Source: an uncultured virus (IMG/VR IMGVR_UViG_3300025138_000017)
Taxonomy: Duplodnaviria > Heunggongvirae > Uroviricota > Caudoviricetes
Direction: 5' to 3' (one strand)
Virus record (IMG/VR): IMGVR_UViG_3300025138_000017
DNA length: 64,000 nucleotides
The position numbers and the translations under genes are program-made. The notes beneath the pieces are model-generated. The model was not told the DNA's origin and did no database searches. It worked only from the letters and a program-made list of their open reading frames with translations. Below, one piece after another: positions 1 through 64,000 of this stretch. Numbering within the stretch: position 1 is the first letter of the stretch; each line of letters opens with the position of its first letter.

Positions 1-87
1 CAAAACTCTAGTGTCAAATCAACTAACATAACGCATGAGGGTGGTTCACCCACTACCTCACGCGGTTTCTATGTTGGTGCTCAGTAA

Positions 88-987
88 TTAGTCTTCGGCT
101 AATTTCTTAAAGAAATCTAAAGACTCATCATCAGATTCTGATGACATAACTTCTGGTGCAACAGGTGCTGCTGGAGCTGATGGTATTTCAGCTGCTGGCT
201 CAGAACCAAAACTAGATTCTGCTGTTGTAGATGGAGCTGCTCCATCAAGACCTAACACTCTATTGAGCTTCGATTGAAGTTCCTCATAAGTTTTAAAGTT
301 AGTAGGATTAACAAACTCTTGAAGCATGTGCTGTGATTTCCATACTTGCTCTAATTGCTCATCATCATCAGATAAAGGAGCTGAAACGTCTAGCTCAGAT
401 TTATCATAGTTTCTAAATCCTTCTACGTTTCTAATCTTTAGTTTGAAGTCAGCACCTTCCCATAAATCAAATGGGTTGATTGGTGACTCATCTTCGAACT
501 GCGGGTTCATAGATTCGTTTAGTTTGTCAAAGATTTTTTTACCAAACTTGTAAAGGAATACTTTTCCTTCGTTTTCTGGATTAGATGGATCTTTAACAAC
601 ATAGATATTAGAAACAAAGGACAAACGTCTTTTCTGTTTTCTAGCTTTATCTTTGTTGGCTTCAATACCAGAGTTCCATAACATTGAGTTATACTCAGAT
701 ACTGGATCTTTTTGACCAAGAGTGGTCAGAGAGTTCTCAATATACCAACCACCAGTTCCTTGGAAGCCATGATCCCACACTCTTACGAATGGGACATCCT
801 CTCCTTCAGACTCAGGTAGGAATCTAATTACAGCATAACCGTTACCTGCTTTGTCGACTTCTGGTTTCCAGAAACGTTCATCAGGTCCAGGTCCGCTAGA
901 CTTAGATTGTAGTTTATTAAGGGATGCTGTTAGCTTATCAAAACCTTCAGCTCTATTGCGCTTGAGTGCGCCGAATGAATCAGTCAT
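88..987 (-). CDS. 32: T4-like single-stranded DNA-binding protein gp32
   Basis: DERFWKPEVDKAGNGYAVIRFLP, HGFQG-GGWYIENSLTTL and RNYDKS motifs; acidic C-terminal tail (DDESLDFFKKLAED). Confidence 0.97.
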   Translation of the reverse strand: MTDSFGALKRNRAEGFDKLTASLNKLQSKSSGPGPDERFWKPEVDKAGNGYAVIRFLPESEGEDVPFVRVWDHGFQGTGGWYIENSLTTLGQKDPVSEYNSMLWNSGIEANKDKARKQKRRLSFVSNIYVVKDPSNPENEGKVFLYKFGKKIFDKLNESMNPQFEDESPINPFDLWEGADFKLKIRNVEGFRNYDKSELDVSAPLSDDDEQLEQVWKSQHMLQEFVNPTNFKTYEELQSKLNRVLGLDGAAPSTTAESSFGSEPAAEIPSAPAAPVAPEVMSSESDDESLDFFKKLAED

Positions 988-1015
988 ATTTACTCCTATA
1001 TGCGTTGTATGCGAT

Positions 1016-1621
1016 TTATTGCGTTTTATTAAAATTAGAGAGTATTATCTCTCTATACTTATTTATATCAACATTAAGAAAGGGTTGGTACTTTATGGCT
1101 TTCAATTTAATGTCAGGCCACATAATATCATCACTTAATTCTTTATCCCAATATGCGAACATTTTACAACATCTATTAATTAAAGTCAACGTTTCAATAC
1201 AAATATCTCCACGCATATATAATCTCAATAGATAAGGATGCTCGTTCTTAGGCACAATGATATTGTCATTGAAGTCATCTTTCATTTTAGCTATATCGCC
1301 TTTAAAAATATAAGTTAGAGATTGATGTCTCTTTTTATATTCCATGTAGATGTCTTCAGCACTATCTTCTCTTATACTGCCAATATAAAAATCTTTACTA
1401 CCTATAAAGTTAGCTACAAGAAACTCCACTGGGTCTTTCTTCTTGCTTAGTTTATAGAAAAAGTATTTGTCTTTTCTTGTTTCAAATGTCTGGCGCCAGG
1501 CTTTGACTTTACCATTGTATTTAAAATAGTCGTAGTTCTTGTCACTAAAGTGAGACTTCAGTGCTAAGTATTTTACATATGCGTCATATGGGTCCACTTG
1601 TTTAAGCCTGCCTTGCAGCAA
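1016..1621 (-). CDS. 59: T4-like helicase loader gp59
   Basis: YLALKSHF...YDYFKYNGK N-terminus, RKDKYFFYKL; canonical position upstream of gene 32. Confidence 0.92.
   Translation of the reverse strand: MLQGRLKQVDPYDAYVKYLALKSHFSDKNYDYFKYNGKVKAWRQTFETRKDKYFFYKLSKKKDPVEFLVANFIGSKDFYIGSIREDSAEDIYMEYKKRHQSLTYIFKGDIAKMKDDFNDNIIVPKNEHPYLLRLYMRGDICIETLTLINRCCKMFAYWDKELSDDIMWPDIKLKAIKYQPFLNVDINKYREIILSNFNKTQ
1060..1067 (-). promoter_or_regulatory. T4-type late promoter TATAAATA upstream of gene 32
   Basis: Exact TATAAATA on the minus strand inside the 3' end of gene 59. Confidence 0.6.
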
Positions 1622-2384
1622 AGTTCTTTACTCCATTTAATTCGCGACACTTAATACACTTGCCGCATTCACCAATTACTTTTGTATTATCTTTATTATA
1701 CACTAGATCGCCACAAGTGACAACAGCTTTTTGCATTTCTCTTGGTAACGTATTCCATAAATGTAATTTAGTTCTATGACCTATAGGTGATTTAAACTCT
1801 GTATGTATTCCGTAGTCTTTAAGATTGCTGATGTATCCATCAAATAATTTTTTATGCCTATCATCATAGTTGGTTGCGTCTAGTCCAAATGGCATTGCAG
1901 GTCTTCGCTCTAGTACGCCATCTTCATTGTAGTCATACAGCCCATCTGCACGTCCATCATCAAATTCTAGCTGTCCTCCATAGCACATACCAAAATGTAT
2001 TTCTTTAATCCATGGATTTGCAAAATTAATCATATATGCTATTGCAGGCCATTTAGATAATATTGGTATTGTATTAGATATGCCTGCTGTTCTAGGTTTA
2101 CCTTTGTTGTATTTTTTTGTTCTTTCTCTGTCTATAAAGCCATTGAGATTGTGTTCTGGCTCTAATTTCCAATTGATTACATTGACATTATAATAGTCTT
2201 CTATTTTTTTTATTACTGATCTATGCCATGCATTATTTTTTATGTTAGATGTAAACTCATATCTAAAGATGTATGGCTTTCTTCCATTCTTCAAAAGCCA
2301 ATGTAATAATGCAACACAATCCATACCGCCAGACATGGCCAATATGCAATCTGCATCTTTTAAATCGTACGGTTTATTCTTCAT
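1602..2384 (-). CDS. QueC-like PP-loop ATPase (7-cyano-7-deazaguanine synthase family)
   Basis: ILAMSGGMDC PP-loop; C-terminal TC...ECGKCIKC zinc site. Confidence 0.75.
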   Translation of the reverse strand: MKNKPYDLKDADCILAMSGGMDCVALLHWLLKNGRKPYIFRYEFTSNIKNNAWHRSVIKKIEDYYNVNVINWKLEPEHNLNGFIDRERTKKYNKGKPRTAGISNTIPILSKWPAIAYMINFANPWIKEIHFGMCYGGQLEFDDGRADGLYDYNEDGVLERRPAMPFGLDATNYDDRHKKLFDGYISNLKDYGIHTEFKSPIGHRTKLHLWNTLPREMQKAVVTCGDLVYNKDNTKVIGECGKCIKCRELNGVKNFAARQA

Positions 2385-2661
2385 CTAAAGGTAATCTACT
2401 TTGTTTTTGAACGAGGTTTAAACCTTCTGCGTTCTCATACAAGATTGCCTTTAGCTTTTGATTTCTCTGTATTAGAGACGCCAGTGTTTCTGGTTCTACT
2501 TCTTCGTTTCTTTCTAAAAAGTCTTGTACTGCATCAAGGTGAGTTATCTTACCTTTTGCATCTACTACAGCTTCTTCAATAGCACGAGCAAATTCAGCTG
2601 ATGATAATACTTTCAGCTCTACTTGTTTCTTACTCACACAAACTCCCATGGAGTGTTCCAT
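2374..2661 (-). CDS. 33: Late transcription co-activator gp33-like
   Basis: FARAIEE...HLDAV...E.LASLI...LKAILYENAEGLNLV pattern; position upstream of genes 59/32. Confidence 0.75.
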   Translation of the reverse strand: MEHSMGVCVSKKQVELKVLSSAEFARAIEEAVVDAKGKITHLDAVQDFLERNEEVEPETLASLIQRNQKLKAILYENAEGLNLVQKQSRLPLDEE

Positions 2662-3434
2662 AATCTTTTCCTATATTTTTTATAAGGATCCAAATTCTTG
2701 ACCCTTACAAAGTTTATTATTGGAGATGCTTGTTTCTGCTTTCTTGACTCTTGTCTAATATAGAATGGATCCCTCTTTGGAACCTTAACAATCATTCTAT
2801 GGTTATCAGAATCAGATAGCAAATCATAATCCCATTCCTTAACGCCCGGTCTTCCAATACCAGTAAAGAATTCTGCATCACCATGCCTTACACCCTGAAA
2901 CTCTAAATCATATCCACCTGTGGACCAAAAACATTCTTTGCTCATTATCCATGTATTAGGATGTGTCACGTATTTAATTATTCCTTTGGGATCCAGCAAT
3001 TCATATGAAGACATTTCTTCCGGCATCTCCATATCTGCTTTAGGAGCATACCACATGCCATCTTTTAATTCTTTAAAGAATCTTAAATACTTGTACATTC
3101 CAACAGACTCAAAGCAATCAACATCCATTAATAACATCCAATCGGTCTTACATTGCTTAACGCCTATGTTTCTACAAGCATGAGAATTAAATCCCATATC
3201 TTCCATTACATCAATGCCTGTAAGATCAAATCTGTCTCTGTGTACTTTAATTACTTCTCTAAAATAGTCTCTGCCTTTTTCATGGCCATCATTTATTACT
3301 ATTAGTCTAGGAGTCAAATGAGGATACTGCTGTGCCATAGAATTATAGAATTGCATTTGATTAAACAAATGATTCTCTTGGCCATACCAGGTCATAATTA
3401 CGGTGAGATCATTTAATGTTTTTGCTGTTGTCAT
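2634..3434 (-). CDS. Glycosyltransferase, GT-A fold (GT2-like)
   Basis: VINDG, CRNIG, LLMDVD (DxD), TGGYDLEF...HGD motifs. Confidence 0.8.
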   Translation of the reverse strand: MTTAKTLNDLTVIMTWYGQENHLFNQMQFYNSMAQQYPHLTPRLIVINDGHEKGRDYFREVIKVHRDRFDLTGIDVMEDMGFNSHACRNIGVKQCKTDWMLLMDVDCFESVGMYKYLRFFKELKDGMWYAPKADMEMPEEMSSYELLDPKGIIKYVTHPNTWIMSKECFWSTGGYDLEFQGVRHGDAEFFTGIGRPGVKEWDYDLLSDSDNHRMIVKVPKRDPFYIRQESRKQKQASPIINFVRVKNLDPYKKYRKRLWNTPWEFV

Positions 3435-3435
3435 A

Positions 3436-4128
3436 CTATGTTGCCCAACGATTATTGAGCATCTCTTGCTCTGCTTTTATCCATCTGCTGCTATAAAAAG
3501 TTTCAGTGTAGTCATCAAACCAAGGTCCGCCATCTGTATAATGAATAGCCTTTGGATTGTCTAAGTGGTAGTAGTCGTCTAAGCAATTCCATTCTAAAGG
3601 TATGCTTCCTATTTCTTCATCATCAAGCCATCTTAATTGGTGGAAATCTAATCCTGGTCTATGATTGTTACAATACTCTGGTGTCAATATTTTATTAGAA
3701 GGATGTTCGTTGTTAAAAGCCATAAAGCTAGCCCAGTTTTTTCTAAACGCTCTGTGCTGAGGAACGCCATCCATTTTTATTTGACTGTTAGGAATATATC
3801 CAGGATGCTGACAGCAATATGCTGCTTTGCTATTGTCAAATGTATCTATTAGCTTAGCTGGATCATCTAAGAAAAGAAAATCACAATCAACAAAGAATGA
3901 CCACCCTTTAAAGTTGGACAAGAATGGTACCCAGAATCTGGTAAATGTAAAGTCGGTTGATTGAACCTCTCCCCAGTTACGGTTATAGGATTCAATATCT
4001 TCACTAAAAAGTTTATTGACTTTTAGTTTAGAATTACGTAAGCTGTATTCGCATACTTCGTATGCTCTAGTTTCTCTGCTGTCGTAACCTATGAAAATTT
4101 GGTTCTGTGAGCCAGTATTTGTACTCAT
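3436..4128 (-). CDS. Glycosyltransferase (GT8-like); start probably at MSTNTG or later
   Basis: IFIGYDSRE, QSTDFTFTRF, FVDCDFLF, RKNWAS, EWN, IHYTDGGPWF motifs. Confidence 0.8.
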   Translation of the reverse strand: MSTNTGSQNQIFIGYDSRETRAYEVCEYSLRNSKLKVNKLFSEDIESYNRNWGEVQSTDFTFTRFWVPFLSNFKGWSFFVDCDFLFLDDPAKLIDTFDNSKAAYCCQHPGYIPNSQIKMDGVPQHRAFRKNWASFMAFNNEHPSNKILTPEYCNNHRPGLDFHQLRWLDDEEIGSIPLEWNCLDDYYHLDNPKAIHYTDGGPWFDDYTETFYSSRWIKAEQEMLNNRWAT

Positions 4129-4975
4129 GTATCCATTCCTCTCTCTTTTGTATACTTTGCTGAAAATATTCTTCAGTAAGTTCTGGGTGATAATCACTCC
4201 AGTATTCAAATATTATTGCCCATGGGAATGCTTTTTTAGTTAAGCTGCCTTTTGAAAATATAATCATTGGCATGCCTAGTAGTCTAGCAATCCACATATG
4301 GGCTCCATGATACCCTATAACACCCCTACTTTGCAACATTAAGTCAACAACTTTTTTCATTGGTGTTGCATAATGTACGTGTCTAGGATCCCATCCACGT
4401 TTCTTAATTAGGTCTCCTACTCTTGGCCAAGCCATTCCGGAAGGTGTGTTTGCGAGCGGGTCCTTCCATGCTTTGCCAGCGTCGTAGTCGGCTAATTGTT
4501 GTTTGTGTTTAATGCTAGTAACCATAGTAATTTTATTGTATGTACTAAAAGCATTGTCCCCATCATTCATCCCGTATTGAGAGAATCTCATGTTATGAAG
4601 CTCCATATCTTTTGAGTCATAATTGTCATGATTGTATCCTAGAGGACTATCGTATACGTGTTCTATTCCTACATCCCAGAAAGGAGGTTTCTTTATTATG
4701 TTGTTTGTTATAGATATCCATTGTTGGATAGTTTCTGAATCTGATTCTTTATATAACTTAGGTTCAGGATCTGGCCAATGGAATTTTAGAACTACATCTG
4801 TACTGTTCTTTTCTGCCATATTATAAGCATACGAAATTGGTGATATTATATCACCGTAACCTATCTTACCTTTCCAATTGATTATTAAAGGATCAAAGTT
4901 ATCTCTTATACTATGTTCTTTATAGTCTTGGAGAGGATGATCTAATCTAAATGGTGTGTCCGGATTATTTGGCAT
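4067..4975 (-). CDS. Hypothetical protein, possibly GT-B glycosyltransferase-like
   Basis: IGYGD N-terminal motif and IGYHGAHMWIARLLGMP resemble GT9-like segments; sits in the glycosylation cluster. Confidence 0.45.
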   Translation of the reverse strand: MPNNPDTPFRLDHPLQDYKEHSIRDNFDPLIINWKGKIGYGDIISPISYAYNMAEKNSTDVVLKFHWPDPEPKLYKESDSETIQQWISITNNIIKKPPFWDVGIEHVYDSPLGYNHDNYDSKDMELHNMRFSQYGMNDGDNAFSTYNKITMVTSIKHKQQLADYDAGKAWKDPLANTPSGMAWPRVGDLIKKRGWDPRHVHYATPMKKVVDLMLQSRGVIGYHGAHMWIARLLGMPMIIFSKGSLTKKAFPWAIIFEYWSDYHPELTEEYFQQSIQKREEWIHEYKYWLTEPNFHRLRQQRN

Positions 4976-5004
4976 TCACTGTCCTGTTAATATTAAAGGT
5001 GATA

Positions 5005-5103
5005 ATGTGGCCCCTCGTTCTGTACCCTCGCCCATTTATCCGACAATCCCCCGCTCTTGATTGTCTTTCCGCGGGTAGAGCTACCAGATGCTCTACCGAA
5101 TAT
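5005..5103 (-). ncRNA. Candidate structured RNA / 5' leader
   Basis: GC-rich intergenic segment directly after a consensus sigma70 promoter; two perfect hairpins (5074-5097, 5042-5065). Confidence 0.5.
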
Positions 5104-5109
5104 GAGTTT

Positions 5110-5138
5110 ATTATACAGCTCTATTGACTGGAAGTCAA
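5110..5138 (-). promoter_or_regulatory. sigma70-type early promoter TTGACT-N17-TATAAT
   Basis: Near-consensus hexamers (TTGACT, TATAAT) with 17-nt spacer. Confidence 0.85.
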
Positions 5139-5654
5139 CGGCCAACTGAAACTCATTGTCATTCTTTCGCCAAATATAATAGGAGTATGATATACCCCGC
5201 TACGTATATATATTGCATCACCAGGCGACAAAACAAAAGAAGAATTTTCTTTTTCGCCATATGGGCTTTCTACAGTATACGCAACTGTGTTCCAACACTG
5301 CAATATAATAACATCCATACCATCTTTATGTCTTCCAAAACTAAATCCGTCTGGTATCCAATTGGCATAAATGTGTTGTTGAGAGAACTTAAACCTTTTT
5401 TTCATATACCTGGCAACCTTTTCAGATTCAGGCTCGAACTCTCCCTTAAATTGTAACCATCTATTGTTATAGTTTATTTCTTTTAGAGGTTGTAGATACT
5501 TTTTCTTGTCGGCATGTTGATATGCTTTTACTACATCTAATGCAGTTAAATTAACATCGACCAGGTTACGCATGATCTTAAATCCTGCTGTGTAACCCTC
5601 ATACAAATCATCATAAATGTCTGTACCTTTTAGTGATTCAAATTGCGTGGCCAT
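5121..5654 (-). CDS. JmjC/cupin-like 2OG-Fe(II) oxygenase
   Basis: FGRHKD (HxD), LSPGDAIYI..GVYH, R.TMSF. Confidence 0.75.
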   Translation of the reverse strand: MATQFESLKGTDIYDDLYEGYTAGFKIMRNLVDVNLTALDVVKAYQHADKKKYLQPLKEINYNNRWLQFKGEFEPESEKVARYMKKRFKFSQQHIYANWIPDGFSFGRHKDGMDVIILQCWNTVAYTVESPYGEKENSSFVLSPGDAIYIRSGVYHTPIIFGERMTMSFSWPLTSSQ

Positions 5655-6174
5655 ACCAACTTATCAACACTAAACGGTTGCCCCTTTCAACTTGACCTAC
5701 TCCATGCATTAATTGTTTATCGTATACCAACGATTGTCCTACATGCATATCAATTACTTTTGGAATGCATCTATCGCCTATAGGCGCATCTCCCTTTCTA
5801 TATTTGTTCTCTGGCCTGCCCCTTTTTTCGTATGGCAACATGGCTAATGCTTGGCCACCTTTTAAGTCATCTGATGCATCTAAGAATGTGACGATAGTTA
5901 ATCCAACTGCATCATCGTTATCGGTATGAAATTTAGTAAACGATTCTTCTGTATAGTCTAGGAAGTAATGTCTAAATGTTTTTTCATGGTTAGATGCATA
6001 TTGATCTATTGCTCCAAAGCATTCCATTTCAACTTGCGACTTTTCAGGATGCCTTTTATCTACATCAAATAAATTGTAGTCTTGATGTGCTAGCTCTGAT
6101 GGCAATGAATTGTACACATCTATTAATTGTTTTCTGTGAGTATCGCTTATAATGTTTTCAATTTTGTAATACAT
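5638..6174 (-). CDS. 2OG-Fe(II) oxygenase
   Basis: FHTD (HxD), LKGG, HGVGQVERGNRLVLISW. Confidence 0.8.
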   Translation of the reverse strand: MYYKIENIISDTHRKQLIDVYNSLPSELAHQDYNLFDVDKRHPEKSQVEMECFGAIDQYASNHEKTFRHYFLDYTEESFTKFHTDNDDAVGLTIVTFLDASDDLKGGQALAMLPYEKRGRPENKYRKGDAPIGDRCIPKVIDMHVGQSLVYDKQLMHGVGQVERGNRLVLISWYGHAI

Positions 6175-6207
6175 AAAAAAAGGTCCCTATAATATATATT
6201 TAACGCC

Positions 6208-6234
6208 AAAAGGGCCCTACAGGGCCCTTTCTTT
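6208..6234. terminator. Intrinsic terminator hairpin (probably bidirectional) after the DUF932 gene
   Basis: AAAAGGGCCC-TACA-GGGCCCTTT inverted repeat with A/T flanks. Confidence 0.75.
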
Positions 6235-6246
6235 GTAGCTACTTAA

Positions 6247-7221
6247 TTAAGCAGCTTCTGCAAAAGCAAGAGCAGACTCTAACGCCTTAACCTTCTTGAC
6301 TTTATTGACACCGTACCAAGCAGAGTTGATTCTGGAATCATTTTCTCTACCAAGCTCGTGGTCAGTCAAATATGTTACAGCGTTGAATGCTTGCCAGAAT
6401 GAACCTTCTGCGTATTGCGCGCCAGGTTGAGTTCCAACAACTTCCATTGCTCTCTTTGCATTTTTAGATCCATACTTAAGGAAGTCCTCAGTATTAGCTG
6501 GATCGAATCCAATGCCTTTCACTTTAGGGTTCTGATTAGCGAACACTGTAGTGAAATAAGTTCTAAGAGACTCAGGAGTATAACGCTTAGAAGATAAGAA
6601 CTGAGCCATATCTTTATAAGTTTCCATTTTGCCTTTAGCAACTCCAAGTAGCTCTTTAGCTTCTTGAACATCAAACGCTTTCTTATGGTTAAGAGAAACT
6701 TGATAGTCTCCTTTCTGAGCAAGAGAAAGAGTAAGCGTATTGTTACATACAACTCTTATAGGAGTAAACCTAATATCTACTGCTCTACCATACATATGTG
6801 GATTAGTTAGAAGCAAATAAGAATCTACTTTATCTCCACCGTTAATTGTAAAGTCATCCTTTACTTTAGCAAGTGCCCAAACTCTTTTACCGTCTTGTAA
6901 AGAACCAGCAGTATGCATTTCCATATCACCAGCATCACAAAACTCTCTAAAGAATTCAAACGCATCTGAGTTTTGAACAGGAACCCAGTTTTCCTTTACC
7001 ATGTCAAGAGGCATTCCATCAGAACTTCTCACTAACATATCGTGACCAGAATAGATTTTCTCGCCATTGAAATCTGCTAATGCAGGAATCTTTTCGACTT
7101 GCCAATCTAAACCAGCTTCTCTGATCATATCGTCTACGCCGATACCATCTGCTACTTTCGTACCAAGACCATGCCAAGGAAGTTCCCCTGCGTAAGCCAT
7201 TGTTTCTACCATATGTGCCAT
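6247..7221 (-). CDS. DUF932 / TIGR03299-family phage protein
   Basis: MAHMVETMAYAGELPWHGLG, TAGSL.DG, TPIRVVCNNTL, WQAFNAVT motifs. Confidence 0.85.
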   Translation of the reverse strand: MAHMVETMAYAGELPWHGLGTKVADGIGVDDMIREAGLDWQVEKIPALADFNGEKIYSGHDMLVRSSDGMPLDMVKENWVPVQNSDAFEFFREFCDAGDMEMHTAGSLQDGKRVWALAKVKDDFTINGGDKVDSYLLLTNPHMYGRAVDIRFTPIRVVCNNTLTLSLAQKGDYQVSLNHKKAFDVQEAKELLGVAKGKMETYKDMAQFLSSKRYTPESLRTYFTTVFANQNPKVKGIGFDPANTEDFLKYGSKNAKRAMEVVGTQPGAQYAEGSFWQAFNAVTYLTDHELGRENDSRINSAWYGVNKVKKVKALESALAFAEAA

Positions 7222-7256
7222 AATTTATTTCTCCTATTAGTTTAAATTATACAGCT

Positions 7257-7285
7257 ATTATACAAAATAGTTCATTTAAAGTCAA
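7257..7285 (-). promoter_or_regulatory. sigma70-type early promoter
   Basis: TTGACT-N17-TATAAT. Confidence 0.85.
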
Positions 7286-7293
7286 CAGTTATT

Positions 7294-7824
7294 TTAAATT
7301 ATTTTTGCATTAATTATTCTGGCTATGTTTTGTACCCATTCATTAATACGATCATCTGACATTTCTGGTTGGTTTTCTTCATCTAAGCAAAGACCCCAGA
7401 ATACTCCTTCAGTCATTACGGCTTGTGATTCTTTAAAGTCATGGCCATCAGTAGTGGTTAAACATTCAACTGATCCACCAGCCTCTGTTACTGCTCTACC
7501 TAATAAGCCTACAGCATCGCAATAGTAAGTAGGGTATCCTACCTGATCGCCTAGCCCATATATGAATATAGTCTTGTCTGTAAAGTTAGTGTCTTTGAAA
7601 GTAGGGAGATACCAATTCCAATCTTGAGACATCTCTCCATCAAACCACGTTGGCGCTCCTAATATATAATAATCATGCGACGTCCAATCTTCTGGTTGGA
7701 TGTCATGTACCATTACTATCTCTGACTCTATATTATAATGCTCTAAGAGCTCCTTCTTAATATACTTAGCATGGTACTCTGTATTACCAGTATCGGTTCC
7801 TACTACTATTTTTACCTTATTCAT
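7294..7824 (-). CDS. fldA: Long-chain flavodoxin
   Basis: GTDTGNTE FMN loop, GAPTWFDGE, YGLGDQ.GY, GLCLDEENQ. Confidence 0.9.
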   Translation of the reverse strand: MNKVKIVVGTDTGNTEYHAKYIKKELLEHYNIESEIVMVHDIQPEDWTSHDYYILGAPTWFDGEMSQDWNWYLPTFKDTNFTDKTIFIYGLGDQVGYPTYYCDAVGLLGRAVTEAGGSVECLTTTDGHDFKESQAVMTEGVFWGLCLDEENQPEMSDDRINEWVQNIARIINAKII

Positions 7825-7935
7825 TATTTTTCCTTATCTATACCTGACCTACTCACAGACGAGATGATCCACTAAAAAGAATCAAAAGTCAACAGCTAAT
7901 ATATATATTTTAGTAAAAAGTTAAAAAAGTCGATA

Positions 7936-7964
7936 TTGACTTTTAATCTAAATTGTAGTATAAT
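7936..7964 (+). promoter_or_regulatory. sigma70-type promoter (the ORF-track TTG start is this -35 box)
   Basis: TTGACT-N17-TATAAT. Confidence 0.85.
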
Positions 7965-7974
7965 GGACTCTATT

Positions 7975-8784
7975 ATGATAAAAGCGAAAATGATTTGCGA
8001 TTTCAATAATCCCATCTCTGTTGCGTATTCAAAGATAGCTCTCAAGACTTGGGAAGCTGTTGAGAATGTTGAGGTCGAAAGGTTTCAATGTTATACGCCC
8101 GCTACTATAAACGATGCACCTTTTAAAATCAACTGGGGCAAATATAGTAGTGCTGGTAAGTATAAAACAAACAGACATGAGATAACTCCGACAGAGAAGG
8201 CATGCCTTACCTCAATGTTTCATTGGTGGAAGCATATAGCTGATACAGGAGAGCAAGTTATTATATTAGAACATGATGCATATGTCACTCACCCTAAAAA
8301 ACTGATGGCGCTAGTTGACGAGATAGAAGGTAAAGATTTGTGGTGTGTTGGCATTGCAATGGAATGTGTATCAATGTCACCTGGCTTTGCAAGATACTGT
8401 ATGAGTAAGTGGCAGACAGTTAATGAAATGATTGATGCAGGACCAATGGCAGAGCTGTTTACAGCATTTACAGAATATACTGACATGCTCGATAGATTTG
8501 ATGGCAAGAAAGAAAAAATTGAGGTACAGAAACTTTCTAGCAAAGCCAAAAGAGCAAGATTGTTATGGCCTACTATTCATTCAAAGAATAAATTAGGAAT
8601 GTCTAATAGATGGAAAGAAGCACTGAGTGGTACAAAGGGATTACAGAATGCTCCAGTTACTCAATGCTTTTATCCTAAAGTAGACTCGACAATAGAGCAT
8701 AGCAAGAAGTTAGGATCAATTTACGAACCAACAACATACAGACAATTACACATACTGGAGAAACTATATGAAAGAGGAAGCTAG
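7975..8784 (+). CDS. GT25-like glycosyltransferase
   Basis: TEKACLTSMFHWW...VIILEHDA matches the GT25 pattern; start placed after the promoter. Confidence 0.6.
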   Translation: MIKAKMICDFNNPISVAYSKIALKTWEAVENVEVERFQCYTPATINDAPFKINWGKYSSAGKYKTNRHEITPTEKACLTSMFHWWKHIADTGEQVIILEHDAYVTHPKKLMALVDEIEGKDLWCVGIAMECVSMSPGFARYCMSKWQTVNEMIDAGPMAELFTAFTEYTDMLDRFDGKKEKIEVQKLSSKAKRARLLWPTIHSKNKLGMSNRWKEALSGTKGLQNAPVTQCFYPKVDSTIEHSKKLGSIYEPTTYRQLHILEKLYERGS

Positions 8785-9388
8785 ATTAGCAGCAGCAGAA
8801 AGATTGGCAAAGGCTAGAGAGGAGAGGTATAAAAAGAACCCTCCTAAGTATACTCAGTTTGCACCATCAGTTGTAGCATTAGATGATGACCATGACTTTA
8901 GTTTAAAAAATGTACGTGAATGGATTAAAGAAGCTAAGATGCATAAAACTTCTGAACATAGATCCCATGTTGGTGGAGATAAATCTGCACTTGCAAGAAG
9001 AATAACTTGGGAAGGTTATATTTCTCAATTAGATGGCTATTTGAGAACCGGTGATTATACCAGTCCATTTGCTGGAGGCGATATGGAAAGAAAAGTAAAG
9101 AGAGCATGTATTGCAATGGCATACTTTCCTAACGGAAAACCTAAAAGAGAGTTTGGCGTATTCTATAATGACTATATGCAAGACTGGACACCAGAGCTAG
9201 AGAATGAAGAGCGAGAAAGTTATGGTATGCCTAAACTTGAGTTTACAGAAAAAGGTCATATACTAGTTTCAACATCTAGTGCTAAGAAGACTACCAAGTC
9301 TAAAAAGAAAAGAAAGCCAATGGGATTATTACAGAAGCAAGCATTTGTTGATAGAATGAAGAAAGCACGTGAAGCTAAACAAAAGTGA
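8768..9388 (+). CDS. Conserved hypothetical T4-like phage protein
   Basis: ERLAKARE N-terminus, YLRTGDY; coupled ORF with RBS. Confidence 0.65.
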   Translation: MKEEARLAAAERLAKAREERYKKNPPKYTQFAPSVVALDDDHDFSLKNVREWIKEAKMHKTSEHRSHVGGDKSALARRITWEGYISQLDGYLRTGDYTSPFAGGDMERKVKRACIAMAYFPNGKPKREFGVFYNDYMQDWTPELENEERESYGMPKLEFTEKGHILVSTSSAKKTTKSKKKRKPMGLLQKQAFVDRMKKAREAKQK

Positions 9389-9401
9389 GCTAAATACTTC
9401 C

Positions 9402-9743
9402 ATGGGCGAAGTAATTCAATTCCCAAAAATGGGTTCTCACAACGTACCTGTAAGTGAGGAAGAGAGACTTAATAATATTAAGCGCTATCAAGCGGAGCTT
9501 TCTTTAAACACTTCCATTGAGCTTACGTATCAACTATTCGAAGAGATCGAAGCAAGAGGAATTAAATTACGCAATAAAGAGCTAGATCAAGATTTGCTAA
9601 TGGTATGCGAGGCATTAAAATCTGCATTGTTAAAAGCATGTGGTCACGATCATCCACTTCAAAAGATAACAGAGCAGGTTGTTAATTCCGAAGAAAGCAA
9701 GATTTTTGCCAGCACATGGCAGGACTTATATAACGACCAATAG
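9402..9743 (+). CDS. Hypothetical protein
   Basis: MGEVIQFP start; position upstream of rnh as in related phages. Confidence 0.6.
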   Translation: MGEVIQFPKMGSHNVPVSEEERLNNIKRYQAELSLNTSIELTYQLFEEIEARGIKLRNKELDQDLLMVCEALKSALLKACGHDHPLQKITEQVVNSEESKIFASTWQDLYNDQ

Positions 9744-9746
9744 CAG

Positions 9747-9775
9747 TTGACTTTATAATACCATTAATGTATAAT
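9747..9775 (+). promoter_or_regulatory. sigma70-type promoter for rnh
   Basis: TTGACT-N17-TATAAT. Confidence 0.85.
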
Positions 9776-9798
9776 GGTAGTTTTAATATGGATAAATT

Positions 9799-10707
9799 AT
9801 GATATTAGTAGACTTAAATCAGGTGATGATATCAAACCTGATGGCTCAACTACACAGCAGTAGATCCAATACTGTTGATGAAGAGCTATTAAGACATATG
9901 GTGCTTAATGGTATTCGATCGTATAGAAACAAATTCAAAGACAAGTACGGTGAAATAGTTATCTGTTGTGATGATACTAATAACTGGCGTAAGAAAGAAT
10001 ATCCATACTACAAAGCTCATAGAAAACAAAACAGAGATGAGTCAGTTTTAGATTGGCCGAATATATTTGATACTTTGAATGTTGTTAGAGATGAGCTCAA
10101 AGAATTTTTTCCTTATAAGCATCTAAGAGTACATACAGCTGAGGCAGATGACATTATTGGTGTCTTGTGTCATCAGTTTGGTGTACAATTAGGATCTGGT
10201 GTAACAGCTAATAGTACAGTATATGGAACAGAAGCAGAACCAATACTAGTTTTAAGTGGTGATAAAGACTTTATACAATTACAACAATTTGTAAATGTGA
10301 GTCAATATGATCCAATTAGAAAAAGAATGATTAAGCATAAAGATGCACACCAATATCTTCAAGAGCATATAGTAAAGGGAGATAGAGGCGATGGTATTCC
10401 GAATTGTTTATCATCAGATGATACGTTTGTTAGTGGAGGCCGTCAAAAGCCAATGCGAGCAAATAGATTATCAGAAATTATAGGCGTTGTTCAATCTACT
10501 CCGTTGGATAAGATTAATGGCGAATATGAATGGGCGGCTGGATATCATAGAAATAGGATATTAGTCGATTTACAATACACACCTGATTATATTAGAGAAC
10601 AAGTTTTAGAACAGTTCAATGTAGATCCAGGTGGAAGAGATGGGTTGTTTAATTACTTTATTAAAAAGAGATTAAATAATCTTATCGAAAACATAAGTGA
10701 GTTTTAA
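9799..10707 (+). CDS. rnh: T4-like RNase H (5'-3' exonuclease, FEN family)
   Basis: MILVDLNQ, WRK..YPYYKAHR, EADDII, SGDKDFIQL, GDRGDGIPN. Confidence 0.95.
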   Translation: MILVDLNQVMISNLMAQLHSSRSNTVDEELLRHMVLNGIRSYRNKFKDKYGEIVICCDDTNNWRKKEYPYYKAHRKQNRDESVLDWPNIFDTLNVVRDELKEFFPYKHLRVHTAEADDIIGVLCHQFGVQLGSGVTANSTVYGTEAEPILVLSGDKDFIQLQQFVNVSQYDPIRKRMIKHKDAHQYLQEHIVKGDRGDGIPNCLSSDDTFVSGGRQKPMRANRLSEIIGVVQSTPLDKINGEYEWAAGYHRNRILVDLQYTPDYIREQVLEQFNVDPGGRDGLFNYFIKKRLNNLIENISEF

Positions 10708-10708
10708 T

Positions 10709-11170
10709 ATGGCACTACAAAATCCAAATGCGGTAAATGCAAAGAAAGACGGACTGGGTGAAATTATTCTTGAAGTTAAGAAAGAAAAGTCTGTAGCTTC
10801 TAAAATAAAAATCCTACAACAATGCGATAGTCGAGAGCTTAGAGGAATCTTTGAGCTAGCATATGACAATCGAATTAAATGGGCACTGCCAGAAGGCAAC
10901 CCTCCTTACAAACCATTGGACAAATCAATGGATGCTCAAGGAACATTACATACAGAGATGAGAAGAATGTATGTGTTCTTAGAAGGTAAGGCAAATATTA
11001 CTCAAGCTAGAAGAGAACAAATGTTTGTTCAAATACTTGAGACAGTCGATCCTGATGATGCATCCCTTTTAGTACAAGTAAAAGACAGAAAAATTAAAGG
11101 CGTTAGCAAGAAGACTGTTAAGATGGCCTATCCTGAATTTCTAAACGAAGCAGAAAACCAAGACGTATAA
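10709..11170 (+). CDS. Conserved hypothetical T4-like protein
   Basis: WALPEGNPPY, REQMFVQILE motifs; follows rnh. Confidence 0.7.
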   Translation: MALQNPNAVNAKKDGLGEIILEVKKEKSVASKIKILQQCDSRELRGIFELAYDNRIKWALPEGNPPYKPLDKSMDAQGTLHTEMRRMYVFLEGKANITQARREQMFVQILETVDPDDASLLVQVKDRKIKGVSKKTVKMAYPEFLNEAENQDV

Positions 11171-11514
11171 TGCCACTATACGATTTCATAGACACTGAAA
11201 CTGGTGAGGAATTTGAGCTGATGCTCAAAATAGCCGAACGTGAGGAGTTCTTAAAAGACAATCCAAACGTAAAACAGAAAGTAGGTGCTCCAATGATCGT
11301 AGGTGGTGTAGACGGTTTACGTAAAGTCGATGATGGCTTTAATGAAGTACTACAAAAGATAGGTGAGCAGAATCCTCAATCTAACTTTGGTAGGGAAATG
11401 AATTCAGCTAAGTCTGGTAAACAGGGCCAGGTTAATAAAGCTGTTGATAAATGGAAGGCGAAAGCCGCAAAAGACAACAAGGTGTATGACACCAAAGGAA
11501 TAGAAAATTTATGA
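11170..11514 (+). CDS. FmdB-like small protein
   Basis: MPLYDF..TETGEEFE...FLKDNP...DDGFNEVL pattern. Confidence 0.6.
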   Translation: MPLYDFIDTETGEEFELMLKIAEREEFLKDNPNVKQKVGAPMIVGGVDGLRKVDDGFNEVLQKIGEQNPQSNFGREMNSAKSGKQGQVNKAVDKWKAKAAKDNKVYDTKGIENL

Positions 11515-11789
11515 AGATGACAACAGACAACATTTTAGTTGCAGAGATGAAAGTAAAAGAAAAGAAAGAAAGAGTAACCGAATCTGGTATTATTCTTTCT
11601 GCTGACGTCGATGATACTAAACCAGGCTCAGCACCAGCAATGGTAATTGCCGTTGGCCCAGATGTAACATATATTAAACCAAATGATGTGGTTTATGTAG
11701 ACTGGTCTAAAGGATTGATTATTGATGTTGATGATGATAGACAGGGCGTAATCTTGCCTTTAGAGTCTGTCAAAGCGGTGAGAGACTAG
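11511..11789 (+). CDS. groES: GroES-like co-chaperonin
   Basis: TESGIIL mobile loop, VIAVGP. Confidence 0.8.
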   Translation: MKMTTDNILVAEMKVKEKKERVTESGIILSADVDDTKPGSAPAMVIAVGPDVTYIKPNDVVYVDWSKGLIIDVDDDRQGVILPLESVKAVRD

Positions 11790-11792
11790 ATC

Positions 11793-12458
11793 ATGATAGA
11801 TCTCCAGCTCTCAGACCTTCAGAGACTGCCTAGAAGGAACGTAAACGGTAAGAGACTATATGAGACACCAGATGGTACTTTATATCCGTCAGTAACGACT
11901 ATAACAGGGCAGATGACGAAGAAGGCTATTACAGAATGGCGCGCCCGGGTAGGAGAAAAAGTTGCTAATGAAATAACAACTAAAGCAGCTTCAAGAGGAA
12001 CATCTATTCATAAGTTGTGCGAGCATTATGTTCTAGGAACAATGGATGATGTTAAGGTGATGCCATCTAACAAAGAGATGTTTGATGCAATGTCAAAACA
12101 TCTTGGTGATTCATTGGGCGTAATTAAATGTGTAGAAGGATTTTTATTCTCTGACTTCTTACGATCAGCTGGACAGGTAGATTGTGTTGGTGAATATAAT
12201 GGAGTAATGTCTGTTATAGATTTTAAGACATCTAAGAAAAAGAAACCTGAAGCATGGTGTCAGAATTATTTTGTACAGGAAGCAGCTTATAGCTTTATGT
12301 TTGAACAAATGACAGGTATACAAATACCTCAGCTAGTAACTATCATTGGAGTTGATGGTGAAAGCGAACCTCAAGTATTCATCAAGAATACTAAAGAGAG
12401 AAATCAATACTTATTAAAGTTTCTTGAGCTTAGAGAGGCGTTCGACCTCATCGGCTAG
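11793..12458 (+). CDS. PD-(D/E)XK exonuclease (Cas4/RecB-like phage exonuclease)
   Basis: YPSVTT, RGTSIH, AGQVDC, IDFKTS, YFVQ.AAY. Confidence 0.88.
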   Translation: MIDLQLSDLQRLPRRNVNGKRLYETPDGTLYPSVTTITGQMTKKAITEWRARVGEKVANEITTKAASRGTSIHKLCEHYVLGTMDDVKVMPSNKEMFDAMSKHLGDSLGVIKCVEGFLFSDFLRSAGQVDCVGEYNGVMSVIDFKTSKKKKPEAWCQNYFVQEAAYSFMFEQMTGIQIPQLVTIIGVDGESEPQVFIKNTKERNQYLLKFLELREAFDLIG

Positions 12459-12575
12459 CTCTTTTTTTTCGTCTACTAATATTTGAATTCTTTGATACAG
12501 CTTATAGACTTGTTCTTGTAGTTCTTTTACTGTACCCTTATAATAAGTATCTAAATTTATTTGTTTGTTTGTCAT
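12414..12575 (-). CDS. Small coiled-coil hypothetical protein (53 aa, not in ORF track)
   Basis: MTNKQINLDTYYKG...SKLKKL; start overlaps the stop of the upstream GT gene. Confidence 0.5.
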   Translation of the reverse strand: MTNKQINLDTYYKGTVKELQEQVYKLYQRIQILVDEKKELADEVERLSKLKKL

Positions 12576-13561
12576 TTACTTAGTAATGATGTTAAGAAAA
12601 CTTCCCATTGCTTTGATCTCACATCCCATGAATAGAAACCATCAGCATATGCTTTTTGCATTTGCAATCTTTCTTTCATAGATGGTTCTTCAACTAATCT
12701 CATAGCGTCAGCTAAGGTTAAAGCATGCCTCGAAGCGTGCTCATTCATGTCCTGTGTATAATCATACATTAGGGTCCAATTAGCAGCTGTCTCAGGTAGT
12801 GCTGCAAGACTACTATGTACACATATGCATCCAGCACTCATAGCCTCTATGAGAGCAATACAAGAAGTCTCAGGCCATATGCTTGGTAGAGCAAATATAT
12901 GAGCTTTCTGTAATGCTTTGTGTATCTCTTTATTATCTACGTGTCCGTGATAAGTCATTTTAGGATGCTTTTTAATTTTATCAAACAGAGGCTGGAATTC
13001 TTTATCTCTTTCTTCCCAACCATATATCCCAAATGAACTATAAACATCTAAGTGCCAGTTAATGTCAGGTAGAGTCTGCTCAATCCATTCCATGACCGGA
13101 TACAACAAATCTAATCCTCTATGAGGAGTAGTATGATAAATTAAATTAACACATTCTTTGGAATCTGGTTTTGTATGTTCCGGAATAGGTTCAATGGCGT
13201 TTTGTAATACAGTCAAAGAACCAGCTGGAACATTTAGATAGTTTTCTATTTGTTGTCTTTGCCAATGTGACACGCACACTATACCATCAAACTTATTATG
13301 GCCGCCATCTTTAAGATGAGCCATTTCTGGATCGCCAGCTAAGTCGTGTACCCAATAGATTGGTTTCTTGCCTTTCTTTGTTCCTCTAAACCTTGATGGA
13401 ATTATTTGAAACTTATCAAGAGTAGCATCATCTAACTTATCAAACAATGCATGTTTCATTATCTCAGTTCCACCCATTGCATTCTGATCTACTTCGTTTT
13501 GTTCAGCTTTAACTCTAGCGTCCTTTGCTGCTTTAGGATCACCGATTACGTTTAACTTCAT
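12572..13561 (-). CDS. Glycosyltransferase, GT-B (GT4-like)
   Basis: GGTE, YHTTPHRGL, PSIWPETSCIALIEAMSAG (Ex7E). Confidence 0.88.
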   Translation of the reverse strand: MKLNVIGDPKAAKDARVKAEQNEVDQNAMGGTEIMKHALFDKLDDATLDKFQIIPSRFRGTKKGKKPIYWVHDLAGDPEMAHLKDGGHNKFDGIVCVSHWQRQQIENYLNVPAGSLTVLQNAIEPIPEHTKPDSKECVNLIYHTTPHRGLDLLYPVMEWIEQTLPDINWHLDVYSSFGIYGWEERDKEFQPLFDKIKKHPKMTYHGHVDNKEIHKALQKAHIFALPSIWPETSCIALIEAMSAGCICVHSSLAALPETAANWTLMYDYTQDMNEHASRHALTLADAMRLVEEPSMKERLQMQKAYADGFYSWDVRSKQWEVFLTSLLSK

Positions 13562-13803
13562 AGTCCGTACTTAGCGTCAATTGCTCTATGAGCAATAAGT
13601 TGATCATACCCACCGATGAGTTGATCATCTTTGTATATTTGAGGCATGGTTCTTGCGTTAGGATTTTTTTCCATCAATTCCGTAAAGAATTCTGGATCCT
13701 CATTGATATTTTTTACTTGTACTTCTGCTTCGTGTTGAAGCTCGAACTTAGCCTTTTCGCAATAAGGGCAGTTGTTCTTTGAATAAATTAGCCACTTGGT
13801 CAT
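13558..13803 (-). CDS. grx: Glutaredoxin
   Basis: CPYC active site, TMPQI, IGGY. Confidence 0.93.
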   Translation of the reverse strand: MTKWLIYSKNNCPYCEKAKFELQHEAEVQVKNINEDPEFFTELMEKNPNARTMPQIYKDDQLIGGYDQLIAHRAIDAKYGL

Positions 13804-13818
13804 AATATAGTTCCTCAG

Positions 13819-14133
13819 TTAAAATTGTACGCTTGCTCCACAACCGCACGAGTTTGTTTCTTTTGGGTTTAAAACTTTTACAGTAGTATTTATTCCTTCT
13901 GTAATAACATCCAATGTAGATCCCTCTATCATTGGAGCCGACATTACATCTATAACAACTCCGAACTTACCGAAGTCAATTATAATATCATCAGCTGATA
14001 CATCATTGTCCCAATCAATTTTGTATTCAAATCCTGTACACCCAGCAGGCATTAAACCTATTCTAACATATTCTCCTTCCGCTCTCAAGTTATTCATAAC
14101 ATGAGTAATTGCTCTGTCTGTTAGATCAATCAT
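13819..14133 (-). CDS. iscA: IscA/HesB Fe-S assembly A-type carrier
   Basis: GCTGFEY, NP...SCGCGAS. Confidence 0.93.
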   Translation of the reverse strand: MIDLTDRAITHVMNNLRAEGEYVRIGLMPAGCTGFEYKIDWDNDVSADDIIIDFGKFGVVIDVMSAPMIEGSTLDVITEGINTTVKVLNPKETNSCGCGASVQF

Positions 14134-14593
14134 TTGGTGGATTATTGTGACCCACCATAGACCCTGCTGTGTCTAATATTGGATGGTTGTAGTCCTTGTC
14201 GTTCTTTGTTTCATAATCTACCATAGCCTGTCTAATAGCATCTTCTGCTAGTACGCTACAATGTAGTTTAATTGGAGGTAAGTTTAATACCTCTGCAATA
14301 TCTTTATCTTTAATTAATTTTGCTTCTGCAATAGTCTTACCCATCATCATGTCTACAAATAATGATGAAGATGCAATTGCTGATCCGCAACCATATGTTT
14401 TAAATTTAACATCAATTATTTTTTCATTATCATCTAGTAGTAGCTGTAGTTGCATTACATCACCACACGCAGGCGCGCCTGCAAGTCCTGTTGCAACATT
14501 CGGGTCTTTCCTATCTAAACTTCCGACGGAATGTTTTTTAGGATTTGCTAATACGGCTTCGAACCGTTGTACTACTTCGTCTGAATATGCCAT
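14126..14593 (-). CDS. iscU: Fe-S scaffold IscU
   Basis: MAYS, GAPACGDVM, FKTYGCGSAIASSS, LPPIKLHCSVLAEDAI. Confidence 0.95.
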   Translation of the reverse strand: MAYSDEVVQRFEAVLANPKKHSVGSLDRKDPNVATGLAGAPACGDVMQLQLLLDDNEKIIDVKFKTYGCGSAIASSSLFVDMMMGKTIAEAKLIKDKDIAEVLNLPPIKLHCSVLAEDAIRQAMVDYETKNDKDYNHPILDTAGSMVGHNNPPND

Positions 14594-14757
14594 TAATTGT
14601 ATTGTTCGTTGTTTTCTATTATTCTAGGCATGTATACTTCTACATATGCCTGACAGTTTGGACAGGTTAAATTAGTAACCATGTCATATGTTTCATCTTC
14701 TTCGAGGTCGTGATCGCCACCCCAAATTAATTCTGTACCGCAGTGCCAACAATTCAT
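14593..14757 (-). CDS. Small zinc-ribbon protein
   Basis: MNCWHC...LTCPNC; start reassigned to MNCWHCG. Confidence 0.6.
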   Translation of the reverse strand: MNCWHCGTELIWGGDHDLEEDETYDMVTNLTCPNCQAYVEVYMPRIIENNEQYN

Positions 14758-14939
14758 ATAAGGCCTATTGATCTGAATACTGGAAAGTAATATCCTGTTC
14801 CCGTCCACCAAACTATAATATTATTGATAATCATAATCTTAAAAAACCCTATCCAAAAAATTGTCCAAGCTGCTTTTTTTCCTTTACTGAATATGAAGTT
14901 TAATATTGGAAACTTCCAAAACCATAATCTAATTTTCAT
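14754..14939 (-). CDS. Small membrane protein
   Basis: Hydrophobic 61-aa ORF coupled to its neighbours. Confidence 0.5.
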   Translation of the reverse strand: MKIRLWFWKFPILNFIFSKGKKAAWTIFWIGFFKIMIINNIIVWWTGTGYYFPVFRSIGLI

Positions 14940-14942
14940 TTA

Positions 14943-15812
14943 TTAAACTGCTTGTTCTTCAAGCCATTCAATATCATTATACTCAGGATGAATGTTATCC
15001 AATTTTACAAGGTCCTTATATTTTTCACAGAACTGTTTATATTTTACTGGCACCCCAATGTCAAATTCTTGTCTTATCTCTTCAATATCTCTTTCAAGTA
15101 AAGCTCCAACATCCTGATACCACAATCCTTTAGCAGCTGCTTTTTTACTGAGTCGTTCTGATTCAAAGTAAACTCTGAAAGGATCTAAAGATTTTGTTTG
15201 CATTGCAATTCCAGCTGCAATAGCTAGACCACACCATCTCATTGGAAAATAATTTACTTGTTTATATGTAACACCCTGTACAGCGGATTCGCCCATTGAT
15301 GATGTATCATATCTGAATAATGTATGGTAAACATCATGTAGCAAATAAAGGTATCTGTTTATATTAACTCTTATATCATCAACAGCACCACCATATATTC
15401 CATAAATGTCTCTACTGTTATTATTAATGACCTCTTCTTCCTGATATCTATTTTCGTATACGTCCTCTAGTGGAAAATTTTTAAACATATGGCCCAAGTG
15501 ACCGCCTAATGTATTAGCGGGTAGGGATTGCAACCATTCAAGATCTGACAATTTTTTTACCGTAACATTCTTTACGTGATCGGGGTCGTTAAATCTTCTA
15601 CCCCATAGAATATCTCTTCCCTCAGAAGTACTTCTGAGTTTATATAATAAACTAAAATTACCAGTAAATCTAAGTTCACGGTATAATGTAGGAATGGCAT
15701 CAACTCTTTCATTGCCATTATAATCTTCAAATTTAGTTTCTTTTCCCTTGTCAGTTCCATAGTGATTTACTATGATACTAGTTGCTTTCCAAATTTTATG
15801 TATTCTCCACAT
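14943..15812 (-). CDS. Coq4-like (ubiquinone biosynthesis family) metalloprotein
   Basis: LQSLPANTLG and HDVYHTLFRYDTSSMGE (HDxxH-x11-E) motifs. Confidence 0.7.
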   Translation of the reverse strand: MWRIHKIWKATSIIVNHYGTDKGKETKFEDYNGNERVDAIPTLYRELRFTGNFSLLYKLRSTSEGRDILWGRRFNDPDHVKNVTVKKLSDLEWLQSLPANTLGGHLGHMFKNFPLEDVYENRYQEEEVINNNSRDIYGIYGGAVDDIRVNINRYLYLLHDVYHTLFRYDTSSMGESAVQGVTYKQVNYFPMRWCGLAIAAGIAMQTKSLDPFRVYFESERLSKKAAAKGLWYQDVGALLERDIEEIRQEFDIGVPVKYKQFCEKYKDLVKLDNIHPEYNDIEWLEEQAV

Positions 15813-15830
15813 AGTAGGATCTCCTATAAT

Positions 15831-16007
15831 TTACTTCTCTGATACAATAAATGTATACACACCATAGGCTAGTGCTACGTAAGCTAACCAGTCTATAAGT
15901 CCACCTAATAATATCCAACACAGGGATAACCCTATAATTACACCACCATCCCAGGTAGTTCTTTCTGCCCAACGGGCCATGATCCAATTTTTTGCTGTAT
16001 CTAACAT
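15831..16007 (-). CDS. Small two-TM membrane protein
   Basis: MLDTAKNW...ERTTWDG hydrophobic ORF with RBS. Confidence 0.55.
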   Translation of the reverse strand: MLDTAKNWIMARWAERTTWDGGVIIGLSLCWILLGGLIDWLAYVALAYGVYTFIVSEK

Positions 16008-16024
16008 ACAATCTCCGTTTTTTA

Positions 16025-16474
16025 TTATTCCCAGGGAAATACGATCCAATCGTCTTCCCTATCTTTATTTATAGTCTCTCCACACACGTTGACCTTCATT
16101 TGAGATGAGGGCTTACTTAATAATGTAGCAAATTTAGGGTTTTTCATGGCCCTTAAATAAAATTGATTATGGACTTCACGCAATGTGCGACCAGAATCGT
16201 TTATATCATCAACTATAAGTAAATTGTTGTATTTGTAAACATCTTGCCACTTAAATTTAGACTCAGGGGCTTTACCATCTCTGAGAGAGATGTTTAGTGT
16301 ATAAAGTTTACAATCGTAACAATGCGAAAGATTGACAGCAGGAATTAATCCTCCTCTTGTCAATCCTATTATTGCATCTGGTTTCCATTTGCCAAGTTGA
16401 GAGATGATTGATTGAACCATCTCATCATACTCTTCCCAGCTGACTACTCGTCTGCTTACTTCTGAAAGTACCAT
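16025..16474 (-). CDS. Purine phosphoribosyltransferase (Gpt-like)
   Basis: GLTRGGLIPA, LIVDDINDSGRT PRPP loop, WIVFPWE. Confidence 0.9.
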   Translation of the reverse strand: MVLSEVSRRVVSWEEYDEMVQSIISQLGKWKPDAIIGLTRGGLIPAVNLSHCYDCKLYTLNISLRDGKAPESKFKWQDVYKYNNLLIVDDINDSGRTLREVHNQFYLRAMKNPKFATLLSKPSSQMKVNVCGETINKDREDDWIVFPWE

Positions 16475-16998
16475 TCAGGATTTTGTTGCATCCATTTTAA
16501 AACTGCTTCAGGTGTTGAAGCAACATATGAATCGTCGTCTGCATTGTCTCTCATTTCAGGTTCTGCAAACACATCAATAACGGTTTGCGTGTCTCCATCA
16601 ACAAGCATTGCATATCTCCAAGAACGCATACCAAAGTTTACGTTTCTCTTCTGACAATTCATTCCAAATTTCTGACACAAGTCTCCATTTCCATCAGGTA
16701 GTGATCTTACATTTTCAATATCATGCTTATCAAACCAAGCATTCATTACAAACGGATCATTTACTGTAGTACAATAGATGTTATCAACCCCTAGTTCTTT
16801 AAACTTACTAAAAAGTTTTTCAAATCCAGGTAATTGCTTAGAAGAGCATGTTGGAGTAAATGCACCAGGTAGACCAAAGATAAGAACTTTCTGTCCTTGT
16901 ATTTCTTTGTTGAAATCTATCTTAATCCATTCACCAGCTTTCCTGTCAGCATAGTTAAATAATGGAAATTTATCTCCTTTAGCTATCATCCGGTGCAC
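16456..16998 (-). CDS. Peroxiredoxin (Prx5/AHP1 type)
   Basis: GLPGAFTPTCS, VNDPFVMNAW, RSWRYAM. Confidence 0.93.
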   Translation of the reverse strand: MHRMIAKGDKFPLFNYADRKAGEWIKIDFNKEIQGQKVLIFGLPGAFTPTCSSKQLPGFEKLFSKFKELGVDNIYCTTVNDPFVMNAWFDKHDIENVRSLPDGNGDLCQKFGMNCQKRNVNFGMRSWRYAMLVDGDTQTVIDVFAEPEMRDNADDDSYVASTPEAVLKWMQQNPEWYFQK

Positions 16999-17215
16999 CA
17001 GTTTCTCCAGAGCTAACTTCTCTGAGTCCTACAAGTTGAGCAACGATAGTGCCAAGCAAAGGATCTTTTTCTTTGTTTAACCAATTCTTTAAGTAGTCAG
17101 TTTCTAATTCTGAAAACTCTCCTGCTGATAAACCAGCTAGTCTCAATTGAGCATCTAACAGTCCAGCAATAGCAAAGACTTGTTTATCTATATTTGCAAA
17201 TTCTTTATCTGCCAT
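16979..17215 (-). CDS. Hypothetical protein
   Basis: RBS (AGGAG) and its own promoter. Confidence 0.6.
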   Translation of the reverse strand: MADKEFANIDKQVFAIAGLLDAQLRLAGLSAGEFSELETDYLKNWLNKEKDPLLGTIVAQLVGLREVSSGETGAPDDS

Positions 17216-17245
17216 TTCTTTCTCCTATAATATAAAAGTAGCGAT

Positions 17246-17274
17246 ATTATACCACTATACTAATTTAAGGTCAA
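17246..17274 (-). promoter_or_regulatory. sigma70-type promoter
   Basis: TTGACC-N17-TATAAT. Confidence 0.8.
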
Positions 17275-17713
17275 CACACTTTTGAAATAATACTTTCTCT
17301 CGTGCATACGCCTCTATTTCAGAAGGCGGTTCAAAAGGATTATCTAAATTCTCCATTTCCTCACCTTTCCAATGCATGCCATCTAATGATAGCTCTTTTC
17401 TAAGAAATTGTTTTACATGAACCATCTCATGGCATAATGTAGAAACGACTTCCTTAAAACTTTTTGTATTTGCTAGATCGATTGTAGACCACCAAACCTT
17501 ACCATGTTCTTCTGTATCAACTATATCCATTACACAAAGACCGTGATAACTATTTTCTAACAGACCTTTCTTTTTAGGGTATTTTATATGAACCATCCCT
17601 TTAAATCTTCCAATATTCAGCTCATTAACGCAAACTTGGAATATATTTTCCAGAGATAGCTCTAATTTTTTACCAACAGGTCCGCCCTTTGTTCCGGTAA
17701 CATAACAAAACAT
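17255..17713 (-). CDS. Zinc metallopeptidase-like (HExxH) protein
   Basis: TLCHEMVHVKQ...PSEIEAY. Confidence 0.75.
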   Translation of the reverse strand: MFCYVTGTKGGPVGKKLELSLENIFQVCVNELNIGRFKGMVHIKYPKKKGLLENSYHGLCVMDIVDTEEHGKVWWSTIDLANTKSFKEVVSTLCHEMVHVKQFLRKELSLDGMHWKGEEMENLDNPFEPPSEIEAYAREKVLFQKCVDLKLV

Positions 17714-17716
17714 AAT

Positions 17717-18310
17717 TTATTTCCTTTTAATAATATGTAAGTAAATATCTTCCCAATTCTTAGCTACGAAGCAATCGTGCTCTTCATTCATATTGTAGCC
17801 ATGTTCCATTACTACAGGTTCAAAGTCTACCTTAGCTCCTGCAATAGCATTCTCTACTTTATCTTCTACCCACAAACATCCTCTGTATTTTTTACCTAAC
17901 TTATATAGAGCCTCATCTTTATCTGCTCCTGTATCAAGATATACAAAGTCATCAAAAACATCACCAAAGTATTTTTTGAGGTTTCTGGTTCTCAAGTCTT
18001 GTGCTGCTTTGTCTTTGGATAGACTCGTACATACTACAAATCTGTATCCATAATTATTAGCTAGTAGTGATACAATTTCTTGTGCATCTCTTAGAGGTGG
18101 TAAGAAACCAATAGCGGCTGACTGGTTGAATAACCTAACCCACTTTTTACCCTCTGCTTTATCAAGACCAAATTGCTCTGCTGCATTATAAATGAACTTA
18201 TGTTTTTTTACTTTTTCAAAGCCTTGATGTTCCATCCATATCTGAAACGCGTCTTCCCAATTCAGTAGTACGCCATCGACATCTGTGACTATAACTTTTT
18301 TCTTTATCAT
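17717..18310 (-). CDS. HAD-family nucleotidase (T4 30.2-like)
   Basis: TDVDGVL, WVEDK. Confidence 0.8.
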   Translation of the reverse strand: MIKKKVIVTDVDGVLLNWEDAFQIWMEHQGFEKVKKHKFIYNAAEQFGLDKAEGKKWVRLFNQSAAIGFLPPLRDAQEIVSLLANNYGYRFVVCTSLSKDKAAQDLRTRNLKKYFGDVFDDFVYLDTGADKDEALYKLGKKYRGCLWVEDKVENAIAGAKVDFEPVVMEHGYNMNEEHDCFVAKNWEDIYLHIIKRK

Positions 18311-18332
18311 AATTTATCTCCTTACATGGGAC

Positions 18333-18361
18333 ATTATACTAAAGTTTCGGTTAAAAGTCAA
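18333..18361 (-). promoter_or_regulatory. sigma70-type promoter
   Basis: TTGACT-N17-TATAAT. Confidence 0.85.
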
Positions 18362-18999
18362 CGCCAAATTACTTCTTTAAAATTCTCTTTTGGTAATCCC
18401 CAGAATGCTTGCTTCCAATCTGACTGACCAAAGAAATCTAAGTGATGCCACTCTTCTTTCCTATCAAGCATCTCTTGAGCTTTTGCATCAAAGTCTATTC
18501 CTTTAACTATTTTTTCAACTTTTAATTTTTGTTCAGTAACTTGTATAAGATCAAACCCGTCCCATTCAAAATGTAACAGTTCAAATACATTACCATCAAA
18601 GTCAGCATAATCGACACTAATATCAATACCCCATTTTGGTCTCATTTGAGTAAACTTATGAAAAATAGGATGCACTTTGGATCTTTCTTCTAGCTGTTTA
18701 AGTGCTGGTCCTGCAAACCCATGTCTAAAATATAAATCTGCATGGTTTAAATGAGGACCGTATGTTTTAGCATCAAGGTCTCTAAACCATGGAGTCTTGC
18801 ATGTAAATTTGTCTCTATGAGCTTGAACAACATACCCATTTGCAGCTGCAAATGCTTTTTCTACTATAGTTAGGTCGTATCCGTTTTGATCAAACAATGC
18901 TAACTCTCTTGCAGTAAACTTACAAAGTTCACTGTTTGGTATTGCCTTTTTCCAATTTTTATGAGGGTTAAGTCTGTTTTTACTTAATCTTAATTTCAT
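18358..18999 (-). CDS. Hypothetical protein
   Basis: 213-aa ORF abutting the cyclase gene. Confidence 0.65.
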   Translation of the reverse strand: MKLRLSKNRLNPHKNWKKAIPNSELCKFTARELALFDQNGYDLTIVEKAFAAANGYVVQAHRDKFTCKTPWFRDLDAKTYGPHLNHADLYFRHGFAGPALKQLEERSKVHPIFHKFTQMRPKWGIDISVDYADFDGNVFELLHFEWDGFDLIQVTEQKLKVEKIVKGIDFDAKAQEMLDRKEEWHHLDFFGQSDWKQAFWGLPKENFKEVIWR

Positions 19000-20829
19000 T
19001 TAAACTCCTAGATGACTGGGTGAATATATTTTAATTACTTCTTCTTTACCCTTAACTTTAATATCACCTATCTCTTTGCAATGATAACTTGAAGGTAGTT
19101 GGTCTTTTGTAAAACTAGATATTATAGTTTTATATTCTATATACTCATGCCGTGCAGCGGTAGCTTCGAGTCGAGCAGCAAGGTTGACTGCATCTCCAAT
19201 AACCGAATAGTCAAATCTGGATTCACTACCCATGTTACCAACAATACAATCGCCGGTGTTAATACCAGTGCCAACATTAATGTCAGGGAGACCGCGTTCT
19301 TTGTAGATTCTTTTAAGTTCATTTGTTTTTAATTCTATTTCTATTGCTGATTTGACTGCCATCTCAGCATGGTTGTTACATTCCACAGGTGCATTCCAAA
19401 AAGCCATAATACAGTCGCCCATATATTTATCAATGGTTCCTCCGTTGGCCAATATAATTTTAGTCATAGCATCTAAAAATTCATTAACTAATTCTACAAG
19501 TCCCTCAGGGTCATCATTATTTTTGTAATGCTCTGATATGGGAGTGAATCCACATATGTCCATGAATAAAAATGACATCTCTTTTCTGTCTCCACCCAGC
19601 TTTAATAGCGATGGGTCGTCCTGTAATTTCTGCACCATGTCAGGAGATAAATATGTTTGAAATTGTTTTTTAATCTGCTCTTTTAACTTGTAGGTTGTAT
19701 AATATTTGTTAAACGAGCTCTGCGCAAATACCACTATTGAACAAAGCAAAGCGAAGGATGCATCTAAGAAGATTAAGGTCGTCCATAAGTACCACGACAC
19801 TCCAATCGAGGCGCCAATCATACCAACTGACACTAACCCCGCAGCAGCTGTGGGAAGAGTATAGACCGCTAGAAGAATTCCTAAACATATGCTCACCAGA
19901 AGAGCGAGCTCGGCTATTGCACTCCAGTCGGGTTCGATTATTTGAATACCTGAAAGGGCGGTCTGAATTAGATGTGCTTGAACTTCGTGGGGATACATTG
20001 GTCCCATTGATGTTGCAACTGGATTAGAATATCCTTCAGCTGTAATTCCAAATACTAATACTTTGCCTTGAGGTATATCATCTAGTATAGATTGTGATTG
20101 AAATTTATTCCAAAATGCAATTGGGATTTGGCCAAAGCTATCTGTTGTAATTGGATCTAGTTTTCCAATCCTAACCCACTCTACTCCATTGTCTCCAACT
20201 TTAACATTATAGCTTGGTTCTCCAGTAAACACCCTAAGCGTATCGAGCGCAAGTCCAGGGTACTGAGTATCATTTGCTCTAATGATAAGAGGAGCTCTTC
20301 GCACAACGCCTGTTGGCTGGTCTGGAATACTTGCTGCAGCTCCAACTCCCATTGCCCAGTTACCAAGTATATCAATAGGATATAATAATCCTGGATATTC
20401 ATATAACCATCCTTTAGGATCTTTTCCAAATGTACCTACACCAACATGAGCACCAACTCCATCTGATAATTGATTGGTTGGTGCTGATGTTAATACTGTT
20501 GCTTTGTTTGCAATTGCTTGCATGAATTCATGATCACCACCAAATCTATCTGGCTCTGAATATATCATGTTTAAAACATATAAAGAATTGCCAGGTCCTT
20601 CGTTCATATACTTTGCCATTATCTCTCTAGGCCAAGGATACTGTCCTTCTTTTTGAATTGCTTTTTCGTCTATGTTAATAAGTACTATGTCTTCTGATTG
20701 TACTTGTTCTTGAGTCTGTTGGAAGTAATCGTATTGAATAAACCTTAAAGATTTTATTGGATCAGGATTCCATACCTTGACAGATGCCAATAGCATTATA
20801 GTTATTAATACACTCCACCACTTAGTCAT
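19000..20829 (-). CDS. CHASE2-domain class III adenylate/guanylate cyclase
   Basis: IDEKAI...GQYPWPR CHASE2 domain, 3 TM helices, FMDICGFT, IDKYMGDCIMAFWNAP, GDAVNLAARLE. Confidence 0.93.
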   Translation of the reverse strand: MTKWWSVLITIMLLASVKVWNPDPIKSLRFIQYDYFQQTQEQVQSEDIVLINIDEKAIQKEGQYPWPREIMAKYMNEGPGNSLYVLNMIYSEPDRFGGDHEFMQAIANKATVLTSAPTNQLSDGVGAHVGVGTFGKDPKGWLYEYPGLLYPIDILGNWAMGVGAAASIPDQPTGVVRRAPLIIRANDTQYPGLALDTLRVFTGEPSYNVKVGDNGVEWVRIGKLDPITTDSFGQIPIAFWNKFQSQSILDDIPQGKVLVFGITAEGYSNPVATSMGPMYPHEVQAHLIQTALSGIQIIEPDWSAIAELALLVSICLGILLAVYTLPTAAAGLVSVGMIGASIGVSWYLWTTLIFLDASFALLCSIVVFAQSSFNKYYTTYKLKEQIKKQFQTYLSPDMVQKLQDDPSLLKLGGDRKEMSFLFMDICGFTPISEHYKNNDDPEGLVELVNEFLDAMTKIILANGGTIDKYMGDCIMAFWNAPVECNNHAEMAVKSAIEIELKTNELKRIYKERGLPDINVGTGINTGDCIVGNMGSESRFDYSVIGDAVNLAARLEATAARHEYIEYKTIISSFTKDQLPSSYHCKEIGDIKVKGKEEVIKIYSPSHLGV

Positions 20830-20838
20830 AATTTTATC

Positions 20839-22116
20839 CTACCAGGGATCTGCTCCTGGATAACTACATTCGCTTCTCATTAGATCAAATCCATGACCCC
20901 TTGCATCGTCTTCGTATGCATATTTATTATCAACTTGTTTAGTTATTGTCATTTTACTACTGCTTTTCATCATCGTCCACATAGTAGTATCATCTTTTCT
21001 AATTAAATCAGATACATTACCCCACCAGTCTTTATAGAATGCATCACTTGGTTCAAATAATTTATATCCTGGGTCTTGATTTGCTTCTAGGAAGAATAGC
21101 TTTTTATTCTTATCAAGCATAAAATCCATACCAAATGTTGTCCATGTTCTGCCCTCAATACATTCTGGTACTTTTTGTAAATGTATTATTTCGTTAATGT
21201 ATTCTTTAATATATTGACACATTAGCGGATATACTTCGTCATGGTTGTCAAAGAAAGTTGGATCATCATTCAATCTCATCATACTATGCTGAGCCTTTAA
21301 TAATCCTAGTGGATCGTTCCACCACTCTTCTATGTCTTTATGCTTTTCATTTTCTTTCAATTCATCAAAAGAGTCATATCTCATTTTAATATCTCTTGTG
21401 TGAGTAGAGTTAGTTAGATGAAACCAATCAGGCTTTATCCAATGTCCTATTTTTTCAGACTCTTCCATTATCTCGTCTCTTGTTTTGTGATTAAAGATAG
21501 CAAACTTATAATGATAATCTTTCATTACTGCTATGTCGCCCTGATCGCTAACAAGAGTCCATATTCTAATAGAATATTTTTTGTCTTTATAAAAATCTTT
21601 ATCAATAAAGTCTGGGTGTGATCCATTATATTCAATATCAAATAAATGCGGATCTAAGTTTCGTTGCAACATCCTTCCACCTGGCACTAGGTTATTGGTT
21701 TTAGCTAAACGGTCTCTTAAACGATTTCCTGGAACTATACTAATTCCTGTTCCAGCTTCTAATGTATAATGTTTTGTGAAGTATAGTTCTTTATCATTTA
21801 ATATGTTACTACATTCTTCATGTTCAAAATATGTCGGTGGGAACCAGTCTTTGTTTTTTATTGATTTAAGAAGGCCTTTATTTCCTAACCCAGCTCTACA
21901 ACCACATACACAATTTCTTAAACAAACTTTTTTATGAGGTTTAGAATACCTCATAACTTTTTGATGCCATGGTGTTCTATATAAAAACACATCATAATCA
22001 TTAGCTACGTTTTCTGGTTTTTGATTTGCACTGCCAGCACATATATCATCAGTAGGCTCGCCAGCAAATTTCATTAATGGCTCCCACTTTACGCAGAAAT
22101 TAAAAAGTGTTTTCAT
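20839..22116 (-). CDS. Tubulin-tyrosine-ligase (TTL/TTLL)-like ATP-grasp protein
   Basis: KYSIRIWTLV, HLTN, FGMDFMLD...FFLEANQDP motifs; start moved to MKTLF. Confidence 0.75.
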   Translation of the reverse strand: MKTLFNFCVKWEPLMKFAGEPTDDICAGSANQKPENVANDYDVFLYRTPWHQKVMRYSKPHKKVCLRNCVCGCRAGLGNKGLLKSIKNKDWFPPTYFEHEECSNILNDKELYFTKHYTLEAGTGISIVPGNRLRDRLAKTNNLVPGGRMLQRNLDPHLFDIEYNGSHPDFIDKDFYKDKKYSIRIWTLVSDQGDIAVMKDYHYKFAIFNHKTRDEIMEESEKIGHWIKPDWFHLTNSTHTRDIKMRYDSFDELKENEKHKDIEEWWNDPLGLLKAQHSMMRLNDDPTFFDNHDEVYPLMCQYIKEYINEIIHLQKVPECIEGRTWTTFGMDFMLDKNKKLFFLEANQDPGYKLFEPSDAFYKDWWGNVSDLIRKDDTTMWTMMKSSSKMTITKQVDNKYAYEDDARGHGFDLMRSECSYPGADPW

Positions 22117-22133
22117 AATATAATGTAATTTAA

Positions 22134-22790
22134 CTAATCGCCTTGAGTAACATTGATAGTACAACCACCAGCTGTTACACAAGTTTGAGTCAAAGAATAT
22201 GATTGATCGGTTACGCCTTGTTGTAATAAATCTAGATTAGTTGCTTGGGATCCTTTTAATGTAATTAATGCAGTGTGTGCACCTGATCCTTTTTGCATTA
22301 AATCTACGTCAGAATTATTAGCTGTACCGTAATAATAAAGTCTAGCATATTTGTCGCCAGCACCTTCTTGCCATATATCTGTATCAGTATTGTTAGAATG
22401 GATATCTAAGTAAGTCTCATGATCTCCGTCACCATCTTGGTATACGTCAACTGCATTATAATCACCAAGTACATGGGCTCCATAAACAGCTCCACCACGT
22501 TGGTCTATATTAATTACATTTGAAACACCATCAACATCACCACCCCAACTAGCTCCAGATCCCCACCAGGGTACCCATGATACTGTATTGTTATCATTTT
22601 TTTGAGTTAAGTTAAATGTGTTGTTATTATGTGCTGTACTAAATCTAATTAAGTTGCCATACCCTATCTGGTCAATATCAATATTAACATTATCCCCACT
22701 ACTAACTTGTTCTATGTGTACGTGATTGTCACCAGCGAATGCAATCATTGGTGATGCTAAAATTATTAATGCTATAATTATATCTCTCAT
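22134..22790 (-). CDS. Curlin-repeat secreted protein (CsgA/CsgB-like)
   Basis: Signal peptide followed by N-x4-Q-x-G repeats (IDQIGYGN, VYQDGDG, IWQEGAG, LMQKGSG, VTQG). Confidence 0.75.
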   Translation of the reverse strand: MRDIIIALIILASPMIAFAGDNHVHIEQVSSGDNVNIDIDQIGYGNLIRFSTAHNNNTFNLTQKNDNNTVSWVPWWGSGASWGGDVDGVSNVINIDQRGGAVYGAHVLGDYNAVDVYQDGDGDHETYLDIHSNNTDTDIWQEGAGDKYARLYYYGTANNSDVDLMQKGSGAHTALITLKGSQATNLDLLQQGVTDQSYSLTQTCVTAGGCTINVTQGD

Positions 22791-22798
22791 ATTAATAT

Positions 22799-23947
22799 TT
22801 AGTTCTGTTGAGTTATGACAATAAAAATATCATCGCATCCATTTAAACAGATCTCTCCCTCATATCCTTCTACATATGATACTATTGATGCAGCTGCACC
22901 TATGTCTAATTGCAATCTAATAGCTCCGTTTACGTCCCTTAAAAATACTACGTCGCCATCCTGTTCAAACACGTTGTATTGTGAATCTTTGTTAAACCCA
23001 ACTGAAGCACCTTTTATTGTAAATGCGCCTGCAGAACCCTGTCTCTGTACGTCAGAGAGCGATGCTGTAGTTCGAACTAATGCTTCTACTATATCAAGCA
23101 AATCGGTTAAGAAGTCGACATCCAAGAAGTCTATATCTAATTCTGAAAATTCTAATTCGTCTGTAGATAGTCCTGCATCTCCTTCAAGCTCATTAAACTC
23201 TAAAAAGTCTACATCTAATAATCCTTGATCTTGGTTTTCTTCGTCCCTTGCTGCAGCTTCTAAGTTCCGTCTTACATCAGGAGGTGGTGCTACAATAAAC
23301 ATATTGTCTATCATATTGGGTGTTATGTTATTAATAACAACCGTTGGCGTTGGAGGGCTATCATATGCTGTTACCATTGTAGCTGCATATGCTTCTGTAA
23401 GCGTTACCTTTCCTCCATCATTAAACACGTCTATTTGTCCAGATGGATTACCAAAGTCGTCTGGTAATAATATAACTAAACTTCTCCCTAGCTCATCTAT
23501 AGTTGTCGTAAAGTCTGTCCCTCTAACAGCAATAGTAGCTGTTGGAGTTGATATGTCTATATTGTTCTTATTGACCATTCCAAGTCGTCCACTAGCAAAT
23601 CTAGCAGTGCCCATTGCCATACGCATGGTCATTTTACTTTTACTTGGATCGGGGTCATAGTATACATTATCAATGTACACTCTTGTGTTTTCTGTTAATG
23701 ATAATTCTGCTTTATCTTTGAATTCGATAAGCATTCTGCCGTTGTTTGTTTCGGCAGTGTCGTTCATGTTTACTTCTGGTACGAACGAACCTGAGACTAC
23801 GAGCTCTTCTCCAGCCTCTCTAGTTAGCTTTGCGCTTCCTTTATACTCTTTAATATCTCCAATGGGTTCAGCTAAAACCGAACCCATGAAGAAGCCTATA
23901 CTAGCTGTCGTTAGTAGCGTCTTTCTGATTAATTTGAATTGTTGCAT
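22799..23947 (-). CDS. FecR-domain periplasmic protein
   Basis: Signal peptide, ISTPTATIAVRGTDF FecR motif, acidic C-terminal region. Confidence 0.85.
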   Translation of the reverse strand: MQQFKLIRKTLLTTASIGFFMGSVLAEPIGDIKEYKGSAKLTREAGEELVVSGSFVPEVNMNDTAETNNGRMLIEFKDKAELSLTENTRVYIDNVYYDPDPSKSKMTMRMAMGTARFASGRLGMVNKNNIDISTPTATIAVRGTDFTTTIDELGRSLVILLPDDFGNPSGQIDVFNDGGKVTLTEAYAATMVTAYDSPPTPTVVINNITPNMIDNMFIVAPPPDVRRNLEAAARDEENQDQGLLDVDFLEFNELEGDAGLSTDELEFSELDIDFLDVDFLTDLLDIVEALVRTTASLSDVQRQGSAGAFTIKGASVGFNKDSQYNVFEQDGDVVFLRDVNGAIRLQLDIGAAASIVSYVEGYEGEICLNGCDDIFIVITQQN

Positions 23948-24629
23948 TCTCAGAATCTATGTCCAATGTTATGATACCATTACAAGTAGAAATACCCCCC
24001 GGGCATGTTCCACTCATTTGGTTGATATCAATATCAGCACTGGAGCCAACATGAGTCAAATTGATCTCTTGCTCACCACCATCTTTTTGCATAGTATTAA
24101 TATTGTTTGATCCACCAGTAATACTCATGTTCCAAACTGCATCATCGACGTCTATATCAACATCAAATACGTTTGAACTTCCAATCACTGTCAAGTCAAA
24201 ATCTAATCTTTCTGCACTAGCGTTAGCACCTATGTCAAGGTCCATTGTATTAGAATCACCAGTGATATCCGAAGCGATGTTCATATCATCTGCTGATCCA
24301 GTAGAACCAATGTTCCAGTCCCATACATTGCTGTCGCCAATCCAACTTAAAACAACGGTCGACGTATCAGCGATGAACGGTCCGTATAATAAGTTTTCAT
24401 TACCTTGCTGATCGATATTAAAATTTAATGTGGTACCAGTAATTACCATTGGAGACGAACTTGATGAAAAGTCGTTCAATCCAATTTTGTTACCGTAACC
24501 AATCTGATCAATTAAAAGTGTTAAAGTATCACCCTCTTGATTGATGTTAATTTCGTTATCGTCAGTGGCTGCTGCATAAATGAAAGATGTAGAGAATAGT
24601 AAAGTTAGGCCTAATAATATTCTATTCAT
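23901..24629 (-). CDS. Curlin-repeat/beta-solenoid secreted protein
   Basis: Signal peptide, DNEININQEG, repeated GDSN/GSSN/GGSN beta-repeats. Confidence 0.7.
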   Translation of the reverse strand: MNRILLGLTLLFSTSFIYAAATDDNEININQEGDTLTLLIDQIGYGNKIGLNDFSSSSSPMVITGTTLNFNIDQQGNENLLYGPFIADTSTVVLSWIGDSNVWDWNIGSTGSADDMNIASDITGDSNTMDLDIGANASAERLDFDLTVIGSSNVFDVDIDVDDAVWNMSITGGSNNINTMQKDGGEQEINLTHVGSSADIDINQMSGTCPGGISTCNGIITLDIDSENATIQINQKDATNDS

Positions 24630-25560
24630 TTCCTTCTCCCTCTAAAGGATGTAAAAGCTGAGTTCCGTCCGCATTATGCGGGTGCCTATGTCCATCCTTG
24701 ATTGTCCAAAAACCTCTATCATGTCCTTGGTATATTAATTCCAGTACTGCAGCTTCAACAGCTGTTCGTACCGCATAAGTCACATTCTCATTATTTCCCA
24801 CACCGTCTTCATATTCTAATAAGGTAGTTCCGTTTTCAATAAACTTAAAAACATCTCCACCGCCACCATAAGAAAGGATAGACTTTCTTGTTTGGACGTT
24901 TAATAATACTTCACCAGTTAGAACACTAACAGCTCTAACAGAAACAGTAACTTGATCTTGTTTATACTGTTTTGTTTTGCCTATACCAAAGATACGCGCG
25001 CCACGACCTCCGGATTTTATATTAGTGTCATAACCTATAACGCCACCCTCAATAATCATTCCTGCGAATAAGAGTGGTCCAATATTTTGCGGCTCTATAT
25101 TAAGCGCTTTTGCCGCTTCATCTCTTCCGGATCTAATAATCTGTCTTTCTCTAACTAGATGATCAATCCCCTGTCTCTCAACTACTCTAAACCAGGTTCC
25201 GCCACCTGCAGTTTTTAGAGCATCTATTAATAATTCTACACCGCCTTGAGTTACAGCAGTACTAAATGACTGACCTGAGGCGGAATCTTTTCTTTGTCCT
25301 GATTTATCTAAAAAATCATAAACAGCTACAACTGGTTTTTGGTCTGGTGCCGGTAGTTGTAATAGTTCTAAGTAAGATGGTAAGCTAATTACTTCTGCTT
25401 CTTCAACACAAAGATAGGTTCTGTTAACTGCTTTTTCAACTGCAGTTATCATATCAACTATTTCTACCTGGTCACATTTTATTGGCTCATCAGTCCACAC
25501 TGGAGTATCAGACTCCTGTAAGACTCCTAAGACAAGCATCAAACCAAGTAGAACCTCCAT
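24622..25560 (-). CDS. csgG: Curli secretion channel CsgG
   Basis: VAVYDFLDKSGQRK, FSTAVTQG, WFRVVER..L..ERQII, EGGVIGYDTN. Confidence 0.92.
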   Translation of the reverse strand: MEVLLGLMLVLGVLQESDTPVWTDEPIKCDQVEIVDMITAVEKAVNRTYLCVEEAEVISLPSYLELLQLPAPDQKPVVAVYDFLDKSGQRKDSASGQSFSTAVTQGGVELLIDALKTAGGGTWFRVVERQGIDHLVRERQIIRSGRDEAAKALNIEPQNIGPLLFAGMIIEGGVIGYDTNIKSGGRGARIFGIGKTKQYKQDQVTVSVRAVSVLTGEVLLNVQTRKSILSYGGGGDVFKFIENGTTLLEYEDGVGNNENVTYAVRTAVEAAVLELIYQGHDRGFWTIKDGHRHPHNADGTQLLHPLEGEGNE

Positions 25561-26060
25561 TATCCGTCCCCATCTGAACCATTACCATCACTGTCTTGTG
25601 AATAGTATCCAGTTCCAACCGGTATTTCTATAACGGTTTCAGATCCAAACTCATCTACAACTGTTAATCTAATAACATCTGGTGATCCATCAACACCAGG
25701 AACAAGTTCCCAAGTAATAACCGAACCTTCTAATGTAAATGTACCAAACGTATTTGGACTGTCGTTAGAAAACATACTGTCAACTAGCTGTTTTGCAAAC
25801 TGTGCGTAAATTCTTGACTCGAGATTCCTCATGAATTTGGCCAATGTAGTATTCTCTGCTTCCCTTTCTGCCGCTTTTCTTGCAGCCTCTAAAGCATCTT
25901 CGATTGCCTTCTTCCTTGAATGCTCCTGGTTCTCAATTGTTAAATAATGAGCACCAGTGCCTTGTCCACTGAATGAAGGATTTTTAAATTTGTGTACTAT
26001 GTCTGCTTGTGCTGTTAATGCCAGCGCTCCAACCAAACTAAGTAGTATTTTATATACCAT
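25560..26060 (-). CDS. csgF: Curli assembly component CsgF
   Basis: Signal peptide then HKFKNPSFSG, F.RNLESRIYAQ, C-terminal ETVIEIP. Confidence 0.88.
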   Translation of the reverse strand: MVYKILLSLVGALALTAQADIVHKFKNPSFSGQGTGAHYLTIENQEHSRKKAIEDALEAARKAAEREAENTTLAKFMRNLESRIYAQFAKQLVDSMFSNDSPNTFGTFTLEGSVITWELVPGVDGSPDVIRLTVVDEFGSETVIEIPVGTGYYSQDSDGNGSDGDG

Positions 26061-26346
26061 TATCTTTTAACTCCTGAAATGCATTCTCTTTTTCTGCATC
26101 TCTAATAATATCTTGAGTCTGTTTATACTCTAATACTGTGTCTACCTTTTGTTGTAGACGAATTAAATCATTATCTAGCATTCTAATTTGATCAATCAAT
26201 TTGATCAACTCTTTTTGAGATGTTCCTAGCGCTGGTTTTAATTCCAGTGTCAGAAACTTCCACAGATACCACATAAAGTATCCCATACCCAATGCAAGTA
26301 CCATTGGAAATCCAAACTCAGCAACTAATAGTGCGACCTTATCCAT
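26050..26346 (-). CDS. Small TM plus coiled-coil protein (paralog of next ORF)
   Basis: EFGFP TM, IRMLDNDLIR. Confidence 0.65.
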   Translation of the reverse strand: MDKVALLVAEFGFPMVLALGMGYFMWYLWKFLTLELKPALGTSQKELIKLIDQIRMLDNDLIRLQQKVDTVLEYKQTQDIIRDAEKENAFQELKDNGI

Positions 26347-26347
26347 A

Positions 26348-26641
26348 CTAATCTCGTCTGGCGTCTATGTTGCCATCTTCTATAAAGTTTTCAGCTCTTG
26401 CAATCCTTTCAATATCAGGTTTTAATTCCAATGCTGATGAAACTAATAGATCAATTTTTATCATATCATTATTCATCTGTCTCACTCTACTCTCAAGTCC
26501 ACCAATAATACCTGTAAGTGTACCTACCTGACCCTTTACAGAGTCTAGCATATACTTTAATGTTAGAAAAATAAAGAAGGCCATAATTAAGGCACTTCCT
26601 ATTGGTACACCGACCTCAAGTAAAAACTGCGTAATAGTCAT
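26348..26641 (-). CDS. Small TM plus coiled-coil protein, first gene of the curli operon
   Basis: EVGVP TM, VRQMNNDMIK. Confidence 0.65.
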   Translation of the reverse strand: MTITQFLLEVGVPIGSALIMAFFIFLTLKYMLDSVKGQVGTLTGIIGGLESRVRQMNNDMIKIDLLVSSALELKPDIERIARAENFIEDGNIDARRD

Positions 26642-26646
26642 ACGAC

Positions 26647-26654
26647 TATTTATA
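26647..26654 (-). promoter_or_regulatory. T4-type late promoter of the curli operon
   Basis: TATAAATA, 5 nt upstream of the ATG at 26641. Confidence 0.75.
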
Positions 26655-26665
26655 CAGTTTAGGCA

Positions 26666-27535
26666 TTACCTTCTCCACAAATGGATGATAATTGCACTTC
26701 CAATGCTGTCTAGTGTGCGGATATTTGATTTAAGCTCATATGGTCTATTAGGATCCATAGAATTACCCTGCTCATGACCTGCTTGAGGTAGGAATCTTAT
26801 TTTATTATTGACTATGAGGATATCTTTTGTTCCTCTTTTAGGAATGTCCATGGTATCGCCAGCAAATTTAATGTAGCCAATTTGACTCCAGTCCTTAAAG
26901 ATCTGATCATACGTGTTAAGATTAGATGGCCAAAATGAAGTACAATATACTTTATCATTATTACCTGGCATTTTAGCTGAGTCGTATTCTGTTATTATAG
27001 GTACTGATGGTAATGCAGATGACATTGGATTTTTAAAACATCCATTCTCATCAAGTATATTTAATGATTCTATTCTTTCTTTTCGGCCATCAGCTCCTAA
27101 AGAAAAATCATAATCAACTACTACAGAACAATCTTCTGGGTTGTGGTGAAATAAATCACCAATCTTCATATCCATCATAGCATCAGTTAAACCATATTGT
27201 TCGTCAACTTTGTTCCACGCAAACAATCTATTAAATTTTGTTACTGCATGACCAGTTTTTTCTGAACCAATTAAACTGGAATGTTCGCCTGCTTTAGAAT
27301 TTACATAGTTTTGATATTCTTGATATCTTGCTTTACCAAATACCATTCTATGACGTCTCCATCCACCACTCTGTAATTGACATCTCCACGGAGATTTAAC
27401 AGCTATTGTTTTACCTATACGCGTATGTGGTGTCGGGACTTGTTGTGGAAGTTGCATTGTTCCTTCGCCTTCCACTTTTATTTCTGTCATTACTACATCG
27501 TAGCACATTTTAGTTGCTGGATATGTTATAGGCAT
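26666..27535 (-). CDS. Hypothetical protein
   Basis: 289-aa ORF coupled to the upstream ORF. Confidence 0.65.
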   Translation of the reverse strand: MPITYPATKMCYDVVMTEIKVEGEGTMQLPQQVPTPHTRIGKTIAVKSPWRCQLQSGGWRRHRMVFGKARYQEYQNYVNSKAGEHSSLIGSEKTGHAVTKFNRLFAWNKVDEQYGLTDAMMDMKIGDLFHHNPEDCSVVVDYDFSLGADGRKERIESLNILDENGCFKNPMSSALPSVPIITEYDSAKMPGNNDKVYCTSFWPSNLNTYDQIFKDWSQIGYIKFAGDTMDIPKRGTKDILIVNNKIRFLPQAGHEQGNSMDPNRPYELKSNIRTLDSIGSAIIIHLWRR

Positions 27536-27858
27536 TATACGCTCGCTGTTGCCAAATTTACTGGCATGTTTGGATCGTCTATGGCTTTTGATTTGAGCAA
27601 ATTACGTATAGCAAGTGCTCCGTCTATTGTGCCTGAAATGTCATTTAGATTATCAGCGACTCTTTCAAGATGATCAGTAATAGTCTTTTCATTGGTAGGC
27701 GGTACTCTTTCTGCCTCTGTAGCATCTTCTGGATAGTTTACAAGTAATAAAACAGGTTGAGCTGATTTGTTAAATTTAACGCTTGCAACATAGCAGCTAG
27801 AATTAACTGCTGAGTATGGTGATGCTGATATAATAAATTGTCGGGTAAGCTCTGTCAT
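27535..27858 (-). CDS. Hypothetical protein (late)
   Basis: TATAAATA at 27864-27871, 5 nt before the ATG. Confidence 0.6.
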   Translation of the reverse strand: MTELTRQFIISASPYSAVNSSCYVASVKFNKSAQPVLLLVNYPEDATEAERVPPTNEKTITDHLERVADNLNDISGTIDGALAIRNLLKSKAIDDPNMPVNLATASV

Positions 27859-27866
27859 ACATTTAT

Positions 27867-28624
27867 TTATAAAACAGAAACAAGTACCATCATTGAAGCA
27901 ATAAAACCTAGGAATAAAAGTGTAACTAGGAATGCAAAGAAGATAACTTTAAGTTCCGTTACCTGTACGTCTTCTTTTTTACCAACGCCCATGACGGCTT
28001 TAAATGCTTGCTTGATCAAAACAGTAAAGTATTGTATAACATTACAGCCAACATCATACCAAACACAAGAGCTTGTATTATTGCTGGTACCACAACAAAC
28101 ATTTTCATTGGATCGAAGTTGCCTGTCATAAAATAGTCACCACCATTTTGCCACTGCTCCACTTCTTCTGGTGTAGCGTCTCTTGGTTTATTAAGTAGTA
28201 GTTGTAATTGTTGACTCATATTATTGGTGTTAATGCAAAAATGAATCCACAGAATGTTAATGTTAGCAAAGCAATTTCTACTTTGTCCATTATTATATTC
28301 TCAATAGTTTTGCTTTGAATTGTTCCGCCTCTCTGATTGCACGAAGTGCTCCCTGGTTTGGATCGTATTGATGCAGACCGAGGAGCAACATTGAGTACAG
28401 AAGGCTTGGTAATAGTAAGTTCAGCCATAGTAGTTTCATCCTTAGAATCTAGTTTCTAAGTACATAATAGTTATTGGTAACAGTATCGGTCCTAGCAGAC
28501 ACAAAGCGAATCTTAGCACTTCTTCGATAGTCGAACAGATTTCACAAACCTGTTGGTGATCATCTCTAAACTTGTCAATCCTGGTCTCCATGAACTTCAC
28601 TGCCCGTAGCACAGATGTGGTCAT
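27867..28624 (-). CDS. Cluster of five tiny single-TM proteins (28442-28624, 28293-28439, 28216-28290, 28016-28219, 27867-28019)
   Basis: Translationally coupled hydrophobic mini-ORFs after late promoter TATAAATA at 28686-28693. Confidence 0.5.
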
Positions 28625-28753
28625 AGTTCCTCTTAAAAATTAAAATAATTAACGATAAGTATGAATGATGTTTCATCATTCGAATTATTTATAAGACTAT
28701 ACACCTTTATTGTTATAAAGACAACAGTTTTTTATTACTTTTGGTTATGGGGG

Positions 28754-29164
28754 TTATAACGATTTTGAATAACGATACCATTCGGGTTTCATATCGATTC
28801 TTTCTTGTATTCTTTGACGAACAATTAACAGATCTTGCTCTGTTGGAGACCAATCTAGGTATAGATCATCTGGCCATTGTTCTCTTTTAAAGACTCTACT
28901 TGGATCTGGATTCATACCTCTACTTTTCATTTCATTTACAAGCTCGTTGTATCTATTGTGTAAGTACTTTCCCTTATTATAAAAAAACTTAACATGACCA
29001 CCATTAAGAGTGAACACTTTAGGCCAGGTCTTTTTATTCTTTTCCCAGTTAGGAGATTTGAGTGATCGTTGAAGTGACGAGCCCACCATAAAGATTTCTC
29101 TATACTCGGCTACCAAATGTTGATCGGCTAACTCAGCAGTTGATACTAAGTTAATTCTTGTCAT
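28754..29164 (-). CDS. denV: Pyrimidine-dimer DNA glycosylase / endonuclease V
   Basis: MTRINL, LADQHLVAEYRE, GHVKFFYNK, KPEWY. Confidence 0.95.
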   Translation of the reverse strand: MTRINLVSTAELADQHLVAEYREIFMVGSSLQRSLKSPNWEKNKKTWPKVFTLNGGHVKFFYNKGKYLHNRYNELVNEMKSRGMNPDPSRVFKREQWPDDLYLDWSPTEQDLLIVRQRIQERIDMKPEWYRYSKSL

Positions 29165-29433
29165 CGGTTATGCGATCCATACTTTTGAACTAGTTGTTCG
29201 CCTTCAAGCTGTTCACCAAATATATGAATGAGCTCTCCTTGTTGGTATCTTTTAACAATTCCAGAATTGTATTCATAGTCTGTAACCTGTTTTCCGTCAG
29301 CCGTATCTTGTGGACGATCGTCATAATGCATTGAAGATAAACCATGGGCATGTATGCAAGCAATGCCTTTAGCCCATTCTTCTGCTTTTAATAAATCTCT
29401 TTGGTATTGTACCACATTATCATATTCGCTCAT
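29161..29433 (-). CDS. Hypothetical protein
   Basis: Coupled ORF. Confidence 0.55.
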   Translation of the reverse strand: MSEYDNVVQYQRDLLKAEEWAKGIACIHAHGLSSMHYDDRPQDTADGKQVTDYEYNSGIVKRYQQGELIHIFGEQLEGEQLVQKYGSHNR

Positions 29434-30050
29434 TTCCACCCCACTCCTGAAAACATCATTCTACAAAGAACTAATTCACCTGATATTACTGCTCTGTGTC
29501 CCCATTCTAAAATACTAGGGAATATAATTAAAGTTCCCTGTTCATTAATCCATTGTGGCTGTACGTTGCCTGCAGGCTTTACAAGATTACCATAATTATC
29601 ATATCTTGCTGGATCAGGCCATACAGAAAATCCTATTTCTCCACCTTGTACCTCGTCTCTATTACTACATATTAAAATTGCTGTCCACTTTGCTGCAGTC
29701 TTATCCATATTGCCCCAATGAATAGCGTAATCGGCTCTGAGTTGTCTTTTATCTAATTCGCCTTCTTTTTTTATTGAAATAGTTGGATTATCCCAGTCGC
29801 AATCAAACTCCCAATTGCTATTGTTCCATTCTTGTACTTGTTGTGTTATTAAATTTAATGTTTCGGCATTGTTGTTTTTGATTTCTGTTATCTCATCAAC
29901 AGTTGCAAAATCTTTTATTGCTTGTATGGCTATATTAGTATGAGTAGTCTCATGGTTTCTATGACCTGGGGCTATGTTCTCTCTAAATTCAGCTTCATCT
30001 AATCTATTTTTTCCTTCTGAATTTACAACAGGCGGTTCTTTGTATTCCAT
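29430..30050 (-). CDS. Divergent 2OG-Fe(II) oxygenase-like protein
   Basis: QGGEI, QGTLIIFPS...H..V.SG; canonical HxD not evident. Confidence 0.5.
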   Translation of the reverse strand: MEYKEPPVVNSEGKNRLDEAEFRENIAPGHRNHETTHTNIAIQAIKDFATVDEITEIKNNNAETLNLITQQVQEWNNSNWEFDCDWDNPTISIKKEGELDKRQLRADYAIHWGNMDKTAAKWTAILICSNRDEVQGGEIGFSVWPDPARYDNYGNLVKPAGNVQPQWINEQGTLIIFPSILEWGHRAVISGELVLCRMMFSGVGWK

Positions 30051-30058
30051 AATATAGT

Positions 30059-30292
30059 TTACCTAAAATTAGTTTGTCGTCTTCTCATCTCAGCTTTCTG
30101 AGTCTTAAACTTATCATTGCGCTTGGTGCGCTTAAGCTCCATAGCCTTTTGATGTTTCTTTTGGTTTGGTTTTTCGTAGTGTTGTAGTTCACGGACACGC
30201 TTAACTATGCCAGCGCGCTCGCATTGATTGCGAAAGCGCCGTAGCATTTTATCAAAATGTTCGTCTTTATACTTCTGAGTCACTTGTGGCAT
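30059..30292 (-). CDS. rpsU: Ribosomal protein bS21
   Basis: FDKMLRRFRNQCERAGI...RELQHYEKP. Confidence 0.9.
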   Translation of the reverse strand: MPQVTQKYKDEHFDKMLRRFRNQCERAGIVKRVRELQHYEKPNQKKHQKAMELKRTKRNDKFKTQKAEMRRRQTNFR

Positions 30293-30298
30293 TATATA

Positions 30299-30327
30299 AT
30301 TATACTATAGTTAGGTTATAAAGTCAA
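30299..30327 (-). promoter_or_regulatory. sigma70-type promoter giving a probably leaderless bS21 mRNA
   Basis: TTGACT-N17-TATAAT-N6-ATG. Confidence 0.8.
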
Positions 30328-30329
30328 CA

Positions 30330-31355
30330 TCAGCCAGCTTCACCCAAGACGCCCATTAGTTCGTCAAACGCATTCTGTCCAATGTCTTTTCTAGTTTTGT
30401 TATACTCTATTCCTGTATAGTTTCTTTTCATAATAGCACATGCTGCACCAGTCGATCCAAATGTAGCAAAAGGATCCAATACATGGTCCCCTTCGTTAGT
30501 ATGAGTCGCTAATATAAATGCACTTAACATTACATGCTTATGGTTACCACCACTAAGCACTCTACAACCTTTAAATTCGTTGTTGCTAAAAGCATTAACT
30601 GCTGCATCGTTAAAGTACCAATCGTTCATAAAGCTAATTCTTTTTGGTATGTGATACCAGTCAGCTGGATCTGAGCTAAACTGTACTACATAACCATCAG
30701 TAAAGCCCCCGCCAGCGCCCAATACACTGACAATAGGCAGACCTGAATTAGATGTGTCTGTTTCGTAACTAATTTCATTTTTTGATAACCATTTTTGTAA
30801 TTCCTTAGCCTCAAGTCTACCTTTGTGAATAGGTTCTCTGAATGCAGATACTTCTACATCGTTCATGCTTGATGGCATAGGGAAGTTTTTGAATGCACCT
30901 CTGTGATGAGTAATGTTAGGCCAAGCTGCTCTGTTAATTGTATAGTCAGAACCAACCTTGCGATATGTTCTAACAAATGTCCAGTCGTCCCGTCTGCCCC
31001 AATAGTGTTTATTGTTTACAGTATTACGTGCATAAGGTCTGAACATAGCCCATGTACTATCAGGTACAAGTTCCCAAGCTGATTGCGATGCAACCCACTC
31101 GTCCCATTTCTCTTGTGCAATACCAGTTCCGCTAACAGTAATAGTACCGTTGTCGTTCTCGATACATCTCTCAGCTAGTACTGCAACTGCAGATACGCAG
31201 TCTCTTATTTTTCCATGTCCTGGTGATCCAGGCCATCTGTTTTCGAATGATGGTAAGTCAGCAATGATTCTATCAAATTTGAATCCTTCCTTAACCATCT
31301 TAGTGTGGTGATTTAAAATATCACCAGAATATGTTTGGCCAAATGTTTGTGCCAT
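30330..31355 (-). CDS. Divergent beta-class N4/N6 DNA methyltransferase-like protein
   Basis: IIADLPS in the DPPY position; VLDPFATFGSTG...RNYTGIE SAM-binding segment. Confidence 0.6.
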   Translation of the reverse strand: MAQTFGQTYSGDILNHHTKMVKEGFKFDRIIADLPSFENRWPGSPGHGKIRDCVSAVAVLAERCIENDNGTITVSGTGIAQEKWDEWVASQSAWELVPDSTWAMFRPYARNTVNNKHYWGRRDDWTFVRTYRKVGSDYTINRAAWPNITHHRGAFKNFPMPSSMNDVEVSAFREPIHKGRLEAKELQKWLSKNEISYETDTSNSGLPIVSVLGAGGGFTDGYVVQFSSDPADWYHIPKRISFMNDWYFNDAAVNAFSNNEFKGCRVLSGGNHKHVMLSAFILATHTNEGDHVLDPFATFGSTGAACAIMKRNYTGIEYNKTRKDIGQNAFDELMGVLGEAG

Positions 31356-31389
31356 GATGCTCTCCTAAAATAAAGTCTCTTTTATGAGG

Positions 31390-31686
31390 TTAAATAAATG
31401 TTTGAACTAAGTTCCTAATTAAAAAAAGTAGTCCAATACTATTTAGTAATATTAAAGCTCTGTCTTTCCATAATAATGAAACAACTACCCATCCTGAAAT
31501 ACCAACAGTAGATAGTATGAGGTCAAGGTTCTGATAACCTTCAACGCCTCTTATAGACATAGCACCTAATACAAATACGCTTGCTATCCATTTGATATAC
31601 CAGTCGAGAGTATACTTAGGAGTAGCACTTTTAAATATTCTTTTGCTATTCTCTATCTCTTCTGTGGTAAATTTAGGGTCGCTCAT
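31390..31686 (-). CDS. Small multi-TM membrane protein
   Basis: LDWYIKW...WKDRALILLN; three hydrophobic helices. Confidence 0.6.
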   Translation of the reverse strand: MSDPKFTTEEIENSKRIFKSATPKYTLDWYIKWIASVFVLGAMSIRGVEGYQNLDLILSTVGISGWVVVSLLWKDRALILLNSIGLLFLIRNLVQTFI

Positions 31687-31824
31687 GATTGTAGATACCA
31701 TATTGCAGCTGCTGCAATGGTTGGAGGTATTGTACAAAAGCATGCCGGCAATATAACTGCATAGTAAATTGGATTACGTAACATTATTGTATTAACGTCT
31801 TCTTCTTGATCGAAGATTCCTTGC

Positions 31825-33387
31825 TTAACTTGTGATTTTTTCTCTATCATTCAACTCATACATTCCAAATACATAGTTCTCAGCAGCATCTTCTGCATAG
31901 CTTTCACTATGATCTTTTATAATTCTAGTTCCTACCATGATGCCATCGTGGCTCATTTGTAGTTCAAAGTGATCTTGTTCCTTGTAAACGTCGACCGATC
32001 TCTCAACGCCCTCGTAACTGTTTGTAAAATTGTGTAATAACATTATTCCTCTTCAAGTGTAACTTCTATTGCCTTAGTGTTTTTCTTACCAGCAACAGGT
32101 AATCCGTTATCGTATAGCTGATCAAACATGCCAGCTGCGCCTAGTTTGACTCCATGAGTCCGCCCTACAAACCATCCATGAAGGAAAGCTGCGGGTGCAA
32201 TTATTAGTAACCACTCCATTCTTTGCTCCTCTTTCTGTCTTTCTTTATTTTATTTAGCCATTGTCCTGTTATAATCCATACAAATCCTCTCCATAACCAC
32301 TTATAAGCACGCCATGGTAGTATAATTGCTAGGAAAAACGGTATGTAAAACGGATACCACAGTAAACATTTAGCAAAAAAGTAGATAGGATGGTTGCGAA
32401 TCAGCCAAGATTGCGGATCTTCGATCATCAAAGCCATACTCCGGTGAATGTTGTAATGAATATTAACAAGTAAAGACCCCAAATTAGCTTCTCTAACCTA
32501 TCAAACGCCTTGTCTCTCTTGTTGAATGAGTGATCTAGCTTGGCAATCACTGAATCATACCTCTTATCGTTGTCAAAAAGGCGTTTATTATTAGAACTAA
32601 CAGCCTTGTCCTCGCCACCGCCGTTACCTAAAGGCCAAAACTTCATAATCCCCTCGCTATATACAGTATCATAGGCATATTATACCACCAAATAAACAAA
32701 AATTCAACAAGCAATACACTAAGAACGATAAAAAGCAACGCCAAGGCCGCCTTTACACTAAATTTCACTGCACTGGGAGCTATTTTTGCTATTAGATAGC
32801 ATATAGTTATGAATCCTACAAGTTCTAACACGCTAAACCCCGTGAGTCCAACACTCATAGCTAGTAGGACAATCAAAAGCCTCGCAAATGCACTGCCCTG
32901 GCTGTAAGTTATCGTCTTCTGGTGCAAATTCTTGAGGGGTTAGAGCACCGTACTGCTTAAGATTGCTTATATCCTGTGCAGTTAGCTGCGTGTGATTAAG
33001 ATTATCAGTATTGTTACTCATTAGTACAACCTATTCTCTATAATATACTTCAATTGTACGCATAACTCTTCTGTACGTATCAGTGCTTCATTGATATCAC
33101 TAATAATAACATTTTGAGCTTGTACAGTGATCGTTAATTCCTCTAATCTATTCTGTATATCTACAGTATTGTTACGTATTTGGTTATCCATGCTAGACAT
33201 AACAGTCCTCCATACTATAAAAAGACTCAGTAACGAACATATCACATACATCTTCTGTACGCATTGATGTTAATTCATCTAAGTCTTGATCAAAGTTTGC
33301 AACCAACCAGTGGATTGCTTTAGATACATCATCATAGAACTCGTCCGCGAGGTCTTCCATTATAATGTCGTTAGTTAAACTACTCAT
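31825..33387 (-). CDS. Array of small early hypothetical proteins (several membrane-associated)
   Basis: Tightly packed 60-95 aa ORFs under the promoter at 33417-33445. Confidence 0.5.
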
Positions 33388-33416
33388 ATTGAACTCCTTT
33401 AATTAAATATAACCCT

Positions 33417-33445
33417 ATTATACAACCTAGTCGATTATAAGTCAA
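33417..33445 (-). promoter_or_regulatory. sigma70-type early promoter
   Basis: TTGACT-N17-TATAAT, followed by RBS AAGGAG. Confidence 0.85.
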
Positions 33446-33550
33446 CAGCCTTTATAGATCAAAAATTTTGTCCCCGTATTTTTTGAAACACACCGCATCG
33501 ACTTTTGATCCCGGAATTTGTGTGCGGCATGCTATATTCCAAACGCGTAT

Positions 33551-33580
33551 AAAAAAAGGGGAGGCGTATATTACCTCCCC
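33551..33580 (-). terminator. Intrinsic terminator
   Basis: GGGGAGG...CCTCCCC stem followed by T7 on the minus strand. Confidence 0.85.
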
Positions 33581-33596
33581 GACAGGGCCCTTGTTG

Positions 33597-34651
33597 CTAT
33601 ATGAAATGCTTCATCGATGGCTTAGTGTCAACTCCATCTAGTATGAAATCAGCCATAGCATTCTCTTCATCTCTGATATCATCATAGAAGTTGTTTCTAA
33701 TAGTACAGTACTCTACATCACTAGCATATAGTCTTAGTACTAGCTTAGCCATATTAGGTTCCTCGTCTATCAGGTTGTATACTAAGTCTTCTTTCATAGC
33801 ATCAAAAGGTCTATACGCTCCCGGTAGAGACCTATCATGGTTGATGAAGTTTATTAGTGTCTGTCTAGCATCATCGAATCTACTCATTACGAATTCGTTA
33901 TATTGTGTTGCTTTATTCATTACGCTACCTCCAGGTCTAGTTCACCAGTGAATGGAGCAGACTTTCTATCGCCTGGCTCCTCTAGTGTAGTACAGAACCT
34001 TTCTTCTATAGTGTAGTTGAATTGTATCTGTTTGAATCCAAAGCTGTCTACTATGTAAGCAGCTCCGTCTTGGTCTGGTGAGTTATCTACTATGATATCA
34101 CCTACTGATAGAGAATGCATATCTCTACACTCCCATTTACTACCATCTTTCCTAGTACCGCTCTTTTTACGGAATCCAGATACGTGACAATCAAACACAT
34201 CATCATGACCTGTATCTTCATCAGTGTAGTATCCATTAAGGATTCTAAACACCTCTTCTTTGTCATCGATATACCAATCATGACCTTCTTGAGTCATTCC
34301 ACCAAACCAGTCTACTGTACAGACCTGTCTGTATTTGTCGGACTTAGAAACGTCCCAATGTTTAGCTCCTACAAACATACAATCTCTATCATTCGATTGA
34401 AAAATCTTGTAATGTAGAATGTGTGGTTCTCTTTTGCTTTCTAATATAGTCATATTTACTCCTTAATAATTGAAAAATTGGTTATTAGTTGTTTCATATA
34501 GCTCGCCTTCTAAAGCAGCAGCTATATCATTTAAGATAAACTCTTCTAATGATTTGCAGCTCAAATCATTCTTATTTTTGAATTGAGTCACTTCATCTTG
34601 ACCAAGAACAACCTCTTTAGTCTTTCCATTTATTTCTAGTTTCAATATCAT
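33597..34651 (-). CDS. Three early hypothetical proteins (33597-33920, 33920-34453, 34463-34651)
   Basis: RBSs present; 33920-34453 has the HSLSVGDII...YIVDSFGF (YodL-like) motif; promoter TTGACT-N17-GATAAT at 34681-34709. Confidence 0.6.
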
Positions 34652-34738
34652 ATTAACTCCTTACTTTGTAATATATCCCCATTATCTACATCTCGTGATT
34701 TGAAGTCAACAAGCAACCCCAAATCAATCAAAATAAAT

Positions 34739-34993
34739 TTACTCCTCAACAACATAAATCTTAACACTATCTTCTTCACCAAAAGATATCTCACAAAAAC
34801 ATTCTTCAGTTATTCCACCAAATTCCATTTCCATAAATTCATTAACATAATCTCTATCACCATCAACTTCATTAACTAACATATCTTCTCTATTATAAAG
34901 ATATTCATCAACTAACTTATCCAATTGTTTAATACCACCAAAAGTAATATCAACTTCTCCTCTACTACCATACTTTACAAATTTAAAATTCAT
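34739..34993 (-). CDS. Acidic small protein, nearly cytosine-free gene (paralog 2)
   Basis: RBS GGAGG; GSRGEVD and SFGEE motifs shared with the upstream gene; 5 C in 255 nt. Confidence 0.75.
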   Translation of the reverse strand: MNFKFVKYGSRGEVDITFGGIKQLDKLVDEYLYNREDMLVNEVDGDRDYVNEFMEMEFGGITEECFCEISFGEEDSVKIYVVEE

Positions 34994-34994
34994 A

Positions 34995-35333
34995 TTATAC
35001 CTCCCCTTTTATAATAAAATAATTCTTAATACTTTCTTCACCAAAACTTACATCCATATATTCTTTTACATCATCCCTTATTTCTTCAAACTCATCTTTC
35101 TCTAAATTATTAAACTCAATCATCTCTTCAACAAAATCAACTTTCTCAAAATCAACTTCACCTCTACTTCCAAAATGTAAACAATACACTCCATCTTCTA
35201 CAACAACTTCATTAACAATTTTCATATCATATTCAAAACAATCATCTTTACTATCAACCATTACATCACTCAAATACAATTCATCATTACTTCTAACAAA
35301 TTCTACAAACCCTTTTTTATCAAATATATTCAT
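34995..35333 (-). CDS. Acidic small protein, nearly cytosine-free gene (paralog 1)
   Basis: RBS TAAGGA; GSRGEVD and SFGEE motifs; 1 C in 339 nt. Confidence 0.75.
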   Translation of the reverse strand: MNIFDKKGFVEFVRSNDELYLSDVMVDSKDDCFEYDMKIVNEVVVEDGVYCLHFGSRGEVDFEKVDFVEEMIEFNNLEKDEFEEIRDDVKEYMDVSFGEESIKNYFIIKGEV

Positions 35334-35381
35334 ATTACATTTCCTTACTAAATGTTAAAAACTATTTCTTAACATACAACA

Positions 35382-35410
35382 ATTATCTCATTTTGTGTAT
35401 TTGAAATCAA
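35382..35410 (-). promoter_or_regulatory. sigma70-type promoter of the C-poor operon
   Basis: TTGATT-N17-GATAAT. Confidence 0.7.
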
Positions 35411-35448
35411 CAATTTAGCAGGTTTAATTGTTTTATTTGTAATAGCTG

Positions 35449-35477
35449 TTGACTTCAAATAACGAATCAAGGATGCT
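35449..35477 (+). promoter_or_regulatory. Divergent sigma70-type promoter
   Basis: TTGACT-N17-GATGCT, then RBS AAGGAGG and ATG at 35508. Confidence 0.6.
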
Positions 35478-35507
35478 CGTGTCTGTAGTCAAGTAAGGAG
35501 GACACAA

Positions 35508-35689
35508 ATGGAAATAATTTTTTATATTGGTATGATCGGATTCGGTCTTTATTGTTTAGTGACTGAGGACATCGAAGATGTCAGATCTGACTATCCATGG
35601 ATGGGAGAGTAGTTATGTATGAACTTCATATGGTAGCGATGTATCTTGGTGTAGCTATACTGCTACTAGCGTTAATGGTGAGCAGATGA
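35508..35689 (+). CDS. Two tiny membrane peptides (35508-35612, 34 aa; 35615-35689, 24 aa)
   Basis: Strong RBS, hydrophobic, coupled; below the ORF-track cut-off. Confidence 0.5.
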
Positions 35690-35835
35690 GTATGATTCAT
35701 GATGACAATATTGAGTGTCCAGAGTGTCTGGGCAATGGTTATGATCTTGATGGTCCTATGGAGGACGACGAGATGGAAGACTGTTCTGTGTGTTGCGGGA
35801 CAGGAACGACAACAGGAGAAGACTGGTATGCATAA
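35686..35835 (+). CDS. 49-aa DnaJ-type zinc-finger mini-protein
   Basis: CPECLGNG and CSVCCGTG (CxxCxGxG x2); ATGA coupling. Confidence 0.65.
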   Translation: MSMIHDDNIECPECLGNGYDLDGPMEDDEMEDCSVCCGTGTTTGEDWYA

Positions 35836-36163
35836 AAACGTTACTATACACAATCAATACGGATCATCGCATGGATCGCAGGATCTACGTCGAGTGAGTA
35901 CTATCGAGCAAACCGGGATCAATAGGGAGCTGAACCAGGACGAGCTTGTTGCAAGCAAGAGGACCCAGGACCGGTACATAGGTCTGATCGAGAGAGAACA
36001 CGGTGTGACGTACGACGACCTAGCTCAATACCTTACGGAGCTACGTGATGGCGGTACCACTAATATGTTCGGAGCTGTACCTTTCCTGGTACGCGAGTAC
36101 GGACTTCCTAAGAGGGACGCTCAGTACGTCCTGCACTATTGGTTCGAGAACTTTAACAGGTAG
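35828..36163 (+). CDS. Hypothetical protein with YL.ELR..G.TNMFGA motif
   Basis: Start reassigned to MHKNV; C-terminal motif common in phage early proteins. Confidence 0.65.
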   Translation: MHKNVTIHNQYGSSHGSQDLRRVSTIEQTGINRELNQDELVASKRTQDRYIGLIEREHGVTYDDLAQYLTELRDGGTTNMFGAVPFLVREYGLPKRDAQYVLHYWFENFNR

Positions 36164-36238
36164 ACCCTTACACGACCCCCGGGCTGACCCCCGACAGACC
36201 CTACCCGCATTCCCTGCGGGTTTTTTACGTCCGGACCC
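36163..36238. repeat. Five GACCC direct repeats, four of them spaced 11-12 bp
   Basis: Copies at 36163, 36174, 36186, 36197, 36234. Confidence 0.7.
36203..36226 (+). terminator. Intrinsic terminator of the plus-strand early operon
   Basis: ACCCGCA-TTCCC-TGCGGGT followed by a T-tract. Confidence 0.8.
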
Positions 36239-36262
36239 TCACGGAATTTTTGACGAGTGTTT

Positions 36263-36292
36263 ATTATACCATACTTGTTGATATAAAGTCAA
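36263..36292 (-). promoter_or_regulatory. sigma70-type promoter with no downstream minus-strand gene
   Basis: TTGACT-N18-TATAAT. Confidence 0.7.
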
Positions 36293-36315
36293 CAGTTTAT
36301 ATAAAATAGCTGTGA

Positions 36316-36421
36316 GGACATCCAAATGGACATCCAAGTTGTAGTGAGAGAGGACATCCAATAGGACATCCGGAACGAAGAAGAGGAGGACATCCTGGCT
36401 CGAAAAGCCTGTTGGACATCC
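36316..36421. repeat. Six exact GGACATCC repeats
   Basis: Starts at 36316, 36328, 36352, 36364, 36388, 36414 (spacing 12, 24, 12, 24, 26). Confidence 0.9.
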
Positions 36422-36488
36422 TCCTCTGGTGTCGACCTATTGAAGTAAGGAGTTCAGATAGGGCCGACGATTACTCTGCTGAGTAAAC

Positions 36489-36746
36489 TTAAGCTGCTGC
36501 TAGTGCTTTGTAGCCAGCTGCAACTACTGCTCTTGTAGGAGTTCCTACTCTGTAGAAAGTTTTAGTTCTTCCATTAGAGTCAGTTCTCTTGTTAGCATAT
36601 ACTGCAATCCCAGTTTTAGTTCTCATCTCTGAGATCCTAGCTTGAATAGATCCTACAGTAGTACCGTAGAAGTTTGCAAGCTGAGCTGCTGTACGTTCGT
36701 TACCTTCAACTGCTAGTGAGTTGAATACCTTTTCAAATATAGACAT
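36489..36746 (-). CDS. Small winged-HTH-like DNA-binding protein
   Basis: TAAQLANFYG...SIQARISEMR helix pair plus beta-wing; strong RBS; promoter TTGACC-N17-TATAAT at 36860-36888. Confidence 0.65.
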   Translation of the reverse strand: MSIFEKVFNSLAVEGNERTAAQLANFYGTTVGSIQARISEMRTKTGIAVYANKRTDSNGRTKTFYRVGTPTRAVVAAGYKALAAA

Positions 36747-37485
36747 AATGTCTCCTTTTCATTTATTAAAAAAGATGGAGAGGGACTGGTTATAATACGC
36801 ATGTCGTAAAATAAATTGTGGACTGGGTAATGATGCCAGCCCTCTCTATCATAGCCCCCATTATACTAGCATAGACATTAAAGGTCAACAGCTAATTCAC
36901 TATTTCACGGACTTTTTTGCCTGCACCCCCCTGTTGAAATTTTTTTCAAATGACGTATAAGAGACACCACAGAGACCTATTTTTTCCGATGTTTTTTATT
37001 GTATGGTGGTTTATGCAATGTTTACGAAGTAAACGTGTCAAACGCCGTCAGAATCCCTCAGAACACACGAATTTACACGTGTTTGAGAGCTATTTTACAC
37101 GATTCAGAGAGAATGCGAGAAATAAACCTATCGTTTTCTGTTAATAGCTGCTCTAGTGAGTCTAGCTGTGTTAAGTGGCTATCCTTCTCTATCTTACTGC
37201 GCAAACTACTCGTTATTCGCTTGTTTAGCTACGTTTCTGAGATCTCTCTTGTTCTTCCTTATGTTATAGTTACGGTCAGCATCTCTTACTATTAAGAATG
37301 CTCCGTAGCCTAGTACAGACATAAAGAGGATTATGAGACCCTGGCCTACTATATTGGCTGTTAGCATAATCGTTCTCCTTTGTTTGAGCTCGTGGATGGA
37401 TCCAGTGAACTCGGATCATATCGATAATGCGTATGCATTATTGATTGTTTGTGTGATACTGTCATAGTCGGCGATGCTTCTAAGG

Positions 37486-38108
37486 CTATCCTCTAATGTC
37501 CTCTAGCATCTTTTGTTGGAACTTATCTTGGTACCAGGCCACTAGTTTATCCTTTGTGTTCTTGTATGTTAAGAATACTTTGCCTAACCATCTGTCCATA
37601 GTTCTTTGTGGCGTAAACGATTGAGCTAAGTCATTGATCGGATTCAAGCTATCGCATCCATCAGGTAGAACTACAGCTGGATCCTCGTGTAATATTATAC
37701 TGTCTCCATCTGCTGTTATTATAGATTGATGTACCATTTCACTGTGTGAGTGTCCTACTATACATCTCTTGAGTACCATCTCATATTCTCTTGCAACTGT
37801 TCTTGATTCCCAGCCATCGTATAGTGTAACTATCTGACTGACTATCAACAACGGTACTGCAAACCTTGTGGTAAACTTAACCCAGAAGTCTTTAATCATT
37901 GTACTGGAACTAGTTTCTCACCATCTAGTGTAGTGAGACAGTTAGAACACCATTGTAGGTCATCGTGGTTGCATGGAACGTCACCAAAAATTTTGGCTTC
38001 GTGGCGTAGCTGGGCTTCGTTCTTTCTTCTACGTGACTCATCCATCGTCTTTACCCATTCGTCGCTGTTCTTTTGCCATCTTGGACTGTTATAATCATCT
38101 TGGCTCAT
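37486..38108 (-). CDS. Hypothetical proteins (37486-37899 and the ORF ending at 37896)
   Basis: Coupled ORFs. Confidence 0.5.
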
Positions 38109-38272
38109 CTTGTTTAAGAATACTGACATCGATCTCGTCATCATCAAAAGGACAGCCATTGTGTCCTATCATTGAGATCTCGTTCTGTTCTTCCCTCCAT
38201 CTTAAGAAGTCCACTGCTACCTCATATGTTGAATGAGTGAGTGTGCTTACTGGTCCGTTATGTCTTGCCATA

Positions 38273-38623
38273 TTATTTACCTATGTGTTTAATGTCTGTT
38301 GATGGGATAACTTGATACGCACCTTTATTGTACGCTGGAGCTACTGTGAAATTTTTCGAGATCTTAACCTTCTCTTCCGCAAATCGTTTTGCTTCCATCT
38401 CTTCTCTATGTGCTTTTGCTTTCTCAAATGCACTCTTAAGAGTAGGCTTATACGACTGGTGGAGCTGAGAGGGATCGAACCTCCGACCTTCTGGTTGCAA
38501 ACCAGACGCTCTCCCAACTGAGCTACAGCCCCTCATTTTTTTGCTAGGCTTTAATGAGGTTGTCTTACGTTTACGACCATGCATATCATATCGTAAACTT
38601 CCTACCATGTTAATTGTTCCCAT
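38273..38623 (-). CDS. Conserved hypothetical phage protein spanning a tRNA gene
   Basis: RBS AGGAG; SLRYDMHGRKRK N-terminus and VAPAYNKGAYQVI C-terminus; open frame across the tRNA. Confidence 0.65.
   Translation of the reverse strand: MGTINMVGSLRYDMHGRKRKTTSLKPSKKMRGCSSVGRASGLQPEGRRFDPSQLHQSYKPTLKSAFEKAKAHREEMEAKRFAEEKVKISKNFTVAPAYNKGAYQVIPSTDIKHIGK
38457..38532 (-). tRNA. tRNA-Ala(UGC) with encoded CCA
   Basis: GGGGCTG/CAGCTCC acceptor with G3:U70, D arm GCTC/GAGC, anticodon TGC, GGTTCGATCC T-loop, ACCA end; 76 nt. Confidence 0.95.
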
Positions 38624-38624
38624 A

Positions 38625-39975
38625 CTATACTCCTGTGTATCCTAAAGCAATAAGGTTCTTGGCATACTTGTTGCCATCATCATTAGTAGTATACCTAGCC
38701 TTGAGCTCGTTACCGTCTTTGCTTTCCTGGATACGGCAACGAGGCTCTGGCCCCTCTTCCTTGTACTGTATGTTTACGAAGTGGCCCTCACACTCTAGGT
38801 TTATAAACTTAACCATTAGTGCAAAGGTTTAGTGACACCATTTATAGTATAACTAACCAACTCCCAATTACCATCTTGAATGTCAACACCTGATCTGTGT
38901 AACAAACTATCGCACATCAGTTCCCACGATGCATCTACGTTTGTCTTATCTAAGATCAGTTGACATTCCTTACTGTTAAGCTCCAGCAGTTGCTGAAACT
39001 CACTACCACCTGTAGCTTGAACAACTATGTTGTTTGGCAGGTCTTTGCTTTCTCCAAATTTACTCTTCGGTACAGTCATCATCATTTACTTCCTCACTTG
39101 TGTCTACATTTCTATACTGTTCAACATCCTCTGGGTAGATACAACCAGAGAATATCATCTTGTCCAAGTTAAGTCTCACATGAGACTGGAATGGACTTCT
39201 CCTTATTAACTTCTTAGTATTATAGTACATTTCCGAGTCAAAGTCAACGACCATCTCAAAGTTGTCTGATGCTCCTAACTTCTCTCTCCAATTGTCTACT
39301 ACTTTCCAATTGATACTCTTAGCGACCTTTGCTCTTGCTTTGAGCTCAGCGTTACGTTCGTCTTCACTATATGCAAACATTATGCCTCCTTGTCAAGATC
39401 CCACATTATTCTTACACCATTGCCTGTTCTTGATACGAACAGCTTCCAGTTGGATTGTTCTTTTCTCCATTCCTGGACCCATCTATGGCCTTCTCTCTCT
39501 GCATCAAGAAATACTGCATTCGTAATCATTAACGGAATTAGTATTGCTGCATGAGCTATGATGCTTGTTAGTATGTCATATCCATACCACCCTAAGTAGT
39601 ATGTACAGATCAATCCAAATGTAGCACTCCATATTGTAAACAATACTAGCATGAAGTATCCTTGTAGGCTTGGATCACCAACAAATCTCAATGGATTAAA
39701 TCTTACATCCATTATGACTCTCCATGAGTCAACTACGAACATTATTGCTCTTCTTATTATATTAGGTTTTTGCATTATAACTCTCCTCGTTTCTTTGCTT
39801 CCTTTTTCTTATCAATATGAACTTGGCTCTTGCCATGGTCTGGAGTCTTCTTGCGAGCTTTTGGTTCTGGTTTTTTCTTACCAAAAATTTTCTCCCAATT
39901 GTCGGAGTACTTGTTGTCATCCTGACCAGAACGACGACCACTTCCTTTTCCACCATGCCAATTACTATTCTTCAT
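38625..39975 (-). CDS. Array of small hypothetical proteins (38625-38816, 38816-39085, 39060-39380, 39380-39775 membrane, 39775-39975 basic)
   Basis: Coupled ORFs with overlapping start/stop codons. Confidence 0.55.
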
Positions 39976-40140
39976 ACCATTACCAATGTCTCACTACGTT
40001 AGCCATTATCATACATGCACACACTAAATTAGTCAACACTATGACAGAGCGGACGACACAAATAATATCGTCCTGCCCTCTAGTCTGCTCATCGGAAAAG
40101 GATCCGAGAGCATGTTTCCATATAGACCATACTCTATTCA

Positions 40141-40578
40141 TTACCATCCACCTACATCAAAACATGGTATTCCATTATCTCTCCACATCTTGACTACCGA
40201 CGGTCTATCGTCAACAGTAAATTGTGGCTTAAGGTCTTCTGCTATGAATAGATCCAAGACATCTTTCTTGAACTCATGATCTGGGTCATAGTTATTATCA
40301 GGTCTCATGATTAAACGCATGTAGTCAAGGTTACCAAGTGCTAATTGCTTTTCAGTAATCTCTCTCTGTTTCTCCATACGTCCACTAAGAACAATAATTT
40401 TATAGCCATCTTTAGCCAATGCGTTAGCCATTTGAAACACATGATCGTTGATTGTGTCGTATGTGATATACGAATTGAATGACTTCCAGTCTTTGTTGTC
40501 TCCCTCAACATAGTGACGCCTATGCTCTATGTTCATAAGCGTTCCGTCTACATCAAAGAATGCTATTCTGTTCTTCAT
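40141..40578 (-). CDS. HAD phosphatase (PseT C-terminal-like)
   Basis: FDVDGTL, LSGR, LIMRP, VDDRPSVVKMWR. Confidence 0.85.
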   Translation of the reverse strand: MKNRIAFFDVDGTLMNIEHRRHYVEGDNKDWKSFNSYITYDTINDHVFQMANALAKDGYKIIVLSGRMEKQREITEKQLALGNLDYMRLIMRPDNNYDPDHEFKKDVLDLFIAEDLKPQFTVDDRPSVVKMWRDNGIPCFDVGGW

Positions 40579-40994
40579 AAGTAAAATTCCTCTTCTATAG
40601 GAAGCTCATGCAATGTAGCTTGAGCTAATATTGCATCTTCCATGTAGTCTACCTTTTCATCTAACTGATTGAATAGTTTAACAGCTATATCTGCTGCACT
40701 ACTATCATCATAACTTTTTCCACCTACATTCCAAGTAGTCTTAACATACTGATCATGTAGATTGCGAGAAAAGTGCCAATCGTATAACGTAAAAGTACCA
40801 TACTTTCTATCTCCTTCACCATCACTGACTTGATATTCAATGATCCATTCTGTTGTGATCTTATCACCAATCCCTTCAAAGGCTGGTTTCCCAAACATTC
40901 TTACTAGATCACTGTAAGATGCCTCTATATTACCTTGTAGAGAAGTACCATGTGTGTATCCACGCTCGCAAGGTATTAACTGTATTGTTTGCAT
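40575..40994 (-). CDS. Early hypothetical protein
   Basis: GTSLQG...FGKP...FTLYDW...WNVGG; promoter TTGACT-N17-TATAAT at 41024-41052. Confidence 0.65.
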   Translation of the reverse strand: MQTIQLIPCERGYTHGTSLQGNIEASYSDLVRMFGKPAFEGIGDKITTEWIIEYQVSDGEGDRKYGTFTLYDWHFSRNLHDQYVKTTWNVGGKSYDDSSAADIAVKLFNQLDEKVDYMEDAILAQATLHELPIEEEFYL

Positions 40995-41073
40995 ATTGAA
41001 CTCCTTTTATCAAATATAGACCCATTATACTAAATCCTTGATTAGAAGTCAACAGTTAATGTGATGTTACCAC

Positions 41074-41099
41074 AAAAAAAAAGACCCCGGAGGGTCTTT
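41074..41099 (-). terminator. Intrinsic terminator ending the candidate large ncRNA
   Basis: AAAGACCC-TCCG-GGGTCTTT followed by a T-tract. Confidence 0.88.
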
Positions 41100-41561
41100 C
41101 TTCTCGACTGCTTTGCATCGGACTTATATCGTACTCGTTAATCTCAGAGCTCCAGGTAGGGTTAGCCGAAGCATCCTACTATCTCTTGCTAAGAGAATGG
41201 ATCCTGAACCGCTAAGTTCTTGTGTCGTTATCAAGTGCGAACCTAATAACCTATCCCTTTCCGACTGCAGGGTTTCTCTCCCATGTTAGTATCAAGCGTT
41301 TCTTCATACCCGCGACTAGCTCAGTCTCTATTGATTCGTCCTACGTTTGGTCCCCGATGTACTATACCTCTTCCAGGTCGGTCTTCCTATACACATTTGG
41401 ACTTCTGCCGATTCAAATGCTTTGAGCTACCGCTCGGGGTGTCCACCTGTCTTCTTACCTCTGAGCAACTGATAAGGTTGCCATCTCGTGTAAACTGTCT
41501 CCTCAGGGTAGGTAATTGCATTTTACCTTTTCTCTTCCTTCGGGGGTGTTTCCCTCAATAT
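41074..41561 (-). ncRNA. Candidate large structured non-coding RNA (~490 nt)
   Basis: Consensus promoter (41568-41596) and terminator bracket a GC-enriched, hairpin-dense segment with no minus-strand ORF of 60 aa or more. Confidence 0.7.
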
Positions 41562-41567
41562 GATACT

Positions 41568-41596
41568 ATTATACTAAATTGTATCTTTGAAGTCAA
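41568..41596 (-). promoter_or_regulatory. sigma70-type promoter
   Basis: TTGACT-N17-TATAAT. Confidence 0.85.
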
Positions 41597-41694
41597 CAGT
41601 TATTTTAAATTAATTTTAGTTTATTTGAGCCAACTGATCATGAGAGATAGTTGAACGCTCTTAGAACGTGTTATATTAAGTCTGAGACCGGGTA

Positions 41695-41886
41695 TTAGTT
41701 GCTATACTTGGACCATATACCTGTTCTAACTAGCATACTGCATACAAACACAATACCTACCCAAACAGATGGAACAGCAAATAGAAAATGTAGTATGTAT
41801 ACAATGATAGCTGCTGTCACAGTATCTGCTATAACAAGTCCAGTTCTCTTTCCATACTCTTTTGCTTTATTCATCATCAACTCCAT
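41695..41886 (-). CDS. Small membrane protein
   Basis: Two hydrophobic segments. Confidence 0.5.
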   Translation of the reverse strand: MELMMNKAKEYGKRTGLVIADTVTAAIIVYILHFLFAVPSVWVGIVFVCSMLVRTGIWSKYSN

Positions 41887-42208
41887 GCAGCCTTATAAAA
41901 TATTCAGCATCCACGACTACTAATGGCTTACTGTTGTTCTTCTTCATAAACAATACTGGCTCATAATCACCACTATTGGCTTCTGCCTGTTCATATGACT
42001 TCCACACATTTACTTTTTCTTGATTCTTGCATTCAATTGAGTAAGGAAACTTAGAGCGGGCTGCTCTAGCCATAATTAGGTCCTCACCACCTGCACCCAT
42101 TGATCTTGATTCTATATCTTCTGGATGGACAGATAGCTTTTCAATCAATAGGTCTCTAACCCATTGCTGGAACCTTCTTCCTTTAGCTTTTGCTGATGAT
42201 GTTTTCAT
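41867..42208 (-). CDS. PD-(D/E)XK nuclease / Holliday-junction-resolvase-like protein
   Basis: AKAKGRRFQ, GEDL, SIECKNQE. Confidence 0.7.
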   Translation of the reverse strand: MKTSSAKAKGRRFQQWVRDLLIEKLSVHPEDIESRSMGAGGEDLIMARAARSKFPYSIECKNQEKVNVWKSYEQAEANSGDYEPVLFMKKNNSKPLVVVDAEYFIRLHGVDDE

Positions 42209-42768
42209 TTACTATACTCCATATTCACTTTACTATGACGAGCCTCATCTGCTCTCACTTTTATAATTAAATCAGATAACTTTGCACTCTTCTTCATCTT
42301 ATAATAATCTATTGCTAACTGTGGTGCTGGGACATTTTCCACTTGACCATTCTCTATCATTTCTAAGTATTGAGTATAACTGATCACTGCTTCTTCTTCA
42401 AAGTAAGCTATCATTCTATGTGCTGTCTTAAAATCTATGATGTAAATTATAAAATAGAACCACCAGAATATTAATTGAGCTATTAACACTAACAGTCTTT
42501 CAAACCAATTAGGTCTAGCTATCTCGATAAAGAACATCAAATGCATTCTCTCGTTCTCAGCTTCTTCTAGCATCTCTCTTATCTGTGGTCCCCATCCAGT
42601 CTTCATCTTTCTAAGACTTTTGAGGTGTAACCACATACCAGCAACCATTCCTGGTACACCAGCTATTGTTTCTAATACTACAGCTCTATGGCCATATCTT
42701 TTAGCAAAAAATGTGTCGGCAATGAATCTGAAAAACTTTGTCATTGATTTCGCAAATACATCTCTCAT
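42205..42768 (-). CDS. aox: Alternative (ubiquinol) oxidase AOX
   Basis: LETIAGVPG, EAENERMHL, FEEEAV.SY, RADEARH di-iron motifs. Confidence 0.93.
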   Translation of the reverse strand: MRDVFAKSMTKFFRFIADTFFAKRYGHRAVVLETIAGVPGMVAGMWLHLKSLRKMKTGWGPQIREMLEEAENERMHLMFFIEIARPNWFERLLVLIAQLIFWWFYFIIYIIDFKTAHRMIAYFEEEAVISYTQYLEMIENGQVENVPAPQLAIDYYKMKKSAKLSDLIIKVRADEARHSKVNMEYSK

Positions 42769-42774
42769 CGTTCA

Positions 42775-42966
42775 CTAATCCCAATCCCCAACCATATCGT
42801 TCTCAAAGTTTATATCTTTTAAGTCGAGGTCAATGTCATATGACTTGCCACATAATGGACAAAATCTTATTTCTTCTTCTGTTATATCTTCATTGATTTC
42901 AACATCAAATATAAATTCACTATGGCATGAATTACAATAATAATCTTTCTGTGTTATTTCGGACAT
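42775..42966 (-). CDS. Small zinc-ribbon protein
   Basis: CNSC...FCPLCG. Confidence 0.6.
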   Translation of the reverse strand: MSEITQKDYYCNSCHSEFIFDVEINEDITEEEIRFCPLCGKSYDIDLDLKDINFENDMVGDWD

Positions 42967-43535
42967 ATTAGCTCCTTCGTTGATAGTTTGACTAATGTTA
43001 TATTAGTTATCAATTCTCTACACTCGACGAACTTATACATGGCGTTCAATAACTCATTGTGGCCATAGTTTTTGCTAGTATCTATAGCTGAAGCAAACTG
43101 TCCTTTGGTATCTCCAATGTAAAAATAGCTTATACCTAATGAGTCTGGGTTAGCTTGTTGTAGCTTGATCCAGAAGTTTGGTTGTAAACTGAGGAATTCA
43201 GAATTCAATCCAGTATGACTTGTTATCAATATACGACCATCAACTTTACTTTTGTTCCATACGTCCTTTAATCTTCCTTCTATATCTAATGTATTGCTTA
43301 AGTAAGGACCAACTACAACTACATCAGCTTTTCTGTTATTAGTTATAACATCAAACCCCAACTCTTGCCACATAGCTTTGCTGGTAGATGGGTTTACGAG
43401 TTTTGGTAGATGAGCTTTGTAGTATTTCATCATACCTGTCTGCCACATCTTTTGAGTGCCATACTCGAATACATTGCCCTGAGGTACTTTTCTGAGCATG
43501 TGAGCTATTTGTTTAGCGGTTGGTTGTATATACAC
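42954..43535 (-). CDS. Hypothetical protein, possibly a degenerate methyltransferase fold
   Basis: VFEYGTQ, ADVVV...K.DGRILI segments. Confidence 0.4.
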   Translation of the reverse strand: MYIQPTAKQIAHMLRKVPQGNVFEYGTQKMWQTGMMKYYKAHLPKLVNPSTSKAMWQELGFDVITNNRKADVVVVGPYLSNTLDIEGRLKDVWNKSKVDGRILITSHTGLNSEFLSLQPNFWIKLQQANPDSLGISYFYIGDTKGQFASAIDTSKNYGHNELLNAMYKFVECRELITNITLVKLSTKELICPK

Positions 43536-44385
43536 TCTTCCACTCCTTTATATGCTTAATGACATCTCCTTTATAATCACCATAGTTCTCTATACAATGA
43601 GTACGTTGAGCTTCTCCAGGTAAATCAAACTTATATATCTTCTGATGATCAAATGCATTAGCTACATCTTCTATTGATACAGGATTGCCTGTACCAAAGT
43701 GTACTTCTTGGATCTTACCATTGGACACATCTTTGTCTTCCATCATCAACATCATATTACTCACTACATCAAACACGTTGGTGAAGTCTCTCTCTTTTGT
43801 TCCATTACCAAATATCTCTAACGATTCATCTCTCTGTACTTTCTGCTTAAATCTTCTTACAACAGTACTATATGGTCCATAGTCTGCTTCTCTTGGTCCA
43901 TAGACTGAATAATAGAACATGTACGTGACTTGCATTCCATACTCTGTCTGATATAAATTAAGTATCTCATCTGCAAACATCTTGCTTAATGAATATGGAT
44001 TCTTAGCTGTCTCTTCGTATTGTATACTACTTGATTGAGCAAAGAACACATGACTACCATGAGCTAATGCTAGTTCACACACAGCCGTAGTTGATGTGAC
44101 ATTGTTGTCAATTGTCTCTGCTGGAAATTCTATTGATCTTCTGACTCTTGGAGTATTTGCCAAATGAAATATAGAATCAAAACTATAATTGTCTTTAAGA
44201 TATGATTGGAGTTCTTCATCTTGGATAGATTTATGATAGTATTTAACTTCCGGAACCACATGATGTCCAGGTGTCCGTAAGTCGTCTACTACTACAATAT
44301 TTATATTGGGATATGTTCTTATCAACATATCTACCAAGTGGCCTCCTATGAAACCACATCCACCTGTCACTAAAACATTATTCAT
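43513..44385 (-). CDS. NAD-dependent nucleotide-sugar epimerase/dehydratase
   Basis: VTGGCGFIG, YSLSK (YxxxK), VYGP, GNGTKERDF. Confidence 0.9.
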   Translation of the reverse strand: MNNVLVTGGCGFIGGHLVDMLIRTYPNINIVVVDDLRTPGHHVVPEVKYYHKSIQDEELQSYLKDNYSFDSIFHLANTPRVRRSIEFPAETIDNNVTSTTAVCELALAHGSHVFFAQSSSIQYEETAKNPYSLSKMFADEILNLYQTEYGMQVTYMFYYSVYGPREADYGPYSTVVRRFKQKVQRDESLEIFGNGTKERDFTNVFDVVSNMMLMMEDKDVSNGKIQEVHFGTGNPVSIEDVANAFDHQKIYKFDLPGEAQRTHCIENYGDYKGDVIKHIKEWKSVYTTNR

Positions 44386-44456
44386 TTTGATCCTTTTTGA
44401 ACATTCTATTGGCATTACGTTGCATTGATAGTTCTATTTGTCTATCAAGCCAATTT

Positions 44457-44633
44457 CTAAGCCATTGTCTGATCTTGCCCATCTTCGTCCTTAGTTAGTT
44501 GCTCTATCTCATCACAGCATTCAGTACAATACTCTGTATCCATGTTGATAGTGCCTTCAGCACATACTACTCTGTAGCTGTACTTCTCTAGCTCTTTTTC
44601 TTCACCGCACCTTTCGCACGTACCTATCTTCAT
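44457..44633 (-). CDS. 58-aa Cys-rich zinc-binding protein (probably leaderless)
   Basis: CERC...CTECC; promoter at 44641-44669 ends 7 nt before the ATG. Confidence 0.55.
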   Translation of the reverse strand: MKIGTCERCGEEKELEKYSYRVVCAEGTINMDTEYCTECCDEIEQLTKDEDGQDQTMA

Positions 44634-44669
44634 AGCATGTATTATACTCTATGATCAACTAGAAGTCAA

Positions 44670-44942
44670 CTATACTAGCTCAATTCCGCTTGTATGAGTT
44701 CTGTAAGCCTTTTCGACTTGTTCGTTTGTCTCTGTTAGAAACACGTAGTTTTGAATATGTTGCTCTTCTGGACTTTCTACTCCAGTTTGACAGATACCTC
44801 TTGCGAAGCCCATCTCACCATTTGGTCCTTGTACAACCATTCTTGGATCAGTTAGGTGTACACCTGACTCATCTTTCTCTACAAATTTGCCAACGAACTC
44901 GCCAGCCATTGTGATCACCGTCACTACATCATTCTTTTTCAT
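44670..44942 (-). CDS. Small Sm-like hypothetical protein
   Basis: GEFVGK...DPR...Y...TSGI pattern seen in T4-like phages. Confidence 0.55.
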   Translation of the reverse strand: MKKNDVVTVITMAGEFVGKFVEKDESGVHLTDPRMVVQGPNGEMGFARGICQTGVESPEEQHIQNYVFLTETNEQVEKAYRTHTSGIELV

Positions 44943-45379
44943 TTCATAGTCTCCTGAATAAATTCCCCAAGTGTTTTTATATCCTGATCACTTAACATAC
45001 CAGCCTGACCCCACATAAGAGCGCTTTGTGGTCCTATTGTACCATTATTCTTATATGTAGTCAACTTATTAATAATATTACCAGAACTTTGTCCTGCTAA
45101 CTTAGGTCCTATACCTCCACCGCCATCTGGTCCATGACATGCAGCACATCCTGCCCACAGACCTCTAATGTCACTGAATGGATCACCTGCTGCAGCTTCT
45201 TTTGCTGCAACTAACTGTTCTACTACAGTACCATTTAACTCCACATACTCTGCATAACACATTCCTGTGCATGAATGAGTACTAGGATAACCTTTTACTT
45301 CTAAATCAGGATATATAACCGTAACAAAAAATAATGTAAAAGCAATACATCCTAATAATACTGTTCCCAATTCTCTCAT
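44939..45379 (-). CDS. Membrane-anchored c-type cytochrome (c553/c4-like)
   Basis: CAACHG heme motif, GPKLAGQ, distal Met (ALMWGQA), N-terminal TM. Confidence 0.88.
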   Translation of the reverse strand: MRELGTVLLGCIAFTLFFVTVIYPDLEVKGYPSTHSCTGMCYAEYVELNGTVVEQLVAAKEAAAGDPFSDIRGLWAGCAACHGPDGGGGIGPKLAGQSSGNIINKLTTYKNNGTIGPQSALMWGQAGMLSDQDIKTLGEFIQETMK

Positions 45380-45385
45380 AATCTC

Positions 45386-46465
45386 CTATAATGATAAGCC
45401 TTTGAATGTCTTTTCATCGACATCTTTCTTCACACCACCAACTACATAAGAACTAATCTCTGTCTCTTGTGGGGCAACCTGTACCTCACCACCACTTATC
45501 CACTTCTGGGTCCATGGTAATGGATTCATCTTTCCAGTAGTATATGGAGACTCAAGGTTTACTGCACGCATTCTCTTTGTACCTATCCATTCTACATACT
45601 GTTTCAATAATTCAGCATTAAGACCAATCATGGATCCGTCTTTGAACAGATATTCTGCCCATGCCTTTTCTTGTTCTATTACATCTACAAATATTCTCTC
45701 AACCTCATCTTGACACTCTGTCTTTAGTTTAGCAAAGTCTTTATCATCATTTGGTAATAGTTTTAGTATTGTCTGTGTGCTTGCTAAGTGAGTATTCTCG
45801 TCTCTAGCTATGAATTTAATAATCTTAGCATTCCCTTCCATCTTTTTAAGTTCAGCAAATGCCCAACTGCAAGCAAATGACACATAGAATCTTACACCTT
45901 CGAGTGCATTGACAGCATTGAGTGCTAACCACAATGATTTTTTATGCTCATAAGAACCATACTTCTTATTACTGTCTGTAATAGCCATAAGGTCATCATA
46001 GTACTTGCCTATCTCATCTGCACAATCTGATATCTCTTTAACATTCATTATGTTATCAAACACTTCACCAGGCTGTGGATATATATTTCTAATGATATGG
46101 GTATAGGATCGACTGTGGATCGTTTCAAAGAACGACCACGTCTCAATCCATGTCTCCAGTTCAGGGAGTGACACGAGTGGTAGAAACGCTAGGTTAGGAC
46201 ACCTACCCTGAACTGAATCCAAAACGATTTGTCTTTTTAGATTCGATGTAAATATATGTTGTTCTGATTCTGTAAGAGCTTTGAAATCGCTAGCATCTCT
46301 AAGGACATCTACCTCTTCTGGTCTCCAAAAGAAACCTAATTGCTTGTCGCATATTCTTTCTAAGTGTGGATACTTTACATCATCATATCTGGCAATGTCC
46401 ACACCCTCATCAAAGAACATTGTTCTTTCTTTATGATACTTTTTACTGTTTCCTATAGCACGCAT
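45386..46465 (-). CDS. nrdB: Ribonucleotide reductase class Ia beta subunit
   Basis: FFWRPEEV, LDSVQGR, ETIHSRSY, LEGVRFYVSFA, ARDENTH, APQETEISSY. Confidence 0.97.
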   Translation of the reverse strand: MRAIGNSKKYHKERTMFFDEGVDIARYDDVKYPHLERICDKQLGFFWRPEEVDVLRDASDFKALTESEQHIFTSNLKRQIVLDSVQGRCPNLAFLPLVSLPELETWIETWSFFETIHSRSYTHIIRNIYPQPGEVFDNIMNVKEISDCADEIGKYYDDLMAITDSNKKYGSYEHKKSLWLALNAVNALEGVRFYVSFACSWAFAELKKMEGNAKIIKFIARDENTHLASTQTILKLLPNDDKDFAKLKTECQDEVERIFVDVIEQEKAWAEYLFKDGSMIGLNAELLKQYVEWIGTKRMRAVNLESPYTTGKMNPLPWTQKWISGGEVQVAPQETEISSYVVGGVKKDVDEKTFKGLSL

Positions 46466-48747
46466 GATTCGCATTCCTCATCATCTAATGGGTTATCCTG
46501 CTCAACATATGGATGAGCTGGTTCTTCTACTTCATCAGTAGCACCATCGTATGTGTTAAAGTAGTACAATTGTTTACCACCATACTTATAGAAGCTAATG
46601 ATATCTTGAAGTAATGTACTCATAGGGATCTTTTCATCTTCATAGAATCTAGGATTGTATGAAGTGTTTACAGAGATGCCTTGATCAACATACTTCTGTA
46701 GCACTGCACATATCTTTAGATAACCTTCTGGTGACTTCTGATCCCACAATAGCTCATACTTATTCTTTAAATGGAAGATGCCTGGTACTACTTGTTTCAA
46801 TACACCGTCCTTGCTTTGTTTAATTGATACTAATGCTCTAGGTGGTTCAATACCATTTGTTGCATTAGATATTTGACTAGATGTCTCACTAGGCATTAAT
46901 GCCATTAATGTTGAGTTACGTATCCCATATTCTTTTAGATTATCTGAAAGAGTATCCCAATCTTGTGTTAGTTTTCTATTGACTAGCTCATCAACTTCTT
47001 TCTTGTAAGTATCTTTAGGAACGATTCCTTTGCCATACTTAGTTTGATATGATAGCTTGCATGCTCCTTTTTTCTTAGCTAGCTTGTTGGAAGCTCTGAT
47101 TAGATGGTATGACCATGCTTCTGCCCATTCATCTATCATCTCTAAGTTAGGATTTGAATAGTTCATATCATTCTTAGCCATCCAATATGCAAAGTTAATT
47201 ATACCTACTCCTAGTGGCCTTCTATTCATTGTTGATCTTTCTGCTGCCACTACAGGATAGTCCTGATAATCTAGCAATTGGTCTAATGCTCTCACTAATA
47301 GCTCTGCTGGTCGTTTAAATCCTTTTGGATCTTTTATCTCACCCCAATTAACAGCTGCAAGTGTACATAACGATATCTCCCCTGCTGGATCGTCTATACT
47401 TTGTAATGGTTTAGTTGGTAAGTTAATCTCACAACATAGGTTAGATTGTCTAATAGGTGCTAGATCAGGTTGAAATGCTCCGTGATCGTTAGCATGATCC
47501 ACATTCATTAAGTAAATACGTCCAGTGTCCTTCCTTTCCTGCATAAATGATGAGAATATTTCTGTAGCCGATACTTTCTTTTTCCTGATGCTAGTCTTCC
47601 GTTCTGCGGCTTCATAAAGTTCTCTGAAAGAGTCAGTATCAGTGAAGAAGGTGTCCCACAACTCAGGAACATCGCTCGGTGAGAATAGTGTGATCTCTTG
47701 TCCTTGTAATAGTCTTTCGTAGAAGACTTTGTTGAATTGTACTCCATAGTCCATATGTCTTATTCTGTTGTCTTCCGTACCCTTACCGTTCTTGAGTACT
47801 AACAGGTCTTCAATCTCTAGGTGCCATATTGGATAATATAAAGTTGCTGCTCCACCACGTACGCCACCTTGCGAACATGACCTGACGGCTGACTGAAAAT
47901 GTTTATAGAAAGGAATGACTCCAGTATGGGTAGCATGACCGCCATTGATACTTGATCCATGGGCTCTAATTTGTCCACCACCTACGCCTATACCAGCTCT
48001 CTTTGAGACATACTTTACGATTGCTGCTGATGTAGCATTAATACTATCAAGCGAATCACCTGATTCTATCAATACACAAGAACTAAACTGTCTTATAGTT
48101 GTTCTCACACCAGCCATAACAGGAGTAGGCAATGATATTATTTGCTTACTAGCCAGGTCATAGAATTCTTTAACCCAATGCATTCTGTTATCTTCGTATT
48201 CATGAAACAATGTAGCCCCAATCAGCATTAATGCTACTTGAGGTGTTTCACATATTGTTTTATTGTATCTATCTTGTACCAGATATTTGCCTCGGAATTG
48301 TTCCATAGCTGCATAGGTATATGCTTCATCTCGTTTGTGGTCAATCCATTTTTCCATTTGTTCCCACTCATCTTCTGAGTACATCTTTAACAGTAGCGGG
48401 TCGTACATTCTATTCTGTACGTTCTTCTTAACTATGTCTAATAGATGAGGAGGATCAAATTGTCCATACACTTCTTTTCTTAAGTGATATGTTATTAGTC
48501 TACCAGCTACAAATTGATAGTTTGGATTGTCCTCGCTGATTAGATCAGCTGCAGCCTTAATCATTGTCTCTTGTATATCTTTAGATGATATATTATCTTG
48601 GAAAGATATGTGAGAATTTAATTCTACTTGAGACGCAGAAACTCCTGTGAGGCCATCACATGCGTAAAATACTACTTTATGGAGTTTTTCTAAGTCGAGA
48701 TTTTCTTTACGACCATTTCTCTTTACAATCGAGATTTCTGTTGTCAT
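46453..48747 (-). CDS. nrdA: Ribonucleotide reductase class Ia alpha subunit with ATP cone
   Basis: VKRNG ATP cone, QFSSCVL, SNLCCEI, MPSETSS, C-terminal CESC. Confidence 0.97.
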   Translation of the reverse strand: MTTEISIVKRNGRKENLDLEKLHKVVFYACDGLTGVSASQVELNSHISFQDNISSKDIQETMIKAAADLISEDNPNYQFVAGRLITYHLRKEVYGQFDPPHLLDIVKKNVQNRMYDPLLLKMYSEDEWEQMEKWIDHKRDEAYTYAAMEQFRGKYLVQDRYNKTICETPQVALMLIGATLFHEYEDNRMHWVKEFYDLASKQIISLPTPVMAGVRTTIRQFSSCVLIESGDSLDSINATSAAIVKYVSKRAGIGVGGGQIRAHGSSINGGHATHTGVIPFYKHFQSAVRSCSQGGVRGGAATLYYPIWHLEIEDLLVLKNGKGTEDNRIRHMDYGVQFNKVFYERLLQGQEITLFSPSDVPELWDTFFTDTDSFRELYEAAERKTSIRKKKVSATEIFSSFMQERKDTGRIYLMNVDHANDHGAFQPDLAPIRQSNLCCEINLPTKPLQSIDDPAGEISLCTLAAVNWGEIKDPKGFKRPAELLVRALDQLLDYQDYPVVAAERSTMNRRPLGVGIINFAYWMAKNDMNYSNPNLEMIDEWAEAWSYHLIRASNKLAKKKGACKLSYQTKYGKGIVPKDTYKKEVDELVNRKLTQDWDTLSDNLKEYGIRNSTLMALMPSETSSQISNATNGIEPPRALVSIKQSKDGVLKQVVPGIFHLKNKYELLWDQKSPEGYLKICAVLQKYVDQGISVNTSYNPRFYEDEKIPMSTLLQDIISFYKYGGKQLYYFNTYDGATDEVEEPAHPYVEQDNPLDDEECESCVL

Positions 48748-48755
48748 TGTTCACC

Positions 48756-49184
48756 TTATACATTAATAAATTTTCTATTCTCTAAGTGCTCAGCTTCAAT
48801 GTCGTCTTTAGACTGACCGTGATAAGCTACAGCGTGATGTTCCTCAATCATCATTTGATTGATGTTAGTCTTGACTGATATATGATCAGACTCTTCGGAA
48901 ACTTCTTCTATCCATAGTTCTCCTAGGATTCGTCCGAATTTACCAACACCATCTTTAAAAGTTTTTAGAATAGGTGTACCACTTGCTAGCTTCTCTTTTA
49001 AGTAAGCTGAAGCAGCTTTACCATATTTCTTTTCTTCTAAATCTCTTGTTCTGCTTTCTGGAGTATCAATGCCATATAAACGAACTCTCTCGTTCCTCAT
49101 CCATATTCCAAAACCCAAATCTATGTCAACGTCAACCGTGTCTCCGTCAACAACCTTTACTATATTTACTCGATACTCGTGCAT
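48756..49184 (-). CDS. Thermonuclease (SNase-like)
   Basis: VVDGDTVD, RVRLYGIDTPE, GKFGRILG. Confidence 0.88.
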   Translation of the reverse strand: MHEYRVNIVKVVDGDTVDVDIDLGFGIWMRNERVRLYGIDTPESRTRDLEEKKYGKAASAYLKEKLASGTPILKTFKDGVGKFGRILGELWIEEVSEESDHISVKTNINQMMIEEHHAVAYHGQSKDDIEAEHLENRKFINV

Positions 49185-49223
49185 GATTGCTCCTTGAATT
49201 TTTTAGTGCAAGTCTATTTACCA

Positions 49224-50261
49224 TTATGCTTTACTGTAGACTTGCATGGCAAGTTTAGCTTTTAAACCGCTATATATATTGCCATCTATTATTGCTTTTA
49301 TGTCAGCAGGTTCCATTCCATTCACGACCATATCATTAATATCTTTATGTTCCAAATGACTTGGCCACACACAAACTTTATATCCTTGTGCAATAGCTTT
49401 GTTCATCTGATCCACGTTTGTTTTACTTCTAGGTTCATTATCGAGGACAACAACTACATCTTGATCTGGTAAGTGTCTCTTAATCAAATCAAAGTGCATA
49501 CTACCTACAGCAATTGAGTTAGGAATGAACATACTATCAAACTGTCCTTCCATAACATAAACAGTATTAGATATATCAATCGTATCTAAACCATAAACAA
49601 AACCACTCTCTTCGCTCCATGACATCTTAAGATATCTTTGAGCTGTGGGTGATGTAGACCTGGCAATTGCACCAAAGCATTTGCCTTTCTTATCACATAG
49701 TGGTAAAACTAATCTTGGATCCTTACCATCAAAGCTCGCTTTGAACTTCTCTGGTAACCATTTACTTGCCCAACTATATCCATTAGGGACATAGAAGATT
49801 TTGTAATGTAAGTTACTAGGAATTTTTCTACCATTAATATATATCTTAGCTGGATGGTTCCAATTGAGCTGACTTACAGTTTTTAGCTCTTTAAATGGTT
49901 TTTTTCCTAAGCTGGTAAAAGTTGGCTTACTTTCAAAATTAGCTGTCACATCTACTGTCGTTGATAATGTATTACTAACAGCATTCAGTTCTTTTAATAC
50001 TTCTAGTTTATACTCCTGTGCAAGGTTAGGAGCAAACTCTTTGAGGAAGTTTTCTACAGATCTGGTTGCACTACAGTTGTGACAGAAGTATTTGTACTCA
50101 CCTTGCTTGTGTAGCCAATAACCTCTTTTCTTATGCTTGTTCTTTTGACTGTCTCCACATATTGGACAACGACAGTTAAACGTCCCTGGAGACGTCTCTT
50201 TGAATCCATCTAAAATATTAGATAGTAATAGAATATATTTACGCTGTAACCACTCAGTCAT
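49224..50261 (-). CDS. 61: T4-like DNA primase gp61
   Basis: CPICGDS...CHNC zinc ribbon, EGQFDS, DNEPR, KDIND TOPRIM; start at MTEW, 7 nt after the -10 box. Confidence 0.95.
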   Translation of the reverse strand: MTEWLQRKYILLLSNILDGFKETSPGTFNCRCPICGDSQKNKHKKRGYWLHKQGEYKYFCHNCSATRSVENFLKEFAPNLAQEYKLEVLKELNAVSNTLSTTVDVTANFESKPTFTSLGKKPFKELKTVSQLNWNHPAKIYINGRKIPSNLHYKIFYVPNGYSWASKWLPEKFKASFDGKDPRLVLPLCDKKGKCFGAIARSTSPTAQRYLKMSWSEESGFVYGLDTIDISNTVYVMEGQFDSMFIPNSIAVGSMHFDLIKRHLPDQDVVVVLDNEPRSKTNVDQMNKAIAQGYKVCVWPSHLEHKDINDMVVNGMEPADIKAIIDGNIYSGLKAKLAMQVYSKA

Positions 50262-50268
50262 GCTATGC

Positions 50269-50297
50269 ATTATACATGCATAAGAATCTTAAGTCAA
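50269..50297 (-). promoter_or_regulatory. sigma70-type promoter of the primase gene
   Basis: TTGACT-N17-TATAAT. Confidence 0.8.
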
Positions 50298-50311
50298 CCG
50301 ATTAAGGTGTT

Positions 50312-50659
50312 TTATTGCATTGGAAGATGAAAGCCAGCACCAATGAGAGCTGATACAACTGCTGCACCACCTACGATCATCCACTTCCATTGTTTCAATG
50401 AAGCTATGTCTTCTCTTATTTCTGCTGATTCTCTATTCATATCATCTCTAAGATTACCTATCCTTTGATGAACTGAATCCATTTGTACGAAGTGTCTTTC
50501 CATAATAGTCTCGGCTTGGTCTATTCGAGTCTCGTGAACGGCAAGGATTTGTTTAATGTCACTAGATACATCAGATAGCTTATCGATAGCCAAGTCTAAC
50601 TTGTCTACAACTTTAATAATATGGGTTATCTCATTACTTTCTATTTTATCTGTTGGCAT
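50312..50659 (-). CDS. Coiled-coil protein with C-terminal TM (holin-like candidate)
   Basis: LAVHETRI coiled coil, LKQWKWMIVGG TM. Confidence 0.5.
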   Translation of the reverse strand: MPTDKIESNEITHIIKVVDKLDLAIDKLSDVSSDIKQILAVHETRIDQAETIMERHFVQMDSVHQRIGNLRDDMNRESAEIREDIASLKQWKWMIVGGAAVVSALIGAGFHLPMQ

Positions 50660-50954
50660 TTTCTAGGTCCTTAATCCTTTTATTAATTTGTTCGTATCCT
50701 TCGAACTCCTCAATACCACATTTAGGATGTGCTATTGATTCTAAATACTCTAACCTTTGTTTTAAGTTAGGATATTGATTAAGCCAATTCTCTTCTCTTT
50801 TGGCTATTTCTATATCATATTTAGTTGCGACGTATTCCATTGTATCGTCGACTTTATCTTGAAACCAAACACCGACACGAGTGTTCTTAAACCAGCTGTA
50901 AAAGCTAGATCCAAATACACTTCCCAGTATTGTTTTTAAGAGAAACCACCACAT
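50646..50954 (-). CDS. Hypothetical membrane-anchored protein
   Basis: N-terminal hydrophobic segment, RBS GGAG. Confidence 0.55.
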   Translation of the reverse strand: MWWFLLKTILGSVFGSSFYSWFKNTRVGVWFQDKVDDTMEYVATKYDIEIAKREENWLNQYPNLKQRLEYLESIAHPKCGIEEFEGYEQINKRIKDLENANR

Positions 50955-50983
50955 GAATACTCCGTTGACTCAGTATGTATTTA

Positions 50984-51724
50984 TTATTTACTTGCTTTGA
51001 GTTCGAATTTTTGTTGAGTTTTTATAGCTTTGACATAGTTAGGCATACCATGATCTGTGATACCATCAAAGAACTTCCACCTCTTCCATGAATTCCATAT
51101 TCCGTATAACATATCAGTCCAAGTTGGTTTATCTTGTGGCTTTCCAAATCTATCAAAATATATCATCTTACCGTGATGTCTAAATCCTAACCATGCTGGT
51201 GGAATTCTACATACGATGTCATTATTGTTCATAAATCTCATATGAGGACACTTAACATTTTTGATAAACTTAGGTCCTCCTACTCTAGGAGATCCAAATG
51301 TGTATAGAGCTTGTGGAGACTTTCTTGTTGCAGCAATGGTTGCCATAGCTGCTCCTAATGAATGTCCTGTGAAATATAATTCTCTAGGATTTTTGAGTTG
51401 ATCATTTGCATCTAACTCTTTAATTACTTCCATCCATAAGTCATTAACTTCTTGTTGGAAACCTCCATGAACCTTACCCCCTGCCATAGCAGTATTCTTG
51501 ATAACTTTAAGGTCAGCAAGCACATCGTTTAATTGTGAAGGTTCTGTTCCTCTGAAAGCTATCCAGAGTTCTTTTGTTGATTTAGCAACAAGCATTTCAG
51601 CACCATCTATTGATACTAATTTGACTGTTCTAAATCCTAGTTTTTTAGCTGCTGTGATTGCAGGTGCTTCGTTCTTATAAGCAATTGCAGATAGCTGAGC
51701 TCCTAGTAAAGGTTTATCCCACAT
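50984..51724 (-). CDS. Class 3 lipase
   Basis: AFRGTE, VHGGF, TGHSLG nucleophile elbow, TFGSPRVG, NNDIV; start at MWDK. Confidence 0.9.
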   Translation of the reverse strand: MWDKPLLGAQLSAIAYKNEAPAITAAKKLGFRTVKLVSIDGAEMLVAKSTKELWIAFRGTEPSQLNDVLADLKVIKNTAMAGGKVHGGFQQEVNDLWMEVIKELDANDQLKNPRELYFTGHSLGAAMATIAATRKSPQALYTFGSPRVGGPKFIKNVKCPHMRFMNNNDIVCRIPPAWLGFRHHGKMIYFDRFGKPQDKPTWTDMLYGIWNSWKRWKFFDGITDHGMPNYVKAIKTQQKFELKASK

Positions 51725-51752
51725 AGTTGTCCTAACTTTATTGTTGTTAAAT

Positions 51753-51947
51753 CTATTTAGTAGATTTTTTAGGACGGCCTCTTTTTTTAGGTGCAGCCTT
51801 TGGAGCAGATTTGCTCTTGTAAACCATTGTTTTAGATTCATCGACGTCTGGGGTTGACTTATCGTCTGCAATAAATCTTCCTTTTTCATCTTTCGCTCTA
51901 ACTTCTTCCCATCCCATAAATTGTAATACATTATTCCACCAACTCAT
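51753..51947 (-). CDS. Small basic protein with AT-hook-like tail
   Basis: RAKDEKGRFIADD; KKRGRPKK. Confidence 0.55.
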   Translation of the reverse strand: MSWWNNVLQFMGWEEVRAKDEKGRFIADDKSTPDVDESKTMVYKSKSAPKAAPKKRGRPKKSTK

Positions 51948-51948
51948 T

Positions 51949-52455
51949 TCAATCTCCTTTTTTCTCTATGGCAACACCGACCCCGGGTTCGCCTTTAATA
52001 GTTACGGATCTATAATACACAACCACCTCACCAAGTTGTTTTATATACCTCTTCAGTTCTTGCATATCTTCTGCCATTACTTTATAGTCTCCTATAGTTG
52101 TGGCAACAAATACGACTTCACCGTTGTTCTGTTCTTTCATTTCATCCAAGAACCTGTCAAGATATGTATATCCTTCAGGCCAATCTGGATTCTCTGTGTC
52201 TTCTTTAGCACATGCTTTAGGTCTCTTCATGGATCCATCTTCCTGTTCAACCTTAACACATGGATTAGCTATCTTAGCTTCTGATACAACGTACCATTGT
52301 GGAGCAGTTAAGTCCACAGGTCTTGGCAACACAGGTTGCATTATATCAATCTCTATAGGTTTAGAGACTATCTCTACTTGCTTTGAACCAAGTAATGCAC
52401 ATCCACTAGTCGTTAGTAGTAGGATTGCCAATATTGAAAAGTTCTTCAGTATCAT
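51949..52455 (-). CDS. Outer-membrane lipoprotein, o-spanin-like
   Basis: Lipobox TSGC; overlaps the end of the i-spanin gene. Confidence 0.65.
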   Translation of the reverse strand: MILKNFSILAILLLTTSGCALLGSKQVEIVSKPIEIDIMQPVLPRPVDLTAPQWYVVSEAKIANPCVKVEQEDGSMKRPKACAKEDTENPDWPEGYTYLDRFLDEMKEQNNGEVVFVATTIGDYKVMAEDMQELKRYIKQLGEVVVYYRSVTIKGEPGVGVAIEKKGD

Positions 52456-52789
52456 CTTCTAGTCCCTCCATCACTTTTTCACTAGCATTATTAAATCTGT
52501 TCTCCATGAGTCCAGGCTTTTTAATTGCCAGCATATCTAAATTATGTCTTGCGAATATAGAGAGGTATTCTGCCTTCTCTGCTTCGATCTCAGCGTTTTT
52601 ACGAGACATATTGCTTAAAGCCTTACCTTGCTTCTCATAGCTCTCTTTCATAGCTGTCATTGCAGCCTTCTGCTCTGCTACAGCACCTTCTAGTGCTAGG
52701 TTATTAGCAGCTAGTGTTTGGTTCTCTTGGTATAGCCAATAGCCACCAAGACCCAACACTAATATTATACCTATTAACATTTGTTGCAT
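52406..52789 (-). CDS. i-spanin-like protein
   Basis: N-terminal TM followed by a long coiled coil, AIKKPGL. Confidence 0.65.
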   Translation of the reverse strand: MQQMLIGIILVLGLGGYWLYQENQTLAANNLALEGAVAEQKAAMTAMKESYEKQGKALSNMSRKNAEIEAEKAEYLSIFARHNLDMLAIKKPGLMENRFNNASEKVMEGLEDDTEELFNIGNPTTND

Positions 52790-54175
52790 TAGTCCATTTC
52801 CTCAATCTTATAATTAAGACCATCAGCACCAGAGAATGATATCTTACACCCATCTTCATTAATAAATATCAATGACTTTTCTTTCTGTGTAATTATTTTA
52901 GGTACATTCTCAAATACTTGATCATCAGCATCACCATAGATTGCATTGTATGATACTGTCACTTTATGGTATGTAATGAACCAGGATTTAATCCAGATCC
53001 ATGTTGTTCTACACCATTCTATAAAATTTCTCAATCGGTCCACTAGAACATCCCATTAAACTTACTATTCACATATGTTTTAATGCCACTGTGATAGTTT
53101 GCAGCATCTTTCTTATTCATTTGTTTATATGACTTTGCTTTTTTCTTAGTGACTTTAACATCATCAGGACCATTAATTCCACCACCGGCAATGTTACCAG
53201 CACCCATTGAATTAGTTGGCATCTCTTCTAGTGCCTTTGCATAATCATCTAGCTTGTATAGTCTTAGATAATCTGCGAATGTTCCATTACTTTCTTGTAT
53301 AACTTGAGATTCTGATTTAGCTGACCAATCTTCTTTAATTAACATTAATGCAGCTGCATACGATGCTAGTCTAGTTTTACCGCCTGGTATCTTCTCAAGT
53401 AATTTTTTAAGTCTTAATACTAATAGATCGAATATCTTAAATGATTCTTTTTGTTTTCTATCTCTTCTTCTCTCAAGGACTTTAATGTTTCCTCTTTGAT
53501 CTATTACTCCAGACTTATATGCATCCCATCTATTAAATGGAGTTGCTAATCTTTTTATGAATTGGTATATCATAAAGATATCTACTACACCTGTTGATGC
53601 TTCTGATATATCTTCTTTCTTTAATGATGGGTTCTCTGCTCTGTGTTTAACTAATGCAGCTTGAGTCTTTTCTTTTTCTTTCTGCCAATACTTAGCTCTG
53701 TCCTCTAATGATTGACCACCAGACAGTTTAGCAAATCTTTTGTTTATCTTATCGTAAGCTGACATCTTTTTGTAAGCCATTAGTCTACTATGCTCCTAAG
53801 GAGGTCTACAACATGTAAATCCTCTTCTATCAAATCAGTATCAATTACATTACCTTCAATTCCGATACCAAATATCTTTGGAGGTAATCTATCTAACAAC
53901 CCTAAAAAAGGTTTTAGAATGTCTTGATACTCTTTTAACTTAAAGAACAACATCCTTGTCGTTCCCTCATTACCAAATAAGTTATATAAAACTAAAAGAT
54001 GATTAAGTACTAATCTTTCCTTTAGTTCTCCATTCTCCTGGTATTTATTAAAAAGTCGTTTGAGATACTTAAATCTTTTGAGATCATCAAAGAATTCGGC
54101 TTCATCCATACATTGTGGATTGTCGTATGATTGCGCTGCAAAGAGTATAAAATTAGATTCATCAATTTTGTTCAT
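52789..54175 (-). CDS. Three conserved late hypothetical proteins (52789-53043, 53043-53780, 53780-54175)
   Basis: YQFIKRLATPF..WDAYK.GVID and YDNPQC...FFDDLKRFKY motifs typical of T4-like phages; TATAAATA at 54181-54188. Confidence 0.7.
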
Positions 54176-54197
54176 AATAATATTTATATTGAGAGTA

Positions 54198-55508
54198 TTA
54201 ACTGCCTACGACTATAATGTTCCCCACCATTCCGCCATGACTTGTACATTGATATACTATATTAGCTGCATTCATAGGTACTGTCCATACAACCTTACCA
54301 TTTGTACTATTAGTGTCAACAACACCGTTAGAATATGCACTACCACCACTAGACACCCTTAATTGAAATGGGTGACTACTTAAGTTAGTGTAGTTATCAA
54401 ATTCGTATGTAAATCCTTTCATTACATACAATGTTTCGTTGTTAGTTCCTTGTGCACCACTGCCAGCAAATGTATATGCACTTGATCCAGAAGCTCCAAC
54501 TGTCCACTTAATGTCAGATCTACTATCTGCTGCCATTACATGTACTTCACCACCCATACCTGAGTGTTGTGTACAGTAATAGTAATACAATTCATCTGCG
54601 TCTTGTTGTAATTGTACCTTAGTATAGGCTCCAGCTTGTCCTGGTGTTCCTACTCTTTGGTAAATTATTGTTCCATCAGATGATGTATTGTTTGCTATTT
54701 CGGATCCACTATTATGTGTTCCTCCAAAAGTCTTACTAAATGCTAGTGGATGATTACTATTAGTGTTATCTGTTTGATCAAACCAATATACTAATCCAGG
54801 AACCAATCTCATTGATTGTCTACTTGTTCCATCTATTAGATATTTGTTTCCTGAAGATTCACTCGCTACTGTCACAGTATGGACAGCTGCTCCAGGAACA
54901 GTACCTACATCATAGTCTCTTTTATCATAATGTTGATTGAATACATTATTTCCACCGTGATACAATTTACCACCTGCAACAACAGTATGACCATCGAATG
55001 ATGAGTTGTTAGCTGGTAAGGCTCCTTCACTTCCATATGAAGGTGCATCAACGTCTGTTAATGTGTTAATTGTTGAAGGGTCGAATGAGAATGTTATTGT
55101 ATTGCCTGTAGCAGATACGATAACACCATTACTCTGAGCTAATGTAGACACAAATGTAACATTGTTGTCTGAAACAACATTACCCGAAGGGGTGTTAATT
55201 TGTGATATTGTATTACCTGTTGATATTACAGAAGAATCAAAAGAGATTGTAACTACGTTTCCGCTTACACTCGTTGATACCCCTGTTCCACCTGTAATAC
55301 TTACAGATGCAGACGAATTGGCGGCGGATACGCTTCCGCTATCCCCCGTCAATGTCTTAATCAATGGTAATGCTACTTGAACAGCACTACTCAATGTCGC
55401 AACACTCACACTATTAGATACTGCTGTACCTGATGTATTTGTTGTAACAACCAACAGATCAGTGTTGGATAAACTGGTAGCTGCTGTCAGCTCAGTTAGT
55501 TTTGGCAT
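54198..55508 (-). CDS. Virion structural/fibre protein
   Basis: PKLTELTAAT N-terminus, Ser/Thr/Gly-rich, two YxCxxHxGM domains. Confidence 0.65.
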   Translation of the reverse strand: MPKLTELTAATSLSNTDLLVVTTNTSGTAVSNSVSVATLSSAVQVALPLIKTLTGDSGSVSAANSSASVSITGGTGVSTSVSGNVVTISFDSSVISTGNTISQINTPSGNVVSDNNVTFVSTLAQSNGVIVSATGNTITFSFDPSTINTLTDVDAPSYGSEGALPANNSSFDGHTVVAGGKLYHGGNNVFNQHYDKRDYDVGTVPGAAVHTVTVASESSGNKYLIDGTSRQSMRLVPGLVYWFDQTDNTNSNHPLAFSKTFGGTHNSGSEIANNTSSDGTIIYQRVGTPGQAGAYTKVQLQQDADELYYYYCTQHSGMGGEVHVMAADSRSDIKWTVGASGSSAYTFAGSGAQGTNNETLYVMKGFTYEFDNYTNLSSHPFQLRVSSGGSAYSNGVVDTNSTNGKVVWTVPMNAANIVYQCTSHGGMVGNIIVVGS

Positions 55509-55530
55509 AGTATAACCCTAATTGTTTTTA

Positions 55531-56532
55531 TTAGCTATCTGGTGCTACAGCGTCATCTGCTGCATCTCCAGAAATGCTTGATCCAGCGACCAATACTTCG
55601 TATTGAACTCTGCCTGCACGTCCGCCTGTTCCTTCGATTCTTCTTACCCAACCTGCATGTGCAACACCTTTATTAGATGCTCCACCTACAACTGCTGATG
55701 CTGTTGCTGTTTCTCCAGTCAATGTATGACCAGTTTCAGTAACAGAAGCTGTTAAGTTAATTGCTGCACCACCTTTGGTTTCAGATAACTTAATAACAGT
55801 TGAATTTGCGAATTGAATGAAATACGTAGTACCGTTTGCTAAACCACCAACTGCTGTGTTTCCAGCTGCAACTAAATATGTTGCTTGATCTTCTGCTGCC
55901 CATGTACCAGCACCTGCGAGAGTAATTGTTTCTCCGGTGTTAGCAACTGCAGTTAAAGCATTAAATGCCTGAGCTGCTGGAGCTGAGATAGCAACACTAG
56001 GATTAGTTTCATAACTAGAGCCAGCGTTTGTGATGTTTACTACTGAAAGTCTACCTGCTGCACTTACTTGTGCGTTTGCTGCGCCTGATGATCCACCACC
56101 GCCAGATATTGTTACAGTTCCATTAGCATTATAACCTGATCCATCATCAGTAATGATAATGTTTACAATTGGTCCTGCACCTACGCCTGACTCAGTAGTA
56201 TCAATACCAAACACTTTAGCTTGATCACCTAAATTACCTGATGAATCAAGCCCTTCAGCTTGAGACACAAACAATGGTTTCTCGTTAAGTGTGTAGTTTG
56301 CACCAGCTGATACAGCGTTTACAGATGTTCCCAATTTAGCAGGTATAACGGTTGCTACAGTATTAGAAGTAATAGAATTCATGATGAACGCAGTTGTAGA
56401 ATTGATCACTAAATGATCTCCTACTAAGGCTTCAGTATCAAACAATGTTGAAGTACCTGCTATGTCTCCATTAGCATGAACTTGAACAGTACCTGTTGAA
56501 GTCTTGTCGTCTTTATTTCCCCAAAGTGCCAT
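55531..56532 (-). CDS. Virion structural protein
   Basis: MALWG N-terminus, G.GY repeats, HAGWV...GRVQYEVLVA C-terminus. Confidence 0.7.
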   Translation of the reverse strand: MALWGNKDDKTSTGTVQVHANGDIAGTSTLFDTEALVGDHLVINSTTAFIMNSITSNTVATVIPAKLGTSVNAVSAGANYTLNEKPLFVSQAEGLDSSGNLGDQAKVFGIDTTESGVGAGPIVNIIITDDGSGYNANGTVTISGGGGSSGAANAQVSAAGRLSVVNITNAGSSYETNPSVAISAPAAQAFNALTAVANTGETITLAGAGTWAAEDQATYLVAAGNTAVGGLANGTTYFIQFANSTVIKLSETKGGAAINLTASVTETGHTLTGETATASAVVGGASNKGVAHAGWVRRIEGTGGRAGRVQYEVLVAGSSISGDAADDAVAPDS

Positions 56533-56566
56533 TTTTATCTCCTAATTAATAGTCTTAAGTATTTAT

Positions 56567-57337
56567 CTACTTTTTACTTTTCTTTTCTTTCTTTTTTGGA
56601 TGACCGTGATGCATCTCAGCCACAATTTCTAATTCGTTGACCGGCACGTCTTGAACTAGCTCAGTACCAAACATAACATCGTAATGAGTTACAGTTCCAG
56701 TACCATCTTCATTTTCTTCAAGTGTATGCATACCAGGTACGCACTGTCCTTCACCATGTTCTTTATGAACAACGTGAGTAGCACAGTCATGTTGAAGTGC
56801 CTTAGATGCTGCATCAGCATCCAAATCTGATTCTACCAATGAATCAAAGTCATCGTCTTGTAATAAGACTTCTTCAATTGCTTCCACGACATAGTCAGGT
56901 AATTCAAATCCTTCTTTTGCCATAGCTTTTTTGATAGCTTTTCTTTTTTTCATGAGAAACTTATCTGAATTGTCTTCGTCACCATCGTTGTCGACATCTT
57001 CGTCTTCATCTCCGACTGGATCCATTTTATTCTTCTCATTGTAAAGACCTTTTGCCATCTTTTCTTTTGATGACATTTTTTTGCCTTCTTTAACTAATTG
57101 TTCGCCATCTAATTTCATTCCATCTGGAATGGGCTTACATTTTTGTGCATCAGTGCAGAAGTATTCACCTTCTTTACATCCGCTTGATTTTCCTTCAGCA
57201 TGTGTTACTGCAGGATGTTCCTCTTCTGTTTGAGCTTTTGCTGTCTCATCATCTTTGACACCCATCATAATTTTTGATGCTGCATCAATAACGGCTTGAG
57301 TAGCTTTATTGCTTTGTGTGCCAAATATATCCGACAT
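56567..57337 (-). CDS. Acidic late protein (internal head protein candidate)
   Basis: D/E-rich, DxDxDNDGD motif, HDCATHVVH domain. Confidence 0.6.
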   Translation of the reverse strand: MSDIFGTQSNKATQAVIDAASKIMMGVKDDETAKAQTEEEHPAVTHAEGKSSGCKEGEYFCTDAQKCKPIPDGMKLDGEQLVKEGKKMSSKEKMAKGLYNEKNKMDPVGDEDEDVDNDGDEDNSDKFLMKKRKAIKKAMAKEGFELPDYVVEAIEEVLLQDDDFDSLVESDLDADAASKALQHDCATHVVHKEHGEGQCVPGMHTLEENEDGTGTVTHYDVMFGTELVQDVPVNELEIVAEMHHGHPKKKEKKSKK

Positions 57338-57338
57338 A

Positions 57339-58508
57339 TTACTCTCCTTTGTTAAATTCTTCATTTGCCCTTTTTAGTGCAGCAGATACCTTAGGGTGAT
57401 CTGCTAATCCAGGCTTTATCTTATTTATAGCATTTGAAGCACCAGTCATGTTTCCACCTTTGTACCTTTTATCAAATGCCACTCCTTTTGCCATCTTAAC
57501 TTGCTTCTTAGCTATTTGCCTTCTTGCAGAGTCAAGTCCTTTGTCACGCTTGCCTTGTCTCTGATCAATTTCTTTCTCAGGATAACCTTTATGACGAGCG
57601 TTTTCTCCAGTCTGTATATCAGACTTTGCAGCTTTTTTATATTTCTGCATAGTAGATATTTTTAATTCGTTAATTTTCATTTGGTCAGACATTACACTGT
57701 CTTCTCCAAGTTTACTTTTAGCCATAGCGACTCCTTTCCTTCTCTTTTCAAGTGATTTATCTTTAACATTTGATAAGCCAACTTTCAAGTGTAGTTTTTC
57801 TTTATCAGTAATTGCTTTATTAGCTTTATTAATATAGTTTACTTTAGTGGTATCTGATAATTCATTAACTTCTACTGATTCTTGTGCTTTCTTCATTTCT
57901 GCTGGAGTAGGAGCATCTTTGTGTCCTTTAGGATTCATTTTCTCGCCACGTGCTCTTTTAGCATGGATGTTTGCCCAAAGACCATTCTTTTTCTTTGCTT
58001 CTTGTACTTCAAATGACTCTTGCTTGCCTTTACCTATATCTACTTCTTTCTTAGGTGCAATCTTAATTACTTTTCTTCCAGTAGCTGGATCAGTTGCTAT
58101 AATAGTCTTTCTATCCATTCTTCTTTGTATAGCTTCTTTCACTGCATTATCTTTAGGATTTTGTGGTCCTTTATATTTTGGATTACCTGGTATTGGTTTA
58201 ACCGCATACTTCTTAGAAGCGTTGTTAATATCTGCAGCAGATACATGAGATGGTCCTTTGACTCTCATTTTACCTGTGATTTGGTCTTTGACCATTGCTT
58301 CGCCTATCTTCTTTGGCTTAGCGTATTTAACTTTAATGCCTGAATCATGCATACCATCTATATCACTGTCATGGAATTTTTCACCTTTTTTAATTCCACC
58401 ATGTGCTTTCATCTTATCACCAACTTTAGTGACTTTGTACATGTTATTCTTTTTAGGCTTAAGCGTTACACTCATGCTCATTTCTGTAAAGTTTTTAAAT
58501 TTTTTCAT
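57339..58508 (-). CDS. Lys-rich modular late protein (internal head protein candidate)
   Basis: Modules separated by (V/I)xE sites. Confidence 0.6.
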   Translation of the reverse strand: MKKFKNFTEMSMSVTLKPKKNNMYKVTKVGDKMKAHGGIKKGEKFHDSDIDGMHDSGIKVKYAKPKKIGEAMVKDQITGKMRVKGPSHVSAADINNASKKYAVKPIPGNPKYKGPQNPKDNAVKEAIQRRMDRKTIIATDPATGRKVIKIAPKKEVDIGKGKQESFEVQEAKKKNGLWANIHAKRARGEKMNPKGHKDAPTPAEMKKAQESVEVNELSDTTKVNYINKANKAITDKEKLHLKVGLSNVKDKSLEKRRKGVAMAKSKLGEDSVMSDQMKINELKISTMQKYKKAAKSDIQTGENARHKGYPEKEIDQRQGKRDKGLDSARRQIAKKQVKMAKGVAFDKRYKGGNMTGASNAINKIKPGLADHPKVSAALKRANEEFNKGE

Positions 58509-58516
58509 ATCTATAC

Positions 58517-60283
58517 CTATTTATTGATGCTTTTTGATAGTGCATTACCAATTTTCTTAGCAGTTTTTGCACCTCTGCCAAATCTTAACATTTGATTTTT
58601 ATGTTGCTTCTCAGCAGCTTTTTGATAATCTGGATCTCTTCTATCATAGTCAGCCTTGGATCCTGCCATTGATACATTTACGTTTCTCTTATGAGCAACT
58701 TTCTTAACTAGCTCTGGTGATAGTTCTTGAATGTTGTCCATTTCTTCTTTTCGAACTTTGTAAGCTGCATCAGCTGCCATTTGTGTGTGATTATGGAAAC
58801 TTTCGTGATCCCCACCATCATAGGCCTTTTTAGCTTTCTTAATATGCTTTTGTACAGTAGGATGTTTATGATCAGCATGATCGTTCCATGTGTCGGCCAT
58901 TCTATCCATTGAAGAACTAGATTCGTTCATTTTTTCAACAGCTTCACCAATCTTCATATATCTTTTTGCTTTTTTAACTTCTGGATGACTGTCATAGTCA
59001 CTAGAAGCAGCTTTCTTATCATATACAGATGTTACTGCTTTTTTAAGACTTTTGTCCATGTCACCATGTTTAGCAATTTGTTGTCTGTATTCACTTCCAG
59101 CCATCTTTTCTTCTTGAACTGCTGCTAAATGAGAGATTAATGCTTCAGACCTAGTTTTGCTACCTCTGTATACTGATTTTGCACTTCCTAATGTAGGCTT
59201 TCTCATTGATCCAGACCTAACATAGTCTTGATCACCTTTCATTGCTTTAGCTGTTCTAACTAGAGCATTCTTTTTAGCTAATCTCTTTTTCTCTACGTCA
59301 GATAGTCTTCTGTATGCTCTCCCTTTCGATGAACTGTCCCAAGCTCTAGCTTCTTTCATTTGTTCTTCTTTAGATCCATAAGTTTCACATGGATCCTTTC
59401 CACATCCACAATTTTTAACTTTTGCTTCATTCTTAATTAATGTGTCTAATGCTTTCTTCTGATCTGCATGGGCTTTTATTGAACCCTTTAATCCCTTTGA
59501 TAGTTTCTCTAATCCAGGTTTATCATCTGCATTAACAGCTTCTTTAGCCATTGACTTAAATGTTGAATGACTATCATGAGACTTATACATTCCCATTTTA
59601 TCAGCTGGTTTAGCTGAGTCATGTTTCTTTAACCAAGATGCTGCATGTTTAGGTTTAACATTCTTAGTTGTTCCGTCTTTGAATTTTACTTGACTAGGCT
59701 TGCCATCTTTAGTATCTACGACACCTCTTAACTGAGATACAATATGAGGTAAGTCTTTCTCGCCTCTTCCCCTTTTAGGTTCAGCTTTTGGCTTTGCATC
59801 TAAATGACTATCATCAGATGTCTTATAACTTGCTGAGTCTCTTTTTGCTGCTTTAGCAGCTGGATCGCTTTTACCTTTTGAGGTGCTTAATGCTTTTTGA
59901 GCATTACTTGCTTGTCTCATTTGGAATATCTTTTGTGCTGCAACCTTTCTTTGTGCTGGAGTCATCTTAACTACTTCAGCAAGTGCATCTATTTCTGCTT
60001 CAACTTCTTCCATAATTTTTTGATTTACGTCAAGATTCATTGATCCGCCAGACTTAACAGCATCTAATCTTGGTTTAAGTATTTCACCACCTTTAACCGG
60101 AACACCATCAACAGCAACGTCTTTATCGTGTTTTTGAAAGTCTGGGTTATGGTCGTGACCAGGTGTTTGGCCTGGTGTATCTTTTGCATAGGTATCTCTT
60201 GCTTTATCAGATCCGTAATACAAATCAGACTCCTCACTTAAGATTGACCTAATTTTTTGTTCTAATGTTCTATTATCTTTCAT
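58517..60283 (-). CDS. Lys-rich modular late protein (internal head protein candidate)
   Basis: Modules separated by xxE sites; CGCGKDPC insert. Confidence 0.6.
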   Translation of the reverse strand: MKDNRTLEQKIRSILSEESDLYYGSDKARDTYAKDTPGQTPGHDHNPDFQKHDKDVAVDGVPVKGGEILKPRLDAVKSGGSMNLDVNQKIMEEVEAEIDALAEVVKMTPAQRKVAAQKIFQMRQASNAQKALSTSKGKSDPAAKAAKRDSASYKTSDDSHLDAKPKAEPKRGRGEKDLPHIVSQLRGVVDTKDGKPSQVKFKDGTTKNVKPKHAASWLKKHDSAKPADKMGMYKSHDSHSTFKSMAKEAVNADDKPGLEKLSKGLKGSIKAHADQKKALDTLIKNEAKVKNCGCGKDPCETYGSKEEQMKEARAWDSSSKGRAYRRLSDVEKKRLAKKNALVRTAKAMKGDQDYVRSGSMRKPTLGSAKSVYRGSKTRSEALISHLAAVQEEKMAGSEYRQQIAKHGDMDKSLKKAVTSVYDKKAASSDYDSHPEVKKAKRYMKIGEAVEKMNESSSSMDRMADTWNDHADHKHPTVQKHIKKAKKAYDGGDHESFHNHTQMAADAAYKVRKEEMDNIQELSPELVKKVAHKRNVNVSMAGSKADYDRRDPDYQKAAEKQHKNQMLRFGRGAKTAKKIGNALSKSINK

Positions 60284-60297
60284 ACTTTTACCTTTTA

Positions 60298-61086
60298 TTA
60301 GCAATTCCATCTTTTTCTGGCTGCTTTACCTCTATCGCTAGTCCAGCTTCTTGATCTTGAACAGAAAGCTCTTCTTCTTTTTGCAGGCTTACTGTCTTTG
60401 TCCATTTTAGAAGGCTTTGTAGTTACTGCTGTTTGCAATTTACTACCTGGGTTCCTTCGCTTATAAGCGTTTACGCCTTTTGCAGTCATTCCAGCACCTT
60501 GTTTAACTGATCTCTTATGACCAGATGAAACTGACATGCCTGACATATCCTCATATATATTTATACTTTCAAAAGACTTGTTTATTGCAATTTTGTACAT
60601 CTCGTCAACTCCTTGCATTTCATCCTTATTCTTTTGAATGTTTTGTCTAAACTGTCTATAGATTTGTTTGTCTGACGTTATCACATCTGTCATCTTTTTT
60701 AACAAATCGTATAGTTTTCTTCTTAACAATGGATCCTTAAGAGCATCTTCTTCTCTTTTTAATGCTCTAAGCATCATTACACGCTCACCTTTATTAGCTA
60801 ATCCCATTCTAAACAATTGATCCATCTTAGCTACCTTATTATCAGGTGCTTCTAATTGGAGACCCTTCCTTGGGTCAAATGGAACGCGTCCTTGCATCAT
60901 CATTTTTTCCTTTTTAGTAATTGGATCTTTCTGTTCTTTGTGCATATTTAATTTCCAATGCGCTAATTGTTTCTTTCCTTTGCTACTATTAGGATTACTC
61001 CTAATTGATTTTAACTCTGCTTTGGTAGCGTCTTTTGGTATTCCATGACTACTATATGGCTTACTAGCTTTACCACTTGGCTTCAT
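60298..61086 (-). CDS. Basic late protein
   Basis: GAGMTAKGV...NPGSKL...RR.FCSR...WNC C-terminal domain. Confidence 0.6.
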   Translation of the reverse strand: MKPSGKASKPYSSHGIPKDATKAELKSIRSNPNSSKGKKQLAHWKLNMHKEQKDPITKKEKMMMQGRVPFDPRKGLQLEAPDNKVAKMDQLFRMGLANKGERVMMLRALKREEDALKDPLLRRKLYDLLKKMTDVITSDKQIYRQFRQNIQKNKDEMQGVDEMYKIAINKSFESINIYEDMSGMSVSSGHKRSVKQGAGMTAKGVNAYKRRNPGSKLQTAVTTKPSKMDKDSKPAKRRRAFCSRSRSWTSDRGKAARKRWNC

Positions 61087-63335
61087 TACTTCTTCTTCTT
61101 CCTGTTGCCTTTTGTCTTTCTTTTTGTTTCAGGGTTAATTACAGTCTTACCTCTATGTGATCTCGTTAAGTCTGTGTCTCTTTGTCTATCGTGGACATAT
61201 CTGACATTAGGTGTCCTAACCTTTCCTTTCATTGTACTACGGTTGTTGTTTCTGTTAAGCTGTTTCATTACAGCTTTAGATGTTATTTCTCTTTCTGCAG
61301 TTTTTTTCATTTCTGCATCTGGCATATAAGCAGCACCCATTCCTTCAAATGCTTTGTTTACTTGCTCGCCAATAGAATCATCGTCTATGTTTCCAAACCT
61401 TTTAAATTGTTTTGCTTTATTTTTACCAGCTTTTCTTGCTTTAGATAAATCTTGTTCTAAATCTTTACCTTGTTTCTTGTTGAATCTTGCCCAACCTTTC
61501 CATCCACCTTCAGTAATCTCTTTTCTAAACTGCTTCATGTCTTCTTGAGCCATTTTATTAGCTGTAGCATACATTACAGTTTTAGCATCCTTACCATATT
61601 TTTTAGTAAAGTATGATGCTTTTTTCTTCATCCCTTTAACAATATCTTCTGCTTCATCTTTTTCTGCAGAAGACATTTCAGCTATTAGACGATTCACAGC
61701 GGCAAACCCACCTTGTTGAGGAGTCTGTTTGCCGTGTGGCTCGTTGTATCCTTCAATAAACTCGACAAAAAGTGTATCCAGTTCAATACCGGCCGTGTGA
61801 GCTTTTTTATCTAAAGCGGCCAATGCGTCTACCATAACGTCGACCACTTCGCTAACTTCCTTAGCTTCCCTTCTGATTTCTGCTTGTTTTTGTCTAGCAA
61901 TCTGAGCGGTAAGTTTTTCCTTCTCGATCTTATGCTGTTTACCTTGGGAGTCTACTTCTCGAGTATGCTTATCTTTGAGTTGTCCTACTCTCGGATCCGC
62001 AGCTTCGTCTCTTTGAGCTGTAGATTGATTTCCAATTTCTTGGAGTTGTTCGTTTGAGTCACTATCGGTCTCCCAGTCATTTCGAATTTCTGTGATGAAA
62101 CTTTCGAAACTGAGATTTGTATAGGATTCGTCTTTTGATTTTCTTGCTGCACGTAACCTCACTAGCTCTGCTTGTTTAACTTTTGGTAATAACCTTCTAG
62201 CAAGTTTGGTGATAAAAGGCATTTTAGTTTGCATTCTCTTATCTATAGCCATCTTTTGTGATGGAGACAGGTTAACATAATTTGCACCTTGCTTACCTGC
62301 AATTCTTTTTCTAATGAATTGTCTTGCTTGTCTTCTTGCTCTTCTTGTCAACATATCTAATGTTGCCATACGTTTCTTTTTAATCTTTCTAGCACGCATG
62401 ATTCTGAATTTGAGTCTTCTCATCTTTAATGCAGCTTTTCTTCGTTGCATTAAAGTCATTACTCTTTCATTAATCATATCTTCTTTTTCAACGTCAACAC
62501 TTACAATTTCTAATAGTTGTTCATCAGTAAGACAATTAATCTCTTCTTCTAACATATCCCAATCACTATCAATAAACTCTTCCGTAGCCTCTTTGATATG
62601 ACCTGAAATTTGTCTTGCATGTTTATGCAAGGCCTTAGGTAAGCCTGCTTTGAATGATTTGTGATCGCCTGCTTTGGCGTGGTCTCTCATTTTTGTGCCT
62701 GAGATACCTTCAGTACCATGTGAGTCTGGATCTCTATGTCCAGCAGAATGTACTGTAATTGATTTGAAGTTATAATGATCTGGATGTCCATTATATTTCT
62801 TTAATGTTGTTTCGTATTCTTTCGTTCTATCAGATCCAGCAACCATATGTAGATGACTGTGTCCATCTGCATGAGCTTTTTTTGCGTGATGTAGAAACGA
62901 TGGTGATTCTTTACTTGATCCAACTACCTTTGCACTCTTATTAATCTTTGAAAGATAATGCATTTTTTTATCTTGTGGTAGTGGATTCTTTTTGCCATCA
63001 TGGCTATGAGATGCAACCACATGAGCTTGAGCCCCTTTGCTTTTTGCTATCTCGTGTGTCTTGTTAATTAACTTTTCATGACCTGTAGTTGGAGGATTCA
63101 TTCTTCCAAATGTAAATACATGATGAGTTTCTTTAGCTTCATTAACACCTTGTCTCATCTTAGGACCTATATCCACGATGTCTTTAAGGTTTTTTGAAGG
63201 TTTTTTTAAATCAAGTTTCTTACCTTTCTTTCCAGCTTTTAATGGAGCTGGAGGGGTAACGACCATAGTTTGGCCTTGATTAGATCCAGGCTTGATACCT
63301 GTTGTTGTATAGTTTTCGTTTTTCGATGTAGGCAT
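61086..63335 (-). CDS. Cytidyltransferase-like (HIGH) domain fused to a long charged region
   Basis: FTFGRMNPPTTGHEKL, VAGSDR, SAGHRDPD, ISGTKMR. Confidence 0.85.
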   Translation of the reverse strand: MPTSKNENYTTTGIKPGSNQGQTMVVTPPAPLKAGKKGKKLDLKKPSKNLKDIVDIGPKMRQGVNEAKETHHVFTFGRMNPPTTGHEKLINKTHEIAKSKGAQAHVVASHSHDGKKNPLPQDKKMHYLSKINKSAKVVGSSKESPSFLHHAKKAHADGHSHLHMVAGSDRTKEYETTLKKYNGHPDHYNFKSITVHSAGHRDPDSHGTEGISGTKMRDHAKAGDHKSFKAGLPKALHKHARQISGHIKEATEEFIDSDWDMLEEEINCLTDEQLLEIVSVDVEKEDMINERVMTLMQRRKAALKMRRLKFRIMRARKIKKKRMATLDMLTRRARRQARQFIRKRIAGKQGANYVNLSPSQKMAIDKRMQTKMPFITKLARRLLPKVKQAELVRLRAARKSKDESYTNLSFESFITEIRNDWETDSDSNEQLQEIGNQSTAQRDEAADPRVGQLKDKHTREVDSQGKQHKIEKEKLTAQIARQKQAEIRREAKEVSEVVDVMVDALAALDKKAHTAGIELDTLFVEFIEGYNEPHGKQTPQQGGFAAVNRLIAEMSSAEKDEAEDIVKGMKKKASYFTKKYGKDAKTVMYATANKMAQEDMKQFRKEITEGGWKGWARFNKKQGKDLEQDLSKARKAGKNKAKQFKRFGNIDDDSIGEQVNKAFEGMGAAYMPDAEMKKTAEREITSKAVMKQLNRNNNRSTMKGKVRTPNVRYVHDRQRDTDLTRSHRGKTVINPETKRKTKGNRKKKK

Positions 63336-63419
63336 AAAGGTTTCCCGTAGGCTAACTTATTGTTAATTTAATTACTTACCAACACTTTCGTGGCTCTATA
63401 GGTATGTAATTGCCGCTAT

Positions 63420-63427
63420 TATTTATA
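63420..63427 (-). promoter_or_regulatory. T4-type late promoter
   Basis: TATAAATA upstream of the cytidyltransferase gene. Confidence 0.7.
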
Positions 63428-63434
63428 ATAACTT

Positions 63435-63998
63435 TTATCTTCTGAAGTCTGATTGCCAGCCTTTAATTACGTCATCACTAAAGTTTGCGTAACTAAATTC
63501 CAGTCTATCAACTAACTTCACAGAATTCTTACTTATTTTGTCTGTAGCAACAAATCCTTCTTGACCTGTTACTTTCCATCCGTCTGCAGTTTTTAAGAAT
63601 GTCTTAATAAAACCTGCACTACTTAATTTTTTAATTATTAGTTTTTTTGCTTTTTGTAAACTATAATATAAATGGAACACTGACACTAATTCGTTTTTAG
63701 GTACAGACATAATTGGACTAATTGCTTCTTTCATTAGTTCTTGTTGTTTTGCTTTACCAGCTGCTGTCTTTCTTTTATCAATTTCTTTTTTAAACTTGGC
63801 CATAATAAACTCTGGAAGGCCTGCTGCAGCTTCCTCAGCTGTTGGAGTGACATTGTTTCTAATAAAGGCATTAGTGTATGTTGTACAAAATGCTGCAATA
63901 TATGGATCATTTAACTTTGTAAATGTATCTCTGCTAATATATCTAAAATGTGTACCTATGTTTGTTAATTCTTTATCTATTTGATTAGTCTCTGCTTT
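63435..63998 (-). CDS. C-terminal part of a conserved T4-like protein (5' end outside the window)
   Basis: Frame is open to the window edge; EGFVA...VKLVDRLEFS motif. Confidence 0.75.
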   Translation of the reverse strand, partial: KAETNQIDKELTNIGTHFRYISRDTFTKLNDPYIAAFCTTYTNAFIRNNVTPTAEEAAAGLPEFIMAKFKKEIDKRKTAAGKAKQQELMKEAISPIMSVPKNELVSVFHLYYSLQKAKKLIIKKLSSAGFIKTFLKTADGWKVTGQEGFVATDKISKNSVKLVDRLEFSYANFSDDVIKGWQSDFRR

Positions 63999-64000
63999 GG

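Follow-up and report, generated by a model that had tools for sequence, protein, structure and literature searches.

Why would a phage write part of its message strand almost without cytosine? The question is raised by positions 34714 to 35394 of the window, by which we mean the whole stretch of DNA that was analysed (64,000 nucleotides from an uncultured virus). On the plus strand, these 681 nt comprise 259 A, 244 T, 171 C, and 7 G, the latter at 34785, 34809, 34900, 34927, 34944, 35177, and 35354, exactly the number and sites given in the original prediction. The minus-strand message contains 7 C in 681 nt and 25-26% G, and its T content is 38% versus ~28% genome-wide, the lost C being mostly replaced by T. 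The GC skew of the non-template strand is ~+0.92 directly downstream of the promoter, in a divergent-promoter region.

Across the 64 kb, the G content of 300-nt windows averages 0.160 (sd 0.035) and falls to 0.003-0.017 inside the tract, the only extreme segment in the sliding-window profile. A maximal-scoring-segment scan for each base over the 64 kb returned 34714-35394, with identical ends, as its sole strong hit (log-likelihood 91); the runner-up segments score 12-13 and are 29-42 nt long. The flanking DNA has an ordinary C and G content, as had been claimed, with 7-25 C per 100-nt bin downstream compared to 0-2 within the tract. The lowest T of the window is found elsewhere, among divergent small plus-strand ORFs at 35700-35950 (~19-21% per 300 nt), and in the same ORF region the segment scan marks a T-free run of 29 nt at 35795-35823. 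An assembly or deamination artefact, the possibility raised at the outset, is ruled out by many independent contigs (n = 37) and public runs that carry the tract. At least half of the sampled words of 33900-36200 are present in 10 public runs, and part of this region is found in 20 public-run rows from 13 studies.

The tract and its surroundings are organized as follows, in the leftward direction.

35447..35461, plus strand: inverted copy of the -35/spacer module, pairing with 35398-35412 (15 nt, 93% complementary, 34 nt apart)
35382..35410, minus strand: predicted sigma70-type early promoter P1 (TTGATT, 17 nt, GATAAT, with TG before the -10)
34714..35394, minus strand: cytosine-poor tract, from the P1 -10 region to the P2 -35 module (composition and segment scan)
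35352..35375, minus strand: 5' leader hairpin of 9 pairs (MFE structure, inverted repeat, and covariation)
34995..35333, minus strand: gene for a 112-aa acidic protein (pI 4.1), with one C-containing codon (His CAT)
34739..34993, minus strand: gene for an 84-aa acidic protein (pI 4.1), with five C-containing codons
34681..34709, minus strand: promoter P2 (TTGACT, 17 nt, GATAAT), a P1-type module at which the C-poor tract ends
34463..34651, minus strand: 62-aa gene, 11% C
33920..34453, minus strand: 177-aa YodL-like gene, 15.5% C
33597..33920, minus strand: 107-aa gene, 16% C
33558..33580, minus strand: first terminator-like hairpin, closing the leftward unit (33558..34651)

The avoidance of C extends to synonymous sites, untranslated sequence, and amino-acid choice, as originally proposed. 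C-ending codons occupy 0/80 of the Y-ending synonymous sites in the two tract genes, compared to 925/2888 in 39 other minus-strand genes and 190/455 in 15 neighbouring small ORFs. For Val and Gly, they number 0 of 38 versus 173 of 1214 in the same 39 genes. Of the 9 Ser codons, 8 are AGT; the 39 other genes use mostly TCN for this residue. Outside its genes, the tract contains 1 C in 86 nt. The C-containing codons of the 84-aa gene are Thr ACT (twice), Gln CAA, Leu CTT, and Ser TCT; Ala and Pro are absent from both proteins.

The same property marks the relatives of both proteins. All 94 candidate clusters found for the 84-aa protein at E <= 0.01 proved to be relatives, and in them the combined share of Pro, Thr, Ala, His, and Gln has a median of 2.4% and a maximum of 6.6%. 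For the 112-aa family, 40 related clusters were found among 42 candidates; 29 of the 40 contain none of these five amino acids, and the rest at most 2.9%. DNA was obtained for 37 related loci (1 viral contig and 36 metagenome contigs). Homologues with normal C content and the same amino-acid bias, which would have spoken against the original prediction, were not what these loci hold: the 84-aa homologue has 0-7 C in 37/37 loci and always lies inside a C-poor tract. The tracts are 180-1558 nt long, the shortest ones ending at contig ends. The first C of locus L022 appears after 1033 nt that span four genes, and in L014 a run of 1134 nt contains 2 C.

Unrelated families within these tracts are equally depleted. 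A ~103-aa family has 0 C in 10/10 members, three families of 36-48-aa membrane proteins have 0-2.6% C, and one 57-aa and one 94-aa protein gene have 0 C. Cassette gene order and content vary among the related loci. The 84-aa family is also found fused in frame with a C-free family beginning MNNEMREK... to give 153 aa (L029:401-862 and L030:2309-2770), and the same two families occur as separate genes in L033 (2385-2654 and 2721-2927).

Codon use in the related loci parallels that of the window. C-ending codons number 18/1928 in 58 non-redundant C-poor ORFs versus 1128/2612 in 68 control ORFs, and Pro, Thr, Ala, His, and Gln together make up 1.8% of the C-free ORFs versus 21% of the controls. 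Within their codon families, GTT and GGT reach 65-67%; the proteins are richer in Phe, Ile, Val, and Tyr; and T is enriched at four-fold sites beyond the level expected from C replacement. A cause at the protein level is ruled out, since C is missing from synonymous sites and the leader as well as from unrelated families. What is strongly indicated is selection on the nucleic acid, by which C is excluded from synonymous sites, leader, and amino-acid repertoire; the exclusion from the repertoire accounts for the lack of Ala and Pro and the near lack of Thr, His, and Gln.

The limits of the tract follow the predicted transcript. P1, proposed from the start as the boundary of an early transcript, is kept in relatives as TTGAYTTCAAATCAAC...TATAAT/GATAAT. 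The last C residues upstream lie in the conserved P1 spacer, and the C-free zone begins ~7 nt before the -10. In the 29 loci whose boundaries were inspected, the tract mostly starts just after the conserved promoter spacer, at the junction of ...TTGAYTTCAAATCAAC and AATTTAGTATAAT...; it starts further upstream in L007, L012-L014, L018, and L031, and L015 has no evident promoter of this kind. Downstream, the tracts of relatives extend to the next promoter module or into the next gene; that of L001 stops at the CCCC arm of a terminator hairpin. The 13-mer GTTGAYTTCAAAT has 3 exact copies in the window, and 18 sites match it with <=2 mismatches versus 6.95 +/- 2.8 by chance. The inverted module at 35447..35461 may form a stem-loop over the -35 or belong to a divergent promoter.

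The sole C of the leader (plus-strand G 35354) lies ~22 nt from the likely start and closes a G-C pair of the leader hairpin. Among 12 sequences, hairpin columns 22/41 hold 7 AU, 4 GC, and 1 GU pairs, and compensatory changes are seen at 3/9 pairs. The hairpin may stabilize the 5' end of an AU-rich mRNA that is unstructured elsewhere. There is no terminator-like site between the P1 cassette and the next cassette, and as none is found before 33580, P1 transcripts probably run through the 62-aa, 177-aa, and 107-aa genes. The 62-aa gene is weakly similar to the C-free 57-aa gene of L001 (E 0.019), with the FFNY end in common. Read from these elements, a self-contained immediate-early cassette of sigma70-type promoter, 5' hairpin, and two small genes is strongly indicated; early expression is suggested by the promoter type. 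Contigs from RNA libraries (four runs), in which DNA carry-over is possible, cover mainly the 177-aa gene, and only one, from a rearranged relative, touches the 84-aa gene; being contigs, they say nothing about the parts left uncovered. In run X15, positions 34465 and 34766 are linked on an RNA-library contig by 213 other letters; this contig comes from a relative in which the cassette beside the 84-aa gene has been replaced, as would fit cassette shuffling.

By its gene content, the window belongs to the genome of a marine T4-like myophage. Among its 90 ORFs, Pfam identifies gp32, gp59, T4 RNase H, a late-transcription coactivator, and a Cpn10-type co-chaperonin, and PHROGs adds ribonucleotide reductase, primase, and a baseplate protein. 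The auxiliary genes form a set typical of pelagimyophage-like phages.

19000-20829: 609-aa cyclase-like protein, 43.5% identical to a protein of Pelagibacter phage HTVC008M
24622-26060: CsgG/CsgF
30059-30292: ribosomal protein S21
42205-42768: alternative oxidase
44939-45379: cytochrome c

The tract lies among small unannotated ORFs in a hyperplastic small-gene region, with no change in gene orientation. The 147,284 nt of the cultured relative HTVC008M include no tract depleted in C or G, so a trait common to all relatives is ruled out. Searches of 50,697 phage records by tblastn returned no match for the 84-aa, 112-aa, or neighbouring 177-aa protein, so that no cultured phage among them carries these genes, and megablast of the 3 kb returned none either. 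Pfam searches of the 90 window ORFs, which represent part of the genome, found no recognizable RNase, viperin antagonist, or CTP enzyme as a C-dependent agent and no 7-deazaguanine or hydroxymethylcytosine enzyme that would point to DNA base modification as the cause.

The two C-poor genes encode proteins that share the GSRGEVD and FGEE motifs. The motif-encoding DNA occurs twice, 34946-34977 matching 35148-35179 at 81%, and a 13-mer at 34772 is found unchanged at 35034. The proteins align with a BLASTP E of 7e-4 and an hhalign probability of 69% (E 4.5e-5), and their predicted structures share a strand-strand-helix-strands order in residues 1-84 of the 84-aa protein and 48-112 of the 112-aa protein. 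On the basis of the BLASTP and hhalign matches and the repeated DNA, together with the like order of strands and helix, the 84-aa protein is probably a distant paralogue of residues 48-112 of the 112-aa protein, in line with the proposed kinship of the two.

The proposal that they are DNA mimics of the Ocr/Arn type found no support beyond their acidity. The models are confident (pLDDT 88.5 and 93.4) and match no solved or viral fold: Foldseek searches at E <= 0.001, run with the 84-aa model against the PDB and with the 112-aa model against BFVD, returned nothing, and the best VIA Z scores of the two (5.5 and 3.8) are at or below the tool's stated noise level. Neither protein belongs to a Pfam or PHROG family, and a protein atlas places the C-poor gene products solely in unnamed clusters (0.76-0.78). 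Acidity is common to the neighbouring genes, the three C-containing genes of the same operon encoding proteins with a pI of 4.4-4.8. The D+E content across the C-free families is 22.8% versus 14.1%, a rise due in part to the fact that Ala, Pro, Thr, Gln, and His need C in their codons.

In 21 non-redundant tracts from the related loci and the window (13,868 nt, 207 C), residual C is rarest at the 5' end, with counts of 13, 43, 57, 44, and 50 in successive fifths of the tract. It resides mostly in ACT (80 seen versus 19.8 expected from flanks), chiefly as conserved Thr ACT codons, and the next base is T in ~62% of cases. CpG is absent, versus 38.7 +/- 5.3 expected under a simple null or ~12-14 by a codon-aware estimate. 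ACA is not avoided and ranks among the most frequent contexts, with 29 of the 207 versus 23 expected. Avoidance of palindromes or restriction sites was rejected as an explanation, GC-containing 6-mer palindromes numbering 18 versus 16.9 +/- 3.7 expected; the deficit in 4-mer palindromes (19 versus 40.9) arises because CG and GC cores are missing.

A ~68-aa family within these loci exists in two forms, one C-free (4 variants, 9-13% G) and one guanine-minimal (3 variants, 1.4-6% G, 10-14% C). The guanine-depleted cassettes that carry it are neighbours of the C-free cassettes and share their strand; one example has 2 G in 222 nt.

L029:958-1179, same strand: guanine-depleted cassette with ~68-aa gene
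L015:1-227, same strand: guanine-depleted cassette with ~68-aa gene
L031:457-591, same strand: guanine-depleted cassette with ~68-aa gene
L001:2685-2807, same strand: guanine-depleted cassette with ~68-aa gene

The explanation we favour, and to which we give an even chance, is that the composition of the phage's first messages protects them from an attack that depends on C and strikes RNA synthesis or RNA integrity. The message strand is written in a three-letter alphabet of A, G, and U; C would be a liability in the first messages, which would have to be made, or to survive, while some cytidine-requiring process is active. Viperin ddhCTP, a CTP shortage, an RNase, or a deaminase may be the agent, and the transcript may serve counter-defence, as first suggested. 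In one version, a chain-terminating CTP analogue or a CTP shortage would act during transcription; in the other, an endoribonuclease would cut at C. The two versions carry about half of the weight each. The C-less transcript would pass untouched, its products would act first, and the C-containing downstream genes would follow.

The near-absolute absence of C, its rarity at the 5' end, and the restriction of the trait to a subset of first cassettes suggest that each C is costly, and such a cost speaks for a CTP supply that is limiting or chain-terminating, or else for an agent that cleaves at C. The coincidence of tract limits with transcript limits, from the promoter -10 to the next promoter or terminator, argues for a reading at the RNA level. 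The window's message could not be made with zero CTP, since it has a C in its hairpin. A plain ban on C leaves the G-minimal form of the ~68-aa family unexplained unless a G-directed counterpart exists, and neither the zero CpG nor the excess of T at four-fold sites is predicted by the favoured mechanism; no reading fully explains the zero CpG or the two-form family. Also against the favoured explanation, prokaryotic viperins are reported to act on T7 RNA polymerase rather than on the host polymerase, and the predicted cassette promoters are of the host type.

It is unlikely that the pressure acts on DNA instead. In that case, the non-template strand, which is single-stranded for short times in a unit under very strong transcription, would be protected from a ssDNA cytosine deaminase, a dC-specific single-strand endonuclease, or a base-modifying toxin. 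Such an agent would be expected to leave its mark on the same strand and from near the -10, the open-complex region, and in L007, L014, and L031 the C-free zone covers the -35, the spacer, and ~40 nt upstream, which are probably untranscribed, although these upstream stretches are short, AT-rich, and perhaps of single origin. Some C-to-T flux would fit the four-fold T enrichment. Damage to DNA would be harmful anywhere, yet the co-transcribed and same-promoter cassettes keep normal C.

An RNA that lacks G-C pairs or Rho loading sites would be unstructured, easily translated, and termination-proof, and a single cause of this kind would cover both the C-free and the G-minimal ~68-aa forms; we nevertheless hold it to be quite unlikely. 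The message folds at -93.7 kcal/mol compared to -157.9 for the adjacent 662 nt (~40% weaker). However, selection for minimal RNA structure beyond composition was rejected, as the message folds slightly better than its own shuffles (z -1.9), and with the 5' hairpin conserved, structure as such is not avoided. Rho needs C-rich RNA. Low C would suffice for either aim, so that neither zero C nor amino-acid replacement throughout whole proteins is forced, and Rho would act well on a message that is poor in G and contains C, which runs counter to the aim.

Pure mutation bias without selective value, such as transcription-associated C-to-T deamination, is very improbable. It is in keeping with the replacement of C mostly by T and with the rise of GTT, GGT, Phe, Ile, Val, and Tyr, yet an ~80-fold increase in C-to-T change would be needed, stopping at a cassette boundary within one transcription unit. 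In the promoter spacer of some relatives, G or A, not T, has taken the place of C, conserved Thr codons persist, and the related phage HTVC008M has no such tract. In our view, the main cause is selection on particular messages, with some mutational input possible, because the co-transcribed next cassette, which has the same promoter type, has normal C (11-16%) and because, of the 18 GTTGAYTTCAAAT-module sites in the window, a single cassette is C-free.

An R-loop or replication-origin element, in which positive GC skew stabilizes a priming RNA-DNA hybrid as at T4 oriF and oriG, is scarcely credible: the strong skew right after a promoter in a divergent-promoter region would suit it, but the tract is filled by two well-conserved protein genes with few G runs, the C-free ~68-aa gene has merely 9-13% G while its other version is G-poor, and gene orientation is unchanged at the tract.

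The favoured reading, a message immune to C-dependent attack, can be carried one step further, as a tentative proposal about which we are more doubtful. The C-free cassettes, whose products are acidic soluble proteins and small membrane proteins, would form a bootstrap programme: their messages would still be made and remain whole during a widespread cytidine-directed process, be it an antiviral defence or a phage-inflicted shut-off, and their products would neutralize or exploit that process, while the G-minimal twins would mark a parallel G-directed process. If this proposal is true, three-letter genes would be a genomic signature by which new nucleotide-specific immunity, and the proteins that counter it, could be discovered.

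The trait is sharp and conserved, with up to 1 kb and four genes at zero C, ~130 protein clusters in two families, and several unrelated families, and it goes with the first promoter-bounded messages of infection. To our knowledge, natural protein-coding genes that lack one of the four bases, and hence five amino acids, have not been described, and a full-text literature search returned no description of cytosine-free phage genes. The C-free cassettes point to a strong nucleotide-specific pressure, so far unnamed, at the start of ocean phage infection, and a promoter-bounded tract free of a single base provides a simple signature for finding such genes in any virus.

Several known systems resemble parts of this arrangement. 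Like Ocr and Arn, the products of the C-poor tract are small, very acidic (pI 4.1) early proteins, as far as promoter type indicates. No link to Ocr or Arn in fold or sequence was found, and much of their acidity follows from the coding constraint.

A closer match in layout is offered by the PeSL cassettes of the T4-type phages RB49 and phi1, described as a sigma70-like early promoter joined to a stem-loop (Arbiol et al. 2010, PMC2839356). According to the parts of that report that deal with the cassettes, they carry small orphan genes in a hyperplastic region, are shuffled between relatives, and fall into five subclasses, one of which has a stem-loop overlapping the -35 (PMC2839356). Here, too, the predicted P1 is directly upstream of a small gene and is conserved in related loci, and a predicted stem-loop (35398-35412/35447-35461) overlaps the -35 and is joined to the promoter. 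The module is likewise repeated (3 exact copies, 18 at <=2 mismatches), and cassette content varies between relatives. The stem-loop differs in being an inverted -35/spacer module rather than a G-run/C-run terminator, and one cassette here lacks a whole nucleotide; base composition is not mentioned in the corresponding parts of the report (PMC2839356).

Removal of a target from a message has an engineered precedent. In the single-protein-production system, as outlined in the excerpts of the two sources, ACA-less mRNAs survive the endoribonuclease MazF (PMC9102682, PMC5408214). The likeness lies in a target being removed from the message by synonymous recoding, which makes it immune to a sequence-specific attack on RNA. 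That system, as outlined there, is engineered and concerns one trinucleotide, whereas here a whole base is gone at the cost of five amino acids, and ACA is kept.

Viruses also avoid target sites in nature: phages avoid restriction sites, and animal viruses exhibit CpG depletion and APOBEC footprints. In those cases, as may be so here, where the residual C is without CpG, a host factor that reads a short motif shapes viral composition. What sets the present tract apart is that one letter is avoided, and this on one strand of one transcription unit.

Follow-up and report, generated by a model that had tools for sequence, protein, structure and literature searches.

What does a segment of roughly 490 nt in the genome of an uncultured marine phage encode, when a promoter and a terminator enclose it and no substantial open reading frame fills it? 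The window, by which we mean the whole stretch of 64,000 nt analyzed here (IMG/VR record IMGVR_UViG_3300025138_000017), comes from a T4-type myovirus, as judged from its recognized genes. These comprise replication and transcription genes (gp32, the gp59 helicase loader, RNase H, the late-transcription coactivator, primase, NrdA/NrdB) and auxiliary genes (curli CsgG/CsgF, Fe-S assembly genes, a CHASE2-cyclase), together with genes for ribosomal protein S21 and an alternative oxidase (Table 1). S21 has been reported to be core to all pelagimyophages (PMC7029224). The closest DNA matches of the window are Pelagibacter phage HTVC008M and cyanomyophages, sharing 66-69% identity across no more than 11% of 7 kb. 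The nearest virus record that we compared (G001) is represented at its locus L002 by another part of the same phage (window positions 5755-8806), which tells nothing about the RNA. The segment sits between a 63-aa membrane-protein ORF and a 139-aa ORF, beyond which lies a gene with a PNKP-phosphatase domain. An earlier note, made from the letters of this DNA, had read it as the gene of a large phage non-coding RNA that resembles ROOL and GOLLD in kind and may form a new class.

Taken on its own, the sequence gives little to decide this question. A promoter scan of the window returned 36 sites against 31.2 +/- 4.9 in shuffled sequences, and the folding energy of the single sequence was equally unexceptional (z = -1.05, with 12 of 100 shuffles folding equally well). 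Since both values lie within chance, the case rests on comparison with relatives.

Relatives were collected by exact-pattern scans of viral and metagenome contigs, using conserved stretches as patterns. Such scans of IMG/VR gave 13 loci and 15 loci, and a pattern from the 5' end gave 33 IMG/VR loci. Metagenome contigs gave 21 loci, one of which (L034) proved to be a chance match and was rejected. Removal of duplicates left 34 distinct homologous RNAs from marine viral and metagenome contigs, which range from about 90% identity to very divergent members (277 down to 61 bits against R1, a covariance model of the 3' domain that scores 271 bits on the window and finds a single copy there). A further scan of viral contigs with a 3'-domain pattern brought up no contig beyond those found before, so that the family consists of about 33 IMG/VR contigs plus the metagenome contigs. 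Four forms of the RNA had no blastn match among 50,697 cultured-phage records, and R1 had none at E<=1 in the HTVC008M genome or in G001. One exact-pattern scan of 185,579 species genomes of bacteria and archaea returned five matches, which we regard as chance because their spacing is 47-69 nt against the fixed 64 of the family, although a single scan of this kind does not prove absence from cells.

The window and the contigs of the relatives carry phage genes, and the carriers are uncultured marine T4-type myoviruses of the pelagimyophage/cyanomyophage group. Within these genomes the RNA is far more conserved than its flanks, and it is found in diverse surroundings: directly after the major capsid gene and before a tail-tube gene, after a gp41-type helicase gene, before hemC (porphobilinogen deaminase), or before an S21 gene. 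Its core measures about 405-460 nt, to which many relatives add a 3' extension of about 100-230 nt, of one of two types, before the terminator. In contig L069 a shortened 5' domain is fused straight to the 3' extension, and the 3' domain is missing. Together with a variable insert in the 5' domain, these extensions and this fusion indicate that the family is modular.

The comparison lends the promoter a weight that the scan could not. In 33 of the 34 distinct homologs, a sequence of the form TTGMCN-N16-18-TAYAAT precedes the conserved 5' end TTGAGGGA at a distance of exactly 9 nt; the conserved start of the RNA reads ...UUGAGGGA, and the one homolog that has no promoter begins at the end of its contig. 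At the opposite end, the terminator is missing from the output of the terminator scan. It was read directly from the sequence and folds as a terminal hairpin, and a hairpin followed by a U-run is kept at this site in all 14 window-type rows. The promoter and the strong terminator that the earlier note had described thus both held up, as did its remark on GC enrichment (0.47 in the 3' domain against 0.37 in the whole window). Past the terminator, the window and 10 of the 13 other window-type rows have a second TTGACT promoter; that of the window shares the AACTGTTGACTT motif with the promoter of the RNA itself. Judging from these elements, transcription of the RNA gene probably falls to the host RNA polymerase in its unmodified form, with initiation at an early sigma70-type promoter.

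Table 1. Positions in the window of the RNA gene, its predicted structural parts and other features discussed in the text
Feature	Position	Strand	Details
Sigma70-type promoter	41596-41568	minus	-35 TTGACT 41596-41591, 17-nt spacer, -10 TATAAT 41573-41568; 11/12 matches
Predicted primary transcript	41074..41561	minus	about 488 nt; start inferred from promoter spacing, end inferred from terminator U-run
5' domain	41327..41562	minus	helices 1-11; closed by P1 AUAUUGA/UCAAUAU (41560-41555 with 41334-41329)
Hairpin P3a	41510..41528	minus	stem AGGUAA/UUACCU, loop AAUGCAA, UGCA at 41520-41517
Hairpin P4a	41465..41482	minus	GGCAAC-CUUAUCA-GUUGCU; helix 7; G-C to A-U in 6 sequences
Helix P5 and enclosed sub-helices	41352..41439	minus	CCCCGA 41439-41434 with UCGGGG 41357-41352; helices 8-11
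Variable insertion hairpin	41389..41424	minus	CAUUUG...CAAAUG; among the 22 A2 rows in the window, L012 and L015 (shortened) only
3' domain	41104..41328	minus	225 nt; closed by GACU..GCU / AGC..AGUC; hairpins P7, P8, P10a, P10b, P11
Longest invariant stretch GACACAAGAACUUAGCGGUUCAGGAUC	41200..41226	minus	identical in 22/22 A2 rows; varies in divergent members
Intrinsic terminator	41096-41074	minus	GACCC-UCCG-GGGUC + U9
Next promoter	41024..41052	minus	TTGACT-17-TATAAT; serves downstream 139-aa gene; 3' boundary of the RNA cassette
44-codon ORF	41387..41521	minus	longest minus-strand ORF; AUG inside P3a loop; not a gene
123-codon ORF	41283-41654	plus	
Ribosomal protein S21 gene	30062-30292		
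Alternative oxidase gene	42208-42768		

Covariation among homologs, which had been proposed as a check on the fold, is strong. RNAalifold placed 97 pairs in 21 helices over 22 full-length sequences, in which 98.3% of the cells are standard pairs. Compensatory double changes occur at 30 of the 97 pairs, compared with 1-8 in six slid controls (3' partners displaced by 1-3 columns), and none of 500 column shuffles reached the observed values. When divergent members are included, the 3' domain (26 distinct sequences, 54 pairs) has 95.8% of its cells paired and double changes at 31 of the 54 pairs against 2-9 in slid controls; this alignment was fitted to R1 and is therefore biased towards the model. 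Whole helices of the 3' domain are swapped between members, GACUGAGGC/GCCAGCCAGUC for GGUAC..CCCAAC/GUUGGGUACC, and the hairpin GGG-AGAGAAA-CCC is replaced by GAU-UUAGAU-AUC in relatives. An all-against-all covariation scan was dropped, as it was swamped by the phylogeny of a few clades. Gene and fold are, in our judgment, almost certainly both real.

As the covariation shows, the RNA is made up of two independently closed multi-helix domains. In the 5' domain, the closing helix P1 changes from A-U to G-C in 2 sequences, and P5 appears in relatives as ACCCGU/ACGGGU and as CCCAUA/UAUGGUGGG. The weak point is the junction helix UCGGA/UCCGA, which is 89% paired because some variants break the pairing. 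An alternative central-junction pairing (columns 15-18 with 224-227 of alignment A4) is 76% paired and no better overall, although all 26 sequences maintain its pair 17:225, at which 2 compensatory changes occur.

The earlier note had listed ten pairings by eye, of which seven fit the covariation-supported model and three fail to. GGTAA/TTACC, GCAAC/GTTGC, GAAC/GTTC, GTAGG/CCTAC, CCCCGA/TCGGGG and GTTATTAGGT/ACTTGATAAC all belong to the model, and CATTTG/CAAATG agrees with it as an insert confined to window-type relatives. The pairing GAGC/GCTC gives way to CGGY/RCCG, and TCTCTT/AAGAGA is likewise replaced, since UCUC pairs with a downstream GAGA through compensating changes. The long-range pairing CTCAGAG/CTCTGAG goes uncompensated in relatives.

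Is this structure an instance of something already described? Rfam 15 holds 4227 models, including those of ROOL, GOLLD, OLE, HEARO, raiA, tmRNA, RNase P, 6S, T-box, cobalamin, group I and II introns, manA, wcaG and IMES. At gathering scores, the only match in the whole window is a tRNA at 38460-38532. Relaxing the threshold to E<=10 for positions 40900-41750 gave seven weak matches of 15.7-21.3 bits, against thresholds of 50-122, most of them at the terminator or on the opposite strand. For seven divergent loci, a search at E<=1 gave a tRNA and one 21.5-bit match outside the RNA. The failure of the earlier note to match tmRNA, RNase P or 6S is in keeping with these searches, and ARAGORN found no tmRNA in the window or in the loci of the relatives. 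A tmRNA can also be rejected on structure, as the pairing partner of the 5' end lies midway along the RNA and not at its 3' end. A T-box-like sequence, GGUGGNAC, and motifs that recall a cobalamin riboswitch were considered as well; neither Rfam model matches.

We found no prior description of the RNA in the literature. The supplementary files of a phage-wide screen (Fremin et al., 2023; PMC10690425) gave no match in the files covered, with three large files outside this comparison. The candidate RNAs of that screen are all <=151 nt (PMC10690425), so pieces of the present RNA could be among them. The family is new to Rfam and very probably undescribed.

RNA made from this locus seems to be present in seawater. 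Twenty public runs contain part of an 851-nt stretch around the RNA, and eight of them are RNA libraries. The fraction of sampled words of this stretch was 0.29-0.45 in the RNA libraries and 0.87-1.00 in the best DNA runs. Comparison of four RNA libraries, from four seawater studies, with 1.9 kb around the gene gave nine contig pieces, all of them inside 41095-41548, and the stated depth of the contigs reaches 148. Contigs of this kind cannot show ends, strand or level, and DNA may be present in RNA libraries; they therefore support the presence of the RNA in RNA pools and not the boundaries of a transcript. Several of them end in what is presumably sequencing-adapter sequence. The flanks at 40400-41039 and 41552-42300 are without a contig in all four RNA runs, and an uncovered part counts as no evidence. 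With contigs from metatranscriptomes, strong covariation, a non-coding pattern of change (see below) and no Rfam match, the proposal of a large phage RNA of a possibly new class has gained on each of these sides.

One hairpin suggests how such an RNA might act. P3a lies 3' of the invariant AAGAGAAA and occurs in 11 stem/loop combinations, with stems that include AGGUAA, GGUAA, GUAGAAC, GUAGAU, CUACCA, CUAACA and AUAGAA. Through all these replacements its loop, L3a, displays a palindromic tetranucleotide in 34 of the 34 distinct variants (UGCA in 22, CGCG in 9, ACGU in 3), which is the sequence signature of a kissing loop that covaries between palindromes. In random loops of 5, 7 and 8 nt, a palindromic 4-mer turned up in 13%, 24% and 29% of trials, and most other terminal loops of the RNA contain one in 0 to 2 variants. 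The exception is the P11 loop, with a palindromic 4-mer in 4 of 7 loop types: members that are not of the window type have UUAA, AAUU or CUUAAG, and the window type has a UUCG tetraloop. Pairing between adjacent nucleotides of one loop is impossible, and in the rows of alignment A2 with CGCG or ACGU the 4-mer is found nowhere else in the RNA and so has no intramolecular partner. Kretsch et al. used palindrome switching to support the intermolecular bridges of OLE L9.3 and GOLLD L21a, where an internal tetranucleotide switches among GGCC, GAUC and AGCU (PMC12286853). By the same argument, a symmetric kissing loop between two copies of the RNA may be proposed here. Self-pairing via L3a is plausible, and we would give it an even chance. 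The dimerization argument draws on one loop with perhaps 3-4 independent loop replacements. The UCGCG version makes a 5-nt loop, which is tight for a kiss of 4 bp.

A large phage RNA of a new class, encoded by a gene of its own, acting in trans and probably pairing with itself, is the reading that we consider reasonably likely. Under this proposal the unit of promoter, RNA and terminator would yield a stable and highly structured RNA that acts in trans. Host polymerase would read the early sigma70-type promoter and stop at the intrinsic terminator; the transcript would fold into its two separately closed domains and present the palindromic tetranucleotide of L3a, which would pair with L3a of a second copy as a symmetric kissing loop. 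The active form might then consist of a homodimer, or of more copies in an RNA-only assembly, as for OLE, GOLLD and ROOL, and such an assembly could bind or enclose a translation-linked factor of host or phage, which is a guess. The unit as a whole would behave as a mobile cassette, placed differently in different phage genomes. More tentatively, the product could be a self-assembling RNA-only particle, built on the symmetric kissing loop and made from an early-type promoter, with a role in host translation or tetrapyrrole metabolism, as the linkage to hemC and S21 would suggest.

The same linkage feeds a different account, which we think unlikely and yet the most serious of the alternatives. 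The RNA may be, or descend from, a cis-acting leader, a large riboswitch-like element or attenuator whose terminator gates hemC or S21, with the window copy detached from such a gene. A protein gene starts about 15-25 nt after the terminator U-run in 19 of the 34 distinct variants, which gives these the form of a riboswitch or attenuator: hemC (PF01379, E 6.6e-56) stands directly downstream on the same strand in 15, and S21 (PF01165) in 4. No sigma70-type promoter was recognized on inspection of the sequences between the terminator and the hemC or S21 start. Expression of hemC and S21 must then come largely from read-through, which makes a present or former leader function of the RNA possible. 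The linkage of hemC to the RNA has persisted while the enzymes drifted apart to 50-58% identity. Against this account, the window does not have the layout, as its next gene has its own promoter, and the same arrangement recurs in most window-type rows, as described above. The RNA stands at no fewer than three unrelated genome positions. No conserved alternative antiterminator pairing was seen in the alignments, which were read by eye, and the terminator stems vary freely. The core also exceeds known riboswitch aptamers two- to tenfold in size. Given its own terminator, the separate promoter of the next gene and the varying position of the cassette, the window copy is better read as a stand-alone gene.

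An improbable account makes the RNA the scaffold or sponge of a ribonucleoprotein, with bS21 as leading partner, that retunes translation in infection. The window encodes S21, a core gene of pelagimyophages as mentioned, and S21 directly follows the RNA in the 4 variants just described. Of 26 distinct sequences, 11 have AGUAGG in the distal stem of P11 and 8 have AGGAGG there. In OLE, the bS21 site is a stem that pairs AGUAGG with CCUCCU, a mimic of the anti-Shine-Dalgarno (PMC12054373). However, the Shine-Dalgarno-like hexamer is absent from 7 of the 26 sequences, its partner strand in P11 is CCUAC or CCCUG and not the anti-Shine-Dalgarno CCUCC, and by chance about one stretch of 450 nt in ten would hold a 6-mer match. 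In the window, moreover, the S21 gene lies 11 kb from the RNA.

A catalytic role for the RNA, as a ribozyme or within an enzymatic ribonucleoprotein (a highly divergent RNase P-like or group I-like RNA, for example), is highly improbable. Its size, its two domains and several invariant unpaired stretches (AUGAAGAAAC, ACGACACA, GUUAACGA) would fit such a function, but the ribozyme and RNase P models of Rfam give no match up to E<=10, the two ends of the RNA are not paired in the manner of RNase P or tmRNA, and no substrate is evident.

That the region encodes a small protein can practically be dismissed: an ATG-started ORF of 44 codons and a plus-strand ORF of 123 codons do exist, but the frame from the equivalent AUG runs for anything from 5 to 75 codons in 15 of 20 relatives and has lost its AUG in the other 5, the longest antisense ORF of a relative measures between 22 and 78 codons, indels of 34-35 and 8 nt are among the differences between close relatives, and the ATG lies within the covarying palindromic loop. 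Counted by codon position, variable sites number 23/27/26 (of 75 each) in A3 and 57/47/49 in A4, an even spread with no 3-nt periodicity, and the changes in the 44-codon ORF relative to L001 are, by eye, mostly non-synonymous. The earlier note had seen no substantial ORF on the minus strand and had named conservation of the 44-codon ORF as an argument against an RNA; that ORF is indeed the longest, and it is not conserved.

Returning to the reading as a stand-alone, self-pairing RNA, its nearest counterparts are GOLLD and ROOL, which are large ornate RNAs known from phages and prophages and assemble into nanocages of RNA alone (PMC12286853). Like them, the present RNA is phage-encoded and stand-alone, has a length of several hundred nucleotides (more than 400) and contains many covarying helices. 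The internal loop tetranucleotide of GOLLD L21a switches between palindromes as that of L3a does, and GOLLD, like some of the relatives described here, combines a better conserved core with variable or modular parts. The present RNA differs in being smaller (about 405-490 nt) and in having two separately closed domains. GOLLD and ROOL often lie beside tRNA islands, whereas ARAGORN finds a tRNA inside the available flanks of 2 of 36 RNA loci only, and in the window a tRNA-Ala lies 2.5 kb downstream. Assemblies of GOLLD and ROOL have been seen, whereas an oligomer of the present RNA is predicted from a sequence signature, and its carriers are marine T4-type myoviruses. As no Rfam model matches, the RNA does not belong to the GOLLD or ROOL family; the likeness that had been claimed to them stands as one of kind and fails as one of family.

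OLE, a dimeric RNA of about 600 nt that binds bS21 among other proteins (PMC12286853, PMC12054373), offers a second comparison. It too is large and structured, with a loop that covaries between palindromes (L9.3, a symmetric kissing loop), and it shares the Shine-Dalgarno-like AGUAGG in a stem; the carrier phages here encode S21, a link that is a lead and nothing firmer. In contrast to the present RNA, OLE is chromosomal, occurs in Bacillota extremophiles and works with the membrane proteins OapA, OapB and OapC. Neither sequence nor model matches between the two.

The manA, wcaG and IMES RNAs were reportedly described by Weinberg and colleagues in 2009 and 2010 as structured RNAs from marine phages and metagenomes. 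Those of manA and wcaG are phage-associated, and IMES RNAs are abundant in metatranscriptomes. They share the marine habitat with the present RNA, but all of them are in Rfam, where none matches, and they are 2-4 times smaller.

New classes of large, intricate non-coding RNA seldom come to light, and RNase P, group I and II introns, tmRNA, OLE, GOLLD and ROOL each opened new RNA biology or architecture. The present family links presence in seawater RNA libraries, across several studies, with a sequence signature of RNA-RNA self-assembly. Its conserved neighborhood of hemC and S21 provides two concrete functional hypotheses. If the particle proposed above is real, open-ocean T4-type phages would supply a further natural class of self-assembling RNA-only particle. 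The core of about 415 nt is of a size that suits in vitro and cryo-EM work, so that whether self-assembly is general among large phage RNAs becomes a tractable test.

Finally, the surroundings of the gene resemble those of PeSL cassettes, promoter-early/stem-loop units that have been proposed to shuffle modules in T4-type phages (PMC2839356, PMC4122927). Near-identical early promoters, AACTGTTGACTT...TATAAT, are repeated at 41596 and 41052, a terminator stem-loop accompanies them, and the unit occurs in at least four genome contexts among the contigs. We infer from this arrangement that the cassette may move by PeSL-type recombination. PeSL units, as described in those sources, flank small protein genes, whereas the cargo here is a large non-coding RNA.

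Among the relatives, a gene for porphobilinogen deaminase (hemC) is the next one on the same strand, about 15-25 nt past the RNA terminator, in 15 of the 34 distinct variants of the RNA. In four others of the 34, ribosomal protein S21 starts at a similar distance (about 15-25 nt) on the same strand, and in neither hemC- nor S21-linked variants was a sigma70-type promoter recognised between the terminator and the start of the gene. The linkage with hemC is kept although identity between the hemC proteins falls to 50-58%. In one variant, an extended form of the RNA is followed by tRNA-Glu(UUC). Glutamyl-tRNA is the tetrapyrrole precursor in the C5 pathway, which makes this neighbor curious next to the hemC linkage, but the juxtaposition may be a coincidence.

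Such 3' extensions are modular in the relatives. One type forms a long stem around ACGAUURACAAUUC...UAACGAAUUACGUUAAC and carries an additional ~140 nt in three loci (L080, L090 and L069), while the second is a different long hairpin, present in five. In L069, the extension is joined to a shortened 5' domain, and the 3' domain is absent.

Within the 3' domain, the 5' strand of the distal stem of hairpin P11 reads AGUAGG in 11 and AGGAGG in 8 of the 26 distinct sequences. Both are Shine-Dalgarno-like and recall the bS21 site of the large bacterial OLE RNA. In members that are not of the window type, the P11 loop contains the palindromes UUAA, AAUU or CUUAAG.

On the minus strand of the window, six near-consensus early promoters (11/12 matches) occur in a span of less than 10 kb. 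The two of these that were read, at 41596 and 41052, have the extended motif AACTGTTGACTT in common, and it is found again after the RNA in relatives. These promoter repeats could serve for recombination in the manner proposed for the promoter-early/stem-loop (PeSL) cassettes of T4-type phages. Where the RNA sits between the major capsid and tail-tube genes, TATAAATA, the T4 late-promoter consensus, lies between its terminator and the next gene.

Coordinates of features in the window and in relatives (L-numbers, contig loci with homologs of the RNA)
Feature	Location	Remark
Early promoters	44669, 41596, 41052, 39247, 36888, 36292 (-)	window
Distal P11 stem	about 41183-41150 (-)	window; same place in relatives
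Phosphatase-domain gene	40144-40578 (-)	window; two genes past the RNA
tRNA-Ala	38457-38532	window; same strand as the RNA, 2.5 kb downstream
Phage-encoded S21	30062-30292 (-)	window; PF01165, E 7.6e-12
CHASE2-cyclase/FecR/CsgG/CsgF block	19003-26060 (-)	window
Redox/energy genes	42208-42768, 44942-45379, 13561-16998 (-)	window
TATAAATA	L008:1690-1715; L016, L010	
RNA 3' extensions	L036:1280-1404(-), L029:1612-1720, L080:95-326(-), L090:1154-1385, L069:856-1068	
Second extension type	L060, L061, L064, L071, L087	
hemC-linked	L036, L039, L042, L043, L049, L060, L061, L064, L065, L067, L069, L071, L087, L088, L091	
S21-linked	L020/L029, L035, L062, L070	
tRNA-Glu(UUC)	L080:19-93(-), L086:18-92(-)	one variant

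Of the domains of polynucleotide kinase/phosphatase, a 145-aa protein elsewhere in the window has the phosphatase alone (PF25109, E 7.8e-27). The redox/energy auxiliary set consists of alternative oxidase, cytochrome c, glutaredoxin, a Coq4-like protein and peroxiredoxin, together with Fe-S assembly proteins resembling IscA and NifU. A further block, unusual in a phage, encodes a 609-aa adenylate/guanylate cyclase with a CHASE2 sensor, a protein with a FecR domain, and the curli secretion components CsgG and CsgF.
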